From Massalongia carnosa (taxonomy: Eukaryota): a DNA stretch of 64,000 nucleotides. The notes beneath the pieces are model-generated. The model had not been told where the DNA came from. It was given only the letters and a program-made list of their open reading frames with translations, and ran no database searches. Below are positions 1 to 64,000 of the stretch, in pieces (position 1 is the stretch's first letter; every line of letters begins with the position of its first letter). The stretch covers positions 1,364,001 through 1,428,000 of the forward strand of contig OZ287074.1 in NCBI GenBank assembly GCA_965645245.1, given 5' to 3'. The position numbers and the translations under genes were made by a program.

Positions 1-36
1 GAGTATAAATTGACTGACTTATGCCGTGATACATAG

Positions 37-225
37 GTGCTTGTGGCCGGAGCCCGCACACACGTTGTCAAGAATGATGCACAAGCAAGCCGGAGAGTGG
101 AGAGCGGACTGGGTTTGCTGGATAACAATGGTGTTAATTTCCTCATGGCGTTCCTGATGAGTCTAGGTGGCATGCTTCTTGCCGGTTATGTCTGGAAGGT
201 GCCTCTGAGTAGCATCGTTACCTGA
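37..225 (+). CDS. Probable last exon of a gene that starts before the window; hydrophobic C-terminal tail
   Basis: Branch-like CTGAC and a TAG acceptor end at 36, followed by an open frame ending in a hydrophobic stretch (NFLMAFLMSLGGMLLAGYVW). Family not recognised. Confidence 0.4.
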   Translation: MLVAGARTHVVKNDAQASRRVESGLGLLDNNGVNFLMAFLMSLGGMLLAGYVWKVPLSSIVT

Positions 226-1461
226 GTTACTAGCATTTTTGTGCTCTGCTTTCTGCTGCTTTGCGGTGGTCTGAGCTTATCTTCGTTTCTTATTTTTCTC
301 CCTCATGACTGTTCGGATATTTTGTTATGTCGTCCGGTTGTATCGCTACAGACAATTCCACCCCAACTACCTCACCTCGTCAAATACCCCTAAATACCTC
401 GTCTCTTACTAGGACTCCGCGTTCTCCTAAACCCAACCCAATTCCAACAACCAACAACTAAATATCAAACAAGTCCCCAGCTACCTACCCCAGCTACATA
501 CTAAATCACCTCTCCCCACTCTATTAATTACCGCATCCATCATAAACGACCTAGATACGTAGGTAGATAGGCAAGTAGAGACATTTCAACTCAAATCCTC
601 GTACAGCTCGAGTCTTTTCTTTTCTTTTCGTTTTTTTAACGATGCGCGGGGGATGAGAGGAGAAGAAAAGCGAGAAAAGGGAAGGGAAGAAAAACCTACC
701 TAGGCACCTTTACAACCCCCACCCGGGGTTGTCCTACTCACTCCTCATCCATGCTTTATTTCTTGCTTGCCTGGCTTGGTTCTGCTATCTGACCGATCAT
801 TTCGTTTCGTTTTTCATATGCGAAAGAGGAAAAGAGAAAGAATAACACCATGAAAAAATCCAAAAAATCCCCCCAAAAAATCGCTGCGTGAGAAGCCTAA
901 AATTCGCCCCCAAAGCCGTAGGTTCGAAGGGAGGGGGCTTTGCATGGTAACACCTAGCGATCGGGCAAAACAGATAACGCGCTATACCCCTGCCTACATC
1001 TCTCTCTCCCTCCTTCCCCTTTATACCTATCCCCATTCCTAGCGGGTAGAAGGAAACTAGCGGATTGATTGTGGGTCGCCTTTGGAGCTGGGGAGGAATG
1101 AATGGGACGAATGTGTGAATGGGGATGTTTTGGGGATTTGGGGCTAAGGGAAAGGGAGAGATGGAGAAATAAGGAGGGATGTATGTATGGGGCTGGTTGT
1201 AACTGATAGTTGGGGTTGAAAACGAGGATGATGCTATTGAATGGCGATGGATAGAGGATTAAAGTTACTGCGAGAGATGGGAGCGCCTGGATTCTCTCTG
1301 GTCGATACGAGTATCTATCGCCCATTGGTTTTCCTATCCTGTAGTCCGCCGAGCGGAACCCCCCGCAGCGCCGTGTCTAATGCATTCCTTCCAGGCCCAA
1401 CCAAATGCAATACAAAACCACCCTACTATGGGTGATATGTCCAATCCCTATTTCCTGTACA

Positions 1462-2404
1462 TCAATCGAGCGTGGGCGCCAGCGCCAACAGGCTGAACCT
1501 CAAATCCCCTCCCCCTCCGCTCCCCTCCATCTCCTCCTGCTTCAAGAATCGCTTCACCCCCAACGTCAGCGCCTTCGCCGACAACACATCATCTCCCTCG
1601 TCCAAACGCCCACGATTCAGCGGGCCCTTGCGCCGCCCATCGAGTTCCCATAGGTTTCCTTGCGCCGACTTGATGAAGGCGACGAAATGATGCTCCACGT
1701 TATCCGTGGCGAGCGGGGGCGCGGTGTCACCTTGCACTGCAGCGGAGGCGTGCGCTTGCGCGATTATGGTTGAGGTTTCGATCAGCCGGGCACGGGGAAG
1801 AGGGAGGAGAGGGGTGGCGTCTGTGATGAGCTTTGCAAGAGGGGTGTCGAGTGCTGTGAGGGGTTTAGGAATATACTGTTAGAGAGTGAATCTTTTAAAA
1901 CAATATGCGTGCGTGCGTGTGGGCGTTCGGAGGCAAAGGGAGTCCCTACCAATGTAATCCCTCGCGGAGCCGTTGCAAGCGAGGTGCAACAGGCCCATCA
2001 TGCCACACGCGTTCCCGATCGTTTGCTGAAACCACAGCACCTCCTCTTCCGGCCCGGAGCCGTTGTATACCGATAACGGAGCATCTTCGGCCAGCCGAGC
2101 GGCTTCATAGCCTTGGGATACGGGGAACACGAGTAGAAGGGCGGCAGTGGGGCGGGGGATGAAGGCGAGTAAGGAGGGGTCGTCGAGGGAGTAGACGTCG
2201 TGAAAGGAGAGATTTGGGGAAAGGCCGAGCTTGTGGATTAAGGAGGTCATTACTTCAGGGTTGTTTTCTGAGGGGAAGGATTAGTCTGCTGTATGCAAGG
2301 TTTGGGGGGGGGGGATTGCCTAAAGGGACAAATCGTAGGCCGCTTTTGGGAGCATCTGGATGGTTCATATCGTAAGCTGAAGCTGAGTCGGTATTAGATG
2401 CCAT
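1462..2404 (-). CDS. YUH1: Ubiquitin C-terminal hydrolase (UCH-L3/Yuh1, peptidase C12), 3 exons
   Basis: Motifs FVPL(E)NNPEVM, QQTIGNACG (catalytic Cys), HHFVAF and LWELDGRRKGP. ATG at 2404; intron 1 (2268-2319) has a GC donor. Confidence 0.92.
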
Positions 2405-2646
2405 GTTTCAGAGCAGTGATGATGTTCTAAGTATTGACATGCACCAGGTTGAAGTAAAATGGACTGTTGAAAGTTTGGCCTTTGGTTCTAGGCAGCCGAT
2501 GACGCACATAATCCGGGGTTAACCTTAAGTTACTCAAATTAGGTAAGCTGTGCCGATATGCCGATTATCATAGGGCTGAGATAATCTGCGTTTGGCTTCA
2601 ACTCCAGAATGATATGTAGGTAACACGCCAGCAAACCATTGATGGG

Positions 2647-4236
2647 ATGGAGTTCATATCAAACTTACAGGATGGTCTCGACTACCATAAGCCCTCTCTC
2701 TTCGGCGAGTCTCGAATGCCAAAAGCAGTGTATAGATACTAACATGCATCAGAACTACTCTCTGAGCAACAATTATCAGCTCTTATTCCCCCTTCATTAC
2801 GATACCTCCTCGCCCTTGCCACACACCGCCATCCCCGATACCTTCTTCGTGTTCTTAACTCCTTTGATGAGAGTTATGCGCTCCTTATGCTGGCCGTGGA
2901 GCGGCACTACCTCCAAACCTACAGCGGAAGCTTCACCGAGAACTTTTACGGCCTCAAGCGTGAGCGAGTCTTGCGTATCAAGGGCGGAGAGGCCCCCCGA
3001 GCGCGCGTTGGCGCTCCGGCTCTCATGCGAGAAACGCTGCGGCTTCGACCGCGAGATATCTGGAATAATCTCGCTGTCCTGGTCGGCGTCCCATATCTCA
3101 AACGAAAGCTCGACGAGAGCTATGAGATCCATGTTCCGCAAGCGACAATCCTAGGTCCTAGCTACAATAGAGACATGCTGCCCCCGAACCCCACAATGAG
3201 GCAGAGGATACTATACTACTACAAATGGTTCCTGCGACACGTATACCCTAGCGTCAATGCGGCGTACTACTTCTCTCTTCTAGCCTTCAACCTCGCATAC
3301 CTCTTCGACAGCACCAAATACTCCTCCCCCTTTCTCTGGTTTATCGGGACACGCATCCGCCGTCTCGGCCAAGCGGATCATCATGCCATAGCTCTTGCCG
3401 CCCAACCGCCCCCTGATCTGTCCTCACATTACCCCGGCAATCGACCGGGCCAAACAAACTCCCTCCTCAATCCCATCACTCTTGCTACAATAATATTACC
3501 CCGCCTCCTCGCAAGCTTGAAACTCCTCCTCCCAACCTCCATCTTCGCCCTCAAATTCCTTGAATGGTGGCACGCGTCCGACTTCGCCCGGCAACTCTCC
3601 CGCAGAGCGGCCGAGGGCCGCAGCCTTCCCCCCCCGCTCGTCTCCGGCCTTCCATCGCCGAAGCCAAAACTTTCACCACCTTCCTCCGCATCATCCAACC
3701 CCACCGACCCGTCCCAAATCGCCAAAACCGCTAATAAAAACACTGTCTCCCTCTCTTCCTTCTCCTCCTCCTCCTCCTCCTCCTCCCCTCCCACCATCAC
3801 CACAAACCCTCCAATCTCCCCTAAATCCCGCCCTCCTCTCTCAATCACAACTTTCCTCCCAATTCTCACCGTCCCCTTCCCCACCCCTGCCACTACCGCC
3901 CTCTGCCCCATCTGCATGCACCCCATCCAAACCCCCACTTCTGCGCAAACGGGTTATGTCTTTTGCTATGCCTGCATCTTCAAGTGGGTGCAGGGAACCC
4001 ATGAGCGGCAGCTTGCGTTCATAGAAGGTGAGGGGGCGGAGGAAGGCTGGGGGGATGATGATGATGAAGGGGACGAGGAGGAGGGTAAAGAGCGAGGGGG
4101 CGAGAAGGGGACAGGGAAAAGGGCTGGGCGGGAAGGGGGCAGATTGGGCAGGTGGGAGAGCGGAAAGGGGAGGTGTGCGGTTACGGGCCGGAGGGTGCTG
4201 GGCGGGACGGATGGATTGAGGAGAGTGATGGTTTAG
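2647..4236 (+). CDS. PEX12: Peroxin Pex12 (Pex2/Pex12 N-terminal domain plus RING), 2 exons
   Basis: KPSLF(E)LLSEQQL, GSFTENFYGLKRERV, FALKFLEWWH, and RING CPIC...GYVFCYACI...GRCAVTG. GC-AG intron at 2705-2752. Confidence 0.95.
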
Positions 4237-4518
4237 GTAAGAGTGAGAGATTAAGTTTTGGCAATATAGGGATAGCGCTTTGGGTCCTTTCCGGCTATAG
4301 GTATCCATACAGTAGACATATCGTCTGGAGGATTGCCACGCGGTACAAAATCACTACACATCTAGAAATCAACCCCTCCCCCAACCAAACACCACCGAGA
4401 TGCAAATAAATCAACCCTTTTCCCGTATGCAAAGACGCCTCATCCTCCCAACCCCCAAATTTCCTCCTTCGAGTCAACAATTTCAAACCACCAAGAAAAT
4501 CTCCCCCCTACAACCCGT

Positions 4519-5782
4519 CTAAACTCCAAGCGCAAGCTTCCCCCTCTCGTATACAAAAAAACTCACCGCCACCATCGGCACCACCTTGCAATACCCGATG
4601 CCCAACCCCACGTAGAAACCCCTCCAGCCTCGCTCCAGCCACACCAGCCGCGCAGTCTCCCCGATTCGCAGCCGATGCCCGTCGCCAACTGCGCCGCCAA
4701 CCTGCATGCGACGCCGGATGACTTCGAGCGGGTAGGAGGCCGTTTGGGAGACTAGACCTGCGAGACCGCCAGCGAGGAGGGAGGCCCACGGTTTTAGGAT
4801 TGGGGTGGGGTGATTGGGAGGGGGGGGTGTATTGGAGGTGGAGATCAAGGAGGGGGACAAGGGGATGGTGGTGTAGGGGGCTAGGGTTGGGTGCTGAAGC
4901 CAGTCGGTGGCGATATCGTGGGTTAGAAAGGACATTCCTGCGTAGGGAAGCATGCCGGCCATTGTAGGGGAAAAGCCGCGGTAAAAATTAATGAGGCCGG
5001 CACGTGGGGTAGTGCGGGGGTGAGCAGAGGGCGTGGGAATAGAGAGGTGAATAGGAGGAGCTTTTGGCGCCGCCGACGAGGAGGAGGAAATCGGGGGCGC
5101 TGCTCTAGGGGGCTGTTCGTGATAGATTTGACTGCAGATGCTGCGCAACGAAGAACGGGAATCCCGCTTCGTTTCAAACGCCAACCGCACACGAATCACC
5201 TCGAGCGGATACGTAAAAAACACGGACGTGATGCCTGCCAAGGAGCCGCTAAGCAGGCGGCGCAGCGACGTCTCGTGTGCGGGGGTTGGAATGAGGACAG
5301 AGCGGATCTGCTCATATGCGAGGAATTTGATGGCAGCGTAGGGGAAGATACGTAGGAGGGTGGCAGAGTGGCCGCGGAAGAGCCCCCGCGCGCCGTCTTG
5401 CGCATTGATGTCCCGCATGGCCGTCACCACCCCGAACCAGGAGCCGGTGTACTTGGCGAACTGCGGGTTCGAGGCTTGAAAGAGAATTTTGACGCGGTCG
5501 AGGGGCCCGACTACGGTTTTGGCCTGGTTCGGACGAGAAACGGGGGAAGGTGTTAGCTTGGTTGATTGCCTGGGGGTTTTGACATACCGCGCATCCTGCG
5601 AGACCTCCTGCGAGACCGGTTCTGAGGATGTAATCGAGACTTTGCTTGTTCTTTTGCTTGTGACTTGCGGCTCCTTTCGATGCTATCGCTTGTGCATCGG
5701 CGGGAGCTTGTGTGATGTCCATCTTTGGTGGTTGTGAGGGCAGTAATGGTGATTCGGCATGGTCTTGACAGGATATGGTCAT
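4519..5782 (-). CDS. LEU5: Mitochondrial carrier, CoA transporter (Leu5/SLC25A16-like); the start could instead be the ATG at 5722
   Basis: QSLDYILRTGLAGGLAGCA|AKTVVGPLDRVKILFQ, TLLRIFPYAAIKF, and PX[DE]XX[KR] carrier repeats (YPLEVIRVR, YPLEVIRRRMQ). Confidence 0.88.
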
Positions 5783-6034
5783 TCCCACCAAAGAAAATAG
5801 CTATGGGAGGACGAGAATCTTGGTTTCAGAAAGATGGCATCGGACTTTGTGGACGATGAACCGCAGAGATGGAAAGGCCGTATGACGCAAGTAACCGCGT
5901 CTTGCCGAGGACATTGAGATATCTTCATTCAAATCCCATCTCCCCTTCAACATTTACAAACCATCTACCTATTTACTTACCTATCAAGCCTGCCAATTTT
6001 TGATACAAACACCGAACGTACCCAACTTAGCCTA

Positions 6035-7318
6035 ATGTCCAACCCCGCGCCTCCCCCAACCGCAATCCTCTACCAGAACCCAGCGCGAACAATCACCCTG
6101 CTCGACATCCCACTCTCCATCTCTCTAGCCCAAGGCACGTCCACCCAACCCAACTATACAAGAAAACTTTTTGGAAACCCTCCGCCCCAGTTGCCGTATC
6201 AGTCCACGGAGCCCAAGTCCGAAACCGCCAAGGCGAATGTGATCCGTAGGATGGGCGCCAGCGAGTCTCCATTTCCGGTAAATGTGCTGCGAGAAGCGCT
6301 TAAGGAGATCAGGGAGAATCACGAAGGAGAGTGGTGTTCACGTCGCCAGATAGCGACGGTGAAGCCTGCAAACCAGGGGCGGAAACGCAAGCGCGGGGAT
6401 GAAGAAATAGCAGGCGGTGGATTTTTAGCGGTGAAGGAACCTACTCTACAAATTCCTACGTATAATACTGCCCAGCGGAATGCGGGAAAAGAAACCGTTC
6501 TTGCTCTGAGTACAAGTGTGGTCAGCTCCCCTGATGTAGGGGGAATAGCAAATCGCCTTGTCCACAATCCGCATTCCACATCTCTTCCTCTTTTAGTCGG
6601 TTCACAAGCCCATACCTACACCATACCGCCCGGAGCAGCCTTCTATCTCGCCAACGTAGACAAGCGCAGCATCTCCAAGTTCGGCGCCGCTGCCCAAGGG
6701 TTCTTCTCAACGCCGAGTTCCTCGGCGGGCCCTGGCCAATTTGATTTTGTTCTCTTAGATCCACCTTGGGAAAACCACTCCGCAAAGCGTTCCGGCAAAT
6801 ATCGCACTCTGCGCCAAAGTCGTAACCCGATGCTTGTGCTGCAGGACATTTTCGGGCAACGCATCGCGCCGAGGGGACTAGTTGCATGCTGGATCACGAA
6901 CAAACCACAGGTGCGAAAGATTGCACTGGAAGCTTTTGAAACTTGGGGGATTGGGCTTGTCGAAGAATGGGCGTGGCTGAAAGTCACCGTGCACGGACTT
7001 CCACTTGCCGATATGGAAGGATTGTGGAGAAAGCCATATGAGATCCTGCTACTAGGTAGACCAGCAGATTCTTCAGCCGAGGATTTGAGCAAGACCGCTC
7101 TCTGCCAATCGAATGTGCGGAAGAGAACTATCGTAGCGGTGCCAGATCTTCATTCCCGTAAACCATGCATCAAAGGTCTAATTGAACATTTCATGCCGGA
7201 CCCCATGGAATACCGCGCTTTGGAGATTTTTGCGAGAAATTTGACATCTCAATGGTGGTCGTGGGGCAACGAGGCAATGAAATACAACTGGGAAGGCTAT
7301 TGGGAGAGAAATGACTGA
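6035..7318 (+). CDS. MT-A70-family N6-adenine methyltransferase (METTL4-like)
   Basis: FDFVLLDPPWEN catalytic motif, WITN, EEWAWLKVT..G, RKPYE.LLLG, HSRKP and LEIFARNL..WWSWGNE. Single 427-aa ORF. Confidence 0.88.
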   Translation: MSNPAPPPTAILYQNPARTITLLDIPLSISLAQGTSTQPNYTRKLFGNPPPQLPYQSTEPKSETAKANVIRRMGASESPFPVNVLREALKEIRENHEGEWCSRRQIATVKPANQGRKRKRGDEEIAGGGFLAVKEPTLQIPTYNTAQRNAGKETVLALSTSVVSSPDVGGIANRLVHNPHSTSLPLLVGSQAHTYTIPPGAAFYLANVDKRSISKFGAAAQGFFSTPSSSAGPGQFDFVLLDPPWENHSAKRSGKYRTLRQSRNPMLVLQDIFGQRIAPRGLVACWITNKPQVRKIALEAFETWGIGLVEEWAWLKVTVHGLPLADMEGLWRKPYEILLLGRPADSSAEDLSKTALCQSNVRKRTIVAVPDLHSRKPCIKGLIEHFMPDPMEYRALEIFARNLTSQWWSWGNEAMKYNWEGYWERND

Positions 7319-7466
7319 ATCAAAGGTCTTTATGTAAGGGTAGCTAACATAGACAAACTCACGACGGCAGTAGATCTACCCCTCCACAAAGGTGACTTAA
7401 TTGCTCCAGTTTGAGTCGGAGTCCAATGGTGAAGAACTTGCTGAAGGTAGCTCTTAAGAAAAAGGA

Positions 7467-9833
7467 CTATTCGCCCCTATCAGACTGAGGTAGGCTTGGA
7501 AAGCTGTAAACGCAACGACGCCATAAGTTATACCACTCGGAATTTAGGGACCGTCCCTGCTGGAACTCCGTCTCTACCTCAGGCTCAGCGACTCGCAAGC
7601 ATTCCATGATAGCTTCTGCTACTTTCCCTTTGATTTTTACTGGAGGCTCTTCGGCCGCCATTTCTGGTACCCAGGTCCTCAAAGTTTTCATACAGGCTCT
7701 CTGGTCCCCAGATCGCGCGACAAGACGAAACATTACATTGTAGAGCTTCAATGGCTTCCGCAACCTATGTTTCGAATTTCCCCGCCAATGAGCCCAGAAT
7801 CCGGCCCAGTTATCTGCACTGGCAAAGGCGGTCAAAATATCACAATGGTTGTTGGTGAGCCTGAACACTTCATGGTAACGGTACTTATCCATCCAAGTTC
7901 TCAGGCGTCGGTTTGCAATATGGTTGAGCTGCAGTTCCTTCTTATTTGATCTGCGGGCTGCTGCTGCTGCAATATACAAAGATAGGAGAATCTTTTCGGT
8001 AACAACGTTGAAACTACGATTGGCCATGTCGTCTAGCACTCGAATCGCTTCGCTAACTTCATAAGTACTAATGATACCCTCCGTGATGCCAACCTTCAGG
8101 GTATTTTCATGGTTTCGGTACCGATATAACAAGGTGTCGAAAACCAACAGAAATACGTCTGGAGGTACCGAGATAACTGATGCTCGCATTTCATCGAAGA
8201 TTGACATCATGGTCACCTTATCATACCCAGGATGCCCTATTCGTATTCCGTAGCAAACCAATGCCAGCCGGCTCTGCCAGTGTTCTGCGTCTGGAAGCAA
8301 AGGGAATGACTGATAGAACGAGGTCAAAAATGGAGTCGAATCAAGGTCCACGGCATCCTTGCCAAGAGCCTTCACTGCGTCTTCTTGAGACAGACTCTGA
8401 AGGCTCTTTAAAGTTTTTACTAGATGTTGGTGCTTTGTTTTGTTTGCGAGCGTTTCTGATATATCGGTAGGATTAGGACTCTCTTTCTGCTTCGTTGGCG
8501 CTTTTTTCTTTCGCTTGCTCTTCATTGCAGGTTTCAAGGATAGAGGTGGTGCATACGTGACGAGAGATGGTGCATACGTGCCGAGAGGTTCTAAAGCTAC
8601 TCTCAAGCTTGGTTCAATAGTGGTATTATTGTAGCCTAGGTGCTTTTTATTTGAAGCTATACTCAAACTTGCTAAATCGTTTAAAGAACCGAGGCTTGTG
8701 CGCTCATTGATTTCCAGATTATTATCGTCCAATCCACAGGGTCGCATGCTGGTGTGAAAACTCCGATTTTGCTGATGGTTACTGCGTAATAGTTTCTGGT
8801 CGCTTGAACAACCAATGGACGATGGGTTAGAGGGTAGATTCAAGGGATGCAAAGAAGCCTGACCCACCTCTTGATTGGCTGTGGACCCTTCGGATGCGTG
8901 CATGCTCTTTTCATTCCTTCTCCTCTGACTCTCTAAAGTATTTCCCCACAGCTCCTCAAGATCGAGTTCCTCTCGTTTTTCCTGAGTTAGCATCTGAATC
9001 ACCACTCTGGCCCCTTTTATTTGCTCGCCAAAACCGACAAACCCCTCGGGTTCCAAGTGAATATTGGTCGCGCCTTCTCCATCTTCAATAGTGCCCACAT
9101 TCACACAAATCCAATCTGTCTTCAATCCATCATCTTGACCGCTCCTTTCCGATGAGCCTACGCTGCTTAAAAGTCTCGCACGGCGTGCCTTACGTTTCAT
9201 ATTGAGCTTCAGTTGCCCCCGACCAAGGAGACCATCGGCGTAAGGGGTCAATTTGTGCGTGCTACGCAGCCACCTACAAAGTCTATCGGCCGAAACATGT
9301 AGATGTTTCTCGCTCCTAGCAGTACCGAGAAGCATTATAAGGTTTGCTCCCAGCGCAGGAGGTGGATCGAGCTTGCGGAGGTCGAAAAGTAAAAGATCAT
9401 CAAGGCCCAGGTCCGTCGAGATGTGCTCTAGGATTGGTAGCAGCAATGGTGGTGAGTCTGAGGGGAGCTCAGGCAGCTGCTGTCGTTCTGAAAGTGATCT
9501 TGTTATGCGTGTGGGTGTCTCGACCTGGAGATACCAAGGCAGCGAAGAGGCTGAATCTGGAATACTTTCGCCATGGGAAGCATACTCCGCCTGAATTGTC
9601 TCATCGCTGTTTTTCCAAACTTGCGTGTCTTGCTGTTGGGCAATATCGGATTGCTGAAATTTCGATGTCGTAAAGCTTCGTATTGGTGCAGATCGCTTAT
9701 AAGGGTGGTTTGTAGAGCTTGGCTTCCACCCCGGTCTAACAGAAGTGCTTGAGAAAGAGATGAAAGAATTCAGGATAATCTGACGGCAGTTGCTACATTT
9801 TGATGCCAGTGACACGACCTGTCTTGCCACCAT
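7467..9833 (-). CDS. ATP25: Mitochondrial ATPase synthesis protein 25
   Basis: Basic N-terminal presequence, PWYLQ, LGLDDLLLFDLRKLDPPPALGANLIMLLGTARSEKHLHVSADRLCRWLR (RsfS-like domain) and DWICVNVG. Confidence 0.88.
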   Translation of the reverse strand: MVARQVVSLASKCSNCRQIILNSFISFSSTSVRPGWKPSSTNHPYKRSAPIRSFTTSKFQQSDIAQQQDTQVWKNSDETIQAEYASHGESIPDSASSLPWYLQVETPTRITRSLSERQQLPELPSDSPPLLLPILEHISTDLGLDDLLLFDLRKLDPPPALGANLIMLLGTARSEKHLHVSADRLCRWLRSTHKLTPYADGLLGRGQLKLNMKRKARRARLLSSVGSSERSGQDDGLKTDWICVNVGTIEDGEGATNIHLEPEGFVGFGEQIKGARVVIQMLTQEKREELDLEELWGNTLESQRRRNEKSMHASEGSTANQEVGQASLHPLNLPSNPSSIGCSSDQKLLRSNHQQNRSFHTSMRPCGLDDNNLEINERTSLGSLNDLASLSIASNKKHLGYNNTTIEPSLRVALEPLGTYAPSLVTYAPPLSLKPAMKSKRKKKAPTKQKESPNPTDISETLANKTKHQHLVKTLKSLQSLSQEDAVKALGKDAVDLDSTPFLTSFYQSFPLLPDAEHWQSRLALVCYGIRIGHPGYDKVTMMSIFDEMRASVISVPPDVFLLVFDTLLYRYRNHENTLKVGITEGIISTYEVSEAIRVLDDMANRSFNVVTEKILLSLYIAAAAARRSNKKELQLNHIANRRLRTWMDKYRYHEVFRLTNNHCDILTAFASADNWAGFWAHWRGNSKHRLRKPLKLYNVMFRLVARSGDQRACMKTLRTWVPEMAAEEPPVKIKGKVAEAIMECLRVAEPEVETEFQQGRSLNSEWYNLWRRCVYSFPSLPQSDRGE

Positions 9834-10111
9834 TAAGGCTATATACTCTTTCGCTGAAGGTTATTTGAAGCGAGATGGTTCTTTTGAAGTCGAGAAACAC
9901 GTAGCTTGAAGCTGACGAAACTTCCTGACGACTGGGCGGCTCGTTTGACATCGCTTGTCCTCTCCGAATGGGGTCTCCCTGATTACCTAATCTTGCGCGA
10001 CTCACCCATGACGTAGGGCTGACTTTGATAGCTCTCTACACTGTCTATATCCCATACTTTACCTTTTGCCATCGTCGAATCTCAACTAAACTTGGAGTTC
10101 CCTTCTTCATT

Positions 10112-11752
10112 ATGTCTATGGATATTGATGCCCCAGTTTCGCTAACAGGAAGGTCCTTCGTTCCACAAGCAGTTGCGACGTCAGTAACCCATATGTCCTT
10201 GAGTTTCCCCGGATTTCCTCCGACCTCTGGCTAACCTTTGCTTAGGATACTTTGCTACAATTGCGGCGCCCCGATAGATGGCACTTCTGCTGCAGGTGCA
10301 CTCTGTTATGACTGTGTGAAACTTACAGTTGATATCTCAGAGGGCGTCCAGAGGGAGGCAACACTCCACATCTGTCGAGACTGTGAGAGATGGCTACAAC
10401 CTCCTGCCCACTGGATCACTGCAGCCCCCGAATCCCGAGAGCTGCTTGCACTGTGTCTCCGGAAATTACGCGGACTCTCCAAAGTCAGGATCATTGATGC
10501 AAGCTTCATATGGACAGAACCTCACTCAAGGCGGGTGAAGGTGAAGATTACTATCCAGCAAGAGGCCTTCCAGGGTACTATCCTGCAGCAGGCCTTTGAA
10601 GTCGAGTATGTGGTCGCATATCACCAATGTCCCGACTGTGCGAAATCCTTTACCGCAAATACCTGGAGAGCCGTGGTTCAGGTACGGCAAAAGGTACCCC
10701 ATAAACGGACCTTTCTATACCTCGAACAGCTGATCCTGAAACACTCAGCTCACAAAGATACCATTAACATTAGGGAAGTTAAAGACGGTCTTGATTTCTT
10801 TTACGCGCAAAGAAACCACGCCGAAAAATTTGTCGACTTCCTCACCTCGGTTGCCCCAGTCCGATCTAAGAAGTCCCAAGAACTTATCTCCCATGACATC
10901 CACACTTCCACCAAGTCCTACAAATTCTCTTTCTCCGTTGAGCTCGTGCCAATATGTAAAGACGATCTGGTAGCATTACCTGTCAAGCTTGCCCAACAGA
11001 TAGGCAACATTGCACCTCTGACGATCTGCTACCGCGTTGGAACTTCCATCAACCTCATTGACCCCAGCACGCTCCAGACCGCTGACATCTCTACTCCCAT
11101 ATATTGGCGATCTCCTTTCGTTTCTTTGACGGACGTACAAGAACTTGTAGAGTTCATTGTCATGGATATTGAAATCACCGGCAAACCCAAAGGCCGATTC
11201 CTCCCCGCCGAAGCAACCGTGGCCCGAGCATTAGACCTTGGCGTTAACGACATCACATACTTCACCCGCACGCATCTTGGTGGCGTCTTACATCCCGGCG
11301 ATTCTGTTATGGGCTACCATTTAACCGGCACCAACTTCAACAACCGGCATTTCGAAGCGCTGGAGCAAAGCAATTCCCTCTCCTCCAGCATCCCAGACGT
11401 TATGCTTGTCAAGAAATTCTACGCGCGCAAGAAGAAGAACAAGTCGCGAAACTGGCGATTGAAGCGCATGAACAAGGATGAAGGGGAGATGTTGCCGAAA
11501 AAGCAGGACCAGGAGAGGATGGAACGAGACTTCGAGATGTTCCTCCGTGATGTGGAAGAGGACACTGAGCTCCGCGGGACGGTCGCATTGTATAAAGCGC
11601 AGCAGGCTCAGAAGGAGAAGGATAGAATGGAAGGGGTGGAGACTGCCAGCGTGGCTGAAACGGACGGGTCAGATGACGATGACATACCCAAGATTGATAT
11701 GGATGAGCTTCTGGATGAATTCAACGAGCTTGACGTAGAGGATGAAGAATAA
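10112..11752 (+). CDS. NMD3: 60S ribosomal export adaptor Nmd3, 2 exons
   Basis: Zn CxxC motifs (CYNCG, CYDC, CRDC, CPDC), DASFIWTEPHSRR and VQVRQKVPHKRTF.LEQLILKH. Confidence 0.96.
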
Positions 11753-12084
11753 AAGAAGTTTTTGCTAAAGCATTGAGTATATATTCCCAAACTTTGACAT
11801 CGCACATAAATCACCGGGTTTGGCCTCATAGCATTTGATTCGCCTTTTTTACTCTTTGTATCTTCTACAAGCTGGGAATGAACCCAATGTCTAGCTAGAC
11901 TCGATCGAATTTTGGATTGAACCTACAGTCTCACTGACCGTGAAAAGTGGAAAGATGTACCTTTCATGATTAGATTCTGTCCAAAAGATCCTGTCCAAAA
12001 GATCCTCTCAAGTTTTCCCATCCTACTAAGCCTTTCTTCTTAGAGATCATAAACCCCCACGCATCAGCTCTCCCCCAAATTACA

Positions 12085-13092
12085 ATGTCCACTCGAAGTC
12101 GCAACCAGTATCTCGACGCCGAGTCCAGTGATTCAGACCACACTTCCAGCTACGATTCCGCCGCCGTTGACGAAGCAACCTTCTCCCGCACCACCCAGCG
12201 CCCCTCCAAACGGCCAAAACTCCACAAACCCCGCTCCTCTTCCTCCTCCTCCCGCCCCCGGTCTAGCCCTAGCTGCCCAGAACCTAACGAAAACGAACCA
12301 CTACTCACCACAGCCACTTCACACCATGAGGCTAATCCTCCTCACCCACCATCCCCTATCCCTCCATCCCATTCCACCACCCAAAAACCAAGACACGCCG
12401 CCAACCCCGCACTCCCCAAACCTCACAAACCAGGTGTGATCTACCTCTCCCGAATCCCGCCCTACATGCGCCCACCGACCCTCCGCCGCCTCCTCACCCC
12501 TCACGGCGCCATCACCCGGCTCTTCCTCACGCCCGAAGCGCCTTCCACCCATCACAGACGCACCGCGCATGGCGGCAACAAAAAACGCTCTTTCACCGAC
12601 GGCTGGGTGGAATTTGCCCGCCGGCGCGACGCCAAGGCGTGCGCGGACGCGCTCAACGCAAGCACGATGGGGAAGGGCAGAGCCGGGGGGTGGTACGGCG
12701 AGGATGTGTGGAATTTACGATATCTGAAAGGGTTTGCGTGGGAGGATTTGATGGCGGGAGTGAGGGGGGAGGAGAGGGAGAGGGAGGAGAGGGTTCGGGT
12801 GGGGGTGGGAAGGGAGGGAAGGGAGCGGGGGGCGTTTTTGAGGGGGGTGGAGAGGGGGAAGGTGGAGGAGAGGAAGAGGGAGAGGGAGGAGAGGAGGGGA
12901 GGGAAGAAGACGGTTGAGAAGATGATGGAGGCGGGGGAGAAGGAGTTGGGGAGGATGAAAGGAATTGGGGGGAATACCGGGGGGGGGAGGAAAGGGGAGA
13001 CGCGATTTCGTCAGAGCGAGGCGAAGGGTGGGGGGAAGGCGGTGGTGGAGCAGCCCGAGGATGTGAAGAGGGTGTTGAGCAAGATTTTTTGA
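12085..13092 (+). CDS. ESF2: Pre-rRNA processing protein Esf2/ABT1 (RRM)
   Basis: PGVIYLSRIPPYM.P, GGNKKRSFTDGWVEF, DVWNLRYLKGFAWEDL and C-terminal VLSKIF. Confidence 0.92.
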   Translation: MSTRSRNQYLDAESSDSDHTSSYDSAAVDEATFSRTTQRPSKRPKLHKPRSSSSSSRPRSSPSCPEPNENEPLLTTATSHHEANPPHPPSPIPPSHSTTQKPRHAANPALPKPHKPGVIYLSRIPPYMRPPTLRRLLTPHGAITRLFLTPEAPSTHHRRTAHGGNKKRSFTDGWVEFARRRDAKACADALNASTMGKGRAGGWYGEDVWNLRYLKGFAWEDLMAGVRGEEREREERVRVGVGREGRERGAFLRGVERGKVEERKREREERRGGKKTVEKMMEAGEKELGRMKGIGGNTGGGRKGETRFRQSEAKGGGKAVVEQPEDVKRVLSKIF

Positions 13093-13332
13093 AAACGGGT
13101 TGTGCGGGATACAATCTTCTGATCCGGCAAGTCCAAATAAAGGGCTCCAAGAATGACGGATGGAAAGGGTCCCTGCGCTCGCTCACAACGCTTTGATACA
13201 ATGAAAAGGTCAATTGACCTGGCGCAAACAACAATCATCCCTCCTCCCCTCTCTCCCTGGAGATCAGACTTTTCGTGCCTGTTATCATACCAATTCAACC
13301 TCACCTTTCACTACCATCCTCTCCCAACTCTC

Positions 13333-15920
<2,588 letters not shown>

Positions 15921-16034
15921 CTTTATAGTCAGCAAAGTCCCAAAATGCGTTTCTAAGAGAGGAAATCAAGAGCGCGGTCTCGCATTCGATAACTAAGAAA
16001 GCTGACTCATCAGCCCTATGCTTGATGTCACTTC

Positions 16035-16200
16035 TTGCCTCAGTACCTCAGACGTGCGTGGCTCAATGAGCCGGCTAAGCCCCTCCGGGTTAGCCTATTT
16101 TCGCTAAGCCCCTTCGGGTTAGCGTCGCTGCTGACTAACATCAGTGCGATAGCACGTCTGAGCGCAAAACTCAAAATTACGGCCAGATCCGCGTAATAAA
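16035..16200 (+). repeat. Left TIR and structured subterminal region of the AcademH-like element
   Basis: Matches the reverse complement of 21951-22040 over 90 bp, and matches the MITE end at 49053 for about 165 bp (to CGTAATAAA). Confidence 0.93.
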
Positions 16201-16533
16201 AATTTTAGCAGTGCAATCATTCCTTTTATGGATTTAATACAATGATTAGGGTCGTATTAGTTTACCAGAGACTGTATTTTATACCAAAAACGCACCTCTC
16301 AAGATGGATGACTCGATAATCATGTGTTATAACTACTGTCAGGCTAAGAAAAGCGATGTGAAAGTCGATTAAGTGATAAATTGTTCGCTTTCGCTCAATT
16401 TTGAGGTTGATGAACTGATTATTTTCATGTGGCGCGATTACATTGAGTTACAAAGATCATGATGATATGAATAACGACGGCCAATCAATGGTATTGTATG
16501 ATTTATCTAGATTGAAGCTATCTGACGAAAGCC

Positions 16534-19211
16534 ATGGCTCTTGTCGGGGGCCCCTCCTCGCCACTTACCGACCTACGGACAAGTCCCTTGACTCCCGCCG
16601 GTGCGCTCAAGCGGCCCCACCCATCGCCGTCAGGCAGTAATGATAGCTCACCCTCTTCCTCCTCCCCTCCTGCCTTACCTGAAAAAAATGGAGGCGCGAA
16701 ACGCCACCGGCGGCGCATATCAGATTACGACAAGCTGGTTGAGGTGCTTAAATTTCTGAGCTCTCTAAATTGGTCGGTAAAAGATTTTTTATCAACACTT
16801 TGTAAGAATCGAGCCCGTCATAGTATGCGAAAGGCGCAAGGCCAGCTCTTCGATTTTGTCTATGTCGATATTGTGCGGCAAGAAGACTTTTCAAGCCTCA
16901 TTGGGCCTGGTAGAATATCCACTATCCTTCGCGAGAGAGGATGGGTTTGGGCCGCGGATGTGCTTCGTGAAAGAATCAAAGCTTTGGCAGATCACGCAGC
17001 CTTTGGCCCTTTCCAGCCGCCCTCTGCGACAGTCGAGTTTGGGACCTTGGAGGCTATTAAACTTGCTGCATCTGCCGCCAAGCAGTTGGCGCCACGATGG
17101 CTTGAGCTAATTGATAGTGTTTGTCGCGAGGCTCGCCCGCAGGAACCTCTCGATGTGACGTTGGATTCTCCCAGTGGCCGGCACACCGTTATATTGGCAA
17201 TGCTTTGTCACAAATTGCGACCAAATAAGGCGACCAATATTCAGTCCGTCTTAGGCCTTTATATTTATCAAGGTGGGGCGAGGCGGCGAGTTCTAGATAC
17301 ACTCTGTCATTTTGACCTGACGATGTCATATACTACCCTGCAGCGGCGCATGTTGTCCTTGATTAAGGAGGCCGAACGAAAGGTTCAGATGCTAGGACAA
17401 GGCTCAAACATGATCTTGACATACGATAACTTTGACTTCGCAGAAGGTAAACGAGGAGAGCGCACGGGGGATAATAGAGACGTCAGATCAATCACTACCG
17501 CTCTAATTTTCCAGGGGCAAGGATTCGATGCCGGCGCTTTGAGGCAGGATATGTGGCGCCCCGCCACGCATCTTTTATCAGCTGAAAGAATTGCGCGAAA
17601 GCTGGAGACTGGTGATCTCGAGATGCAGGTGAGTTCAATACAGGACGAGGTGTATATACCGCGCTCAATCGCTAATGCACCGCGTACCTAGATTCGTCTT
17701 CATCATCTAGAGTCAGCGATTCGAGCGCTTTATGGCCCAGAGATCGGCGACGTTCAACTTCCTTGGTCGACTGCAATGCCCGTGCTGAATAAGATGAAAA
17801 AATACAAGACCAATTACATTCCTATCAAACCAGTCATGAAGGATGAGAGCACAACATCTAATAATATTCAAATATTGGAGGATATATTTGTGCGACAGTT
17901 CAAGTTCAAGGAGGATGACTCGACGTTTGCGAGCGTCATTCGGCTTATCTATGGTGACCTCAAGACATGGTCGAGAATGCAATCTGTCAAGGAATTACGT
18001 CGTGGGATATCGGAGCAATCTTTCGATCGGTTCGACTGGATTTTACCGGGATTAGGGTTATGGCATCTTCGCTTTAACATGCTGCAGCTTATTCATAAAA
18101 TACATTGGGGAGAGGCCCAGCCGGTTGATCCTTCGACTCTTCAATATGCCGCCGATCGGTGGGGCCGCGCTCGTGTCGTGCAGCCGAACGATTTCCAGGC
18201 CTTAGAGGATCTGATCATTCAGAGCTATCAAGCTAGAATCGTTGGGACGTGGATTAGGTTTTTACGAAAGGATGGATATCTCCGCAGCGAATCGAAGCAA
18301 CTATTTCGTGGCTCACAGCGCAGACTTGCGGGCAGGATGGCACCTGGATGAATATGTTGGGCAGGATATCTCGCAAACTTCACGCGGAATTACCCTCAAC
18401 GTCAATAGATATGCTTCCTCCAACGCTTGATCAACAATTTCAGAATCATCAGAACTTCTGTGATCACGTTGAATCGTATCTAACACTTCGATACGCAATC
18501 AAATATGCGGATATTGGACTACTTCGTCACGCATTGCGCCACGCAACGGTGATCTTTCAGGCAAGCGTAGCTGGCACCCCGAAATATGCGCAAGCTCTTC
18601 TATACACCCTTCATGCGATTGATTCTTCCGCAGCGACCATAAGGCTACAGGAAAGTATTTTAATGAATAGTCTTGTCAATTTACGCGGTGACGAAGAGTC
18701 GAGTTTTGAGACTGATCGGCTTTTAGAGATACTAAACAATAACCTCAAGACGTTCCAGCACGAGCGATCTTATTTTTCAAAGTATAGTGACACCTTGCTC
18801 GAGAACTGGGCACTCAACGGTCCATATCTTATGAAGCTCAAAGAAATCGTTGAGTTTTACTTTGGAAGAGTCAACTCTTCAAGGCATCCAGCAAAATCGG
18901 CCGCAGAGGATGTGTGGGGCATGGCTACGGCACTAGCGCATAAATCACTCTGTAAAAGAAGCTATGATCGATTTTCAACTAATCCAACAGCTAATCTTTA
19001 TGTTGAGGGATTGAAGAAACTTGGAGAAAATGTATTAAAATACAATCAGCAGTATCTTTCCGAAGAAATTTCAAAAGAAATTTCAACAGACGACCTTGAG
19101 GGTAAGTATGAAGCCGAGCCCGATTTTGTCAATGAAACAAAGCAGGTCCCCGACAGCCCTGTCATTTCAATGGCCCGTCTCGAGATATCCGGCGGTATGT
19201 TTTTTGATTAA
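16534..19211 (+). pseudogene. DUF6589/Academ-type putative DDE transposase, about 870 aa if corrected; intron 17629-17691; one apparent -1 frameshift between 18258 and 18349
   Basis: Motifs typical of fungal DUF6589 proteins: LGLYIY..GA.RRV.DTL...LTMSYTT, LTYDNFDF, IYGDLKT, LGLWHLRFNML..IHKIHWG, LR.AIK.ADIG, KYA, NSLVN..G and ETD.LLE.LNN. The intron GTGAGT...GCTAAT...TAG joins ORF 16534 to ORF 17776 in frame. Confidence 0.8.
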
Positions 19212-19270
19212 ATCATCGATACCACGAGATAGCCTAGTCATGTAAATCCGCGCCGCGCGGCTTTACAGAG

Positions 19271-21446
19271 TCAGAGGTAGCGGACGGGGCACTTTCTTTC
19301 TTGTCTAGATCGTGTCGGAGGAAGGGCCATGGGTACATTCAGCGACAACGCTTCCATAGGATCTCGAGGCGCTTTTTTGGTCTTTGATGCCTTCATCGAT
19401 GATTTAAGAGCATCAACATTGTCAACAACGAGCGCCGCATCGGAGATATTGTGATTAGGCGCAGGATTCTCGCCCGATGGCTCCGTGCTCTCGCTTTCCT
19501 TCGAGACTTTCTTCTTGACCGCATTTCGCTTTTTAAAAACCTTTCTCGACATATATCCTTGTTTGATCATCCAGTTTTTCCTCCGTTCCTCAAATTCAAT
19601 ACTGGCGGAGTTGCATGTTAGGCTGGGTAATCGTTTTCTCTTTATGTCGTTGTGTCGTTTCCATTCCTCGAACATGTCTCCCTCGTCTAATCTCATTGCT
19701 TGACCCCGCTTTAAAATTTCTAAAAGCTCGGCGCCGTAGGGCCTAATACCAGTCCATGTGTTACCAATCCATCGCCGCATGGTGGGCTCGTCCACAATCT
19801 GATCCGCCCAAGTGGTCAAAGAATTCAGTACCTCATCGGGCATTATCAATGATGGGAAGTATCGCATATGTGAATTTGGGAACTTTTCCTGCGCCTTGGC
19901 CTCCCTCCATTCTCGAAGTTTAAGGGTGAACCAAGGCCGCCTAGACGAGTCACGCTCGGCCGTTCTATTTAACATCTCATTGGCGGCTGTTGATGTCTGA
20001 AAACTTGGATCGCAAATTGAACAGCAAGGTTGCGGCTTAACATAGGCCGACGTTGGATACACTTTATCATTGAAGAAATTCAAGCCAATACCTCGAACGC
20101 AACCATCTGAAGGCACATTGATTATCTCCCAAAGACCCGGTGGCATATCTCGTCGCCGATCAGCATCCTTTTGATTGATGCGGCGTTTACTGGCCTTGGA
20201 TTCAATCTCGATTCCCGCGTCATATCCGTCCTGTTCGTCCATTTTTGATCCGCTTCTTGGACCCATGCACCAAGAAGGATGCAAAAGAGTAAAATGCGCC
20301 TGTCCTCGACCGCAACGCAAAGCACGACCTAAACGTTGGTATAGCTTCGCCATTGACGAGGGTAGCAGCCATTGCGTAACTCTCATAACGTCTGGATTAT
20401 CAATACCAAGCCCGTATGCATCCGTTGCGATCAGGATTCGAGGAAATTTACATTGATTCGAGGGCATTTCGAAGCGAGCCGCAATCCTTTCTTTGTCTTG
20501 GGTGGCCATGTCGGAAAAGAAAGGCGCGACCCAACTAGCAGCCTCAATTGGATAGGACAATTGATTCATCCATACTTTCATTAGCGCACACGCCTTTTTG
20601 ATAGATGAAATTGAATCCATGAAGATAATCGTTTTCGGAATATCAAAAGGACTCTCAGCCCGTGTTGGTAAAAGATGTTGAAGATCGATCATGCTGTTCA
20701 TAGGCCGCTGTAGACTGCTTGTCTGTATGTATATCTCTGGACGATCAAGCGCTGTTTGAATAACAGTACTTTCGTTATCAAAGCCACAGCGATCTTTAAC
20801 GCTCTCTAGGGTTCTTGGATCCAGCGTTGCAGACGCACCCAGAAAAGGAATACCATCTGGTAATCGTGTACGAAGCACACCGAGATTGAAGTATTCGGGC
20901 CGGAAATCTCGCCATTCGGATACAAGATGCATCTCATCAAGAGCTAAAAGACATAAATTCAAGAAGAAACTTGGATGCCTCAGAACCTCCTGATTAAACA
21001 GCTTTGACGTCGCTATCTCTGGGCTAGTAAAAACTATTCATATTAACGAGTAAGTTTTTATATTTATCTCAATCATAATTTGAATACACACCATGCGTAT
21101 AATTGTTTTCACGAATTAACTTTAAATTAGAAGAATTATTACTATCACCGTCCAACACGAAAGGCTTGCATCCCTCGATAACGCTCAATTTCTTGCACTG
21201 TTGAGCTTCTAAGGTCTTGAGAGGCATGATAATTAAAGCGATCTTAAGACAAGAGAACATTAATGGCATAGCTTGAAAGATAATACTCTTTCCAAATCCA
21301 GTCTTGGCGATAAATATCAGATCCTTTTGATCTTGTGCTAAAGTCATGATAGCGTCAACTTGCTCATTCTTTGGATAAAAGCCGAATTTACTTAAAATCA
21401 CGGTCGTCACCTGCTCGCGAGTTATCGACGCTATAGGATCGTCCAT
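19271..21446 (-). CDS. Transposon-encoded RecQ-like SF2 helicase (about 705 aa; intron 21034-21091)
   Basis: Walker A AKTGFGKS, splice-restored VFTSPEIA, DEMH plus aromatic loop WRDFRPEY, motif III SATL, motif V ATDAYGLGID, motif VI QRLGRALR, Cys cluster C..R...PCCSICDP, and an HRDC-like LREWRE...IMPDEVL segment. Confidence 0.92.
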
Positions 21447-21879
21447 TTCGATGTGTTCGCGAGCGATATTCGACGATTCGCGAGTTGGATTCTTAGCCCG
21501 CAAAACGCACATCAAGCAAGTTCATCACATTCAACGATTTTAGGCTTTCGAAAACAACGCTCGGAGGATCAGATTAATGATCAGAAGCGCCGACAATGAA
21601 AAACTGGAGCTAGTGACCCGTTGAGTCTGCTGTGGTGGTGTCGAAATTTCGAGTCAAAGTCGAGTCCTCGTCGCGAGATCGATATTGCGACTCAATTTTG
21701 CATCGATATGTAATTAAAATATTGATTAATCGATAGAATGTATATCAAAGCATCATTTCTATTATTACATAATTTATGAAATGTCGTTGCGCGTTGTTGA
21801 TTCCGCCGTCAGCTTGATTCTTGATGATTTTTGAGGTTAAGCCAAAAATTTGTATGAGCGCGCACCAAAATAAGCCGGA

Positions 21880-22040
21880 TCTGACAAAAATACAGAGTTT
21901 TGCGCTCAGACGTGCCGCCCGTAGCATGCGTAGTCAGTCAGCTAAAGGGCCGCTAACCCGAAGGGGCTTAGCGAAAATAGGCTAACCCGGAGGGGCTTAG
22001 CCGGCTCATAGAGCCACGCACGTCTGAGGTACTGAGGCAA
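21880..22040 (-). repeat. Right TIR and structured subterminal region of the AcademH-like element
   Basis: Reverse complement of the left end over 90 bp, followed by a divergent arm and the conserved GCACGTCTGAGCGCAAAACTC block. Confidence 0.93.
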
Positions 22041-22062
22041 GTCACTTCTGAAGCAAGACGAC

Positions 22063-22447
22063 ATGAGATATGAAAGTATGGCCACAATGAGTCGTAGGCT
22101 TCGATTGGTACAGCCACTAAGGAGCGATTTTAAGTTCAAGTTCAGCAGACACGCTACTTCATCGACTACAGCCGAGCAAGCACCTAAATCATCATCCACA
22201 GTATGACTTGCCACCAAGCAGCAATCACACTCTTCCCTGACCACCACAGACTAAAGATATCCATCAACCTAAGGAAAAGGACAAATTTGCTAGGCCAAAG
22301 AAGACGATAGCAGAACTAGACGAAGAACTTCGGCTGAAGCTCGAGGGGGTATCTGGAGAGGGAGGTGAGGCGGGGTTGGAACTGGAGGATGGCAAGCCGG
22401 CGGCTATGAAGAGAGGAGTGAAAACCAATATGTTTCGTGTGATATAG
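22063..22447 (+). CDS. Small (about 111 aa) two-exon protein, possibly mitochondrial; absent from the ORF track
   Basis: Exon 1 (22063-22200) is Arg/Ser/Thr-rich like a presequence. Intron GTATGA...CTGAC...CAG at 22201-22249. Exon 2 reads KKTIAELDEELRLKLEGVSGEGGEAGLELEDGKPAAMKRGVKTNMFRVI*, resembling an uncharacterised conserved fungal C-terminus. Confidence 0.75.
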
Positions 22448-23419
22448 GAGGAGATTTTAGCACATATACGATGGATAATCGGTGAGAAAACGCGATTTCT
22501 GGATATTACATGTTGACTGGATGTCTATATTCTGACTCTGAAATAGCACCCTCAATACTCTGTTAAGAAAGCAAAAAATATATTTTTTCATATGCGACTG
22601 CGTGTCCACATCTTCACTGCCAAACAGTATCTTCGAGTGTCAGTCTAACAGGCACAAAATGATGTTTAATATCCAGCATAGGTTGATTTTAAATGCTTTC
22701 ATATTTTATCTACTTGGCCACATGTCTCCTACTCCATCTACCAACCTCTCCAATTGTTGACTCAATGATACTTCGACTTCTTCCTTTATCAGCTTCTCCT
22801 TTACTCGATTTAGTTACGTGTTTACTTTCCCTTCTAGCATGGCCAGTGCTATATATCTTGCCTTAGCATTCATGCCTCAACCAGTATCACAACTAGGGTA
22901 CCTGTTTACAGTTTAAACGGCAGTAAACAACAATCTCGTCAAACTCCAGAACCCCCTGTTCTAGATACCTATTTATTCTACCTAGAAGTGAATAGAGCGG
23001 TAGGAAGTGATCCATGGGGATGTCCTTCGGTTCTAGCTCCGTCGTTCTGATGTACGCTAGAATTTCCTTTTGACTTCATGTACTCGGAAGCGGCCTAGAT
23101 CTTCCCGCAAAGTTGTACTGGCGTAGCCTCCTGTGCCGCGACATTTTATGTTGCCTTTGTGGCCATTCTGCTCTAGCTGGGTGGTAAATGAAAGGGAAAA
23201 TGGGACGAAGGGAAGGTAGGCCTTGAAGACTCCATTGATACCTAGATAGCTAAACCATTTCGTTCTTACAGTGCAGCAATATTGTCCCGCCGCTCGGGAC
23301 TGATTGTTTGAAATTTTGGTACAGTTGCTTGAGATTCGCTCCATCTAACTAAATGGAGAGCCTTCTCTCATACCTGCAGGTTTGCTCGCTGTTACACGAG
23401 GTAGCACGGTAAGTAGGTA

Positions 23420-24744
23420 CAGTCGGGTCTAGGAAGTGACCGAACAGCGCACGTTCCACCCCCATTTTACCCCTCACCCCTAATGATGAAAATCACCCCA
23501 ATCAATCAATTTCCAACTTGATGCTTTGAAACCTTCATATTTCGTCAAATACTGTATGCTGAAGAATATTAAGTCATCAGTATTTAATAGAACCCCCTTT
23601 AGCCTTAATAAGAAAGCGAATACGCTCAGGCATGCTCTCAATGCACCGTCTGAAGTCCTCCTCAGTCAACAGCTCGCATTCCTCCCGAATAGCCTGCTCC
23701 ATGGCCTCAATTGTATGGATTTGGTGATGACGGGCACTGACCCGTATTTTGATAATACGCCAGAGATTCTCAATGGGATTCAAATCGGGTGACTGAGGTG
23801 GCCAATCCATGCGTAAAAGCCCGTTTCGTCTCCCCCAATCAATCACCTTTTTCGAAGTATGATAGCTGGCTCCGTCATCCATCCAGATCGTCAAACCTCG
23901 CCTAGTCAAGCATGCTTCATAAAACGAGAGCCCTAAAGGCCGTAGCACCTCGTCAATGTAGATATCTGAATTCATTCGTCTCCCCTTATTCAAAACGAGC
24001 ATAGGGCCTTTTTCACCCAATCGTATGCTAGCCCAGATGCCCACAGTGCTTCGTCCGCTTTTGAATGTAGGCTTCAGATATCTAGACTCCATGGCCGTGC
24101 CTTTTCGTCTCGTGACGTAGCACGAGCGAGTGTCTAAACCAGTTTCAAACGTAGCTTCATCTGTCCATATAACTCGGCCCCAATCTCCTACCGTCCAATG
24201 CTTATGCTCCTTGCCCCATTTTAGCCTGATTGCTTTGTGACGTGCTGATAGAAACGGCTTTTTTCTAGCCCTGAAACAAAAATAGCCACCGAGCTTCAGA
24301 TATTTTCGTACGGTGACGCGAGAGAGCTTTTGACCCGATTTGGAAGGGGTAGTCAGGGCCAGCAAATTATCGTGTGGATTTTTCTCAACATGGCGAATCA
24401 ATGCCCGTCTGGCACGGACATTTAGCTTGGTTGGCCGACCAGTACGTTTTTTGGGAACGGAAGAGGCGTCGGCTTGTCTCTTAGCTCTATGAACTATGGT
24501 GACCACGGTGGAACGGGCCAGCCGAACTTGACGGGCTATTTCAGCATAGGAATAGTGGACTTCATGAAGGGCTACAACGATAGCAATGGTTTCAGACGAA
24601 TGTTCACGTCTGGCCGTCTTGGGTTTGGAAGGCATTTCGTTGATCAGATGAAAATTGATGGAGAAAGGGGAGGGTGAAGTAAAGGGGGAATTTAGATGAG
24701 GGGAAATTAAGCGAAGTGTTTGCTGACTTCCTAGACCCGATTTG
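23420..24744 (-). mobile_element. Tc1/mariner (DD34E, Tc1-like) transposon, 1,325 bp
   Basis: TA|CAGTCGGGTCTAGGAAGTGACCGAACA at the left end. The right end (reverse complement) reads TA|CAAATCGGGTCTAGGAAGTCAGCAAACA. TA on both sides. Confidence 0.9.
23577..24635 (-). CDS. Tc1-like DD34E transposase, 352 aa, intact
   Basis: N-terminal HTH (SYAEIARQVRLARSTV), GRPTKL, RKKPFLS, WTDEATF, MDDGASYH and WPPQSPDLNPIENLW; 34 residues between the second D and the E. Confidence 0.95.
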   Translation of the reverse strand: MPSKPKTARREHSSETIAIVVALHEVHYSYAEIARQVRLARSTVVTIVHRAKRQADASSVPKKRTGRPTKLNVRARRALIRHVEKNPHDNLLALTTPSKSGQKLSRVTVRKYLKLGGYFCFRARKKPFLSARHKAIRLKWGKEHKHWTVGDWGRVIWTDEATFETGLDTRSCYVTRRKGTAMESRYLKPTFKSGRSTVGIWASIRLGEKGPMLVLNKGRRMNSDIYIDEVLRPLGLSFYEACLTRRGLTIWMDDGASYHTSKKVIDWGRRNGLLRMDWPPQSPDLNPIENLWRIIKIRVSARHHQIHTIEAMEQAIREECELLTEEDFRRCIESMPERIRFLIKAKGGSIKY

Positions 24745-24911
24745 TACAACCGTAGGCGATTGAAGAAATGAAGAAATAAAGCCACTCGCATAGAGTTAAG
24801 CGCTCTCAGCATCATTGGCACATATCTAATAAGCAATTATTGATGTTTTGATAAACTAAATGCACGTCACATTCAACATAACACGTAATCCGCCGTCCCA
24901 GCTATCCAATC

Positions 24912-26566
24912 CTAGTACTCCTCTAAGTGCTCTTCGATCCCGCTCTGATCCACGCCATGTAGGCCAGTGGTCATCAAGCACGTGTGATCGGTGTTTCCCC
25001 AGTTGCTGTTGATCCGTATCGCCACCCTGTCAACGGCGACGCCGTGGCGGGTGAGGTTAGATGTCGTGCGGAATTTCTGAGCACTCAGTGCCGAGTGGAT
25101 GTTGTATTTCCAGTGACCTACAGGGACCCATGTTTCGTCCAATGCTTGCTGCGGATGGAGTCGCCTCAGTTCTGGAACCCAGTTTTTATTAGCTGCTCGC
25201 TTCTCTGGGTCAAACCTCTCTTCTTGTGAAGCCCACGAGCTGAGTATATAGGGATGAATCTCAATTATCTCCCTGGCAATCTTCGCACGAAGATCTGAGT
25301 CCAATATCTGGATCCAAAGCTCGAACTCCTTGGGTGCAGTACCGATATACATAACTGAGCCTTTAGGCTCGTGTTTGATAATAAGTTCGGTGGGAGAGAT
25401 TTTTCTAGCGAGAGTCGCTGCGAGTTGTAATTTACCACGAGTTGAAGGTGCACAATAGCGTTCATCAGCGGGCACAAGCGCATTTTCCGGAGGGCCAGCC
25501 CTGTCTGGCATTCCGGTCAACTTAGGCACTCTTCTGTCGTCAGGGAGCCAATTCCATGGGTGGATCCGGGTCTGGTCATCTCCAAGTACTTTTCGGATGA
25601 AATCAAGAAGGGACGGCTTTTTCTTGTAGATTGCGCGTGGAGAAGTAAGCAAAGCATCCACTTTAGCGCCTTGACCTATTGCCAGCCAGTTGATCTGAGG
25701 TTCTTCAGGTTTGACCAAAACTACCTTCTCACGTAGATCGCATGTTAGTGAGTCATAGTGGGCTTGAATAGACTCATGAACTCGCTCAAAACTATTGGTC
25801 ATGTTCCTAACTTGCCAAGGAGCAAGAGAATCAGAGATGAAGCCACGCTGAATATATTTAATGGTTGGGCTCCACTGGTAGTAAACTCTGCCACCAAAAA
25901 CGACCACAAAGATCATGAAAGCAAAGACGAGCATCCACATTATTGCTTGAACTTTTCCCCAAGCCGAATGAGAGCGAGCAGGGACATTGTTAGTCCGATA
26001 AGGCCGGTAACTTCCTGGAGCGCGACTTGAGAGGTGACTTGGTGCGTGATTGGGGGAGTAGCTAGGTGCACGACTAGGTGCTTGACTTGGTGCGTGACTC
26101 TGAGGCTGGCTTTGACGCTCGCTGACATCACGTGACTGACCCTCTCTCGCATAGTTCTTAAATTTAGTTAGCTGGAACACCACACGCTCGTCGTTACTCC
26201 GTTAAGATTGCCACTAACCTGGTTTAGCTCTGGGATTCGTCCATAGTCCACTGGCGCTTCTTCAACAACGACTGACAAGTTCCCGGCAGCCGATCTGATT
26301 CCAAATTGACCAGCTTGCTCCACTACATTTCCAATGCGATTGGCAGTTGCTTCAGTTGCTGCATGGGACATCAGCTGCTGAGCTAGTGTGTTTTGCTTTT
26401 GTCCAGAGGAGCCATAGGTGTGGGTTGGTCTGTTGATGACACTTGGCTTGCGGCGTCTGGAAGAGCGGATAGATGAAGCGATGTCCACTGGTTCGGAGCC
26501 ATCGGAGCCCGCGCGGGTTGCTGAACGGGTTGCTGAACGTGTGGTCATACCAGAGCGAGAAGACAT
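24912..26566 (-). CDS. Sad1/UNC-84 (SUN)-domain nuclear-envelope protein, about 530 aa, intron 26157-26218
   Basis: Ser/Arg-rich N-terminus, one TM segment (AIMWMLVFAFMIFVVVFGG), then INWLAIGQGA.V....TSP, PENAL, APKEFELW, G.W.YNI and RINSNWGN.DHTCL...LHG. Confidence 0.8.
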
Positions 26567-29386
26567 ATTCCTAGCGGTTATTCGGTATTGTGCTAAACTG
26601 TTTTTGCTGAAGCTTTCCAGAAGCTGTGAAGAAAATGGTGATGCAAGTTATCAAGGCCTACCAGAAGCAGTGTATGAAAGGCGAAATTAAACGGTGAAAG
26701 CTTGCCAGAAGCTGGAATGAAAAGATATGTAAGATGAAGGTGAGGATATGAAAGGAAGAATAAGGAGTGAGGTGGGAGGTGGGGGTTTGTATACCTTCTG
26801 GGCGGGTGTCGAGGGATACCAAAATGTATTCACCAACTCTGTTCTACTTATTATTCGACTGGTGTTTTCCTATTGACGGACTCTTCTTTTGCTATTGAAC
26901 CGCTCCCACGCGTCCCATTGACTTCCCAGCTTCCGAGTGCACAATCAGCCAGCGCGCTACTATTGTCACCGCGTTACACAACCTTTGTAGCGGGGAGTAC
27001 GATTGCTCCCACAGGCTTGGATAGCTTCGAGTCGAGTCAATTTGGTATGCCTGCGTTTCGCGACGGCGCCGGCGATGTCAATGGACTCTACGAAACGAGG
27101 CATTTAGGATCTTTTACTCCTGCAGCACGATATGTTAAACTCAGTTGAATGATGGATGTCTCCTGATGGTAAGAGTAAACAATTATGAGAGTAGTGTTCG
27201 TATGCGGAATGTAAAGAATCTGCAAGCGGAGGCATTGGGCTCCAAAGATTTGAGGGCGCGAACTCGATTCTTTGTTTATCTTGCACGTCTCGTCTCTAAC
27301 TATAGTTAAGCGCGATAAACGCACAAGCTCGACGTATGAGAGAGATTCATCCATCCCTCTTTTGCACAACGAGTTCTTTTTAAATTTCTGATCAGCAATG
27401 GCAGCTTGTCATCATGGGTCTCTTTATGATCTTTTGATATCAGTTAACTTAGAGACTGGATGAAACTTTTAACTCATCATCAAAGTACAGAGTAGTTACG
27501 TTTACTTCCCATGTATGTTCTCGGTCAGGCTTCCTCTATAAAGTATCCTCATGCTTGTCGAGCGTTACCTCAAAGAGGACAATTCTTCTCATTCCCATCA
27601 ACGATTAGTTCACTCCTCGATACGTATGTTGGATCTTTCGATCACCTGAATCGCTTATCGCACTGAAGTGGATTGAGTCTTTCAATCGACAGAAGATGTT
27701 TCGGGTACTCGAGTAATCGGGCCGATTATTTTCACTCCCGTGAACTTTCTCACTAAGATTCTTGGATTTTATCATGATATCCCACGGTCGAGATAAAAAA
27801 TTTGGAGAGATTCCTTGGACATAGTGTTTGTATACATTTACGATATTTTCTAAAATATTAAGTCATCTATGAAAACAAGGTGAAACATCAACTTAAGCAC
27901 AATCCCAGTTGGTGCAGGTATTATATTATGAGAATTTTCGAGATGTCAACTGTACTTTATCATGGATTTACAGAACCCCATAAACCGCAGGAAGCTGTAA
28001 AAATCTTATAGGAGAGGTCACAGATTCGGTATATTAATACCTACATAACACAAGAAAGAAAAAGAGAAAAGAACCAACAAATCAGGATTAGCAATAGAGA
28101 GGCTAAGGAACAAAGACGGCTATTGTCTATTATTGGAGTGGAGCTGATGCGTATATGCGCCAACGAAAAGAATTGAATTATTATGGTCAATAGAGGGTGA
28201 GATTTTTGTTAGAAACTGCTTTCTATCGAGTATTGATGAGATAAAAGACGACGTCGGATATGCTAAATTTCTAAACGCTCTCACTCCACCTTAGGTCGAG
28301 ATAATATTTTACTGGAGAACTCTCCTACGAAGAGACGTTAAGTAAGCTGACCCTGATACATCGCTTTCAAGATTCCACTTCACTTGCTACCCTTCGCTAT
28401 CTATGCATTATTCATGTGTGTTGAAGGCTTCGTGCTTCGGGATTGATATTGGGAAAGTTGTGGGGGGATTGTCCTTCGTACGATCGTTGCTTGGGAGGGT
28501 GTGACACGTGTTTCAGTCGAACGAGGAACACAGATGAGAGACGGAAGATGAGGGAGGGGAGATGGTTGGCATTGAGCGCTCGTCGCGGAACCACTTCACC
28601 GCTGAATCCATCTACCTTACAATGCGTCTTCCTATCTTCCCGTTTCTATATCCCTATGAACTCCTTACTCTATCTATCCGGCACGGACGGCACTCATCAA
28701 GGAGAAGAAACGACCCACCTCGGCCTATCTACCTTAACCTCAGCATAACTATGTAACTGTCTCGACGTTGAGTAGGTATGCATGCCCTTTAAAATCCCCA
28801 GATACCTATTCCTCGAAACGTTATCATCATCATCCCGTTCCTTCTCCCATGAAGGGGTTTTCGATGTTAGGGGTATGTATTCATTGAGCCCGTGTCGGGA
28901 AACTACCATATATACACTACAAAGGGCCCTTAAGTGGGCTTTGGGTAGAGCGGAGTGGATAGGAGACTGTTTTGCCGGTTGCACGGGATTTGCGCTCAAT
29001 TATTATAGCATGGCATGACTGGGTAGGTAGAGGGGTGTATATAATAAACAAGGGTGATATCTTGTACTTATGTCTCTGCAGCCGGGAATCCCTCCCTTCC
29101 TCCCTCCCACATCTTGTTTACCGCGGAAGACAAGAAGAGAGAGAAACAGATAAAGGAAGGAGACCCATGATGAGTGAGAATAACACGGCTTTCCCATCCA
29201 CCTCACTTACATACTACAACTATGTACTGCTCTTTGAAACCCTTGATGTGAAACGAAAAGGCACGAATCAAGCCCAATCCTAAACCCAACACCAAGACCA
29301 AAATCAAAAAGCTCCCGTCCCAAGCTCCTCTGCACCGGCTTGGGAAATTTCCAAGGCAAGCAGACTAGTTACGCCGAAGCAAAGTC

Positions 29387-29974
29387 TCATGTCTGGATCT
29401 TATGATCACCCCTCACCGCCTGCTCATAACTTGGCGGCACGCCTTCCCCCGCGCCTTCACTTGCCCCCTCCCCTCTCCCCACCGGGCCCTGCGACACATC
29501 CGGATTCGCCTTTATGTCTACTTTCGTCTTCTGATTCGCCTTCGCCTTCGCATTCATCCCACCCTCCGTAATAGCGCCATAGCCCCTTCCCTGCCCTCCT
29601 ACACTCCTCCCGCCACTCTCTCTATCCTCGCCGCTAACCTCCCTCCGATCAACGTAGTAGTACGTCACCCTCCCGCTGCCGTTCTCCCCGCCATCGCCCT
29701 GCAAGGCATCGTAGTCGTCGCGTTCCTCGGGGTATAAGGCGATGATGTACCAGGCGTGCAGGAGGCCGGGGATGAAGCCGAGCATGCAGAGCGCGATGTT
29801 GATGAGAGAGTCCGCGGAGCAGACGCCGCGTTTTATCCAGACTGTAATGGAAAGAAAACGTTAGTTGGGGTAGGGGGCGCGTGAGCGAGAGAGACAATGA
29901 GGGAAAAAGGACATACCGGCGATGGGAGGAAAGAGAATGGCGAGCAAACCAAGGAAAACGTCGCTGGTACACAT
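29387..29974 (-). CDS. PMP3/SNA-family proteolipid membrane protein, 2 exons
   Basis: [53 protein letters not shown] and a C-terminal PPSY motif. Confidence 0.88.
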
Positions 29975-30600
29975 TTTCCTTCTTCTTTCCTTTCCTTCTG
30001 TCTATCCTCTTCTTAGATTTCTTCCCTCTTCTTGGTCCGGGAGCTTTTACGAAGGTGGAGGATGGCGATAATGTGGCGAAGTTGGGTAGATTAGGACTCG
30101 TCGCTATTCGGAATTTCAAAGTATTGTTATATGTATAGAGGGTTAAAAGTGTGTTTTAGTTTTTATGTTTTTGATGAGACTACATATAGTCAGGTAAGTA
30201 AGTAGTTGGGTAATAGAGGCAGGTAGGTCGATTGTGGTGCGTAACGCGGGGAAAGGCTGTTTGAGATGCCTAACAGCGAAAGTTCCCGATATAGTACATG
30301 ACTAATAGGGCATAAAGGCGCTAACAAATTTTGGGTTAGGCGGGAAGTCGCGGGACGCTTGGGAACAATTATCAGTAAATCACAAACAATAAATACTTTC
30401 CTGTGATAAGGATGATTCGGTTCTTGGATTGTTTTCTGAAACTGAAAAAGGGCAGCGAGGCCGATGCTATCGCCTTATTGAAGTGATTATTAATGCATCT
30501 CTAATCGCTAGCATTAAACAACCAGTCTAATTGATTCGACGTCTATATGCTCAAATCACGAGCTCTATTTGCAGTTACTCCGAACTTGCACCTCCAATAC

Positions 30601-31973
<1,373 letters not shown>

Positions 31974-32747
31974 TGCCTAGGTCACCTAAAGGTATTAGAC
32001 TTTGCCTTTTGAGTTGATAACTGCGGTAACTACTTTGCACTCCGTACAGCGTATAGTATAGGTCTGCCCCTATTGAGCTTCCCGGGACGGACACCATCAA
32101 CAGAGGCTCACGGGGCACGTGCGGGGCTGGCATTTGAGCGCTAGTTAACTTATTCGGCGTGCGGTTACGTAATAAGGCCCCAGTGAAAAGCATCAACGAG
32201 ATGAGATACTGAACCAACTCCCTTTTTTTTGGAAAAGTAGTAGGTGTAAATAGGTAGTCGGTTGGATTCGGACTAATTGATCCTGCCCGTAGTCTGTCTA
32301 ACTATCAATATGAAGAAGTAAAGTATGGATGCTGTACGCTTTCCACTCCATTTCCCATTTCCAAAATCAATTAACTATGGATTTGCAGTATGGTGTCGAA
32401 AAATCTGCCATCGCCACCCAACCAAGCAATGTAGGCATTCGATACGGTCGTTTTGATGCTAAATATACTGCTATCGTTAAGTCTATAGCCCAGAATCCAA
32501 CAAGCTCTTCATCTGCTAGGCCTTAGAGTGCAGGTCCTGTTCCCGACTTCTCAACCCTATCTTCGAACGGTAAATAACGCTGCAAATCTGTTCGCTAGTA
32601 TTTCAGCGGTTGCTTTTCTAACTTGCCTTGTCTTCCTGTCTGAGGTTAATCTGCAAGTGTCTCCATCCCTCGCTATCCGTCTGTTTCTATTCCTGGCAGC
32701 CAATCTACTTTTTTTTTTTGGCATTTGATGACCCAGAACATTCTATA

Positions 32748-35700
32748 ATGGCGTTAATCATCCCATTTCATCCAGCCAGCGGTATCAGACACGCAACGAA
32801 GCTCAAGTTTCTTAATGAACATGACGAATGCCTGATTGTCGCCAAGTCCAATCGCCTAGAGATCTATGTGCAGAGCCCTGAGGGCTTGTTTTTATCCCAT
32901 TCCCGAGCCATATATGGCAAAATCACCATGCTGGAGCGGCTGCAGCCTGCAAACTCACCCACTGAACACCTCTTCGTCGGCACGGATAGGTATATGTACT
33001 TCACCGTGTCGTGGGATTCCTACACACAGCAGTTACGTACGGAACAGAGCTACGTCGACCAAGCCGATAAGACGGCGCGGGACTCTTTGACTCAGGATCG
33101 ATGTTTGGTGGACCCAACGCGCCAGTTTTTGGCTCTACAGCTCTACGATGGAATTGTAACGATCGTTCCTGCCGTGGGAAAGGGCAAAAGGAAAGGAAAT
33201 CCGGATTCGTTATCCCTGGGGGAGCCTGTGCCTGCAAGGATATCAGACCTTTATATTCGTTCTTCGACTTTTCTTTACCCTCGCAACGTCAAGGGTGAAC
33301 AACCCAAAATTGCCATTTTATTTGAAGACAACCGTCAAAAGGCTTGTCTCAATATTAGGCGTCTGGACTTTACGGCGGGCGGGAGTGGAGAAGCAGGCAC
33401 TGCTGAACTGGAATTCATTACCTTCTCTCGTAGCGATCTTGAGCAAGGAGCAAGCCACCTGATACCGGTCCCAGCGCCTGCATGTACGTATCTAAGAAAC
33501 GCAAACGCTGATAGAACTAATTGCTCTTAGTCGGCCTCCTCATTCTTGCAGAAACATCAATCATGTATCTGGACGAGACAAAGAAGAATGAAATGACTCA
33601 CAGTCTAGAGGAGGCTGCAATTTTCGTCGCCTGGGAAGCAGTTGGTGCCCACCGCTGGCTTCTGGCCGATGAGTATGGACGACTTTACCTGTGCGTGCTT
33701 GGAATTGAAAGTGGCAAAGTGCAAGGCTTCAAGGTTAACTTGCTTGGAACAACCCCAAGAGCTACTGTTCTCGTGCATTTGGACCACAGTTATATCTTTG
33801 TTGGCTCTCACCAAGGGGATTCGCAGGTCATCAGGATTCAAACAGGAGGAGAAGGATTGGAATTGGTGCAGACGATGTCGAATATTGCCCCTATTCTCGA
33901 CTTCACCCTCATGGACATGGGGAGCCGCGGTGGCCAAAGCCAGAGCAACGAATATTCTTCTGGGCAAGCAAGAATAGTCACTGGTTCCGGGGCTTTCCAG
34001 GATGGCAGCCTTCGCAGCATTCGGAGTGGTGTTGGCATAGAACAGCAAGGCTTACTTGGTGCAATGGATCATATCACAGACTTGGTGGCGCTACGATCAA
34101 GTTCTTCTAGCGAGTTTGTGGATTTACTTGCTGTATCTTTTATCGATGAGACGAGGATATTCCAGTTCAGCCCGGATGGAGAAGTCGAAGAACAAGTTGA
34201 ATTCAAGGGTCTCTCCTTGTCCGAAGGTACTCTTCTTGCGATGAACCTACCCAACGATCGTCTTCTGCAAGTCACCGGGTTCTCAGTTCGCACAATCGAC
34301 TTGGAGAATGGCATGGTTGTCTCCGAATGGTCACCACCCACGGCCCAAGTAATAATTGCTGCTTCAGCAAACTCCGAATACCTTGCACTATCAGTAGGGG
34401 GGGTCGAGGCTGTAATTCTCGAGTTAGGAGCGGATCTTGATATCAAGACGAGGAGAACGTTTGAGGATGAAGGCCAAATTGCCTGCATTCATATGCCCAT
34501 GTTCTCGACAGATTTCTGTATTGCAGGTTTCTGGCGAGGCGCTGTTGTTGCGATCCTGAAGCTAGACTCGCTCGAAGCAGTTCAAAGGGTGGTTGTCAGC
34601 GACGACGAAGTATCAGTTCCCCGCTCCATTCTTCTCACTCACTTACTCGCGGGCCAAGCACCTACCCTATTGATAGCTATAGCAAATGGTGAAGTTATTA
34701 CATTTTTCTTGAATCTCAGCGATTTAACTCTCACCGCCAAGAATGTCGTGATCCTTGGCACACAGCAAGCCAACTTCAAGGTTCTCCCCCGCCGTGACGG
34801 GCTTTCCAATGTTTTTGCAACCTGTGAGCATCCAAGCCTAATTTACGGATCAGAAGGGCGGATAGTGTACTCAGCGGTGGCGGCAGAAAATGCCTGTTGT
34901 GTCTGCGCCTTCGACTCGGAAGCGTATCCCGAAGCTATTGCTATTGCAACCGCCACCGATCTCAAAATTGCGGTAGTAGATGCTGAGCGAACTACGCATG
35001 TTCAGACTCTACATGTTCATGAGACTGTCCGAAGAGTTGCTTACTCGACGAATCTGAAAGCTTTTGGTCTCGGTACGATCCGGCGGTCTTTACGCGACGG
35101 CTTTGAGATTGTGCAGAGTCACTTTAAGCTCGCGGATGAAGTTCTGTTCAAGGAACTTGACACGTACGAGCTCAACGAAGATGAATTGGTGGAGAGCGTG
35201 ATCCGAGCGGACTTAAAGGACGAAGAAGGAGAAATGGTCGAGCGTTTTGTGGTTGGCACGGCTTACTTGGACGACCAGCGTGACAAATCAATAAGAGGGA
35301 GAATTATCGTCTTTGCTGTGACTGGTGAACGCACTTTGAAAGTCATCACCGAGTTACCCGTTAAGGGTGCATGTCGAGTCTTGGGCGTAGTAGATGGGAA
35401 TATTGTTGCAGGTCTAGTCAAAACGGTACGCTCCCCAACCTCCTATCCAAGAATAAGCCGATGGTAATTGAACTAAAACAATCAGGTCGTCATTTATACC
35501 CTCTCAGCTCTCTCCCTCCAGAAAGTGGCCTCTTATCGCACATCCACAGCCCCGGTGGACATCGCCGTCAGCGGTAACGTAATCGCGATAGCAGATCTCA
35601 TGAAAAGTGTCTCCGTGCTGGAATACGTCCGCGGCACAAACGGGCTCCCAGACACTCTCAGCGAAACCGCCCGAAATTTCCAGACCTCATGGGCTACGGC

Positions 35701-36293
35701 CGTGGCGCAAGTGGCCGACAACACATTCTTGGAAAGCGATGCTGAGGGCAACCTTACCGTGTTGCACCGTAACGTGAACGGCGTTACAGACGAGGATCGG
35801 AGGAGGATGGAGGTTATGTGTGAGATGAGATTGGGAGAGATGGTCAACCGGATTAGAGTCTTCGACGTCCTAACTTCGCCAAACGCGGTCGTGATTCCAA
35901 AGGCCTTTTTAGCGACCGTATGTCTTTCCGTTCCCCTTCCCAACCGCACCATCTGGAAATCTCACTAACCCGCTCGTTTCCCTTCAGGTTGAGGGTTCCA
36001 TCTATCTCTTCGCCCTTCTCGCTCCTCGCACTCAATCCCTCCTCATGACCCTCCAATCCGCCCTCGCCCCTTTAGTCCAGACCCCCGGAAACGTCCCCTT
36101 TAACGCCTACCGCGCGTTCAAAAGCCAGGTCCGCGCGGCGGACGAGCCCTTCCGCTTCGTGGACGGGGAACTGGTTGAAAAATTCCTAGACCTGGATGAT
36201 GATCTGGCCCGGGAGGTCGTCAAGGAACTGGCCGAGGGATGGGATTTAGAGGGGGTTCGAGGAGTGGTGGAAGGGTTGCGAAGGCTGAGGTAG
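32748..36293 (+). CDS. DDB1: DNA damage-binding protein 1 (CUL4 adaptor), 4 exons
   Basis: LIVAKSNRLEIY, FVGSHQGDSQ, NIAPILDF, IVTGSGAFQDGSLRSIRSGVG, IAIADLMKSV, LGEMVN and RFVDGELVEKFLDL. Confidence 0.95.
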
Positions 36294-36978
36294 GTACGCG
36301 AGGCTTTGGCTGGTTCAGGGAGCGCAGGGATTTACGCACGTATGAGTGTGTACACAACGCATTTCATCGCATGCTTGATGATGATGATGATGAAACATAG
36401 TGGGAGGGGCTTTTTGGCCGGCCATCATGTAAGCTACAGGGTCCGTACATTAAGTACACGCGGGCAAGGGCTAGACTAGCTATTATTTTCATCCTCGCGG
36501 ACGGTACTATTTGTTGATGATCCATACCTCATCTATTAAGTTCTTCCTTCTCTTTGGGGGGGTAATGAGGCGCAGTAACAGGCAGGAATTTTCTCGAAGA
36601 TCGGTCACGATCGGACACGAATCTTCTGGAAAAAAAGGGGGGGTTGGAGACATGAACGGTATTGTGGGTTGAAAGAGTTCTAGATTCTGTTTCCGGAAGG
36701 AGGGCATTTTGGGTTCATCGACCGTTCATTTCCATCGTCACGGCATAGCATCCTAACTAACTATGGTTTCCGAAGTCCGAAGTCCGAAGAAAACAAACGA
36801 AACCCCGAAAAAGAAAAAGGAGTCCCCGCCCCATCCGCACCAAACCCCGCCGTATCCTTTCGCACGCTACGCTAAACGGTAAATTGATCGAATTGCAGCC
36901 CTCTAGCCCCGGGGAACAGAAAAGAGGAAGGAAGCACCAAGGGAGGAGGAGGAGCGGGGGGGTTTTGAGGGTTTCTGT

Positions 36979-38111
36979 TCACAAAAGGGAGCGGAGGATC
37001 TTGATGACGGAGCGAATGCCGTGGAGGACGTTCTCGTCGGGGCCGCGGCCGGGAGTCCATGCGGCGTGGGCGAAGTCGATGAGCTTCAGGCCTTGGATGC
37101 GTGGGAGAGGGAGGGAGTCAGAAGAGGACGAGGATAAGGACAAGGACGAGGAAGAGGAGGAGGAGTTGGAGTGGGTGGAGGTGGTTGAGGGGGGTAAGGA
37201 GATTGGGGGAGTGGATGGATGGGGGAGAATCTCGCTCGATGGGGTGCCTTCCAGCGCTTTCCGTAACGCGGCGAGATCGCCTTCGAAGACGAAGAGGAGG
37301 CTCGACGAGTATATCCTGCTCTCCTCTTTCTCTAGCGCGGCTTGGAGTCCTTCCAGGTCTTCGAGAAAGAGCTCGATTACTTTTCGGATAGTCTTGCCGG
37401 GTGCATCCCCGTGTTTGATGCGGAAGTATTCTTCAAAGCCTTCGTGCACAGTCTCCACGCCGAGGGCCCGCCCATAAGCTTTGTCGTACACACGGTAGCC
37501 GTCTGCTGGTGCTTCGGAGTCCGAGCCCTCCCAGATCCTCATTCCGGCGATTCGGATCCCGAGAGCTTTACTCGTGGTTTCTGCGGCGCTTTTGTCGAGT
37601 CGTTCCCGTTTCGCTGGCGGCGCATCATCCGCCCAGAGGCGAGCGCCAAGTTTGAGGTCGAGGATGTTGGGTTTCTGATAGCGTCCTGCTACGTTTTCCA
37701 ACATAATGGCGGTTTCGGTCGCGATCTTTGCGCCGCATGATGGCGTCCATGTCGGCTCGGCCACGGTGTCGGGCAATCGCCAGAGAGCAGCATCTAATGG
37801 GGTAGGATCATGCGTCAAGGCGCCAGCGGCCGAAGACGCTGGGTCCCTGTCTGGCAAGAGCGACAGCGTTCCCATGAACTTTGGGATGTACCCGGCGAAC
37901 TCGGGATGCGTGGCAGCGGATTCGTAGAAGTTAATCTCGGCCTGCTTACAGGGCTTGATGACGGTGGAACCTGAGCGATCGGAAAGGACACCATCACTGA
38001 ACCATCAGCGTCGGGGGTTACGGAAAAAAAGTATTGGGGATTGACTTACTGACCTGCCGCAGCGTCGCTGAACAAGACGAGCTGCGACTTTCGAAATGGA
38101 TTCTGAGCCAT
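36979..38111 (-). CDS. ARG82: Inositol polyphosphate multikinase (Arg82/Ipk2), 2 exons
   Basis: AAAGH|DGVLSD, EINFYE, PxxxDxKxG motif PNILDLKLG, SSLLFVFEGD and LIDFAHA. Confidence 0.88.
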
Positions 38112-39094
38112 AATGTTTATCAAAAATGGAAGGCAATTGAAGCGGAAATACTCATGATGTTGGACGAAACAAAAAAAGGAAAAGGGGTAGAATTTAAACT
38201 TGAATAATCATAATCGATATTTATTTTTATTTTTTATTTTTTTGGGCAGCATGGTTAGTTCTTAGTTAAACGGCCATACACTACAGAGCAGTCCAGTTGA
38301 CGGAACGAGACTAAGAAAATAAAGTGGAGGTTTCAGCCCTACCCTGCAGGGTCTGTCCGCCCTACATTTACGGTGGCATCCAGAGTGCAGAGTACTCGGT
38401 AGGTTTCGCTAGCGCTCCATGACGATCGGGTGAAATCGGCCGGGATCAGTCGAGTGACTCTCCACCAATCATTCCCCCCCTTTTGATTTGGACATGACAT
38501 GGCGTTAACACCACTCGAAAACCATCGTGACCGTCGATTTGGATACACAATACGGGAAGACGTACTCAGCACTCCAATCACTTGATACATCCTCTCAACA
38601 CTTACTCTTGATACTAAGCAGTGGTAACTACTGCCAATACCACGGTATTTGGAACATTTGGTATTCTGAGAATCCATTGCAACAGTAGGGACGGATGCGT
38701 GCATATTAAATACTCGTATGGAATGAGTGTGCTTGGTTTGCTTGTCGACAGACTCATCGTCGTCACCTGTTCGTGGCACCGTGTTTACGCGAGAAGTCGT
38801 CTGATGGCGTCGGTTTGATAGAATTCTTCCCCTTGATGCATAGCCATAATGAAGAACAGCTGGAAAGAACGAACACGAGGACGGTGATATTCACTTCCGG
38901 TTCATTTGATTCATTGAATTTCCGTATCAATAATCGTTCATCTGGATATCCTGCATATCTGTGATCCCAACCCCATAATCACACGTTTATACTCTTCGGA
39001 ATCTACGATTTTGGGTCACCGACAACGCTTTCTCTCCTTGCATGTTAGAGGCTTGTCCGTCGGATCCATCAAGCATTCAACAAACGTCGTCGAA

Positions 39095-40989
39095 ATGGCG
39101 GATCAAACAAGCCCTGTCGAGCATGGTGACAAAACCATGGAGGCTGACAAGGCTTTAAAGAATCTAGTTGTCAATGACAAAACAGTTATTAATGGTGAAG
39201 CTATCGAGAACCCTCAGGGTGATACCAACCGGGACACAGCATGTGAACGGCAAGATGAAACGAAAGGTCTCAAACCATCCCCAGACACAGATGAACCAGC
39301 TCCAGAAAAGCCAAATCTTGAGCCCTTGCTGCCTGAAGGCGAAGAACAAGAAGAGGAAGATGATACAACGGAGCAAGATGCAAACCAGCAGAACGTTGCA
39401 ATTACGGGCGTGGGCGTGGGCGTGGGCGTGGGTGTTGGCGTGGCTAAAAAGAAGAAAAAGTCGAAGAGGAAGAGCAAAAGCAAACGAGGACTGGTAATAG
39501 CCAACTCCACACTTGATTTCATGAACGTAGCTCAATGACGTGTGGTAAAGACAGCGCCTACTGGATTTGAGGAGTTTTACGTTGATGCCCCTGTCACATC
39601 AGCCGAGTATGAAGAAGAAAAAGGCCTGTATCATGAGTGAGTAGGCTGAACGGCGCCGGTTTGTACAGCTGCTAACATTCGCAGATCTCTTGCGTTTACA
39701 GAGTAAGTCGGGGTGTTTGCTTCCCCGTCACAGCTATGTTCTAACTGCTACGCTGTATTAGGCGAATCCAAACAGCCATCCAGCGCTACTTCGCCAAACG
39801 TAATCTTAACTCTGAACGCAAAGATGTCTTTGATAAGTACATGTCATATGGCGGCATCGACGCCGGACCCAAGCAGTTTACCGGCGGCCTGGACGCCCAC
39901 ACGCTCACCAATAGCACGGCTGCAGAGATCGCAAATATAAACGCCACCCACTTCGCTCCCAGTGGTAGGGGCAGCCAAGATGATCCTGAATACGTGGTAG
40001 ATTTTGAAGCTTGCGCTAAAGGTTTCCTGTAAGTCATCGTCGACCTCAGCCACATCGACCCCAGATCCTTACAAACTTCAAACCACAGATCCTCCCGCCT
40101 CCCTGCATGCTTCGATCTGCATACCCAGCAGCGCATCAAAGACTTCACGGCCATTCCTCGCAACTTTCTCAACTATCTTCTCCACCATGACGTCTGCCCC
40201 GAATACGCGGATCAAATCCACGCCGCCCGCCATGTCTGCGGCCTAGCCGAACAGCAGCTCTGGCAAATCGCTCAGGTCAACATGCTCCTGCCAGGCGACT
40301 TCAACCGCGCTTGCTCCGAAATCTTTGGCGGCATGTATCAGGGTCTCTACATGGGCAACCAGGCATGGGCCGCAGGCATGGATTCGGACATTGCCCTGAG
40401 CCCCGAGACGTCCCGCAAGACGTTCCACATAGCCTTCGCTGCGCTGGCGTCGCAAGAGATGTTTGAAAAGTACCGGGTTCAGGCCACAAACCATAGCATT
40501 GAAGTCACTTCCGTCTTCGACGCCAGCCTCGAGGTCACGGCGTTGATCCCCGCCACCAAGGAAACCCGCAGCATGTACAAACGACCCCAATGCGCCGGCC
40601 TCAAGCCCGTGGGGCGGATGAAGGCGAAAACGTGGCACAACCCCATCGGCGACGACTTCGACCTGACCGTGGAAGAAGAACAAGAACAGGAGCGGGAACA
40701 GGCCAAACACCCCCAACAGCCGACAGGAAGCAACGAGGAGGAATACGAGTTCTGGATCGAGGACGATCTGCTGCGCTGCTGCTTCGTCGGGATGAAATTC
40801 GAGACGCGCGTGCACCGGACGAGTTTCGGGGTGGATTATTTCGATGCCATGGTGGGGGTGTGGTGCGACTTCTACACGGTGCTGCCGAATGAGCTGGTCA
40901 TAGGGTGGCGGGATCCGGGGCCGAGGTTGCCCATGCGGGAGACGCATGTGGAAGGGGGTGGAGATGAAGATGGAGAGGGAGAGGGATAG
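39095..40989 (+). CDS. arb1: Argonaute siRNA chaperone complex subunit Arb1-like, multi-exon
   Basis: Poly-K stretch then PTGFEEFYVDAP.T..EYEEE..LY, RIQTAIQRY, FDKYM.YGGID.GPKQFTGG, VVDFE..AKGFL and PGDFNRACS.IFGG. Confidence 0.82.
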
Positions 40990-41615
40990 GGAGAGCAAGA
41001 GGATGGAGGAGGAGGGCCGGCTGAGGATTGAGAACGGGACAGAAGTGGTTGGGGGTTTACAAGCTGCCTCCTTGCGAAGGGGTAAGCGGTTTGGCATGGC
41101 ATGGCGTACATGGTTGGGTCGAGCGAGCATCCGAGGAAGAGAAAGAAAGCTTCACGAACTCGTTGACACGCACGCACGCGATGGACATGAAATAGGGATC
41201 ACACACGCGCGAGCTTCCAGCTCGTTGGATTGATTCCCAATCCTTCCCTTCTCCCCCCCCCCCTCCACCTCCGTTCCCCCCATTAGCATCACGTAAAGAA
41301 AAAAAGAAAAACAGCAGGGCAGCATCTACCCAACCCAGTCGAGGACACAAGGAAAGGCGAATAATGGAAGTAGAGGCGCATACTCATCCCCCCCCCCAAG
41401 TACCAGCGGATCTTTTTTCTTCGGGGGGGTTTTGTTTCCAGAAAGAGAAAGAGAATTCGCATAGGTATGAGAGCTGGAATTTTGCTCATGCTAAAAATGG
41501 GATGGATGGATATACTTAGCTGTGGGAAGCACGAGGGCTACTGCTACCCAAAAGCTCGAGTCTTATCCCCCTCCCCTCGCCCTTTCTCCTAAAACTTACC
41601 TAGCTAGCTAGCTTG

Positions 41616-43005
41616 CTAGGGCTTGAGCAGTAACTTTCCCGTCGTTTTCCGGCTCTCGATGTCCTGCACCGCCCCCGCCCCAGGAGGTTAGCTGAATGAA
41701 TGAATGAAACTGGCCGATTCTCTGAAATGCGTTTCCTTTTTCCTTGTTGAAGCAAAGCGAGCCTTGATGTGATCGTCGGTCTCTCTCTACACCGCTTATG
41801 CTCTCCCCCTTTCCCTCCCAAAACTTTCCAAGTTTCGCTTGGGGAAACCTGCTTTGGGGAAAACTTAAGAAGAAAGAAAAAAGAACTTACCGTATGCGCC
41901 CTCTTCACGTCCGCCAGCGGATAGACCTCATGCACGCGCACACTAAACGCCTTCTCGCCCACCAGCCGGAACAGCTCCGTCGCGTACGGTTCCAGCTCGG
42001 CGCGCGTGTAGACATAATTGTTCAAGCTAGGTCGCGCGATCTTGACGTTCTTCTGGGCGAGTTTCCTATTTTTTTCACAAGTATGTGAGCGGATAGGGGG
42101 GGAACGAGTGCTTGAAGAAGAAGAAGAAGGAGCTGAAGGAACGGAAAGACCTGCAAAGAACCTACGAAATGGCGAAAGGGGGCACAGCGCCACTGGCGTT
42201 GCCGAAACTGATGAGCGAGCCTTTGCGCGCGACGCACTCGAGGCTGCGGTCGAAGGTCGCTTTGCCCACACCGTCGAAGACGACGCGAACGCCCTGGTTG
42301 TTGGTGTGGTAGAGTACGATTTTCAGGACATCTTCCTTGCCGTCGTCCACGACCACTATTTCCGCGCCCGCCTCCTTCGCGACCTCCACTTTCCCCTGCG
42401 AACCCACCACGGCGATCGTGTGCGCGCCCTTGGCCCGCAGGACCTGGCAGAGCCACCCCCCCACCCCCCCGCTTGCCGCAAGCACAAGCACCCAATCCTC
42501 TCGTTCGACCTTGTGAGCCTCCTCTACCAGCGAGAGAGCCGTTAAGCCTTGCAGATAAGCGGCGCCGGCAACTTCAGATGTAACTTCTGGAGGAATCTTG
42601 ACAGCTTTGCTAGCAGGGACGACGCTGAATTCGGCGTAGGAGGCGCCACCCATCCAGACGACGCGGTCGCCAGGAGAGAAAGAAGGTGAATTTGGGGAGA
42701 AGGGTCCGAGGGAGATAACGCGGCTGGCGGCTTCTTGGCCCAGGATTCGGGGCTTCGGGGAGGGGTAGAGGCCGCTGCGGAAGTAGCTGGGTTTCCCCAA
42801 GCAAGGGGGTTAATTGGGGTTTAAGCACGAGGAGGGGGTAGGGGGGTTACGTGTCAATGTAGTTGACACCGATATATTCATTTTTGACAAGGAGATCGCC
42901 ATCTTGGGGCACAGGAACGGGCAGGTTGGTTCGGTACTGCAGGACTTCGATCCCGCCTGTTTCTTCAATAAGCACGCCATTCATGGTCTTGGGGATGTCC
43001 GACAT
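41616..43005 (-). CDS. ZTA1: NADPH:quinone oxidoreductase (zeta-crystallin, MDR family), multi-exon
   Basis: GVNYIDT|YFRSGLY, LQGLTA, AASGGVG, VFDGVGKATF, SFGNASG and DIESRKTTGKLLL. Confidence 0.9.
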
Positions 43006-43122
43006 TGCTACTGCGATGCTGAAAGCTTTGGCATATATGACCGTAGAAGACAGACAAGCGGGGTCAGGGTGGTTAGGTCTGTTTATAAGGCGCGCAGGAG
43101 AGAATCACATCCTTTAAGATGA

Positions 43123-44493
43123 TTGCCTCAGTACCTCAGACGTGCCCGACTAAGCCCCTTCGGGTTAGTCTTACAGAACGTTAAGCCCCTTCGGGTTAAC
43201 AGGCTGACTACGCAGCACATCTGTAGCAAGTCTGAGCTTGCCTCAGTACCTCAGACGTGCCCGGCTAAGCCCCTTCGGGTTAGCCTTACAGAACGTTAAG
43301 CCCCTTCGGGTTAACAGGCTGACTACGCAGCACATCTGTAGCAAGTCTGAGCCCAAAACTCAAGATTACGGTCAGATATGGCTTAACGATCATGACAAGA
43401 ACGATTTCGACCTTATAGTACAACGTCACAACTTCATTGTTTTCATGTTTGTAACGTCGTCGTCGCTTGATATGATCATGATCAATGTATTTTTGATTTT
43501 TTCGTTATAAATTTCAATCTTTATTTATGTTTATAACGTGCAGAGCAATTTTACATACATCTTGTTATTTTCGTTAAGTCGATTCTCGATTTCTATGCGA
43601 AGTGCAATCAGATTGCCCCACATGAACTTTACAACGAACAGGAATTTCAGAAAAATTTCTATACAAATTCTGCTTGAAGTCTTTCGAAGAAATAGCCCGT
43701 GTCAAACGAAAAAGCAAGACGTCAAAATGTCGAAAAATCGCAATAATACACGATTTATTACGAATATCTGACCGTAATATTTAGTTTTGCGCTCAGACGT
43801 GCTATCGCAGCCACGTTAGTCAGCTGGGACGCTAATCCGAAGGAGCTTAGCTAAATAGGCTAACCCGGAGGGGCTTAGACGGCTCCTAGAGCCACGCACG
43901 TCTGAGGTACTGAGGCAAGTCTGAGCCCAAAACTCAAGATTACGGTCAGATATGGCTTAACGATCATGACAAGAACGATTTCGACCTTATAGTAAAACGT
44001 CACAACTTCATTGTTTTCATGTTTGTAACGTCGTCGTCGCTTGATATGATCATGATCAATGTATTTTTGAATTTTTCGTTATAAATTTCAATATTTATTT
44101 ATGTTTATAACGTGCAGAGCAATTTTACATACATCTTGTTATTTTCGTTAAGTCGATTCTCGATTTCTATGCGAAGTGCAATCAGATTGCCCCACATGAA
44201 CTTTACAACGAACAGGAATTTCAGAAAACTTTCTATACAAATTCTACTTGAATTCTTTCGAAGAAATAGCCCGTGTCAAACGAAAAAGCAAGACGTCAAA
44301 ATGTCGAAAATTTGCAATAATACACGATTTATTACGAATATCTGACCGTAATATTTAGTTTTGCGCTCAGACGTGCTATCGCAGCCACGTTAGTCAGCTG
44401 GGACGCTAATCCGAAGGAGCTTAGCGAAATAGGCTAACCCGGAGGGGCTTAGACGGCTCCTAGAGCCCACGCACGTCTGAGGTACTGAGGCAA
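43123..44493 (+). mobile_element. Non-autonomous MITE of the AcademH-like family (outer copy, 682 bp once the nested copy is removed)
   Basis: TTGCCTCAGTACCTCAGACGTGC...GCACGTCTGAGGTACTGAGGCAA termini. TSD TAAGATGA at 43115-43122 and 44494-44501. Confidence 0.93.
43238..43918 (+). mobile_element. Nested MITE copy (681 bp) inserted in the outer copy
   Basis: Has its own complete termini and TSD GTCTGAGC (43230-43237 and 43919-43926). About 12 differences from the outer copy. Confidence 0.9.
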
Positions 44494-44759
44494 TAAGATG
44501 ATGGTGGGGGGTCGTTGATTAGTCAGCGACGGCCCTTCAATCGATAACGTCAACAAGGGCCACGTGATCACTTGCATTGAAAGCAAAAGTCTCAAAACAT
44601 GCTAGTACGTTACTTAAGCTAAACATCACGTGTCTCCATCACTCGTTAATGAAAATGCCTATGCCCGGATAGGTATCTATTGGTGACGTCGATTCAATAC
44701 ACCACAATGCTATTACGAATGAAACGGAGATCGGGACTGCTGAAACTGATTATGCAGCC

Positions 44760-46067
44760 ATGGAGGTGATCGTCAATGCAATGGAAAACGAAACAGAAAG
44801 CCTCCCTTTACCGCTAAGTCCAAATCATGAAGCTAGAGTTTCAGCGTTGATGGATGCTCTTGCCAATGAAGAAGACGAAGACGAAGACGATGAAGTGGAT
44901 GATGGACTGGGGAAAGTGGTGGTGGAATACGACATGTACCTGAACAATCCTAGCAAACGACTTCTGCTTCTACAATACCCCAATCGAGAGCCTGGTCAAT
45001 CCTACAGCGATAAAACTGGAAACAAACCTCTAGAGTTGCGTATCAAACCTAAATGTGGTCTTGTGGAGGTTGATATCCCATTGAGCGTCCATGCCAATTT
45101 CGACAGGCACAAGGGCATAAACTTTGGGGCGGCAATGCGGAAGAGCCAAACCCTACAAGAAGGCGGTTCTTATGGGCTGTCTGGAGGGTTAAAGACTGCT
45201 GTTGGGCTTGGACCTGGACCGAGGGGTCAGCCTAGAAACAATGACCAAGAATCCGCACTAGAGGATGTTTCGCAGGACATGCTGCTAGACAACTTCGAAG
45301 AAGCAAATCAAAAAGGACACATTATGAACAAAATCATTCTCGGTGGCCAGATTGTCCCTTGGAAAGATGGGGATCCGATCTACATGATAGGAGTATTCCG
45401 AGGAAGTGAGCAAGCACCTTTTCGTCGACTAGCGTGTTCACGTGTCCTGTTCCTACGATAATGACACCCAAGGCAGACAAAGTATTTCTCAGCAAACTGG
45501 ACGCAATGGTTCAACTCCGACCACAGTTCAACCATTTAGATGCGCTAGGCGATCTAGACAAACAAGCCGTGAACCCCCGATCTAGAGGAGGCGCAGAAGA
45601 CGCTGCCGAAGAGCCGCAAGCAAGGGCTGTCAACATGACTGTCAAATCGACCGAGGTGGACGATATGGACGGGTATGGAGATACGAGTGAAACTGCCCGG
45701 CTGTTGAAAGCTATGCGAGAAGAACCATGGCAGCGTTTGGGCTGGATTGATTCCGAAGTGCGGTGTTCTTTTTCAATAGTGCAACAATGAAAGCTAACAC
45801 TCGCAGGACGACCATTCATACAGGATCTTCAACGATGAATTATTCATCCAAGACCCAGAGGCCGCGCCAACGCTGGTATCTACAATGACCGATGAGCAAT
45901 GGTTGGACGCTATCAGCTGTCCTCGCGTAGACCCCATCAATCAAGGCAAGAAGGTTATGAGACGGCTAAATATGGACAGTGATTTCTCTGATGATGACGA
46001 TGAGGATAAAAATCACAAGGGGCGAAGAGGTGCTAAAGGTGACCAATCCGATCAGGATAATGAATAG
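44760..46067 (+). CDS. RPC37: RNA polymerase III subunit Rpc5/C37 (Sin-like), 3 exons; start uncertain
   Basis: VVVEYDMYL, LLLLQYPNR, RIKPKCGLVEVDIPL, YMIGVFRG and VQLRPQFNHLD. Confidence 0.8.
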
Positions 46068-46755
46068 TATCTATGATCACGGATAATCTTGAAGCCGCCG
46101 CCAGGTCCAAGACGTGCAATGAGTTTACGCCCTCGCAAAACCGTACGCTCCGTTATTGTTTGCTATTTAATGGCATAGCGATAGGTGTTTGGAAGATTCT
46201 GAGATACCCATAGATCGCATGTAAAACAAGTACCATCCGATCTCGGAGGTGCAAGTAAGGAAGCTTAGCTTTGAAGGATATAATCACGTCTACAGGCAGG
46301 CCCTTTTCTGCTCGAGATTTTCAAGCCCCAGAATTGATTTGTTGAGACTGCAGCTCTCTAATCACTGAAAACGAGTACATACCGATCATGGCTCAACTTT
46401 CTCTATTTCGATATTGTATCATTATAGCCAGAAAGCATACCAAGCCTAATTTGATAGCGAGCTAGATCCAAAGCAGTATAACTGCTGCTGACAAATCAAG
46501 TTTATCCTTGCTTGATAGGATAAACTAGTATGCCCGTTGATTTACAATGTACCATTTGGTAATAGTGCGGATTTGTGTATCAGGATAAACTCTTTGTAAC
46601 AATTTGCACCGTACAATAGAGTACTTCGTACGTAAATCAGCCGTTTTTAATACTGCGCTATGCATCGACGCTAACTAGCCGAGTCGCTGTCATGCAGCAG
46701 CCACTGCCGCGTCGGGATGACGAAGTCCCGATGTCCAAGTTAATCGCGAATAACT

Positions 46756-48328
46756 ATGTCTCTGCCAGGTCTTCAGCTAAACGCACCCACAGAGCCTGTG
46801 CTGGCAACAACATTTCATGATATAGCAGAAAATACCGAATGGAGGTTTGAAGCCGCGTTTGGCTACAAAATTGAAGTCAAGGTGGGTCAATTGGACTTGG
46901 CGCGTATCCTTCGGAAGCCTTTAAAAGACGCTAATTTGGTTGCGGGATCTGCGCAGCTTCTTACCGGAGATGCTGAGCTCTTTGGGACCGAGTTGGCACC
47001 AAAGCAAACATACACCTTCACTGGCACCAAGGCAGCAATATACACCTGGCATGGGTGTCGAATCGAGGTGGTGGGCGAATGCCAAGCCGAGTATCTCGCT
47101 GAAGAGACCCCCATGACGAGCTACGCAAACCTGCATTTTGGACTGGAGCGGCTACGCAGTCTGGTCACTGCTGATGGGGCTGATGGTCCTAGGGTGCTGC
47201 TCTTGGGCCCGGAGAATGCTGGGAAAACAAGTCTGGCCAAGCTTCTGACCGCATACGCGACGAAAGCGGGTCGAGAGCCTGTGACGGTAAATCTTGATAC
47301 AAAGGAAGGCATGCTAAGCATACCAGGAACCTTGACTGCAGCATCTTTCTCGTCTATTGTTGATGTTGAACAAGGCTGGGGAACCGGCCCTACTAGCGGA
47401 CCTAGCCAAGTCCCCGTCAAATTGCCCCTCGTCTACTTCTACGGCATGGCAAATCCAGAGGAAAATGCGCCTCTTTACAAAGCAATTGTTACCCGGCTAG
47501 CTGTATCCGTTGTGAGCAGATTGCAGGATGAGCAGGGAGCAAAGGAGGCTGGCTGCATCATCGACACGCCAGGGATTATTAGCCAGGGGAAAGGAGGCTA
47601 CGACGTGATTCAGCATATCGTTTCTGAGTTTTCAGGTTAGTATCTCGGTCTTGAGAGCTGAACTAGAAGGTTTTTTGCTAAGCTTTATGATCTACAGTCA
47701 ACCTATTAGTAATCATCGGCTCTGAGCGACTGTATAGTGATATGCTACGGCGATATAATGGGCATAGCACTGGCGGTGGGGAGCCTATAACAATCGTCAA
47801 ATTGGACAAGTCCGGGGGATGCGTAGATCGAGATGATGGCTACATGCGGCAGTTTCGCCAGGCCCAAGTTCGTGAATATTTCTTTGGTGATGCCAAGAAC
47901 GACCTCAGCCCGCATACCCAACAACTCGACTTTAGTCAGCTCAATATCTACAAAATCGCCGAAAGTGAGTGGTACATGTCACCTTTTTTTTTCCCGCCAT
48001 CAATGCTAAACCTTTCCTCCTAGCCTCGACGCCTTCCACGTCGCTGCTCCCCGGAGGAGACGTAGAAGAGCCATCGGGACCTCCAATCTTCAACAAGGTG
48101 CCTCCTTCGCCCCAAATGCAGAACTCCATCCTCGCCCTCGTCCAAGCAAATCCAAACGACAACCAAGAAGCTATCCGGGATGCGAGCGTCGTAGGCTTTA
48201 TCTACGTGGCGGAAGTAGATGAAAAGAAAAAGAAGGTGAAAATTCTCGCCCCCATGAGCGGCCGATTGCCGGTCAAAGCGATGATCTGGGGCTCGTGGCC
48301 AGAAGACGTCGGGAGTTTGGTGGATTGA
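46756..48328 (+). CDS. CLP1: mRNA cleavage and polyadenylation factor Clp1, multi-exon
   Basis: EWRFE, GDAELFGTELA, AAIYTWHGC, P-loop GPENAGKTS, GCIIDTPG and KLDKSGGCVDRD. Confidence 0.94.
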
Positions 48329-49052
48329 TGGAAGAGATTTCGCCGATTTAGGGACATGACCCTCGTGGAGCGTCCTTCTGGTTCGTCTGTAATGGAGCGG
48401 TAGCCGCTTCTACTACTAGGAGAGCATTACAAACCAGGTAGAAAGCAAGAACAGCTCTTGCTGCGGAATGACGCGTTAACATCTCTCGATCTTCTGACAC
48501 TTTCGGTTCGCGTTTCTTACCAAGCATTATTTCTGTACAGAGGTAGATGGTCGAAATAATCAAAAGCAGCCATCATCGAATTCCTGCTACCTAGCCAAAC
48601 GTGTTAACTATCGAAACACGCCATGTTGCGTGCCGTTGTGGCTTTCCCCTGCAACGTGTTTTTGATCTCTCTATCATAGATAGGTATAATTGATTAATCC
48701 GCAATATATTTTACTTATGCCAGGTACATCAAAGCTAGCTATTCATTCTCTGAAAGACCGCCAAACTCTAGTTAGAAACTACGTACAGCCGGAACGTGAT
48801 ATCATGACCAAGCTCTACGATAGATAGATCGGTACTCTGTACACATCTCTCACGACATAACACCTGCGGCTGAGCGTGAAGAACGTGGTTGCATAGTTTT
48901 TCCATGTCGTTTTACCCAAGATCAACCAAACCATGCACCCATTTGCAGACGAGCGAGCTTTTGCTGATCATCTTCAACCTATGTATGTCAACCCGACGAT
49001 GGTTAGATGCCGAAATCAGCTGACAAAGCAATTTGCATCTACTACGGTGGAC

Positions 49053-49734
49053 TTGCCTCAGTACCTCAGACGTGCGTGGGCTCTAGGAGCCGTCTAAGCC
49101 CCTCCGGGTTAGCCTATTTCGCTAAGCTCCTTCGGATTAGCGTCCCAGCTGACTAACGTGGCTGCGATAGCACGTCTGAGCGCAAAACTAAATATTACGG
49201 TCAGATATTCGTAATAAATCGTGTATTATTGCAAATTTTCGACATTTTGACGTCTTGCTTTTTCGTTTGACACGGGCTATTTCTTCGAAAGAATTCAAGT
49301 AGAATTTGTATAGAAAGTTTTCTGAAATTCCTGTTCGTTGTAAAGTTCATGTGGGGCAATCTGATTGCACTTCGCATAGAAATCGAGAATCGACTTAACG
49401 AAAATAACAAGATGTATGTAAAATTGCTCTGCACGTTATAAACATAAATAAATATTGAAATTTATAACGAAAAATTCAAAAATACATTGATCATGATCAT
49501 ATCAAGCGACGACGACGTTACAAACATGAAAACAATGAAGTTGTGACGTTTTACTATAAGGTCGAAATCGTTCTTGTCATGATCGTTAAGCCATATCTGA
49601 CCGTAATCTTGAGTTTTGGGCTCAGACTTGCTACAGATGTGCTGCGTAGTCAGCCTGTTAACCCGAAGGGGCTTAACGTTCTGTAAGACTAACCCGAAGG
49701 GGCTTAGTCGGGCACGTCTGAGGTACTGAGGCAA
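49053..49734 (-). mobile_element. MITE copy (682 bp), inverted relative to the 43-44 kb copies
   Basis: Same termini. TSD CGGTGGAC at 49045-49052 and 49735-49742. Shares the diagnostic variants of the reconstituted outer copy. Confidence 0.94.
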
Positions 49735-51793
49735 CGGTGGACGGGCATAAATACGAGCACTTTTACCCTGCCTAATGGTAGATAGTCAATTGTTTCTTCT
49801 AGTCTCTTTGCATGTGCAAAACTCGTTTGTCGATCTAACTATATCAATTGCTCAGTCCTATCATTCCGTCTGTTACAGTCACAGTTCAAACAGGTTATGA
49901 GCTGATCAGCTAGACCGGATGATTGATTTGTTCCACCAAAACCCAATCCAGAAACGATTTCAATGAAGTTCACTTCAGAAAACACCGTTGAGGGCCGTGA
50001 CGGTCGGGCAATCGAGTCGCCCGATAATGCCGGAAATGGGCAACAGTCCCAGGTGTTGGATGACACCTACCAAAGGGTTTCCTGAAGGTAGACATAAAAT
50101 TTGCCAAACTGAGCCGGAATAGCTATCAGTCCTAGGCTAGAAACATGAGGATATCCCTAGACGCGAAGCTGTTATGGGGGTCAAGAAAGGAGCTGTTAGA
50201 GGAGACTGGGCCGGGAATTTGAATTGGTGCTGTGGAGACGTCTGTCTGCTTTTTTCTATTTCTGACCAACCAATCTAAAAGAGCCTCTAAAGCCTGCTTA
50301 GATGTCATCGATACGTTTGAACCCTGCGGCAGGGTGGTTTTTTGCAGGATAGGTGTAAACTAAATGGAGCCTGAACCATGACATTACCTCAAGGCTTGAG
50401 CGGGTATTCTGGCAAGCAGATTGAGGAAGGGTGATTTAGGGACTTTCTTCGTACCGTGAGCTGTGAAGGAGATTGGTGTTTGGAAGGGAGAAGCTTCTCC
50501 AGACGGAACGTGTGTTATCAATCTTGTATGCCGGGCGTGATCCAAATGATCTGAACCTTCGCGCCGAATGGATACAGCCGATGCTGGAGGCAAAATTTAT
50601 CCAGGAATTGGATATTGAAATCCGGGCCAAGTTCGATCTGGTTCCTAGGGAGCAGCTCTTCGCTCTCCAACAGGATCTGAACCAAAGTTTCAGGGGTTGA
50701 TGGTGATACCTTGGCTGGTTCCGAGGACGTTATTGATGGATTTTAGAGAATGGTTTTCTATCTAAGCGTACCATTCAATCCTTTTTCTACATGCAATGTC
50801 TGGCTCCGTCCCTGTATCCATACTGCTGCACTTAGACAATGTAAGTAAGTCATATTTCATGATTTCCTTGGGGCTGACAGTTGTCAAACAGTAATTATTG
50901 ACGGTTATTATGTATGACAACCATTAAATATGATTTTCTAACTCTGTTTTTTCCCATCATCTTTGATTTCTTCATCCCTCTTTTCTCTCATAGGTACACA
51001 CAAAGAATAGTTCCGAACTGTTTGGTTGCCTATACCAATCTAAAATCTGGTTTCCGAAGTCGTCCAGCATTAAAAGCATACAGAAAACACATATCAAATA
51101 TAGGGACAAGAAGATAGGATATGCGAGTGTTTGGAGATTCGAAACTTGGAAGTGTCTATGTAGGTTACTATGGGGTTCATGACAGAAACCACTCATGCTA
51201 CCCCAACTGCGACTCTTTACCCTCTTATATCTAGTATTAAAAGATCTCCCTCTTTTTTCCATCCATCACTTCTTGTACCTATTTCCACACCCCTATACCT
51301 ACCCACCTCCCTACCTCCCACCTTTCTACCTGTCTATCTTCTCCTCCTCATTTTCTAACTTCTTGATCATCATTTCGTCTTTGATACAGAAATGATGCGG
51401 ACAAGGATTGAAACGTAGAATGTCAACAGCCAAACCGCAAATAGAGATATGACAACGGAAAATTGGAGCTTGGAGAAGTACGAGAGTAAATGACTTGTCG
51501 TTGGTGCATGTAAAACATCAAACTCTGTGAAATCGTGCAGCTCATACTTTAAAGACAATAAATGGACTGAATCGTAAAATTCCAGACAGGGATTTTAGCT
51601 TCGAATGGGTCATGATTTCATTTTTGAAACAATATAGATCACATCTTATACTCGATACATTCATAACGAGGATTGAGAAAGAACCAATACAATAGCCATC
51701 ACACGTGAAGTTCAGCTTGAACGAGATCCATTTAAACCTGTCCTTCTATGAAACATCATGTGAACTAGAAATCAAGCAAGCAAAATAGCAAGC

Positions 51794-53922
51794 ATGGAAT
51801 CTATATCAAGGATATCATCCATTCTGGACACAGGTTGGCAGCCCATCCTACACTTAGCAATGAACTTTCAACCTGACGAGGCCCTCAAAAGCGCGAGATT
51901 TGACGTTGGAAGCCGCACAATTGGCAGCAACAGGTACGGCTCGAAGCTTCGCCGCCAGGTCGATAGCACGAGATCTGCCATTTACACAAATCAAAAAGCT
52001 GCTGGACAGTCGGAATGATCGTGAGATTCTAGATGGCCTGCGAAAGGTCATAAGTGTATGAGTTCCACACAAGACAAGCCCAATCCCACAAGACCAAACC
52101 TGATATGGCCTTCTTCAGATGATGTATCGGTCCAAGCCTTGTCTGCCGTTTTTCTCCTCCATTGTCAAGAACGTTGCAAGTCCTAGCATTGAGATCAAGA
52201 AACTAGTCTACATCTATCTAATCCACTACGCCGAGTCGGAGCCTGATCTAGCTCTCCTCTCCATTAACACGATCCAGAAATCCCTGACCGATCAGAATCC
52301 TCAAGCGCGTGCGTTGGCGCTGAGGGTCATGTCGGGGATCAGAGTGCCCGTCATCAGTCAAATTGTTTCTTTAGCCATCAAAAGGGGATGCGGAGACATG
52401 AGCCCTCATGTTCGCAAGGCAGCTGCGTTGGCGATTCCCAAATGCTACAGATTAGACCCAAATACCCTTCCACAGCTCATCGAATATTTATCGATTTTGC
52501 TTGGAGACAAGCAGTATTTTGTTGTGGGTTCTGCCGTCGCTGCGTATCTGGAGGTATGTCCTGAGCGGATAGATCTCATCCACAAGCATTACCGAGCGCT
52601 AGTCCGGAAACTGGTGGATATGGATGAGTGGGGACAGCTAGCTACGCTGAAACTAATGACCTTCTATTCGAGAAAGTGCTTTCCTAGAAGAACGAGAAAG
52701 CAAAGCAAGGGCAAACGCAAAGGCTTTTACGAGGAGGAGAATGGCAACGAGGACGACAGTTCCGGACAAGAAATCCAAGTGCTAGACCCGGACCTAGAGC
52801 TGCTTCTTAAAGCCTGCAAAAACATGCTGCAAAGCCGAAACTCGGCCGTCGTAGTGGCCGTTGCCCGTTGCTTTCTTTACCTGGGTAGTCCTGAGTACAT
52901 CGACTTTGCCGTCGGGCCCCTGGTGGCCTTGCTGCGAAGTCCACAAGATATACGGCAAATGATAATGTACAATATCGTTGCCGTGTGTCTCGTCCGGCCT
53001 CACCTATTCGTCAAGTACATTACGCATTTTCTCCTCCACGCCACCGACTCGGAAGACATCGCGCGACTGAAGTTTGAAATCCTGACGCTCCTGTTTCCGC
53101 ACTGCAAGCCTCACATGAAAGAGATGATCCTGTGCGAACTGGAGCACTTCACTCATGCCTCCAATGAAGTCTTGGTCCAGGAAAGCGTCCGCGCCATCGG
53201 CCGCTGCGCGCAAAACGACCATCAAGCGTCACAGCGCTGCCTCAGCCTCCTTTTGCGGCAAACATCCAGTCAGGATGGTCACCTCGTCGCTGAATCCCTG
53301 ACCGTCATCCGTCACCTCATTCAGCAAGACCCTCCAGCGCACACGCAGACCGTCATCCGTCTAGCCAAGAATCTCGACAAGACCTCCAACCCACACGCGC
53401 GTGCCAGCATCATCTGGCTCGTCGGCGAGTTTGCCGGCGTCGCGGACGAGAATAACATTGCGCCGGACGTGCTGCGCATCCTCGCCAAGTCCTTTGCCGA
53501 CGAGTCTGAGGCTGCGAAGCTTCAGATCGTCCTCCTCGCCGCAAAGGTCTACCTACATCACCTCAACCGCACGCAGCAGCAGCCTTCTCACGCGCTGGAT
53601 CAACCCCCCCCGGCCGNNNNNNNNNNNNNNNNNNNNNNNNNNNNNNNNNNNNNNNNNNNNNNNNNNNNNNNNNNNNNNNNNNNNNNNNNNNNNNNNNNNN
53701 NNNNNNNNNNNNNNNNNNNNNNNNNNNNNNNNNNNNNNNNNNNNNNNNNNNNNNNNNNNNNNNNNNNNNNNNNNNNNNNNNNNNNNNNNNNNNNNNNNNN
53801 NNNNNNNNNNNNNNNNGGGGGGTTATGGAGGAGGCGACGGAAGCTCCTCTGCGGAAGAGGTGGAGAGGGACGAACTGGGCGAAGCTCGCGAGGGGGAGAC
53901 GCAGAGGTTAGTCCGTTCCTGA
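51794..53922 (+). CDS. APL6: AP-3 adaptor complex beta subunit; C-terminal part interrupted by the assembly gap
   Basis: MESISRISS.L, KKLLDSRNDREILDGLRKVIS, IKKLVYIYL.HYAESEPDLALLSINTIQKSL, DMDEWGQ and ARASIIWLVGEF. The 3' end is tentative. Confidence 0.9.
53617..53816. other. Assembly gap (200 N)
   Basis: Run of N, flanked by C-rich and G-rich low-complexity sequence. Confidence 0.99.
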
Positions 53923-54049
53923 CTCGGATGGAGGTGGAGACCCTAATCAATCCGTATATATGTCGACTAATGTTCAGATAACCCTCATCTCAACTAACGT
54001 TTTCTTTCTTTCTAACATTTTTTTATTTTAAAAAAATACCTCTATCTAC

Positions 54050-54700
54050 CTATCCATCCATTTACCCATTTTCTCCATCTCCATCCCCTAGCTATTTTCT
54101 CCGAAGCCCTGCTCAATCCAAAATCCACCCCACCCCACCCCCAACTCGATTTGGTTCGGTTCGGTTCGGTTCGGTTCGGTTCACACCTGCATACCTACAT
54201 CCATCCATCCATCCATATAACCCATAGTTACAAGCATTCGTTGCTGTCTAGAGTTTTCCATCCCTCCCTACTACATATCTAGCGTTTTGGGTGTTCTTCT
54301 GTACGGCCACTGTATATATATATATATATAAATATATATATATTATATTCAAGGGGTTAAGAGTGTCAATTTTCATTTTCCTTTGGGGGTTTTTTCTTTC
54401 TTTCTTTTTGCTTTATGGGGTGGGGTGGGTAGGAGGGGTAGGGGGGTTTATGTAGGTAGGTAATTGAGGGATGGGGGAATGACAGATGAAAGAGTTTTGG
54501 GGGGAGGAGGGAGGAGTGGATGGATGTATAATATACCTAGTTAGACAGATGGATGGACGAACGGGAGGCGCACGTGGGGTTTAAGGGGGGGGAGGGGGTT
54601 TGATTTTTGGGAAATGAAATGGAAAGAAAAAAATACCAATGATTGGATTTATCTATTGCTGCCTACTTCTTCTCTCTTCTTTCTCGATAGTTACTGCGTT
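54050..54700. repeat. Low-complexity intergenic region with microsatellites (TTCGG)5, (CATC)n and (TA)n
   Basis: GGTTCGGTTCGG... at 54153-54182, and a TA run at about 54314-54341. Confidence 0.8.
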
Positions 54701-56066
54701 TCTCTCGCCCTCTCCCTTGTATTGTCTCCCGCCCACAAAACCTAGTCCTTTGTCCTTCTTGCTTTCTTTTGCCCCCCCTTGACATCCCGAGCCAGCATCT
54801 CCATTTTTCCTGTCAATCAGAATAGCAAAGTACCCGAAAAACAGAAACGAGCCTGACGAAGAAACAGCGAACAGAAAACCGAAAAATAGCCGCGCCCTCC
54901 AAACACCCGCGTAAAGTGGGAAAAAGGAGCCTCCACGAGGAAGGGAGTTTAGGATTTGGTGGACACGAGGTTTTTCGGCCCTTTGGGCTGTTCCAAACGT
55001 GTGGTAACGGTTTCTTTTGGAAAGGGTTTCGGTTGGTAGAGGTAGTTGTTAAGTTTGGTGGACTTAAACTTATCCATCGGTGCTGCTGTGATTGTGCTTG
55101 CGTTGTATTCCTCAAGATTGATTTTGGAGTGGGAGAGTTTTATCCCTTGCTTGCTGCTATCTTCTGGCGGGTATTTTGCGTGCAGGTTCCTACAAACAAG
55201 AGGAGAAAGGATTGCAATCATAAGAACCTCCATACATGGGAGTTAAAATGTTCATCAATCTGAATGATATTGAAGCACCAAAAGGGGTGTTTCGGAGAGT
55301 TGCAAGATTTTGCTTCACGACTCGGAAACGCACCCAGCCCTACTGGTTGGTGTAGGGAGCACAAACGCATCGCCATCACCGGGGCTTTGAAATGTAGTAA
55401 CGGAGGACATTTACAGAGTAGCGCAGTTTGGGTCATAAGTGAATGACACAGAGACCGAGATCTTAAGCCAGAAGTAATCATGGAAACAGAGGAAGACCTT
55501 GGATGCTCGACAGACGTGACCGATCAATCTGAACCTAAATTACAACTGGCCTTACCTTATGCTTGATATAGTCTACAGCTTACGATCGTCAATTCACACC
55601 AGATTGCCGCGCCAGCCTAAAGGCCACAACTCCGCGGGCCCACAAATCTTGTTCTTACCATTCTCAATCCAATAGCAGGAAAGGAAAGAATACTCGAGGA
55701 CGCAATTACGCAGTTCAAGAAAGGTAAAAGTTGGCAGGAAAATCTAGCAAAGAGCATACATATGCATAATAATCGCATGTAATTTGACAGTGACACTTTT
55801 GCCCTTATTTGAGAGTAGTAGCCTGAAGAATAATATGTAGACACTTTGGAAAGAAGATGCAAAAGGCTGGGCCAGGACTTGATATGTAGCCAGAGGTGCT
55901 GAGAAGACTTTTCGGCCGAACGGAAACCTCTCCAATACATATTTGAGATATGGAACAAAACGCTCTTGACACTCGCAAGGGTGGAATGCTATGAAAGCAA
56001 GTCTAGAGGCTGTAAAAAAGCCGAAAGCAAAAGGCTCTGAAAGTGCTGGAAACTGAAGAACAGCAC

Positions 56067-58375
56067 TTACCAGCGGCGGCTGGCCTACATGTTAGCAGAA
56101 TCTTGCTTGTTTGAAGAGGTCCTTTGGCTTACCTATAAGCCTCAGCAACCTTTGGTTGGCGTCTCTTGAGCTTGGGTGTTACGTCGTCAACTTGGCGTCT
56201 TGAGGGAGTTTCGTTTTCATCGGACGAGTCTCGACTATCATACTCTCTCTTACGACCGTTTGATGATCTCTCTGAACGTATCTTGGTGGGGGAAATAGCG
56301 TGCCCGTCCATTGGATGCCTACCATAACTATTTCCATACTCGAGATAAATATCTGTGGGGATAGGATTATCACCACGTTGAGGTCCAGTAGATACTGGAC
56401 TGTTGTTGGAACCGTCCATTGAAGAGGATTTCCGCAAAGGCGGAGGTGGCGGTGGCGGAGGTTCAAACTGTTTTGTATATGGCATCTCAGCTAAGCCAGC
56501 AGGATCACGCCCTGGAACTATATGCCCCGGCAAAGAAGCTTGCTTGAAACCATAGGATTCCGAGTGATTTGATGATTGTGTCGCCTCATAAGTATGACGA
56601 TCACTGCCAACGCCGAAGTTTGATTGGGAGTCTCCACAATGACTAATGGTCCGATCAGGCTTAAAATAGAACGTGAAAAAGACAAAGACTCACATATCAC
56701 TTCTCATAGGACTCCTACTTCGCGATCTAGAATAACGCTCAGGCGTGGATTGTCCTGCCTGTTCATATGATGGTGGAGGGTATGGTCTTGCAGGAGCTCG
56801 AACCGGTTTTGGCGCTCCAGTAACACCAAGAGCTGCAAGTAACTGTTCTGTATCTTTAGGTGGCTGAGAACGCTCTTTGGAAGCACTACGGCTCCGGCTG
56901 ATCCCATCAAGCTGCTTGCCTCGACCAGCATTCAGAGCATTTTCAAGACTATCCATAATATCCCATGTGTCACGCCCGTGGCTATGCCCGTTTAAGCCCG
57001 GAGTTACTTCTCGTTCTTCTGGTTCGGCTTCTGGCTCATGACTATTTTCTCCAAGATCGTGCGGACGGTATCTAGCCATTAGATCATGAACAGAAATTAT
57101 ATGGCTGTCATCAGATAGCTGGCAGAAAATCGGGTCTCTGCTAAAATCATCCCAATCACTCAAGTCTTTAATATTCTGAAAGAGTTTTATAGAGTTACCT
57201 CGCCCCCAATATTTGGACTGGCAGCGCCCTTCATCCTCTCGCAGAGGTGGTTCAATCGGCGAAATAGCGTCAGCGACGACAAAATTAGCTGGCAAAGGCC
57301 GCCCTATTAAGCGAATCAAAGAATGACCCGAGAGAATTGTCTCGTCAGCCAAGTTTTTGGAAGATGGCGGCATATCAGGTATATCAAGTGCGTATAACTC
57401 ATCCTCCTCAGACTCGGTAGCTAAATCAGCCATCTGCGGCTTAGGCGTTAACGAGTATGATTGCAATGCCTGATTAGGGGTATATGTTCGTGGATGCGTG
57501 ATTACAGAGTTTGCTTTGTTACTCTCTGCATACTGGTTAGACATATAGCCGTTGGTTGGAGGTGTCGGAGAGCTGGACGGCACGCCAGAAAACGCTGGCC
57601 CTTGGTTGTTGTGATTGTGAACATATTGATTCTGATGGGGATAAACGTTGGGATTATAGGGTGATGGGCCTCGTGGGAAAACCTGGTGGTTCGAGTGGCT
57701 ATTGCTATAGTATGAGCTTGGGGTCTGTATAGTTGGAGTAGGGTAAGAGTGCTGCTGATAAGAGCCACCGAACTGATGTTGATTTAACTGTTGATAAGGG
57801 TTTTGATGATGTTGATATTGCGGTGATTGTTGCCACTGGGCTTGAGATGGCGATTGAGCAGACATTGGAGTTGGTGGACCATAAGGACCTTGCGGAGCAG
57901 GGTAGCTGCTTTGATGGTACTGGCTCCCATTGTAAGCATGTGGAAGCCCACGAGGTTGTTGCACATGTGGCGGCACTGGGTATTTTGTAATGATTGGAGC
58001 ATTGGGTTTCTGTCGTTTTATAGGGCGTGAAAAGTTTTGGTGATTTATAAGACCCCTGACGTCTCATTTAGCTGGAGTAAGCAGTCCAAGTTGAGATTTG
58101 TGAGCATACGCTGGATGCTCGCGTCTTGGCTCGGGGCAGTCTTGTGCCCAGTGCTCCGCAGCGCCGCAGTTATAGCAAGAATTGGGACCTAATTGAGGTT
58201 GCTGTGGTGGAGGTATTGCTTGAGGATTTGGCATGTACGGTTGTTGGTAGGGTCCATTCTGCGGGGGGCCATACTGCTGCTGCTGAGGGTGCTCCTGGTG
58301 GGAGTACTGTTGCTGATACCCATTGTAGTTATGAGGTGGTAGAGCTTGGAACTGTTGTGGCCATTGGGCAGCCAT
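56067..58375 (-). CDS. Q/P-rich CCHC zinc-knuckle protein (uncharacterised fungal family), multi-exon
   Basis: CYNCGAAEHWAQDC knuckle, PLPANFVVADA and C-terminal RRQVDDVTPKLKRRQPKVAEAYSRRW*. Confidence 0.75.
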
Positions 58376-58712
58376 GTTAGACTATCCAAATAAATGGAGA
58401 TTGTTCATCAAGATAGAGAATTTCTATCGAGAAAGTTTGACCAAGTAACTAGTGACTTGAAGAAGTGGGACGGAGTAACAATCATCCGTGAAAAAAGATC
58501 GACTTGTCTGACAATGAGAATCCTTAGTCGACACTCACTACAAGCACGAAATAGACGAGGGACATGATAATGGAATCGGATATAAGACGGCCTTGAAACA
58601 TGAGGGTTGTCACTGGCCAAGCACAGTTGGCCACAGTATCCCGCCAGTGTGTAAAAAGGACCACTGCAGCTCTCGCTCTGCTATCACTATCCACACCCAT
58701 CACAGTTGAAAT

Positions 58713-59786
58713 ATGCCCGGCCTCCCAGGTATGTACAGTAGCACTCAACTGTAAAGGACTCGAGGAATAACTCTGTGCGATAGCCAGCGTAAACTTGGAC
58801 GAATGTATCGAGCGGCTTTACAAGAAAGAACTCCTGGCGGATTCGGTAATCGAAGCAATATGCGCCAAAACAAAAGAACTCCTCATGAAGGAAAGCAATG
58901 TGGTACATATTGCAGCTCCCGTCACAGTAGTTGGAGATATTCATGGGCAGTTTTTTGATATGATTGAGATATTCAAGATTGGGGGATTTTGTCCAGATAC
59001 GAATTACCTCTTTCTCGGTAGGAAAGTGATGCTCAAACCAGAGAACAGTAAGACTGACATACCCCAGGAGATTATGTGGACCGTGGCCTTTTCAGTGTGG
59101 AAACCATATCTTTGCTGGTCTGTCTTAAACTGAGATACCCTCATCGCGTGCACCTGATCCGGGGGAACCATGAATCGCGCGGCGTTACGCAGTCATACGG
59201 CTTCTATACCGAGTGTTCACGCAAATACGGGAATGCGAATGTCTGGCATTACTTCACCGATATGTTCGATTTCCTTACTCTCAGCGTGGTCATCAACAAC
59301 CAGATATTTTGCGTGCATGGCGGTCTCTCCCCTTCCATCCATTCCATCGACCAGATCAAGATTATCGATCGCTTCCGCGAGATTCCCCATGAAGGCCCCA
59401 TGGCGGACTTGGTGTGGTCAGATCCTGATCCTGAAAGAGACGAATTCTCCATTTCGCCTCGAGGTGCTGGCTACACTTTCGGGGCGCAGGTGGTCAAGAA
59501 GTTTCTTGAAGTCAACTCAATGAATCACATACTACGCGCACACCAGCTCTGCCAGGAAGGTTATCAGGTTTTGTACGATGACCGACTAAGCACAGTCTGG
59601 AGCGCTCCCAATTATTGCTATAGGTGTGGTAATATGGCGAGCGTGCTGGAAGTCAGCGACACTGGAGAACGATTCTTCAATGTCTTTGATGCAGCACCAG
59701 AAAATGAACTACACAGGGGCGATCAACAGCAGCAACCAAATCAGGGGCAAGATGGAAAAGGCGTTGTTGTGGAATATTTCCTTTGA
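58713..59786 (+). CDS. PPG1: PP2A-like Ser/Thr phosphatase catalytic subunit (Ppg1 type), 3 exons
   Basis: [29 protein letters not shown] and C-terminal YFL. N-terminus [14 protein letters not shown] and [17 protein letters not shown] point to the Ppg1 subtype. Confidence 0.85.
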
Positions 59787-59977
59787 GATACCAATGCATG
59801 TAGCATGGCGTCGGTTTGTTGGGTAGTTACGGAGCATGTACATGACATTTATTCGGCATCGTCCAACCCATCAGTGCTTTAGTGATAGTGGATCGAGGTA
59901 TTGTACCACGCATTCTCAACGCCAAGTGCTATAGATATTGCGCTTCCAAATTCCGACCTAACTGTGGCTCACGAATT

Positions 59978-60985
59978 TCATTTCCAGTCCTTGCTGATAT
60001 CAAACGACCACTCAAACTTCAAATGAGTGTGATGATCATCGTCTACAAATTTGGAGACTGCGTCGTAATGGCCCCTTACCATCATCCCTGAGGGTGCTTC
60101 ATCCTGTGCGACTATAGCATCCGTCAGCATGAAGTGCACACTAAACCATCATAGGTGCAACCCACATTTCTTCTCATATGTTGGCCTCTCTTCCGTGTTC
60201 GGTGGATACGAACCCTAGTGTACAGTACGATCAGCAGCCTCGTTCTTCCTAGGTCAGCCACCCAAGCCCTTAACTTACAATCATCTCCTCGTCCTTTCCA
60301 ACTCTAATCCCTTTCCTCTTTACCACTTGCAGATAAGTCAGGCCACTCAACACATCATGCTGCACCTTGAAGGTGGCCTTCATGCGGAACGTGGCACCTT
60401 CTTTGATGGTGAAGGGCTTTTGCTTCAGCTTCTCAAGTTCTCCGGGAGCGGTTAGATCAATGACTATGTCGGGGCGCCCTTCCACCTCCAAAGCTAGCGC
60501 GCAGATAATACAACGGCGGGTGTCGGACGGATCCACGGGCAGAGCAGGGGAGTTGCTGATGCCGAGAGAGGCTTTCCATCGATTAAGAGACTCGTCTTCT
60601 TGATCTGAGGAGGGATTAGAACTTGAGGTATTGGGATGTAGGGTTTTTGGAGCAGCGAGCAGAAAAGGCTGGTTCTTCTTGACCTGTCTTTCGGAAAGAT
60701 GGAAAGATTATATGCTAAAGACCCATGTGGTATTCTCTCAATACAGATAGCTAGAATTTAACGAAGCTTATAACGTTTATGCGAACTTTGGTAAGGATTG
60801 CTGTACTCTATACAATGTCTGACAGATATGGTAACACTTCAACTTGAATACACGGAGCAAAGCCATACAAAAGATGAAAAGTCCGTCTCACCAAGCTTCG
60901 CATATTCCTCAACTGTTTTCTTCTCACCCACTTTGAAACCATCGGTTTTCGAGGCCACAAGGTCTTCGTCTCCATGGCTAGCCAT
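59978..60985 (-). CDS. RDI1: Rho GDP-dissociation inhibitor, 4 exons
   Basis: GFKVGEKKTVEEY.KLDQEDESLNRWKASLG, FTIKEG, GSYPPNT, EAPSGM..RG.Y and FEWSFDISKDW. Confidence 0.94.
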
Positions 60986-61632
60986 GTTAAGAGGTTTCAG
61001 GAAGATATCTGAACGATGCACACTTTGAACTCGGCGCTCTGTACGGAAAGTGAGGTCAAAATACGGTGGTGGGGTTCCCGAATTCGCTTCAAGGCTTCGC
61101 CAATCTTCACGTTGGTAGAATTTTCGCTGAAGACGTCTTGCTCTACCTCCTCTCCTCCCCGAAGAGCATGAATGGGGGGATGATCAATTGACAACCTAAT
61201 CACCTACCAACATTGCTTCTAAATTACAGGTTACTCTGTACTGATTCAAAGAAACGCGAAGTCAAGAAGCAGGGCAGCAGTTCTGGCCCGATGCGGTGAA
61301 GTGACTTCATGGAATCGTTTTTACAGGCGCGACCGAAGAAATTGCGATCAGTTCCCCCAGCCCCTGCTTCCGGCCAATACCAATCGTTGCGCGATCCCCA
61401 ATTCATTATCCCGTCCCCCGTATTTCTAATCAACCACCGCAGCTCATCAAGCATATCTCCCCAAGCAATATTATCGAGTCAAAGCTTCGGCTTCAGTTTT
61501 TAGCCTTAGGCTTGTCAATAAATCCTGTCGCGACGCGTAGGAAAGAGTTGAGGACCTACTCTTTACGCGCTTATCGACCGGTACCTACACCTACGCAATC
61601 ACTCAAGGATACAATTCGCAAAGGTCATCGCA

Positions 61633-63099
61633 ATGTCACCTAAACAGTCTGAAAAGAGGCCGCTTCCTAGACGACACAATCCACTCCTTGCGCCTGATCA
61701 AACCCCCGAGCGTGAGTTTCACAAGGAGTGCTGTCTTCTGGCGCGAAATGCTCACTCGATGGTTCGCAGACACCGAATTGGCGAGGAAGCGCAGACTTGG
61801 ACAGACAAACCTAGCAGTCAAGCCTGCACAGGTTGGCACGTCAAATGCGACGAAGTTGGAGAATCTAGGCATGTTCGACTATGCGCATTTGAGGGCACCT
61901 CTTCCAGAGAATCTAAAAGGCTCAGAGATCTTCGCGCCCCAACAACATCTCTCGCACCCGGAAGCTTACTTTCTCATGGTGCGTGAAGAGATATACATTC
62001 GATGGCGCAAATGCGTGGCACTAATATCTTGATTTCAACTTAGAGGAGGAGCAGCGATGGGTTTGTGAGCGCAACGGGAATGTTCAAAGCTGCGTTTCCT
62101 TGGGCAAAACATAATGAGGAAACTGAGGAGCGCGACTACATCAAAAGCCTCGCAACTACAAGTCAAGATGAGGTTGCCGGCAACGTCTGGATTCCGGAAC
62201 AGCATGGTAGGCTGAAAGACAATTGTGTACGACATTACAAAAGTTAATGCAAATAATTAGCGCTCGAACTGGCTGAGGAATACGGCATATTGCCTTGGAT
62301 TGTGGCATTGCTGGATGATTCGCCAGTTGCAGAGATTAAGAATCCAGATGATCCTAAGAAATCGATTTCTCCGCCTCCGAAATTCACGTTCACAGCAAAT
62401 GACAACAAATCGCATCTCCCACCGCCAACCCCGGCACAACGCAGCGCGACTCCGCGGGCCAGAGGACGGCCTCGAGCAAGCTCCCCCACCAAGAATGGGA
62501 CATTACCAAGCAAAGCTGTGACTCCTCGTAAGCCAAGAACAACCAAAGCAACCAACGCTGCAAACGCGGCTTCAGCCCGCGAAGCCAACGCCTCTCTCCA
62601 AGCGTCCCTAGATAATGCAGCGTCTATAGCGGACTCGGAATCCGTGGACGGAGACAAGGTAACCGTAGAGGTCGAGTCGGCCATCGAGGTCAATGGAGAT
62701 GCGGAGACGACGACGACCAATGTCAAAATCGCCATGCCGGGCCATTCGGCGGAGCTCCCCCTTCCGGAGAATCCCGAGCAGATGATTCAAACGGCCAAGG
62801 AGATGGTTGAAGAAGCTCGAAGGCTAGAGGGAGAAACATCCGGTCGACCCCAATCGTCGAAACGCAAGGCGGACGTGCTGGATGACAGCGGAGATGAGGC
62901 GGCTACTGATGCCGACCTGCAGCCTGCAAAGAAAGCAAGGCTACTAGAGCTACAATTGAAAAAGGAAAAGGTGCGAAAGCGTGCCCTATTAGGAGTGGCG
63001 GCAACTTTAGCTATTGGGTAAGCACTGTCTGGCTATTTGCTCCCCTCAAACTTGAACGCTAACGCTGGGCTTAGGGCATTGATTCCATACGTACTATGA
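61633..63099 (+). CDS. APSES/KilA-N domain protein with a C-terminal TM anchor (Bqt4-like), multi-exon
   Basis: [44 protein letters not shown]...LAEEYGI.PWI.ALLD and tail [20 protein letters not shown]. Confidence 0.82.
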
Positions 63100-64000
63100 T
63101 GATGGCTGCAGGAGAAGAAGGCATGTTTTAGCGCAAAGGAATGACCGTTCTTTTGCTCCGCATCCGATTGGTCAGAGTCAGATAAGGGCTTGGAAGGGAT
63201 GGGAGCGCCCTCGCTTCCCCATGTAGTGCCAGCGTATACCAGTATTTCCCCCATTTCTTTCTGCTCTCTTTTTCAACCAAATCATATCACACCCTTTTGT
63301 CTACTTCCCATACTTGTGCCAGTCGAAAGTATTCCGCAAAAGGGGCGTTTTTGGTTTTGGGAGGGGAGGGCGACATGATGTTAGCTTTTTTTTTTTTTTT
63401 TGAAGGATTTCGTTCAGGGTGAGTAAAGGTAGGTACTCGTAGCTAGAAATAAATGGATGGATGGAAAGGGTGGTTGATGGGCTTTAATACATTTTACCGA
63501 CTACGGAGTACAGAGTTCCTGATCTTCAAAGATGCGAGCTACCAGTGTAGATACACATCACACATGTAGACGTTGGGGATTGCTCATTTAAGTCTTCCGC
63601 ATCGTGTGGCAGGCAGTTTGTTTTTTGTGTTAACATTACCTGTTACGGCTAGCGGGGACGATCAAAATGCCGCTTGTAAGCGCGTGATGGGAGAGCAATC
63701 CTGGCCGGAACACCTGTTTTACAACATAGTACGCACGCCATAGATTCAGCGCTGGGAAAAGTGTAATATACTTTAAAGTATTTGAAATCTCTACAGGAAA
63801 CTAGTTGTACACAAGAATCGTTAATTGTGTTGTGACAATTTTTGTCGTTTGCGTGCTTGCTCAGCTGAGGCTTGCACTGGTATTTACCTTTCGCATTGAA
63901 CGTGCAGCAAAATGTTGCAAAGCCTTTCTTGTTATGTCGAAAGAGAAATATTCTAAGCTTTCGATGCCACATCTCTTCAAAACGCATTGCCACATATTCT

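Follow-up and report, generated by a model that had tools for sequence, protein, structure and literature searches.

Multi-arm palindromic ends in a family of helicase-encoding transposons hint at reading in a folded form

The ends of the transposon family described here are built as multi-arm palindromes, and this architecture is kept across 22 subfamilies despite changes in the sequence of the arms, in their number and in the spacing of the repeat that closes them (P1). Such palindromic ends hint that recognition involves a folded form and not the ordinary double helix. The account that we put forward, tentatively and with less than even confidence, is that the ends serve as a folded or cruciform-prone scaffold that presents sequence motifs, possibly after unwinding by a helicase. 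A sequence-only reading of the window (the whole stretch of 64,000 nucleotides that was analysed) had proposed that the RecQ-like helicase of the element unwinds its ends so that a folded single strand of DNA or RNA is recognised. The palindromic architecture on which that proposal was built withstood the comparison across the family, but no signal was found for its strand-specific part, reading as ssDNA or RNA.

The autonomous element of the window, E1, is flanked by the 8-bp TSD GTCACTTC at 16027-16034 and 22041-22048, and its TIRs are 96 nt long and 97% matched (Table 1). DUF6589 and SF2 helicase domains are the only Pfam domains in E1. The former was matched on two ORF pieces of the putative transposase gene (E = 2e-35 and 2.7e-24), and the in-frame stop at 17689 falls within a 62-nt intron (17629-17690) carrying GTGAGT...GCTAAT...TAG signals. 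As the stop sits in a canonical intron and the spliced reading agrees with relatives, the E1 transposase may be intact. A gene model, P0001 (478 aa, in a cluster of 72 members), begins downstream of the transposase intron and probably lacks the N-terminal half of the protein. Pfam DUF6589 is the only match of the transposase, a profile of 40 relatives found no solved relative, and its protein relatives (PF20231) come from lichen-forming fungi. Sequencing runs under four organism labels as well as a lichen metagenome contain 0.71-0.93 of the sampled E1 words, which suggests either one fungus present across several lichen samples or a recent spread. The second gene does encode a RecQ-like helicase, as had been claimed: the best solved relatives of its product are E. 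coli RecQ, WRN, RECQ5 and RECQ1 (E = 9e-17 to 1e-12).

Table 1. Features of E1, of its ends and of the three MITEs, in coordinates of the window
Feature	Position	Strand	Remarks
E1, autonomous element, 6006 bp	16035..22040	+	TIRs; 8-bp TSD
Left-end terminal 12 nt, TTGCCTCAGTAC	16035..16046	+	CTCAG directly repeated with start of P1
P1 5' arm, CTCAGACGTGC	16047..16057	+	closing stem; 11-bp inverted repeat
Arm 1, GGCTC-aat-GAGCC	16060..16072	+	DNA fold
Arm 2, unit hairpin GGCTAAGCCCCTCCGGGTTAGCC	16073..16095	+	DNA fold
Arm 3, unit hairpin CGCTAAGCCCCTTCGGGTTAGCG	16102..16124	+	DNA fold
Arm 4, TCGC/GCGA and GCTGA/TCAGT	16125..16149	+	DNA fold
P1 3' arm GCACGTCTGAG (16152-16162), then CGCAAAAC	16152..16170	+	inverted pseudo-terminus
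Putative transposase gene, Pfam DUF6589	16516..19211	+	reads inward
RecQ-like SF2 helicase gene, DEAD and Helicase_C	19271..21521	-	inward from right end
E1 right end, same architecture	21905..22040	-	P1 arms 22018-22028 and 21905-21915
MITE M3, outer copy split by M2	43123..44493	+	TSD TAAGATGA
MITE M2, 681 bp	43238..43918	+	inserted in M3; TSD GTCTGAGC (43230-43237, 43919-43926)
MITE M1, 682 bp	49053..49734	+	TSD CGGTGGAC

At the left end of E1, the unconstrained minimum-energy DNA fold of 16047-16162 consists of the closing stem and four arms (-35.2 kcal/mol; z -7.13; 0/200 dinucleotide shuffles as good), and every stem named in the sequence-only reading was recovered there. TTGC of the terminal 12 nt can additionally pair with GCAA at 16164-16167, and arm 4 bears a TGACTAA motif (16132-16138) that is found family-wide and lies here 21 nt 5' of the P1 3' arm. 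Arms 1-3 of the right end match those of the left end, and the fourth arm (21917-21950) is rebuilt from other sequence. Over their first 90 nt, the E1 TIRs differ at a single position, in the loop of arm 1 (aat/tat), exactly as had been described. An occurrence of TTGCCTCAG at 15552 was set aside as a chance match.

Together with the three MITEs, E1 provides eight ends in the window, all of which fold in the same manner. The stem variants listed earlier for them, GGCTAA/TTAGCC, CGCTAA/TTAGCG, GACTAA/TTAGTC and GTTAA/TTAAC as well as CCC/GGG versus TCC/GGA, are all present. The further claim that pairing is kept across these ends holds for most stems, but three mismatches are uncompensated, namely a T-C in arm 2 of the type-1 end of the MITEs, an A-G in arm 3 of M2 and a C-A at the base of arm 3 in the type-2 end. 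With MITEs that match one another at 98-100%, the eight ends count as about four independent sequences.

M1, M2 and M3 are classed as MITEs on their length (681-682 bp), non-coding nature, E1-type TIRs and 8-bp TSDs. The left end of M1 is of type 1 (E1-like), and its right end is of type 2, which lacks arm 1 and carries GACTAA and GTTAA arms. M2 is inserted inside the P1 3' arm, i.e., the closing stem, of M3, and this nesting accounts for an apparent 115-nt tandem repeat. The copies at 43123-44493 and 49053-49734 stand in inverted orientation (584-656-nt arms, 98-100% matched) and bracket a 4.5-kb host segment with an RPC5-like gene (44673-45790) and a CLP1-like gene (46744-48328); such a pair could promote inversion of the segment or composite movement. 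At one related locus (L010), another end adjoins a second copy. Contigs of four sequencing runs were also aligned to M1. In the run that gave 325 contigs, the summed depth was many times greater over the end regions than over the MITE interior. The majority letter at 49093 was G (70% and 64% of the depth in two runs), which restores a G-C pair broken in the MITEs of the window. The changes 49128 T>C and 49136 A>G, which derive from E1-type ends, appeared at identical depths in three runs and are thus linked; among the other differences listed between the run contigs and M1, 49086 G>T is a loop variant, and 49688 A>G, whose pairing partner is position 49708, is a majority change.

Relatives of these ends were collected by scanning metagenome contigs with the terminal 22-mer, which yielded at least 118 loci under 16 accession prefixes; the same tip 22-mer had no match in bacterial and archaeal genomes. 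Among the matches listed, the related loci contributed 131 ends, or 139 with those of the window, and 111 of them were unique over 150 nt. Downstream of the tip, the P1 3' arm CACGTCTGAG was found with at most two mismatches in 93 of these 111 ends, among the matches listed (41 exact, 48 with one mismatch and four with two), against a chance estimate of ~10. The remaining 18, without a 3' arm, are ends that have been truncated or have mutated heavily. Between the two P1 arms, the interior measures 26-171 nt, again among the matches listed, and shows no preferred helical phase. Of 92 ends, 80 had a length below 150 nt and were clustered, which gave 22 subfamilies. At four loci the start of a helicase gene adjoins the end, and the identity to the E1 helicase is only 38-63%, so that the subfamilies span real divergence. 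TSDs of 8 bp, varied in sequence, flank all four elements of the window and occur in six of nine paired ends at related loci; one further pair has a TSD with one mismatch, and two pairs have none. Tiny MITEs of 174-206 bp with 8-bp TSDs were seen at no fewer than four loci (at least L016:334-539, L041:1001-1180, L047 and L071), each made of two ends that abut and lack the internal pseudo-terminus, together forming one long imperfect palindrome.

Of the 20 subfamily representatives that were folded from arm to arm, 17 reached z <= -3.5, at most two of 200 shuffles doing as well in each case, and weak folds were confined to three representatives (L020, -1.05; L022, -1.73; L050, -1.94). Even when the closing stem was left out, the interiors had a mean z of -2.0, and 36% fell below -2, compared with 2.6% of control segments of the same length located just inside the end. 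The spacer that precedes the unit hairpin beat its shuffles in eight of 18 representatives (Fisher combined p 6.6e-10, the representatives being partly related). The number of arms varies from none (L050, 26-nt interior) to four or more, and many stems are just 4-6 bp long. In arm A, unrelated self-complementary sequences occupy the same place, for instance GGCCAG/CTGGCC, CCGG/CCGG, ATGGC/GCCAT, GGCTC/GAGCC, AAGCCA/TGGCTT and CGCTAA/TTAGCG. Arms B and C are kept mainly as sequence. The GCTAA/TTAGC half-sites are spaced by 3, 11 or 12 nt, by which the stem is left unchanged but a duplex site is not. In 80 P1-bounded interiors, the core of the unit hairpin was found 42 times in the forward orientation and never in reverse, so there is no flip-flop of this unit. 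Searches of the ends for Rfam families and for tRNAs gave no match.

Compensatory change was assessed at two scales. For the 28 distinct ends of one subfamily (cluster 9), the structure was drawn by hand, as the RNAalifold consensus mis-drew the interior. The proportion of paired cells was 92.7% (91.4% in shuffled alignments), 16 cells were changed on both sides (5.2 shuffled) and the covariation score was 0.118 (0.092 shuffled), and none of 500 shuffles reached any of the three values. A covariance model made from this cluster aligned 134 ends, of which 114 were distinct and 92 had the exact tip, after 18 loci with ends lacking P1 and four overlapping duplicate loci were excluded. In the 114 distinct ends, 89.9% of the cells were paired (82.6% shuffled), 18 of 30 pairs had double changes (shuffled mean 14.0), and double-change cells numbered 216 (68.7 shuffled), values to be read with the caveat that this large alignment was fitted to the structure, that the sequences are related and that all of them were fished with one tip 22-mer. 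The covariation score of 0.179 exceeded that of shuffled alignments (0.092) and of slid partners (0.014-0.049), and again 0/500 shuffles reached any value. The covariation expected from the sequence-only reading in a larger set of ends was borne out against both kinds of control. Just past the fished 22-mer, the pair at position 23 is C-G, T-A or A-T and that at position 24 is C-G or T-A, depending on the subfamily, and this variation is also present in GC-rich copies without RIP mutation.

Besides the pairing, a part of each end is fixed as sequence. Each end of the family can be divided into a 24-nt tip, a variable cassette of 0-4 short hairpins and a fixed inner module, TGACTAC-N(14-15)-CACGTCTGAG-CGCAA. 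The 3' arm and the letters that follow it, GCACGTCTGAG-C-GCAA, are the inverse of the tip, GCACGTCTGAG-GTACTGAG-GCAA, minus one CTGAGGTA unit; every end thus holds a tip and an inverted pseudo-tip, and the latter was used as an element end in 0/106 ends. The motif (GC)TGACTA(C/A) lies 21-22 nt 5' of the P1 3' arm in 65 of the 71 motif-bearing ends among the matches listed, and at 13, 14, 25, 25, 26 and 26 nt in the other six. Most of the 22 representatives have it at -22; three variant forms place it at -21 or -23, and three representatives lack it. The 13-15 nt between the motif and the 3' arm vary in sequence, as do the stem length of arm C and the length of the interior (26-104 nt). On the sequences at hand, the spacing from TGACTA to the 3' arm is constrained linearly, to about two helical turns, and is explained more simply by a duplex bipartite site. 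Some variants of the motif read TGACTCA or TGACTAA, which are AP-1/Gcn4/Yap-type sites, so the module could double as a promoter of the two genes that face inward. Two constraints are combined in these ends: (i) pairing is kept under changing sequence in the extension of P1 and in the stems of arms A and C, and with a cassette of variable length, and (ii) sequence and spacing are kept in the tip, in the unit GCTAAGCCCCTTCGGGTTAGC and in TGACTA-N-3' arm. Given both, the simplest account would be a fold within the strand, or an extrusion upon opening of the duplex, that displays fixed motifs.

The two strands of the ends turned out to fold alike. The complementary strand of 16047-16162 folds as DNA with z -7.31, and the bottom strand is the more stable one in 54 of 92 interiors. 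It had been claimed that G-T pairs form only on the strand that starts with 5'-TTGCC. This impression goes back to a pair of neighbouring wobbles in a single arm and is not borne out in the wider family, in which we counted 158 G·T versus 146 A·C stem cells in the model alignment, and 85 versus 96 in the cluster alignments, the latter count being made on clusters with at least three sequences other than cluster 3, which comprises the tiny palindromic MITEs. An excess of G·T in arm A alone (52 versus 8) is mostly one inherited wobble, and C·A mismatches that are shared subfamily-wide exist too (GCCAAG...TTAGCG). Among 1x1 mismatches in no-GU folds of interiors of up to 110 nt, there were just two G·T and four A·C cells. 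As both strands fold equally well and G·T cells are about as frequent as A·C cells, the ends give no signal in favour of one particular strand, as ssDNA or RNA, and none that tells RNA from DNA, and the idea that a folded strand of one or the other kind is recognised is not supported in that form.

The most serious competitor of a folded scaffold is an array of duplex sites, which we regard as possible but doubtful. The palindromes and the pseudo-terminus would then be sites that transposase domains bind as dsDNA, with dimers on the quasi-palindromes and the tip site present once more in inverted orientation, no folding would take place, and the helicase would serve, e.g., repair or chromatin access. 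The commonest arms, GCTAAGCCCCTTCGGGTTAGC and GCTGACTACGCAGC, are indeed kept as sequence, and so is the distance of about two turns between TGACTA and the 3' arm. The parity of G·T and A·C fits as well, covariation of inverted copies is expected if both copies bind one protein, and the TIRs and 8-bp TSDs of E1, which speak against folding, resemble those of duplex cut-and-paste elements. There are solid precedents in the duplex-bound palindromes of piggyBac (PMC7351741) and Hermes (PMC10368747). Nevertheless, arm A is swapped for unrelated self-complementary sequences where the tip stays identical, the spacing of the GCTAA/TTAGC half-sites varies, and positions 23-24 differ among the subfamilies but remain complementary. 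The pseudo-terminus, moreover, never acts as an end. The unphased separation of the P1 copies is a poor fit to two duplex sites on one rigid protein, but would be immaterial in a fold.

A bolder version of folding, which we consider unlikely, is that the unwound strands fold back on themselves. The tip would pair with the pseudo-tip, a duplex site for the transposase would be rebuilt and the hairpin cassette looped out, and TIR/TSD transposition in a eukaryote would become helicase-dependent, partly single-stranded and perhaps replicative. The strand ending in ...GGCAA-3' would have a paired 3' end (9 bp with one bulge) that could prime synthesis.

There is at best a slim chance that the fold acts at the RNA level, either as a 5' leader that controls how stable the transcripts are or how they are translated, or as a precursor of small RNAs. 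The inward direction of both genes, which makes the structured 5'-TTGCC strand the sense one, fits this idea, and so does the strong RNA fold of the left end (-62.5 kcal/mol; z -6.5). The antisense strand, however, folds better (-68.0 kcal/mol), G·U-type pairs are not in excess over A·C, the ends have no Rfam match, and gene-less MITEs, down to the tiny ones of 174-206 bp, retain the architecture.

Many of the related copies (among L001-L118; e.g., L028:1688-1800, L085 and L068) show dense C-to-T and G-to-A changes at CpA/TpG, which we read from their sequence context as the signature of RIP in these fungal assemblies. For example, GCTGACT is changed to GCTAACT, and of the 113 distinct ends that have letters at the pair in question, 50 show GTCTAAG in place of GTCTGAG. 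Such CpA-to-TpA changes strike mirrored positions of a palindrome alike and hence mimic compensation. RIP cannot produce transversions, and a tally of the pair-type table assigned ~120 of the 216 double-change cells to transition pairs and ~90 to pairs involving transversions. That the ends are a functionless by-product of tip duplication, RIP at mirrored sites and template switching by which quasi-palindromes are perfected is improbable: RIP-like transitions are common and fall symmetrically, transition pairs make up more than half of the double changes and the pseudo-terminus resembles a duplicated tip, but the architecture is kept in 22 subfamilies whose helicases are so divergent, the double changes of transversion type stand against it, and copies lose pairing after insertion without gaining any.

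Returning to the folded or cruciform-prone scaffold, we envisage selection on the cassette and on the tip/pseudo-tip repeat (P1) for within-strand pairing at some step of transposition. The subterminal 60-140 bp would be opened, most plausibly by the RecQ-like helicase of the element itself, and each of the opened strands would snap into a closed multi-arm fold. RecQ-family helicases act on branched and folded DNA. The fold would loop out the variable cassette, restore the tip sequence in duplex form and set the tip beside the inner module regardless of the cassette length, and the transposase would read the motifs displayed on this scaffold, i.e., tip/P1, the GCTAA stem and the TGACTA loop. 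We infer all three of folding in vivo, the helicase as its cause and the need of the transposase for it.

A helicase-encoding TIR family with ends conserved in structure makes the role of transposon-encoded helicases, such as those of AcademH and KolobokH, testable. If folding is required, cut-and-paste elements would be linked to the single-strand transposons that read hairpins and to parvoviral termini; if it is not, the family would represent a well-defined multi-site duplex end in a poorly studied superfamily. The fold-back version, if true, would account for the presence of helicases or structure-specific nucleases in some DDE-type superfamilies.

Among known systems, IS200/IS605, IS91 and Helitron elements have subterminal hairpins that are conserved as structure, and Helitrons encode a helicase; these elements use HUH nucleases acting on one defined strand and have neither TIRs nor TSDs. 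The hairpins of the E1 family are likewise conserved, but without a visible strand preference, and E1 was rejected as an HUH or single-strand transposon of the IS200/IS605 or Helitron kind, as it has no HUH domain in Pfam and possesses a 96-nt TIR and 8-bp TSDs. In the ITR of parvoviruses such as AAV, a closing stem encloses internal palindromes in a T-shaped or multi-arm form, a short unpaired stretch adjoins it, and a helicase-bearing protein acts on it. The parvoviral hairpin forms the extreme end of a linear ssDNA genome and is found in both a flip and a flop orientation, whereas 12 nt lie outside the stem in E1 and the orientation of the unit is fixed. The attC site of integrons owes its identity to the fold of a single strand, variable in sequence and with conserved bulged bases, and a bacterial tyrosine recombinase uses only one strand of it; in the E1 family, neither a tyrosine recombinase nor a strand preference was seen.

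With respect to TIR elements, E1 looks like AcademH, the helicase-encoding lineage of Academ (Kojima 2020; PMC10045372, PMC10799480), by gene content, its transposase being placed in Pfam DUF6589 only. The likeness covers a TIR element with large transposase and SF2 helicase genes, a fungal host and a low to moderate copy number, and the difference lies in the TSD, which is 8 bp in the E1 family but is reported to be 9 or 10 bp in AcademH (PMC10045372). No description of structured ends in helicase-encoding TIR elements was found in the literature searched, supplements and the primary AcademH paper aside. Membership in the piggyBac superfamily was rejected, as the TSDs are 8 bp and varied, not TTAA. 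A 19-bp palindromic internal repeat of piggyBac is bound as a duplex by a CRD dimer (PMC7351741), the STR1-STR2 quasi-palindrome of Hermes is bound by two BED domains (PMC10368747), and a preprint speculates that palindromic piggyBac-like repeats form a hairpin or cruciform (PMC12324416). The E1 family shares with piggyBac and Hermes quasi-palindromes just inside the TIR at both ends that are conserved in sequence, and in those two systems they are needed in cis. Theirs are, however, single duplex-bound sites of 17-19 bp, whereas the E1 family has a 10-12-bp repeat spanning 26-171 nt, encloses up to four hairpins of changeable sequence and encodes a helicase.

Follow-up and report, generated by a model that had tools for sequence, protein, structure and literature searches.

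To our knowledge, the DDE transposons that carry a helicase gene, AcademH and KolobokH, are known from sequence alone. AcademH was reportedly set out as a lineage of the Academ superfamily by Kojima in 2020. Its elements have TIRs and two separate genes, one for a DDE transposase and one for an SF2 helicase that has DEAD and Helicase_C domains. The accessible part of PMC10799480 gives this gene content and places the lineage, at low copy number, in Basidiomycota, Ascomycota and Mucoromycota; Ascomycota are thus included, contrary to an earlier sequence-only reading of the DNA analyzed here, which had taken AcademH to be mainly non-ascomycete among fungi. By its description in the same part of that source, KolobokH is another DDE lineage with a DEAD/Helicase_C helicase, and its transposase is of a different superfamily. 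The target site duplication (TSD) is 9–10 bp in AcademH and 3–4 bp in AcademX, according to the accessible portion of PMC10045372.

The window, by which we mean the whole stretch of 64,000 nucleotides analyzed, contains a transposon of 6,006 bp (16035–22040) with two convergent one-intron genes, one for a DUF6589 protein and the other for a RecQ-like helicase. On sequence inspection it is flanked by an 8-bp TSD, GTCACTTC, at 16027–16034 and 22041–22048, the right copy matching the left perfectly. Terminal inverted repeats (TIRs) of 95 nt lie at 16035–16129 (+ strand, tip TTGCCTCAGTACCTCAGACGTG) and 21946–22040 (− strand). The arms called by the inverted-repeat search are 16034–16129 and 21946–22041 (96 nt, 97% complementary), the element proper being 16035–22040. 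The 30-nt tip is present six times in the window, for an expectation of 0.00. Each end carries two copies of a near-palindromic 19-nt motif, CTAAGCCCCTYCGGGTTAG, on the left at 16075–16093 and 16104–16122 (+ strand) and on the right at 21953–21971 and 21982–22000 (− strand). A motif count finds it 16 times in the window, where 0.01 would be expected, always within element ends and twice per end at 8/8 ends. The copies are putative binding sites for the transposase.

Three MITEs in the same window, located by tip matches, share the ends of the element, and each has an 8-bp TSD of its own. The first (682 bp, 49053–49734, + strand) lies between copies of CGGTGGAC at 49045–49052 and 49735–49742. 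A second MITE of 682 bp spans 43123–44493 on the − strand in two parts (43123–43237 and 43919–44493), flanked by TAAGATGA at 43115–43122 and 44494–44501, and inside it is nested a third of 681 bp (43238–43918) with the TSD GTCTGAGC. The first is 100% identical to the outer MITE in inverted orientation (584 nt and 115 nt, both 100%). The TSDs are perfect at all four insertions of the window, the 6,006-bp element and the three MITEs. The TIRs, the TSD, the two convergent spliced genes and the three non-autonomous copies had been described in the sequence-only reading as an element with its own MITE family, and repeat search, Pfam and tip count bear this out, the introns being predicted. The same reading called the element complete, which it is not because there is a 1-bp frameshift in its transposase gene.

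The element has been recently active. A contig of 33,713 nt from lichen metagenome run X5 spans 15000–16026 and 22041–23000 of the window contiguously, so that 16026 is next to 22041 and one copy of GTCACTTC is left; a search for such empty sites had been proposed. The insertion 16035–22040 is present in run X4, while in run X6 the element sits in a different flank. Together with the MITE nested in a MITE and the two identical MITEs, the empty site upholds the earlier suggestion of recent activity. In three runs the contigs are far deeper over the element than over its flanks; summed in X5, the depth is ∼8–13 times that of the flank, which is not a copy number. Many internal-deletion joints are found in metagenome contigs, for example 16100>21952 and 16351>19231.

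The transposase gene lies on the + strand. Exon 1 (16534–17628, 365 codons, from the open reading frame and splice prediction) includes YDNFDF, the first of the catalytic blocks (D298). It is followed by a predicted intron of 63 nt (17629–17691, GTGAGT..CTAAT..TAG) with an in-frame stop inside, and by exon 2 (17692–19211, from Pfam and the open reading frame), the DUF6589 region with YGDLKT (D454), LWHLRFN (H490) and DRLLE (D707, E711). The frame of exon 2 is broken by a 1-bp deletion between 18279 and 18280, where a G is missing (..GGATAT directly followed by CTCCGC..). A near-identical protein (P0001) is continuous there (..KDGYAPQRIEA..), and all covering contigs of 4/4 other runs (X3, X4, X5 and X6) have the extra G behind 18279; the frameshift is private to the window copy. 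As written, the window frame stops after 584 residues, and the transposase therefore ends at residue 584 of 871, ahead of the catalytic E711. The 871-residue protein is a read-through with X at the break, and the numbering D298/D454/E711 follows it.

The proposed HMMER comparison with Pfam puts DUF6589 on the + strand gene and DEAD and Helicase_C on the − strand gene. DUF6589 (PF20231) matches the transposase in two pieces (E = 2e-35 and 2.7e-24; 122.8 and 86.1 bits, with a gathering threshold of 27 bits), and is the only Pfam match both of this protein and of 18/18 full-length relatives. A search of NCBIfam profiles with the transposase gave no match, nor did a word-index search with exon 1 among longer proteins, in a collection mostly of unspliced reading frames. 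The ESM Atlas returned DUF6589 clusters only, mostly of Basidiomycota. In all, 1,032 DUF6589 representatives match at E ≤ 0.001.

An AlphaFold2 model of a full-length relative, P0034 (pLDDT 77.8, pTM 0.77), has the order b1-b2-b3-a1-b4-a2-b5, then helices, then the catalytic helix. In VIA-align its best match is the P element transposase 6p5a (Z = 10.1, 345 aligned, rmsd 5.8), followed by Hermes (8.5), ISCth4 (7.4), RAG1 (7.1) and Transib (7.0); the first 37 rows are all DDE transposases, and the row after them has Z = 3.1. Foldseek also places 6p5a first, with a weak E of 5.8e-3 and a probability of 0.97. Over 203 rows from 196 proteins the conserved positions are D 68/69, N 69/69, D 130/133, H 132/134, D 135/139, E 132/138 and N 137/138. 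As modelled, the DUF6589 protein is a DDE transposase of the RNase H-like fold, for which structure prediction had been advised, and a large, wholly helical domain is inserted in it. A D/D/E near-invariant in the family, D298, D454 and E711, would provide the catalytic residues. The candidate motifs YDNFD, GDLKT and ETD..LE picked out from the sequence coincide exactly with the blocks in which these residues lie. To speak of direct evidence for DUF6589 being a transposase was an overstatement, the support from anatomy, fold and empty site being strong but circumstantial. PF20231 is labelled in Pfam as a family of unknown function, and the one paper that we found naming it proposes a possible virulence factor or epigenetic regulator. 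We read it here as making up two thirds of a DDE transposase, on the C-terminal side; in the window protein the first catalytic D falls upstream of the region matched by the Pfam model. This provides a working function for a widespread Pfam family.

The best explanation of the whole, which we hold to be probable, is a multi-copy, recently active Academ-type cut-and-paste family of a probable lichen-forming ascomycete, with a DUF6589 transposase, a conserved helicase and MITEs that move in trans. The transposase would bind the TIRs of 95 nt, the pair of near-palindromic 19-nt motifs in each being the probable sites of contact, and would then excise the element and insert it through cuts with an 8-bp stagger. 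The RecQ-like helicase would be the conserved second gene of the element, not a passenger, and may have an accessory part, remodelling or unwinding the ends or aiding the processing of donor or target DNA. The MITEs of 681–682 bp keep only the ends and would be mobilized in trans. The window copy is whole in structure, but since its transposase is truncated before E711, it probably needs other, intact copies in the genome in order to move.

The helicase gene is on the − strand. Exon 1 (21092–21446, from Pfam and splice prediction) contains the Walker A motif GFGKS, and is separated by a predicted 58-nt GT..AG intron (21034–21091) from exon 2 with the stop codon (19271–21033, from the open reading frame and Pfam), which contains the DExH box, Helicase_C and a Cys-rich tail. 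The spliced frame is intact at 705 amino acids, with Pfam matches to DEAD and Helicase_C. Its best solved relatives are Escherichia coli RecQ (1oyw, E = 8.6e-17), then WRN, RECQ5 and RECQ1, in the range of E from 1e-16 to 1e-12. Like the members of this family (1oyw and human WRN, RECQ5 and RECQ1), the protein has a helicase core in which two RecA-like domains are combined with a DExH box, here DEMH. It matches TIGR00614 (recQ_fam) with E = 8.5e-28, exon 2 contributing 97.3 bits and exon 1 31.4 bits, and the name RecQ-like, given from the sequence, is borne out by the solved relatives and this match. Yet it does not reach the curated cut-off of 219.8 bits, far below which it falls, no RQC or HRDC domain is detected in it, and its C-terminal half (340 amino acids) has no Pfam match. 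By these comparisons it is RecQ-like, and not a bona fide RecQ orthologue.

How general is the pairing of the two genes? We gathered 36 metagenome loci with a narrow transposase alignment (A2). A helicase match lies downstream on the opposite strand in 17/36, and in 14 of the 22 loci that have at least 8 kb downstream. The convergent arrangement recurs where the transposases are just 25–47% identical to the query, and the helicases of these relatives, at 23–51% identity, diverge in parallel with the transposase. Moreover, seven helicase homologues share the size of their longest contig with DUF6589 matches (10605, 5685, 10167, 6339, 12760, 5918 and 3745). One relative, L001, has long TIRs around its genes by self-BLAST and a TSD matching at 7/8 positions. 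It is the only one of the 36 loci with such TIRs around the genes, other pairs, some of which belong to another element, being found in L016, L024, L027 and L035. A scan of the 36 loci for exact 10-mers with a TSD gave nothing convincing, and single TTGCCTCAG ends are present in L007–L009, L026, L034 and L035, where the partner end was not found.

These relatives bear on a different reading of the helicase, one that we consider unlikely, in which the element captured a RecQ-type gene of the host and carries it as cargo that plays no part in transposition. The MITEs move without carrying it, 8/22 relatives with enough flank have no helicase match, and the X5 derivative with the joint 16351>19231 has kept the helicase and lost the transposase gene, so that the two genes are separable. 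Against this, the same convergent layout is found with transposases as distant as those above, and the helicase has diverged alongside them. At 97 bits against a RecQ cut-off of 219.8 the protein is too far below the curated level to be a recent copy of a host RecQ, and it is intact in the window copy although the transposase there is broken. A conserved accessory gene remains our preferred reading. Material for an assay of excision and integration, with and without the helicase, is at hand: autonomous copies both intact and broken, MITEs that are identical, a nested insertion, deletion derivatives and a natural empty site together supply donor, reporter and expected footprint.

For the assignment to Academ the reference was the consensus of the RNase_H_Academ HMM (LENG 465, 44 sequences) from the supplement of PMC5751038, compared by eye over 7 of its ∼19 parts, so that block agreement is unscored. 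Five blocks are collinear between that HMM and the DUF6589 family (PMC5751038, the seven parts). The HMM f-D-N-w-D-i corresponds to YDNFDF at predicted b1, Y-V-p to Y.P at predicted b3, v-l-t-g-d-q to L.YGDQKT at predicted b4, g-f-F-H-i to GLFHL after b5, and D-e-a-l-E...K to DRLLE...K in the catalytic helix. The D1–D2 spacing is 188 nodes in the HMM against 139 residues in the family, and parts 2 and 6 of the HMM have no block that is confidently alignable. Because five ordered blocks match the Academ HMM and a helicase gene is present, an Academ-type element, helicase-bearing like AcademH, is supported at the motif level. The earlier description as AcademH-like therefore stands for the motif blocks and the helicase; it does not for the TSD, which is 8 bp here (4/4 in the window, at the empty site, and 7/8 in L001) rather than 9–10 bp. 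AcademH is also low-copy in fungi, in contrast to the multi-copy family here with its MITEs and many deletion derivatives. The 8-bp duplication suggests a lineage with a target spacing unlike both described Academ lineages.

The nearest solved fold is that of the P element transposase (6p5a, 6pe2), with its RNase H core and large insertion before the catalytic E, and the P element too has an 8-bp TSD. Its catalytic-helix block is of the D-x-x(x)-E type, like the D-x3-E of DUF6589. The sequence identity is only 10–12%, however, P elements have no helicase gene, and the THAP and P-element Pfam families are absent from our protein even though its fold is nearest to 6p5a. For hAT, the 8-bp TSD fits and Hermes is second in structure (Z = 8.5), and the hAT dimerization domain is absent by Pfam. 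These resemblances, in fold first to P and then to Hermes, and in an 8-bp TSD that differs from both published Academ lineages (PMC10045372, accessible portion), could mean that DUF6589 elements stand apart from Academ as an undescribed superfamily, one with ties to P elements and hAT that acquired its helicase independently. To this may be added that the Academ domain matched no Pfam family as of 2017 (PMC5751038, accessible text), that our literature search found no paper linking DUF6589 to Academ, and that the supplements of PMC10799480 contain neither PF20231 nor DUF6589 nor AcademH. We nevertheless judge a separate superfamily decidedly unlikely. The five collinear blocks, which include the invariant D-N..D and D-x3-E, match the Academ HMM (PMC5751038, the parts compared); THAP, Tnp_P_element and the hAT dimerization domain are absent in 18/18 full-length relatives; and a transposase with a DEAD/Helicase_C helicase is the content of AcademH (PMC10799480, accessible part). 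Given the Academ-type assignment, the closest solved relative that the fold suggests for such an enzyme is the P element transposase.

A contig of run X4 joins the tips of the element across exactly 8 foreign bases, in the order 22040, CCGGAAGG, 16035. The spacer is as long as the TSD, and the depth of the junction is 423.8 compared with 816–864 for single-copy flank. No end-to-end tip junction is present in the window or in the 36 related metagenome loci. It is conceivable, if improbable, that the family moves by more than simple cut-and-paste, the junction being an excised circle or an active tandem junction and the RecQ-like helicase driving replicative copy-out. A circle or active tandem junction would have a parallel in the bacterial copy-out/paste-in IS elements, and if true it would explain the retention of a helicase by a DDE transposon and the high copy number with identical copies.

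The notion that both genes are fixed host genes between chance repeats has nothing in its favor beyond the length of the two reading frames, and can be dismissed on the perfect 8-bp TSDs at four insertions, the raised element depth in three runs, the different flank in X6 and above all the X5 empty site with its single target copy, which we count as a refutation. Mobility is further supported by the P0001 cluster. It has 72 members; 14 of the 15 listed differ in the size of their largest contig (1.27–3.77 Mb), and the P0040 protein is found on seven contigs.

The element (16035–22040, 6,006 bp) has the ends of a DNA transposon and has recently been mobile. Its terminal inverted repeats (TIRs), reported as 16034–16129 and 21946–22041, are 96 nt long and 97% complementary, with a further inverted block of 40 nt internal to them. 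A perfect 8-bp duplication of the target, GTCACTTC, borders the element at 16027–16034 and 22041–22048; a Myb/CEF1-like gene adjoins it. A 19-nt near-palindromic motif, CTAAGCCCCTYCGGGTTAG, is present twice in each end. It has 16 matches in the window (0.01 expected by chance), and every one is inside an element end, with two at each. Six occurrences of the 30-nt tip are found (0.00 expected), and three short copies (MITEs) share it. One, of 682 bp, lies at 49053–49734 with the target site duplication (TSD) CGGTGGAC. Another, also of 682 bp (TSD TAAGATGA), is interrupted, at 43123–43237 and 43919–44493, by a nested copy of 681 bp at 43238–43918 (TSD GTCTGAGC). A perfect 8-bp TSD is thus found at all four insertions in the window. 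The first two MITEs are 100% identical over 584 + 115 nt in opposite orientations, and the nested copy is 98% identical. These two identical MITEs are independent insertions (43115–49742 with their TSDs), and the 4.6 kb between them is host DNA with RPC5-like and CLP1-like genes. In principle, such an oppositely oriented pair might allow the enclosed segment to move or to be inverted.

The mobility of the element is seen directly in other public sequencing runs. In the lichen metagenome X5, a contig of 33,713 nt (depth 25.2) covers 15000–16026 and continues unbroken onto 22041–23000; here the flank has one copy of GTCACTTC and no element, which makes it the empty site. Contigs of run X4 pass from flank into element at both sides, while in X6 a contig begins exactly at 16035 with a flank that differs from that of the window. 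All eight aligned contigs of X6 are at least 99% identical to the element, which is present there without the window's flank. Summed contig depth is ∼200–330 over the element against 25 over the flanks in X5, and ∼130 against 4 in X3, these being ratios of depth and not of copy number. Joints that skip internal parts are numerous (for example 16100>21952, 16146>21936 and 16351>19231), and look like internal-deletion derivatives. The database protein P0001, which is 99–100% identical to the transposase, belongs to a cluster of 72 members; the 15 listed include 14 that differ in the size of their largest contig, from 1.27 to 3.77 Mb.

Near-identical copies of 16035–21491 are found in X3, X5, X6 and X7, whose labels comprise at least four coded organisms and the lichen metagenome. 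Possible explanations are a single fungus that appears under different labels, a set of closely related fungi, or horizontal spread of the element. In one X4 contig, tip 22040 is joined to tip 16035 across exactly eight other letters (CCGGAAGG), at a depth of 423.8, roughly half of the 816–864 over the single-copy flank. This could be a circle, or a tandem pair with a common target site; with tips that are inverted repeats of each other, the contig does not determine which two ends meet.

The transposase gene lies on the + strand at 16534–19211, with a predicted intron at 17629–17691 (63 nt, GTGAGT..TAG, containing an in-frame stop). DUF6589 is its sole Pfam match (E = 2e-35 and 2.7e-24). The sequence-only reading took the transposon to be complete, but the window copy is broken. 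The reading frame shifts after 18279, and as written it stops after 584 residues, ahead of the third catalytic residue, compared with 871 residues when read through the break with X. The site is not a homopolymer, and a real private deletion of a G is therefore more likely than an assembly error. P0001 is continuous across the site (RKDGYAPQRIEA), as are more distant relatives, and the extra G is present in every covering contig of four other public runs, at the full depth in each (25024.5/25024.5 in X4, 118.5/118.5 in X3, 278.3/278.3 in X5 and 2.6/2.6 in X6).

For the structure of the DUF6589 protein we used P0034, a full-length relative of 838 amino acids named from a lichen fungus. With P0034 as the query, 1,032 of 1.84 billion representatives matched at E ≤ 0.001. 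Its AlphaFold2 model (34-row alignment; pLDDT 77.8, pTM 0.77) runs strand 297–308, strand 320–331, strand 394–396, helix 407–421, strand 434–440, a helix and strand 469–473, followed by a long all-helical region and then helix 685–702. The best Foldseek matches are the P element transposase (6p5a, E = 5.8e-3, probability 0.97), Hermes, RAG1 and Transib. With VIA-align, 6p5a gives Z = 10.1 (345 residues aligned, rmsd 5.8), Hermes 8.5, ISCth4 7.4, RAG1 7.1 and Transib 7.0; rows 1–37 are DDE transposases without exception, and the next row has a Z of only 3.1. In the model D302 lies on strand 1, D441 ends strand 4 and E690 is on the late helix, a predicted placement that is the one required of a DDE enzyme. 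Conservation was counted in an HMM-guided alignment of 196 proteins (203 rows; P0034 numbering). The first D (68/69), its adjoining N (69/69), the second D (130/133) and H477 (132/134) are near-invariant, as are D686 (135/139), E690 (132/138) and N693 (137/138). The motifs YDNFD, GDLKT and ETD..LE, picked out as candidate catalytic sites from the DNA, are exactly the blocks that hold the near-invariant D, D and E. In the literature searched, the sole mention of DUF6589 is among domains enriched in pathogenic fungi, where it is considered a possible virulence factor or epigenetic regulator of effector expression. Since the present evidence makes DUF6589 a transposase domain, that enrichment probably mirrors transposon load.

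The domain resembles that of the Academ transposases. The RNase_H_Academ HMM (PMC5751038 supplement; 465 nodes from 44 sequences) was compared by eye, as unscored consensus letters, over 7 of its ∼19 parts. Five blocks agree, in the same order and each where the structure predicts: nodes 2–7 (f D N w D i, with D and N at ∼0.9 probability) with YDNFDF; 151–153 (Y V p) with Y.P ahead of the DEST helix; 186–192 (v v l t g d q) with L.YGDQKT; 220–224 (g f F H i) with GLFHL; and 450–454 (D e a l E, then K462) with DRLLE..N...K. The spacings are similar but not equal, at 32 nodes against 36 residues for D2–H, 263 against 249 for D2–E and 188 against 139 for D1–D2. These unscored letters provide good motif-level evidence that DUF6589 is an Academ-type transposase domain. 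The gene content fits AcademH, which PMC10799480 names as a source of DEAD and Helicase_C domains and records from Basidiomycota, Ascomycota and Mucoromycota. In contrast, the TSD of 8 bp differs from the 9–10 bp of AcademH and 3–4 bp of AcademX stated in PMC10045372. A search of the PMC10799480 supplement for PF20231, DUF6589 and AcademH gave no match.

The ends are also preserved in metagenome relatives. The L001 element (2130–13272, 11.1 kb, 34% G+C), with a transposase that shares 47% identity with the query, looks RIP-degraded, and retains the same TTGCCTCAG tip, 156-nt TIRs and the GCTAAG..TTAGC subterminal motif. Its flanks, GTTTTTTT and GTTTCTTT, match at 7/8 positions, in agreement with an 8-bp TSD. 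In relatives with transposases 30–47% identical to the query, the tip TTGCCTCAGT is preserved together with the CAGACGTG block that follows it, at right ends L007:13443, L008:6189, L009:13418, L034:13553 and L035:14245 and left end L026:1652.

The helicase gene (− strand, 21446–19271; predicted intron 21034–21091, 58 nt) encodes an intact product of 705 amino acids with DEAD and Helicase_C domains (Pfam). Among solved structures the closest relatives are E. coli RecQ (8.6e-17), then WRN, RECQ5 and RECQ1. Against TIGR00614 recQ_fam it gives E = 8.5e-28, but its 97 bits fall far below the cut-off of 219.8; judged by sequence score, it is therefore RecQ-like rather than a RecQ orthologue. Searching with the transposase yielded 36 metagenome loci, and in 17 an opposite-strand helicase match lies downstream; where at least 8 kb of downstream sequence is available (n = 22), 14 have one and 8 have none. 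The pairing extends to relatives whose transposases share only 25–27% identity with the query; there, ∼7 kb separates the two. The distant branch with this wide spacing (L013, L014, L015, L021, L023, L025 and L027; transposase identity to the query 25–30%) has its helicase on the downstream side of the transposase match; its elements are therefore much larger, and may have extra genes aboard. For seven helicase homologues in the protein collection, the longest contig is of the same length as that of a DUF6589 match, which suggests that they share contigs with DUF6589 proteins. A deletion derivative in X5 with the joint 16351>19231 (depth 82.6) has lost the whole transposase ORF, keeping the helicase gene and both ends.

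Inverted ends, an 8-bp duplication, presence/absence polymorphism, short trans-dependent copies and a conserved gene pairing are all observed, and the modelled transposase has a DDE fold with a conserved triad. The transposase would bind the subterminal motifs, excise the element and then integrate it at cuts with an 8-bp stagger. For the MITEs and the frameshifted window copy, the enzyme would come in trans from intact copies. Our best guess for the helicase is an accessory role, opening or remodelling structured ends or handling the donor gap. At 16217, 16710, 16972–16973, 17175 and 21812 the window disagrees with all, or almost all, of the contigs from other runs; in addition to its frameshift, this copy of the element thus has a few substitutions of its own.
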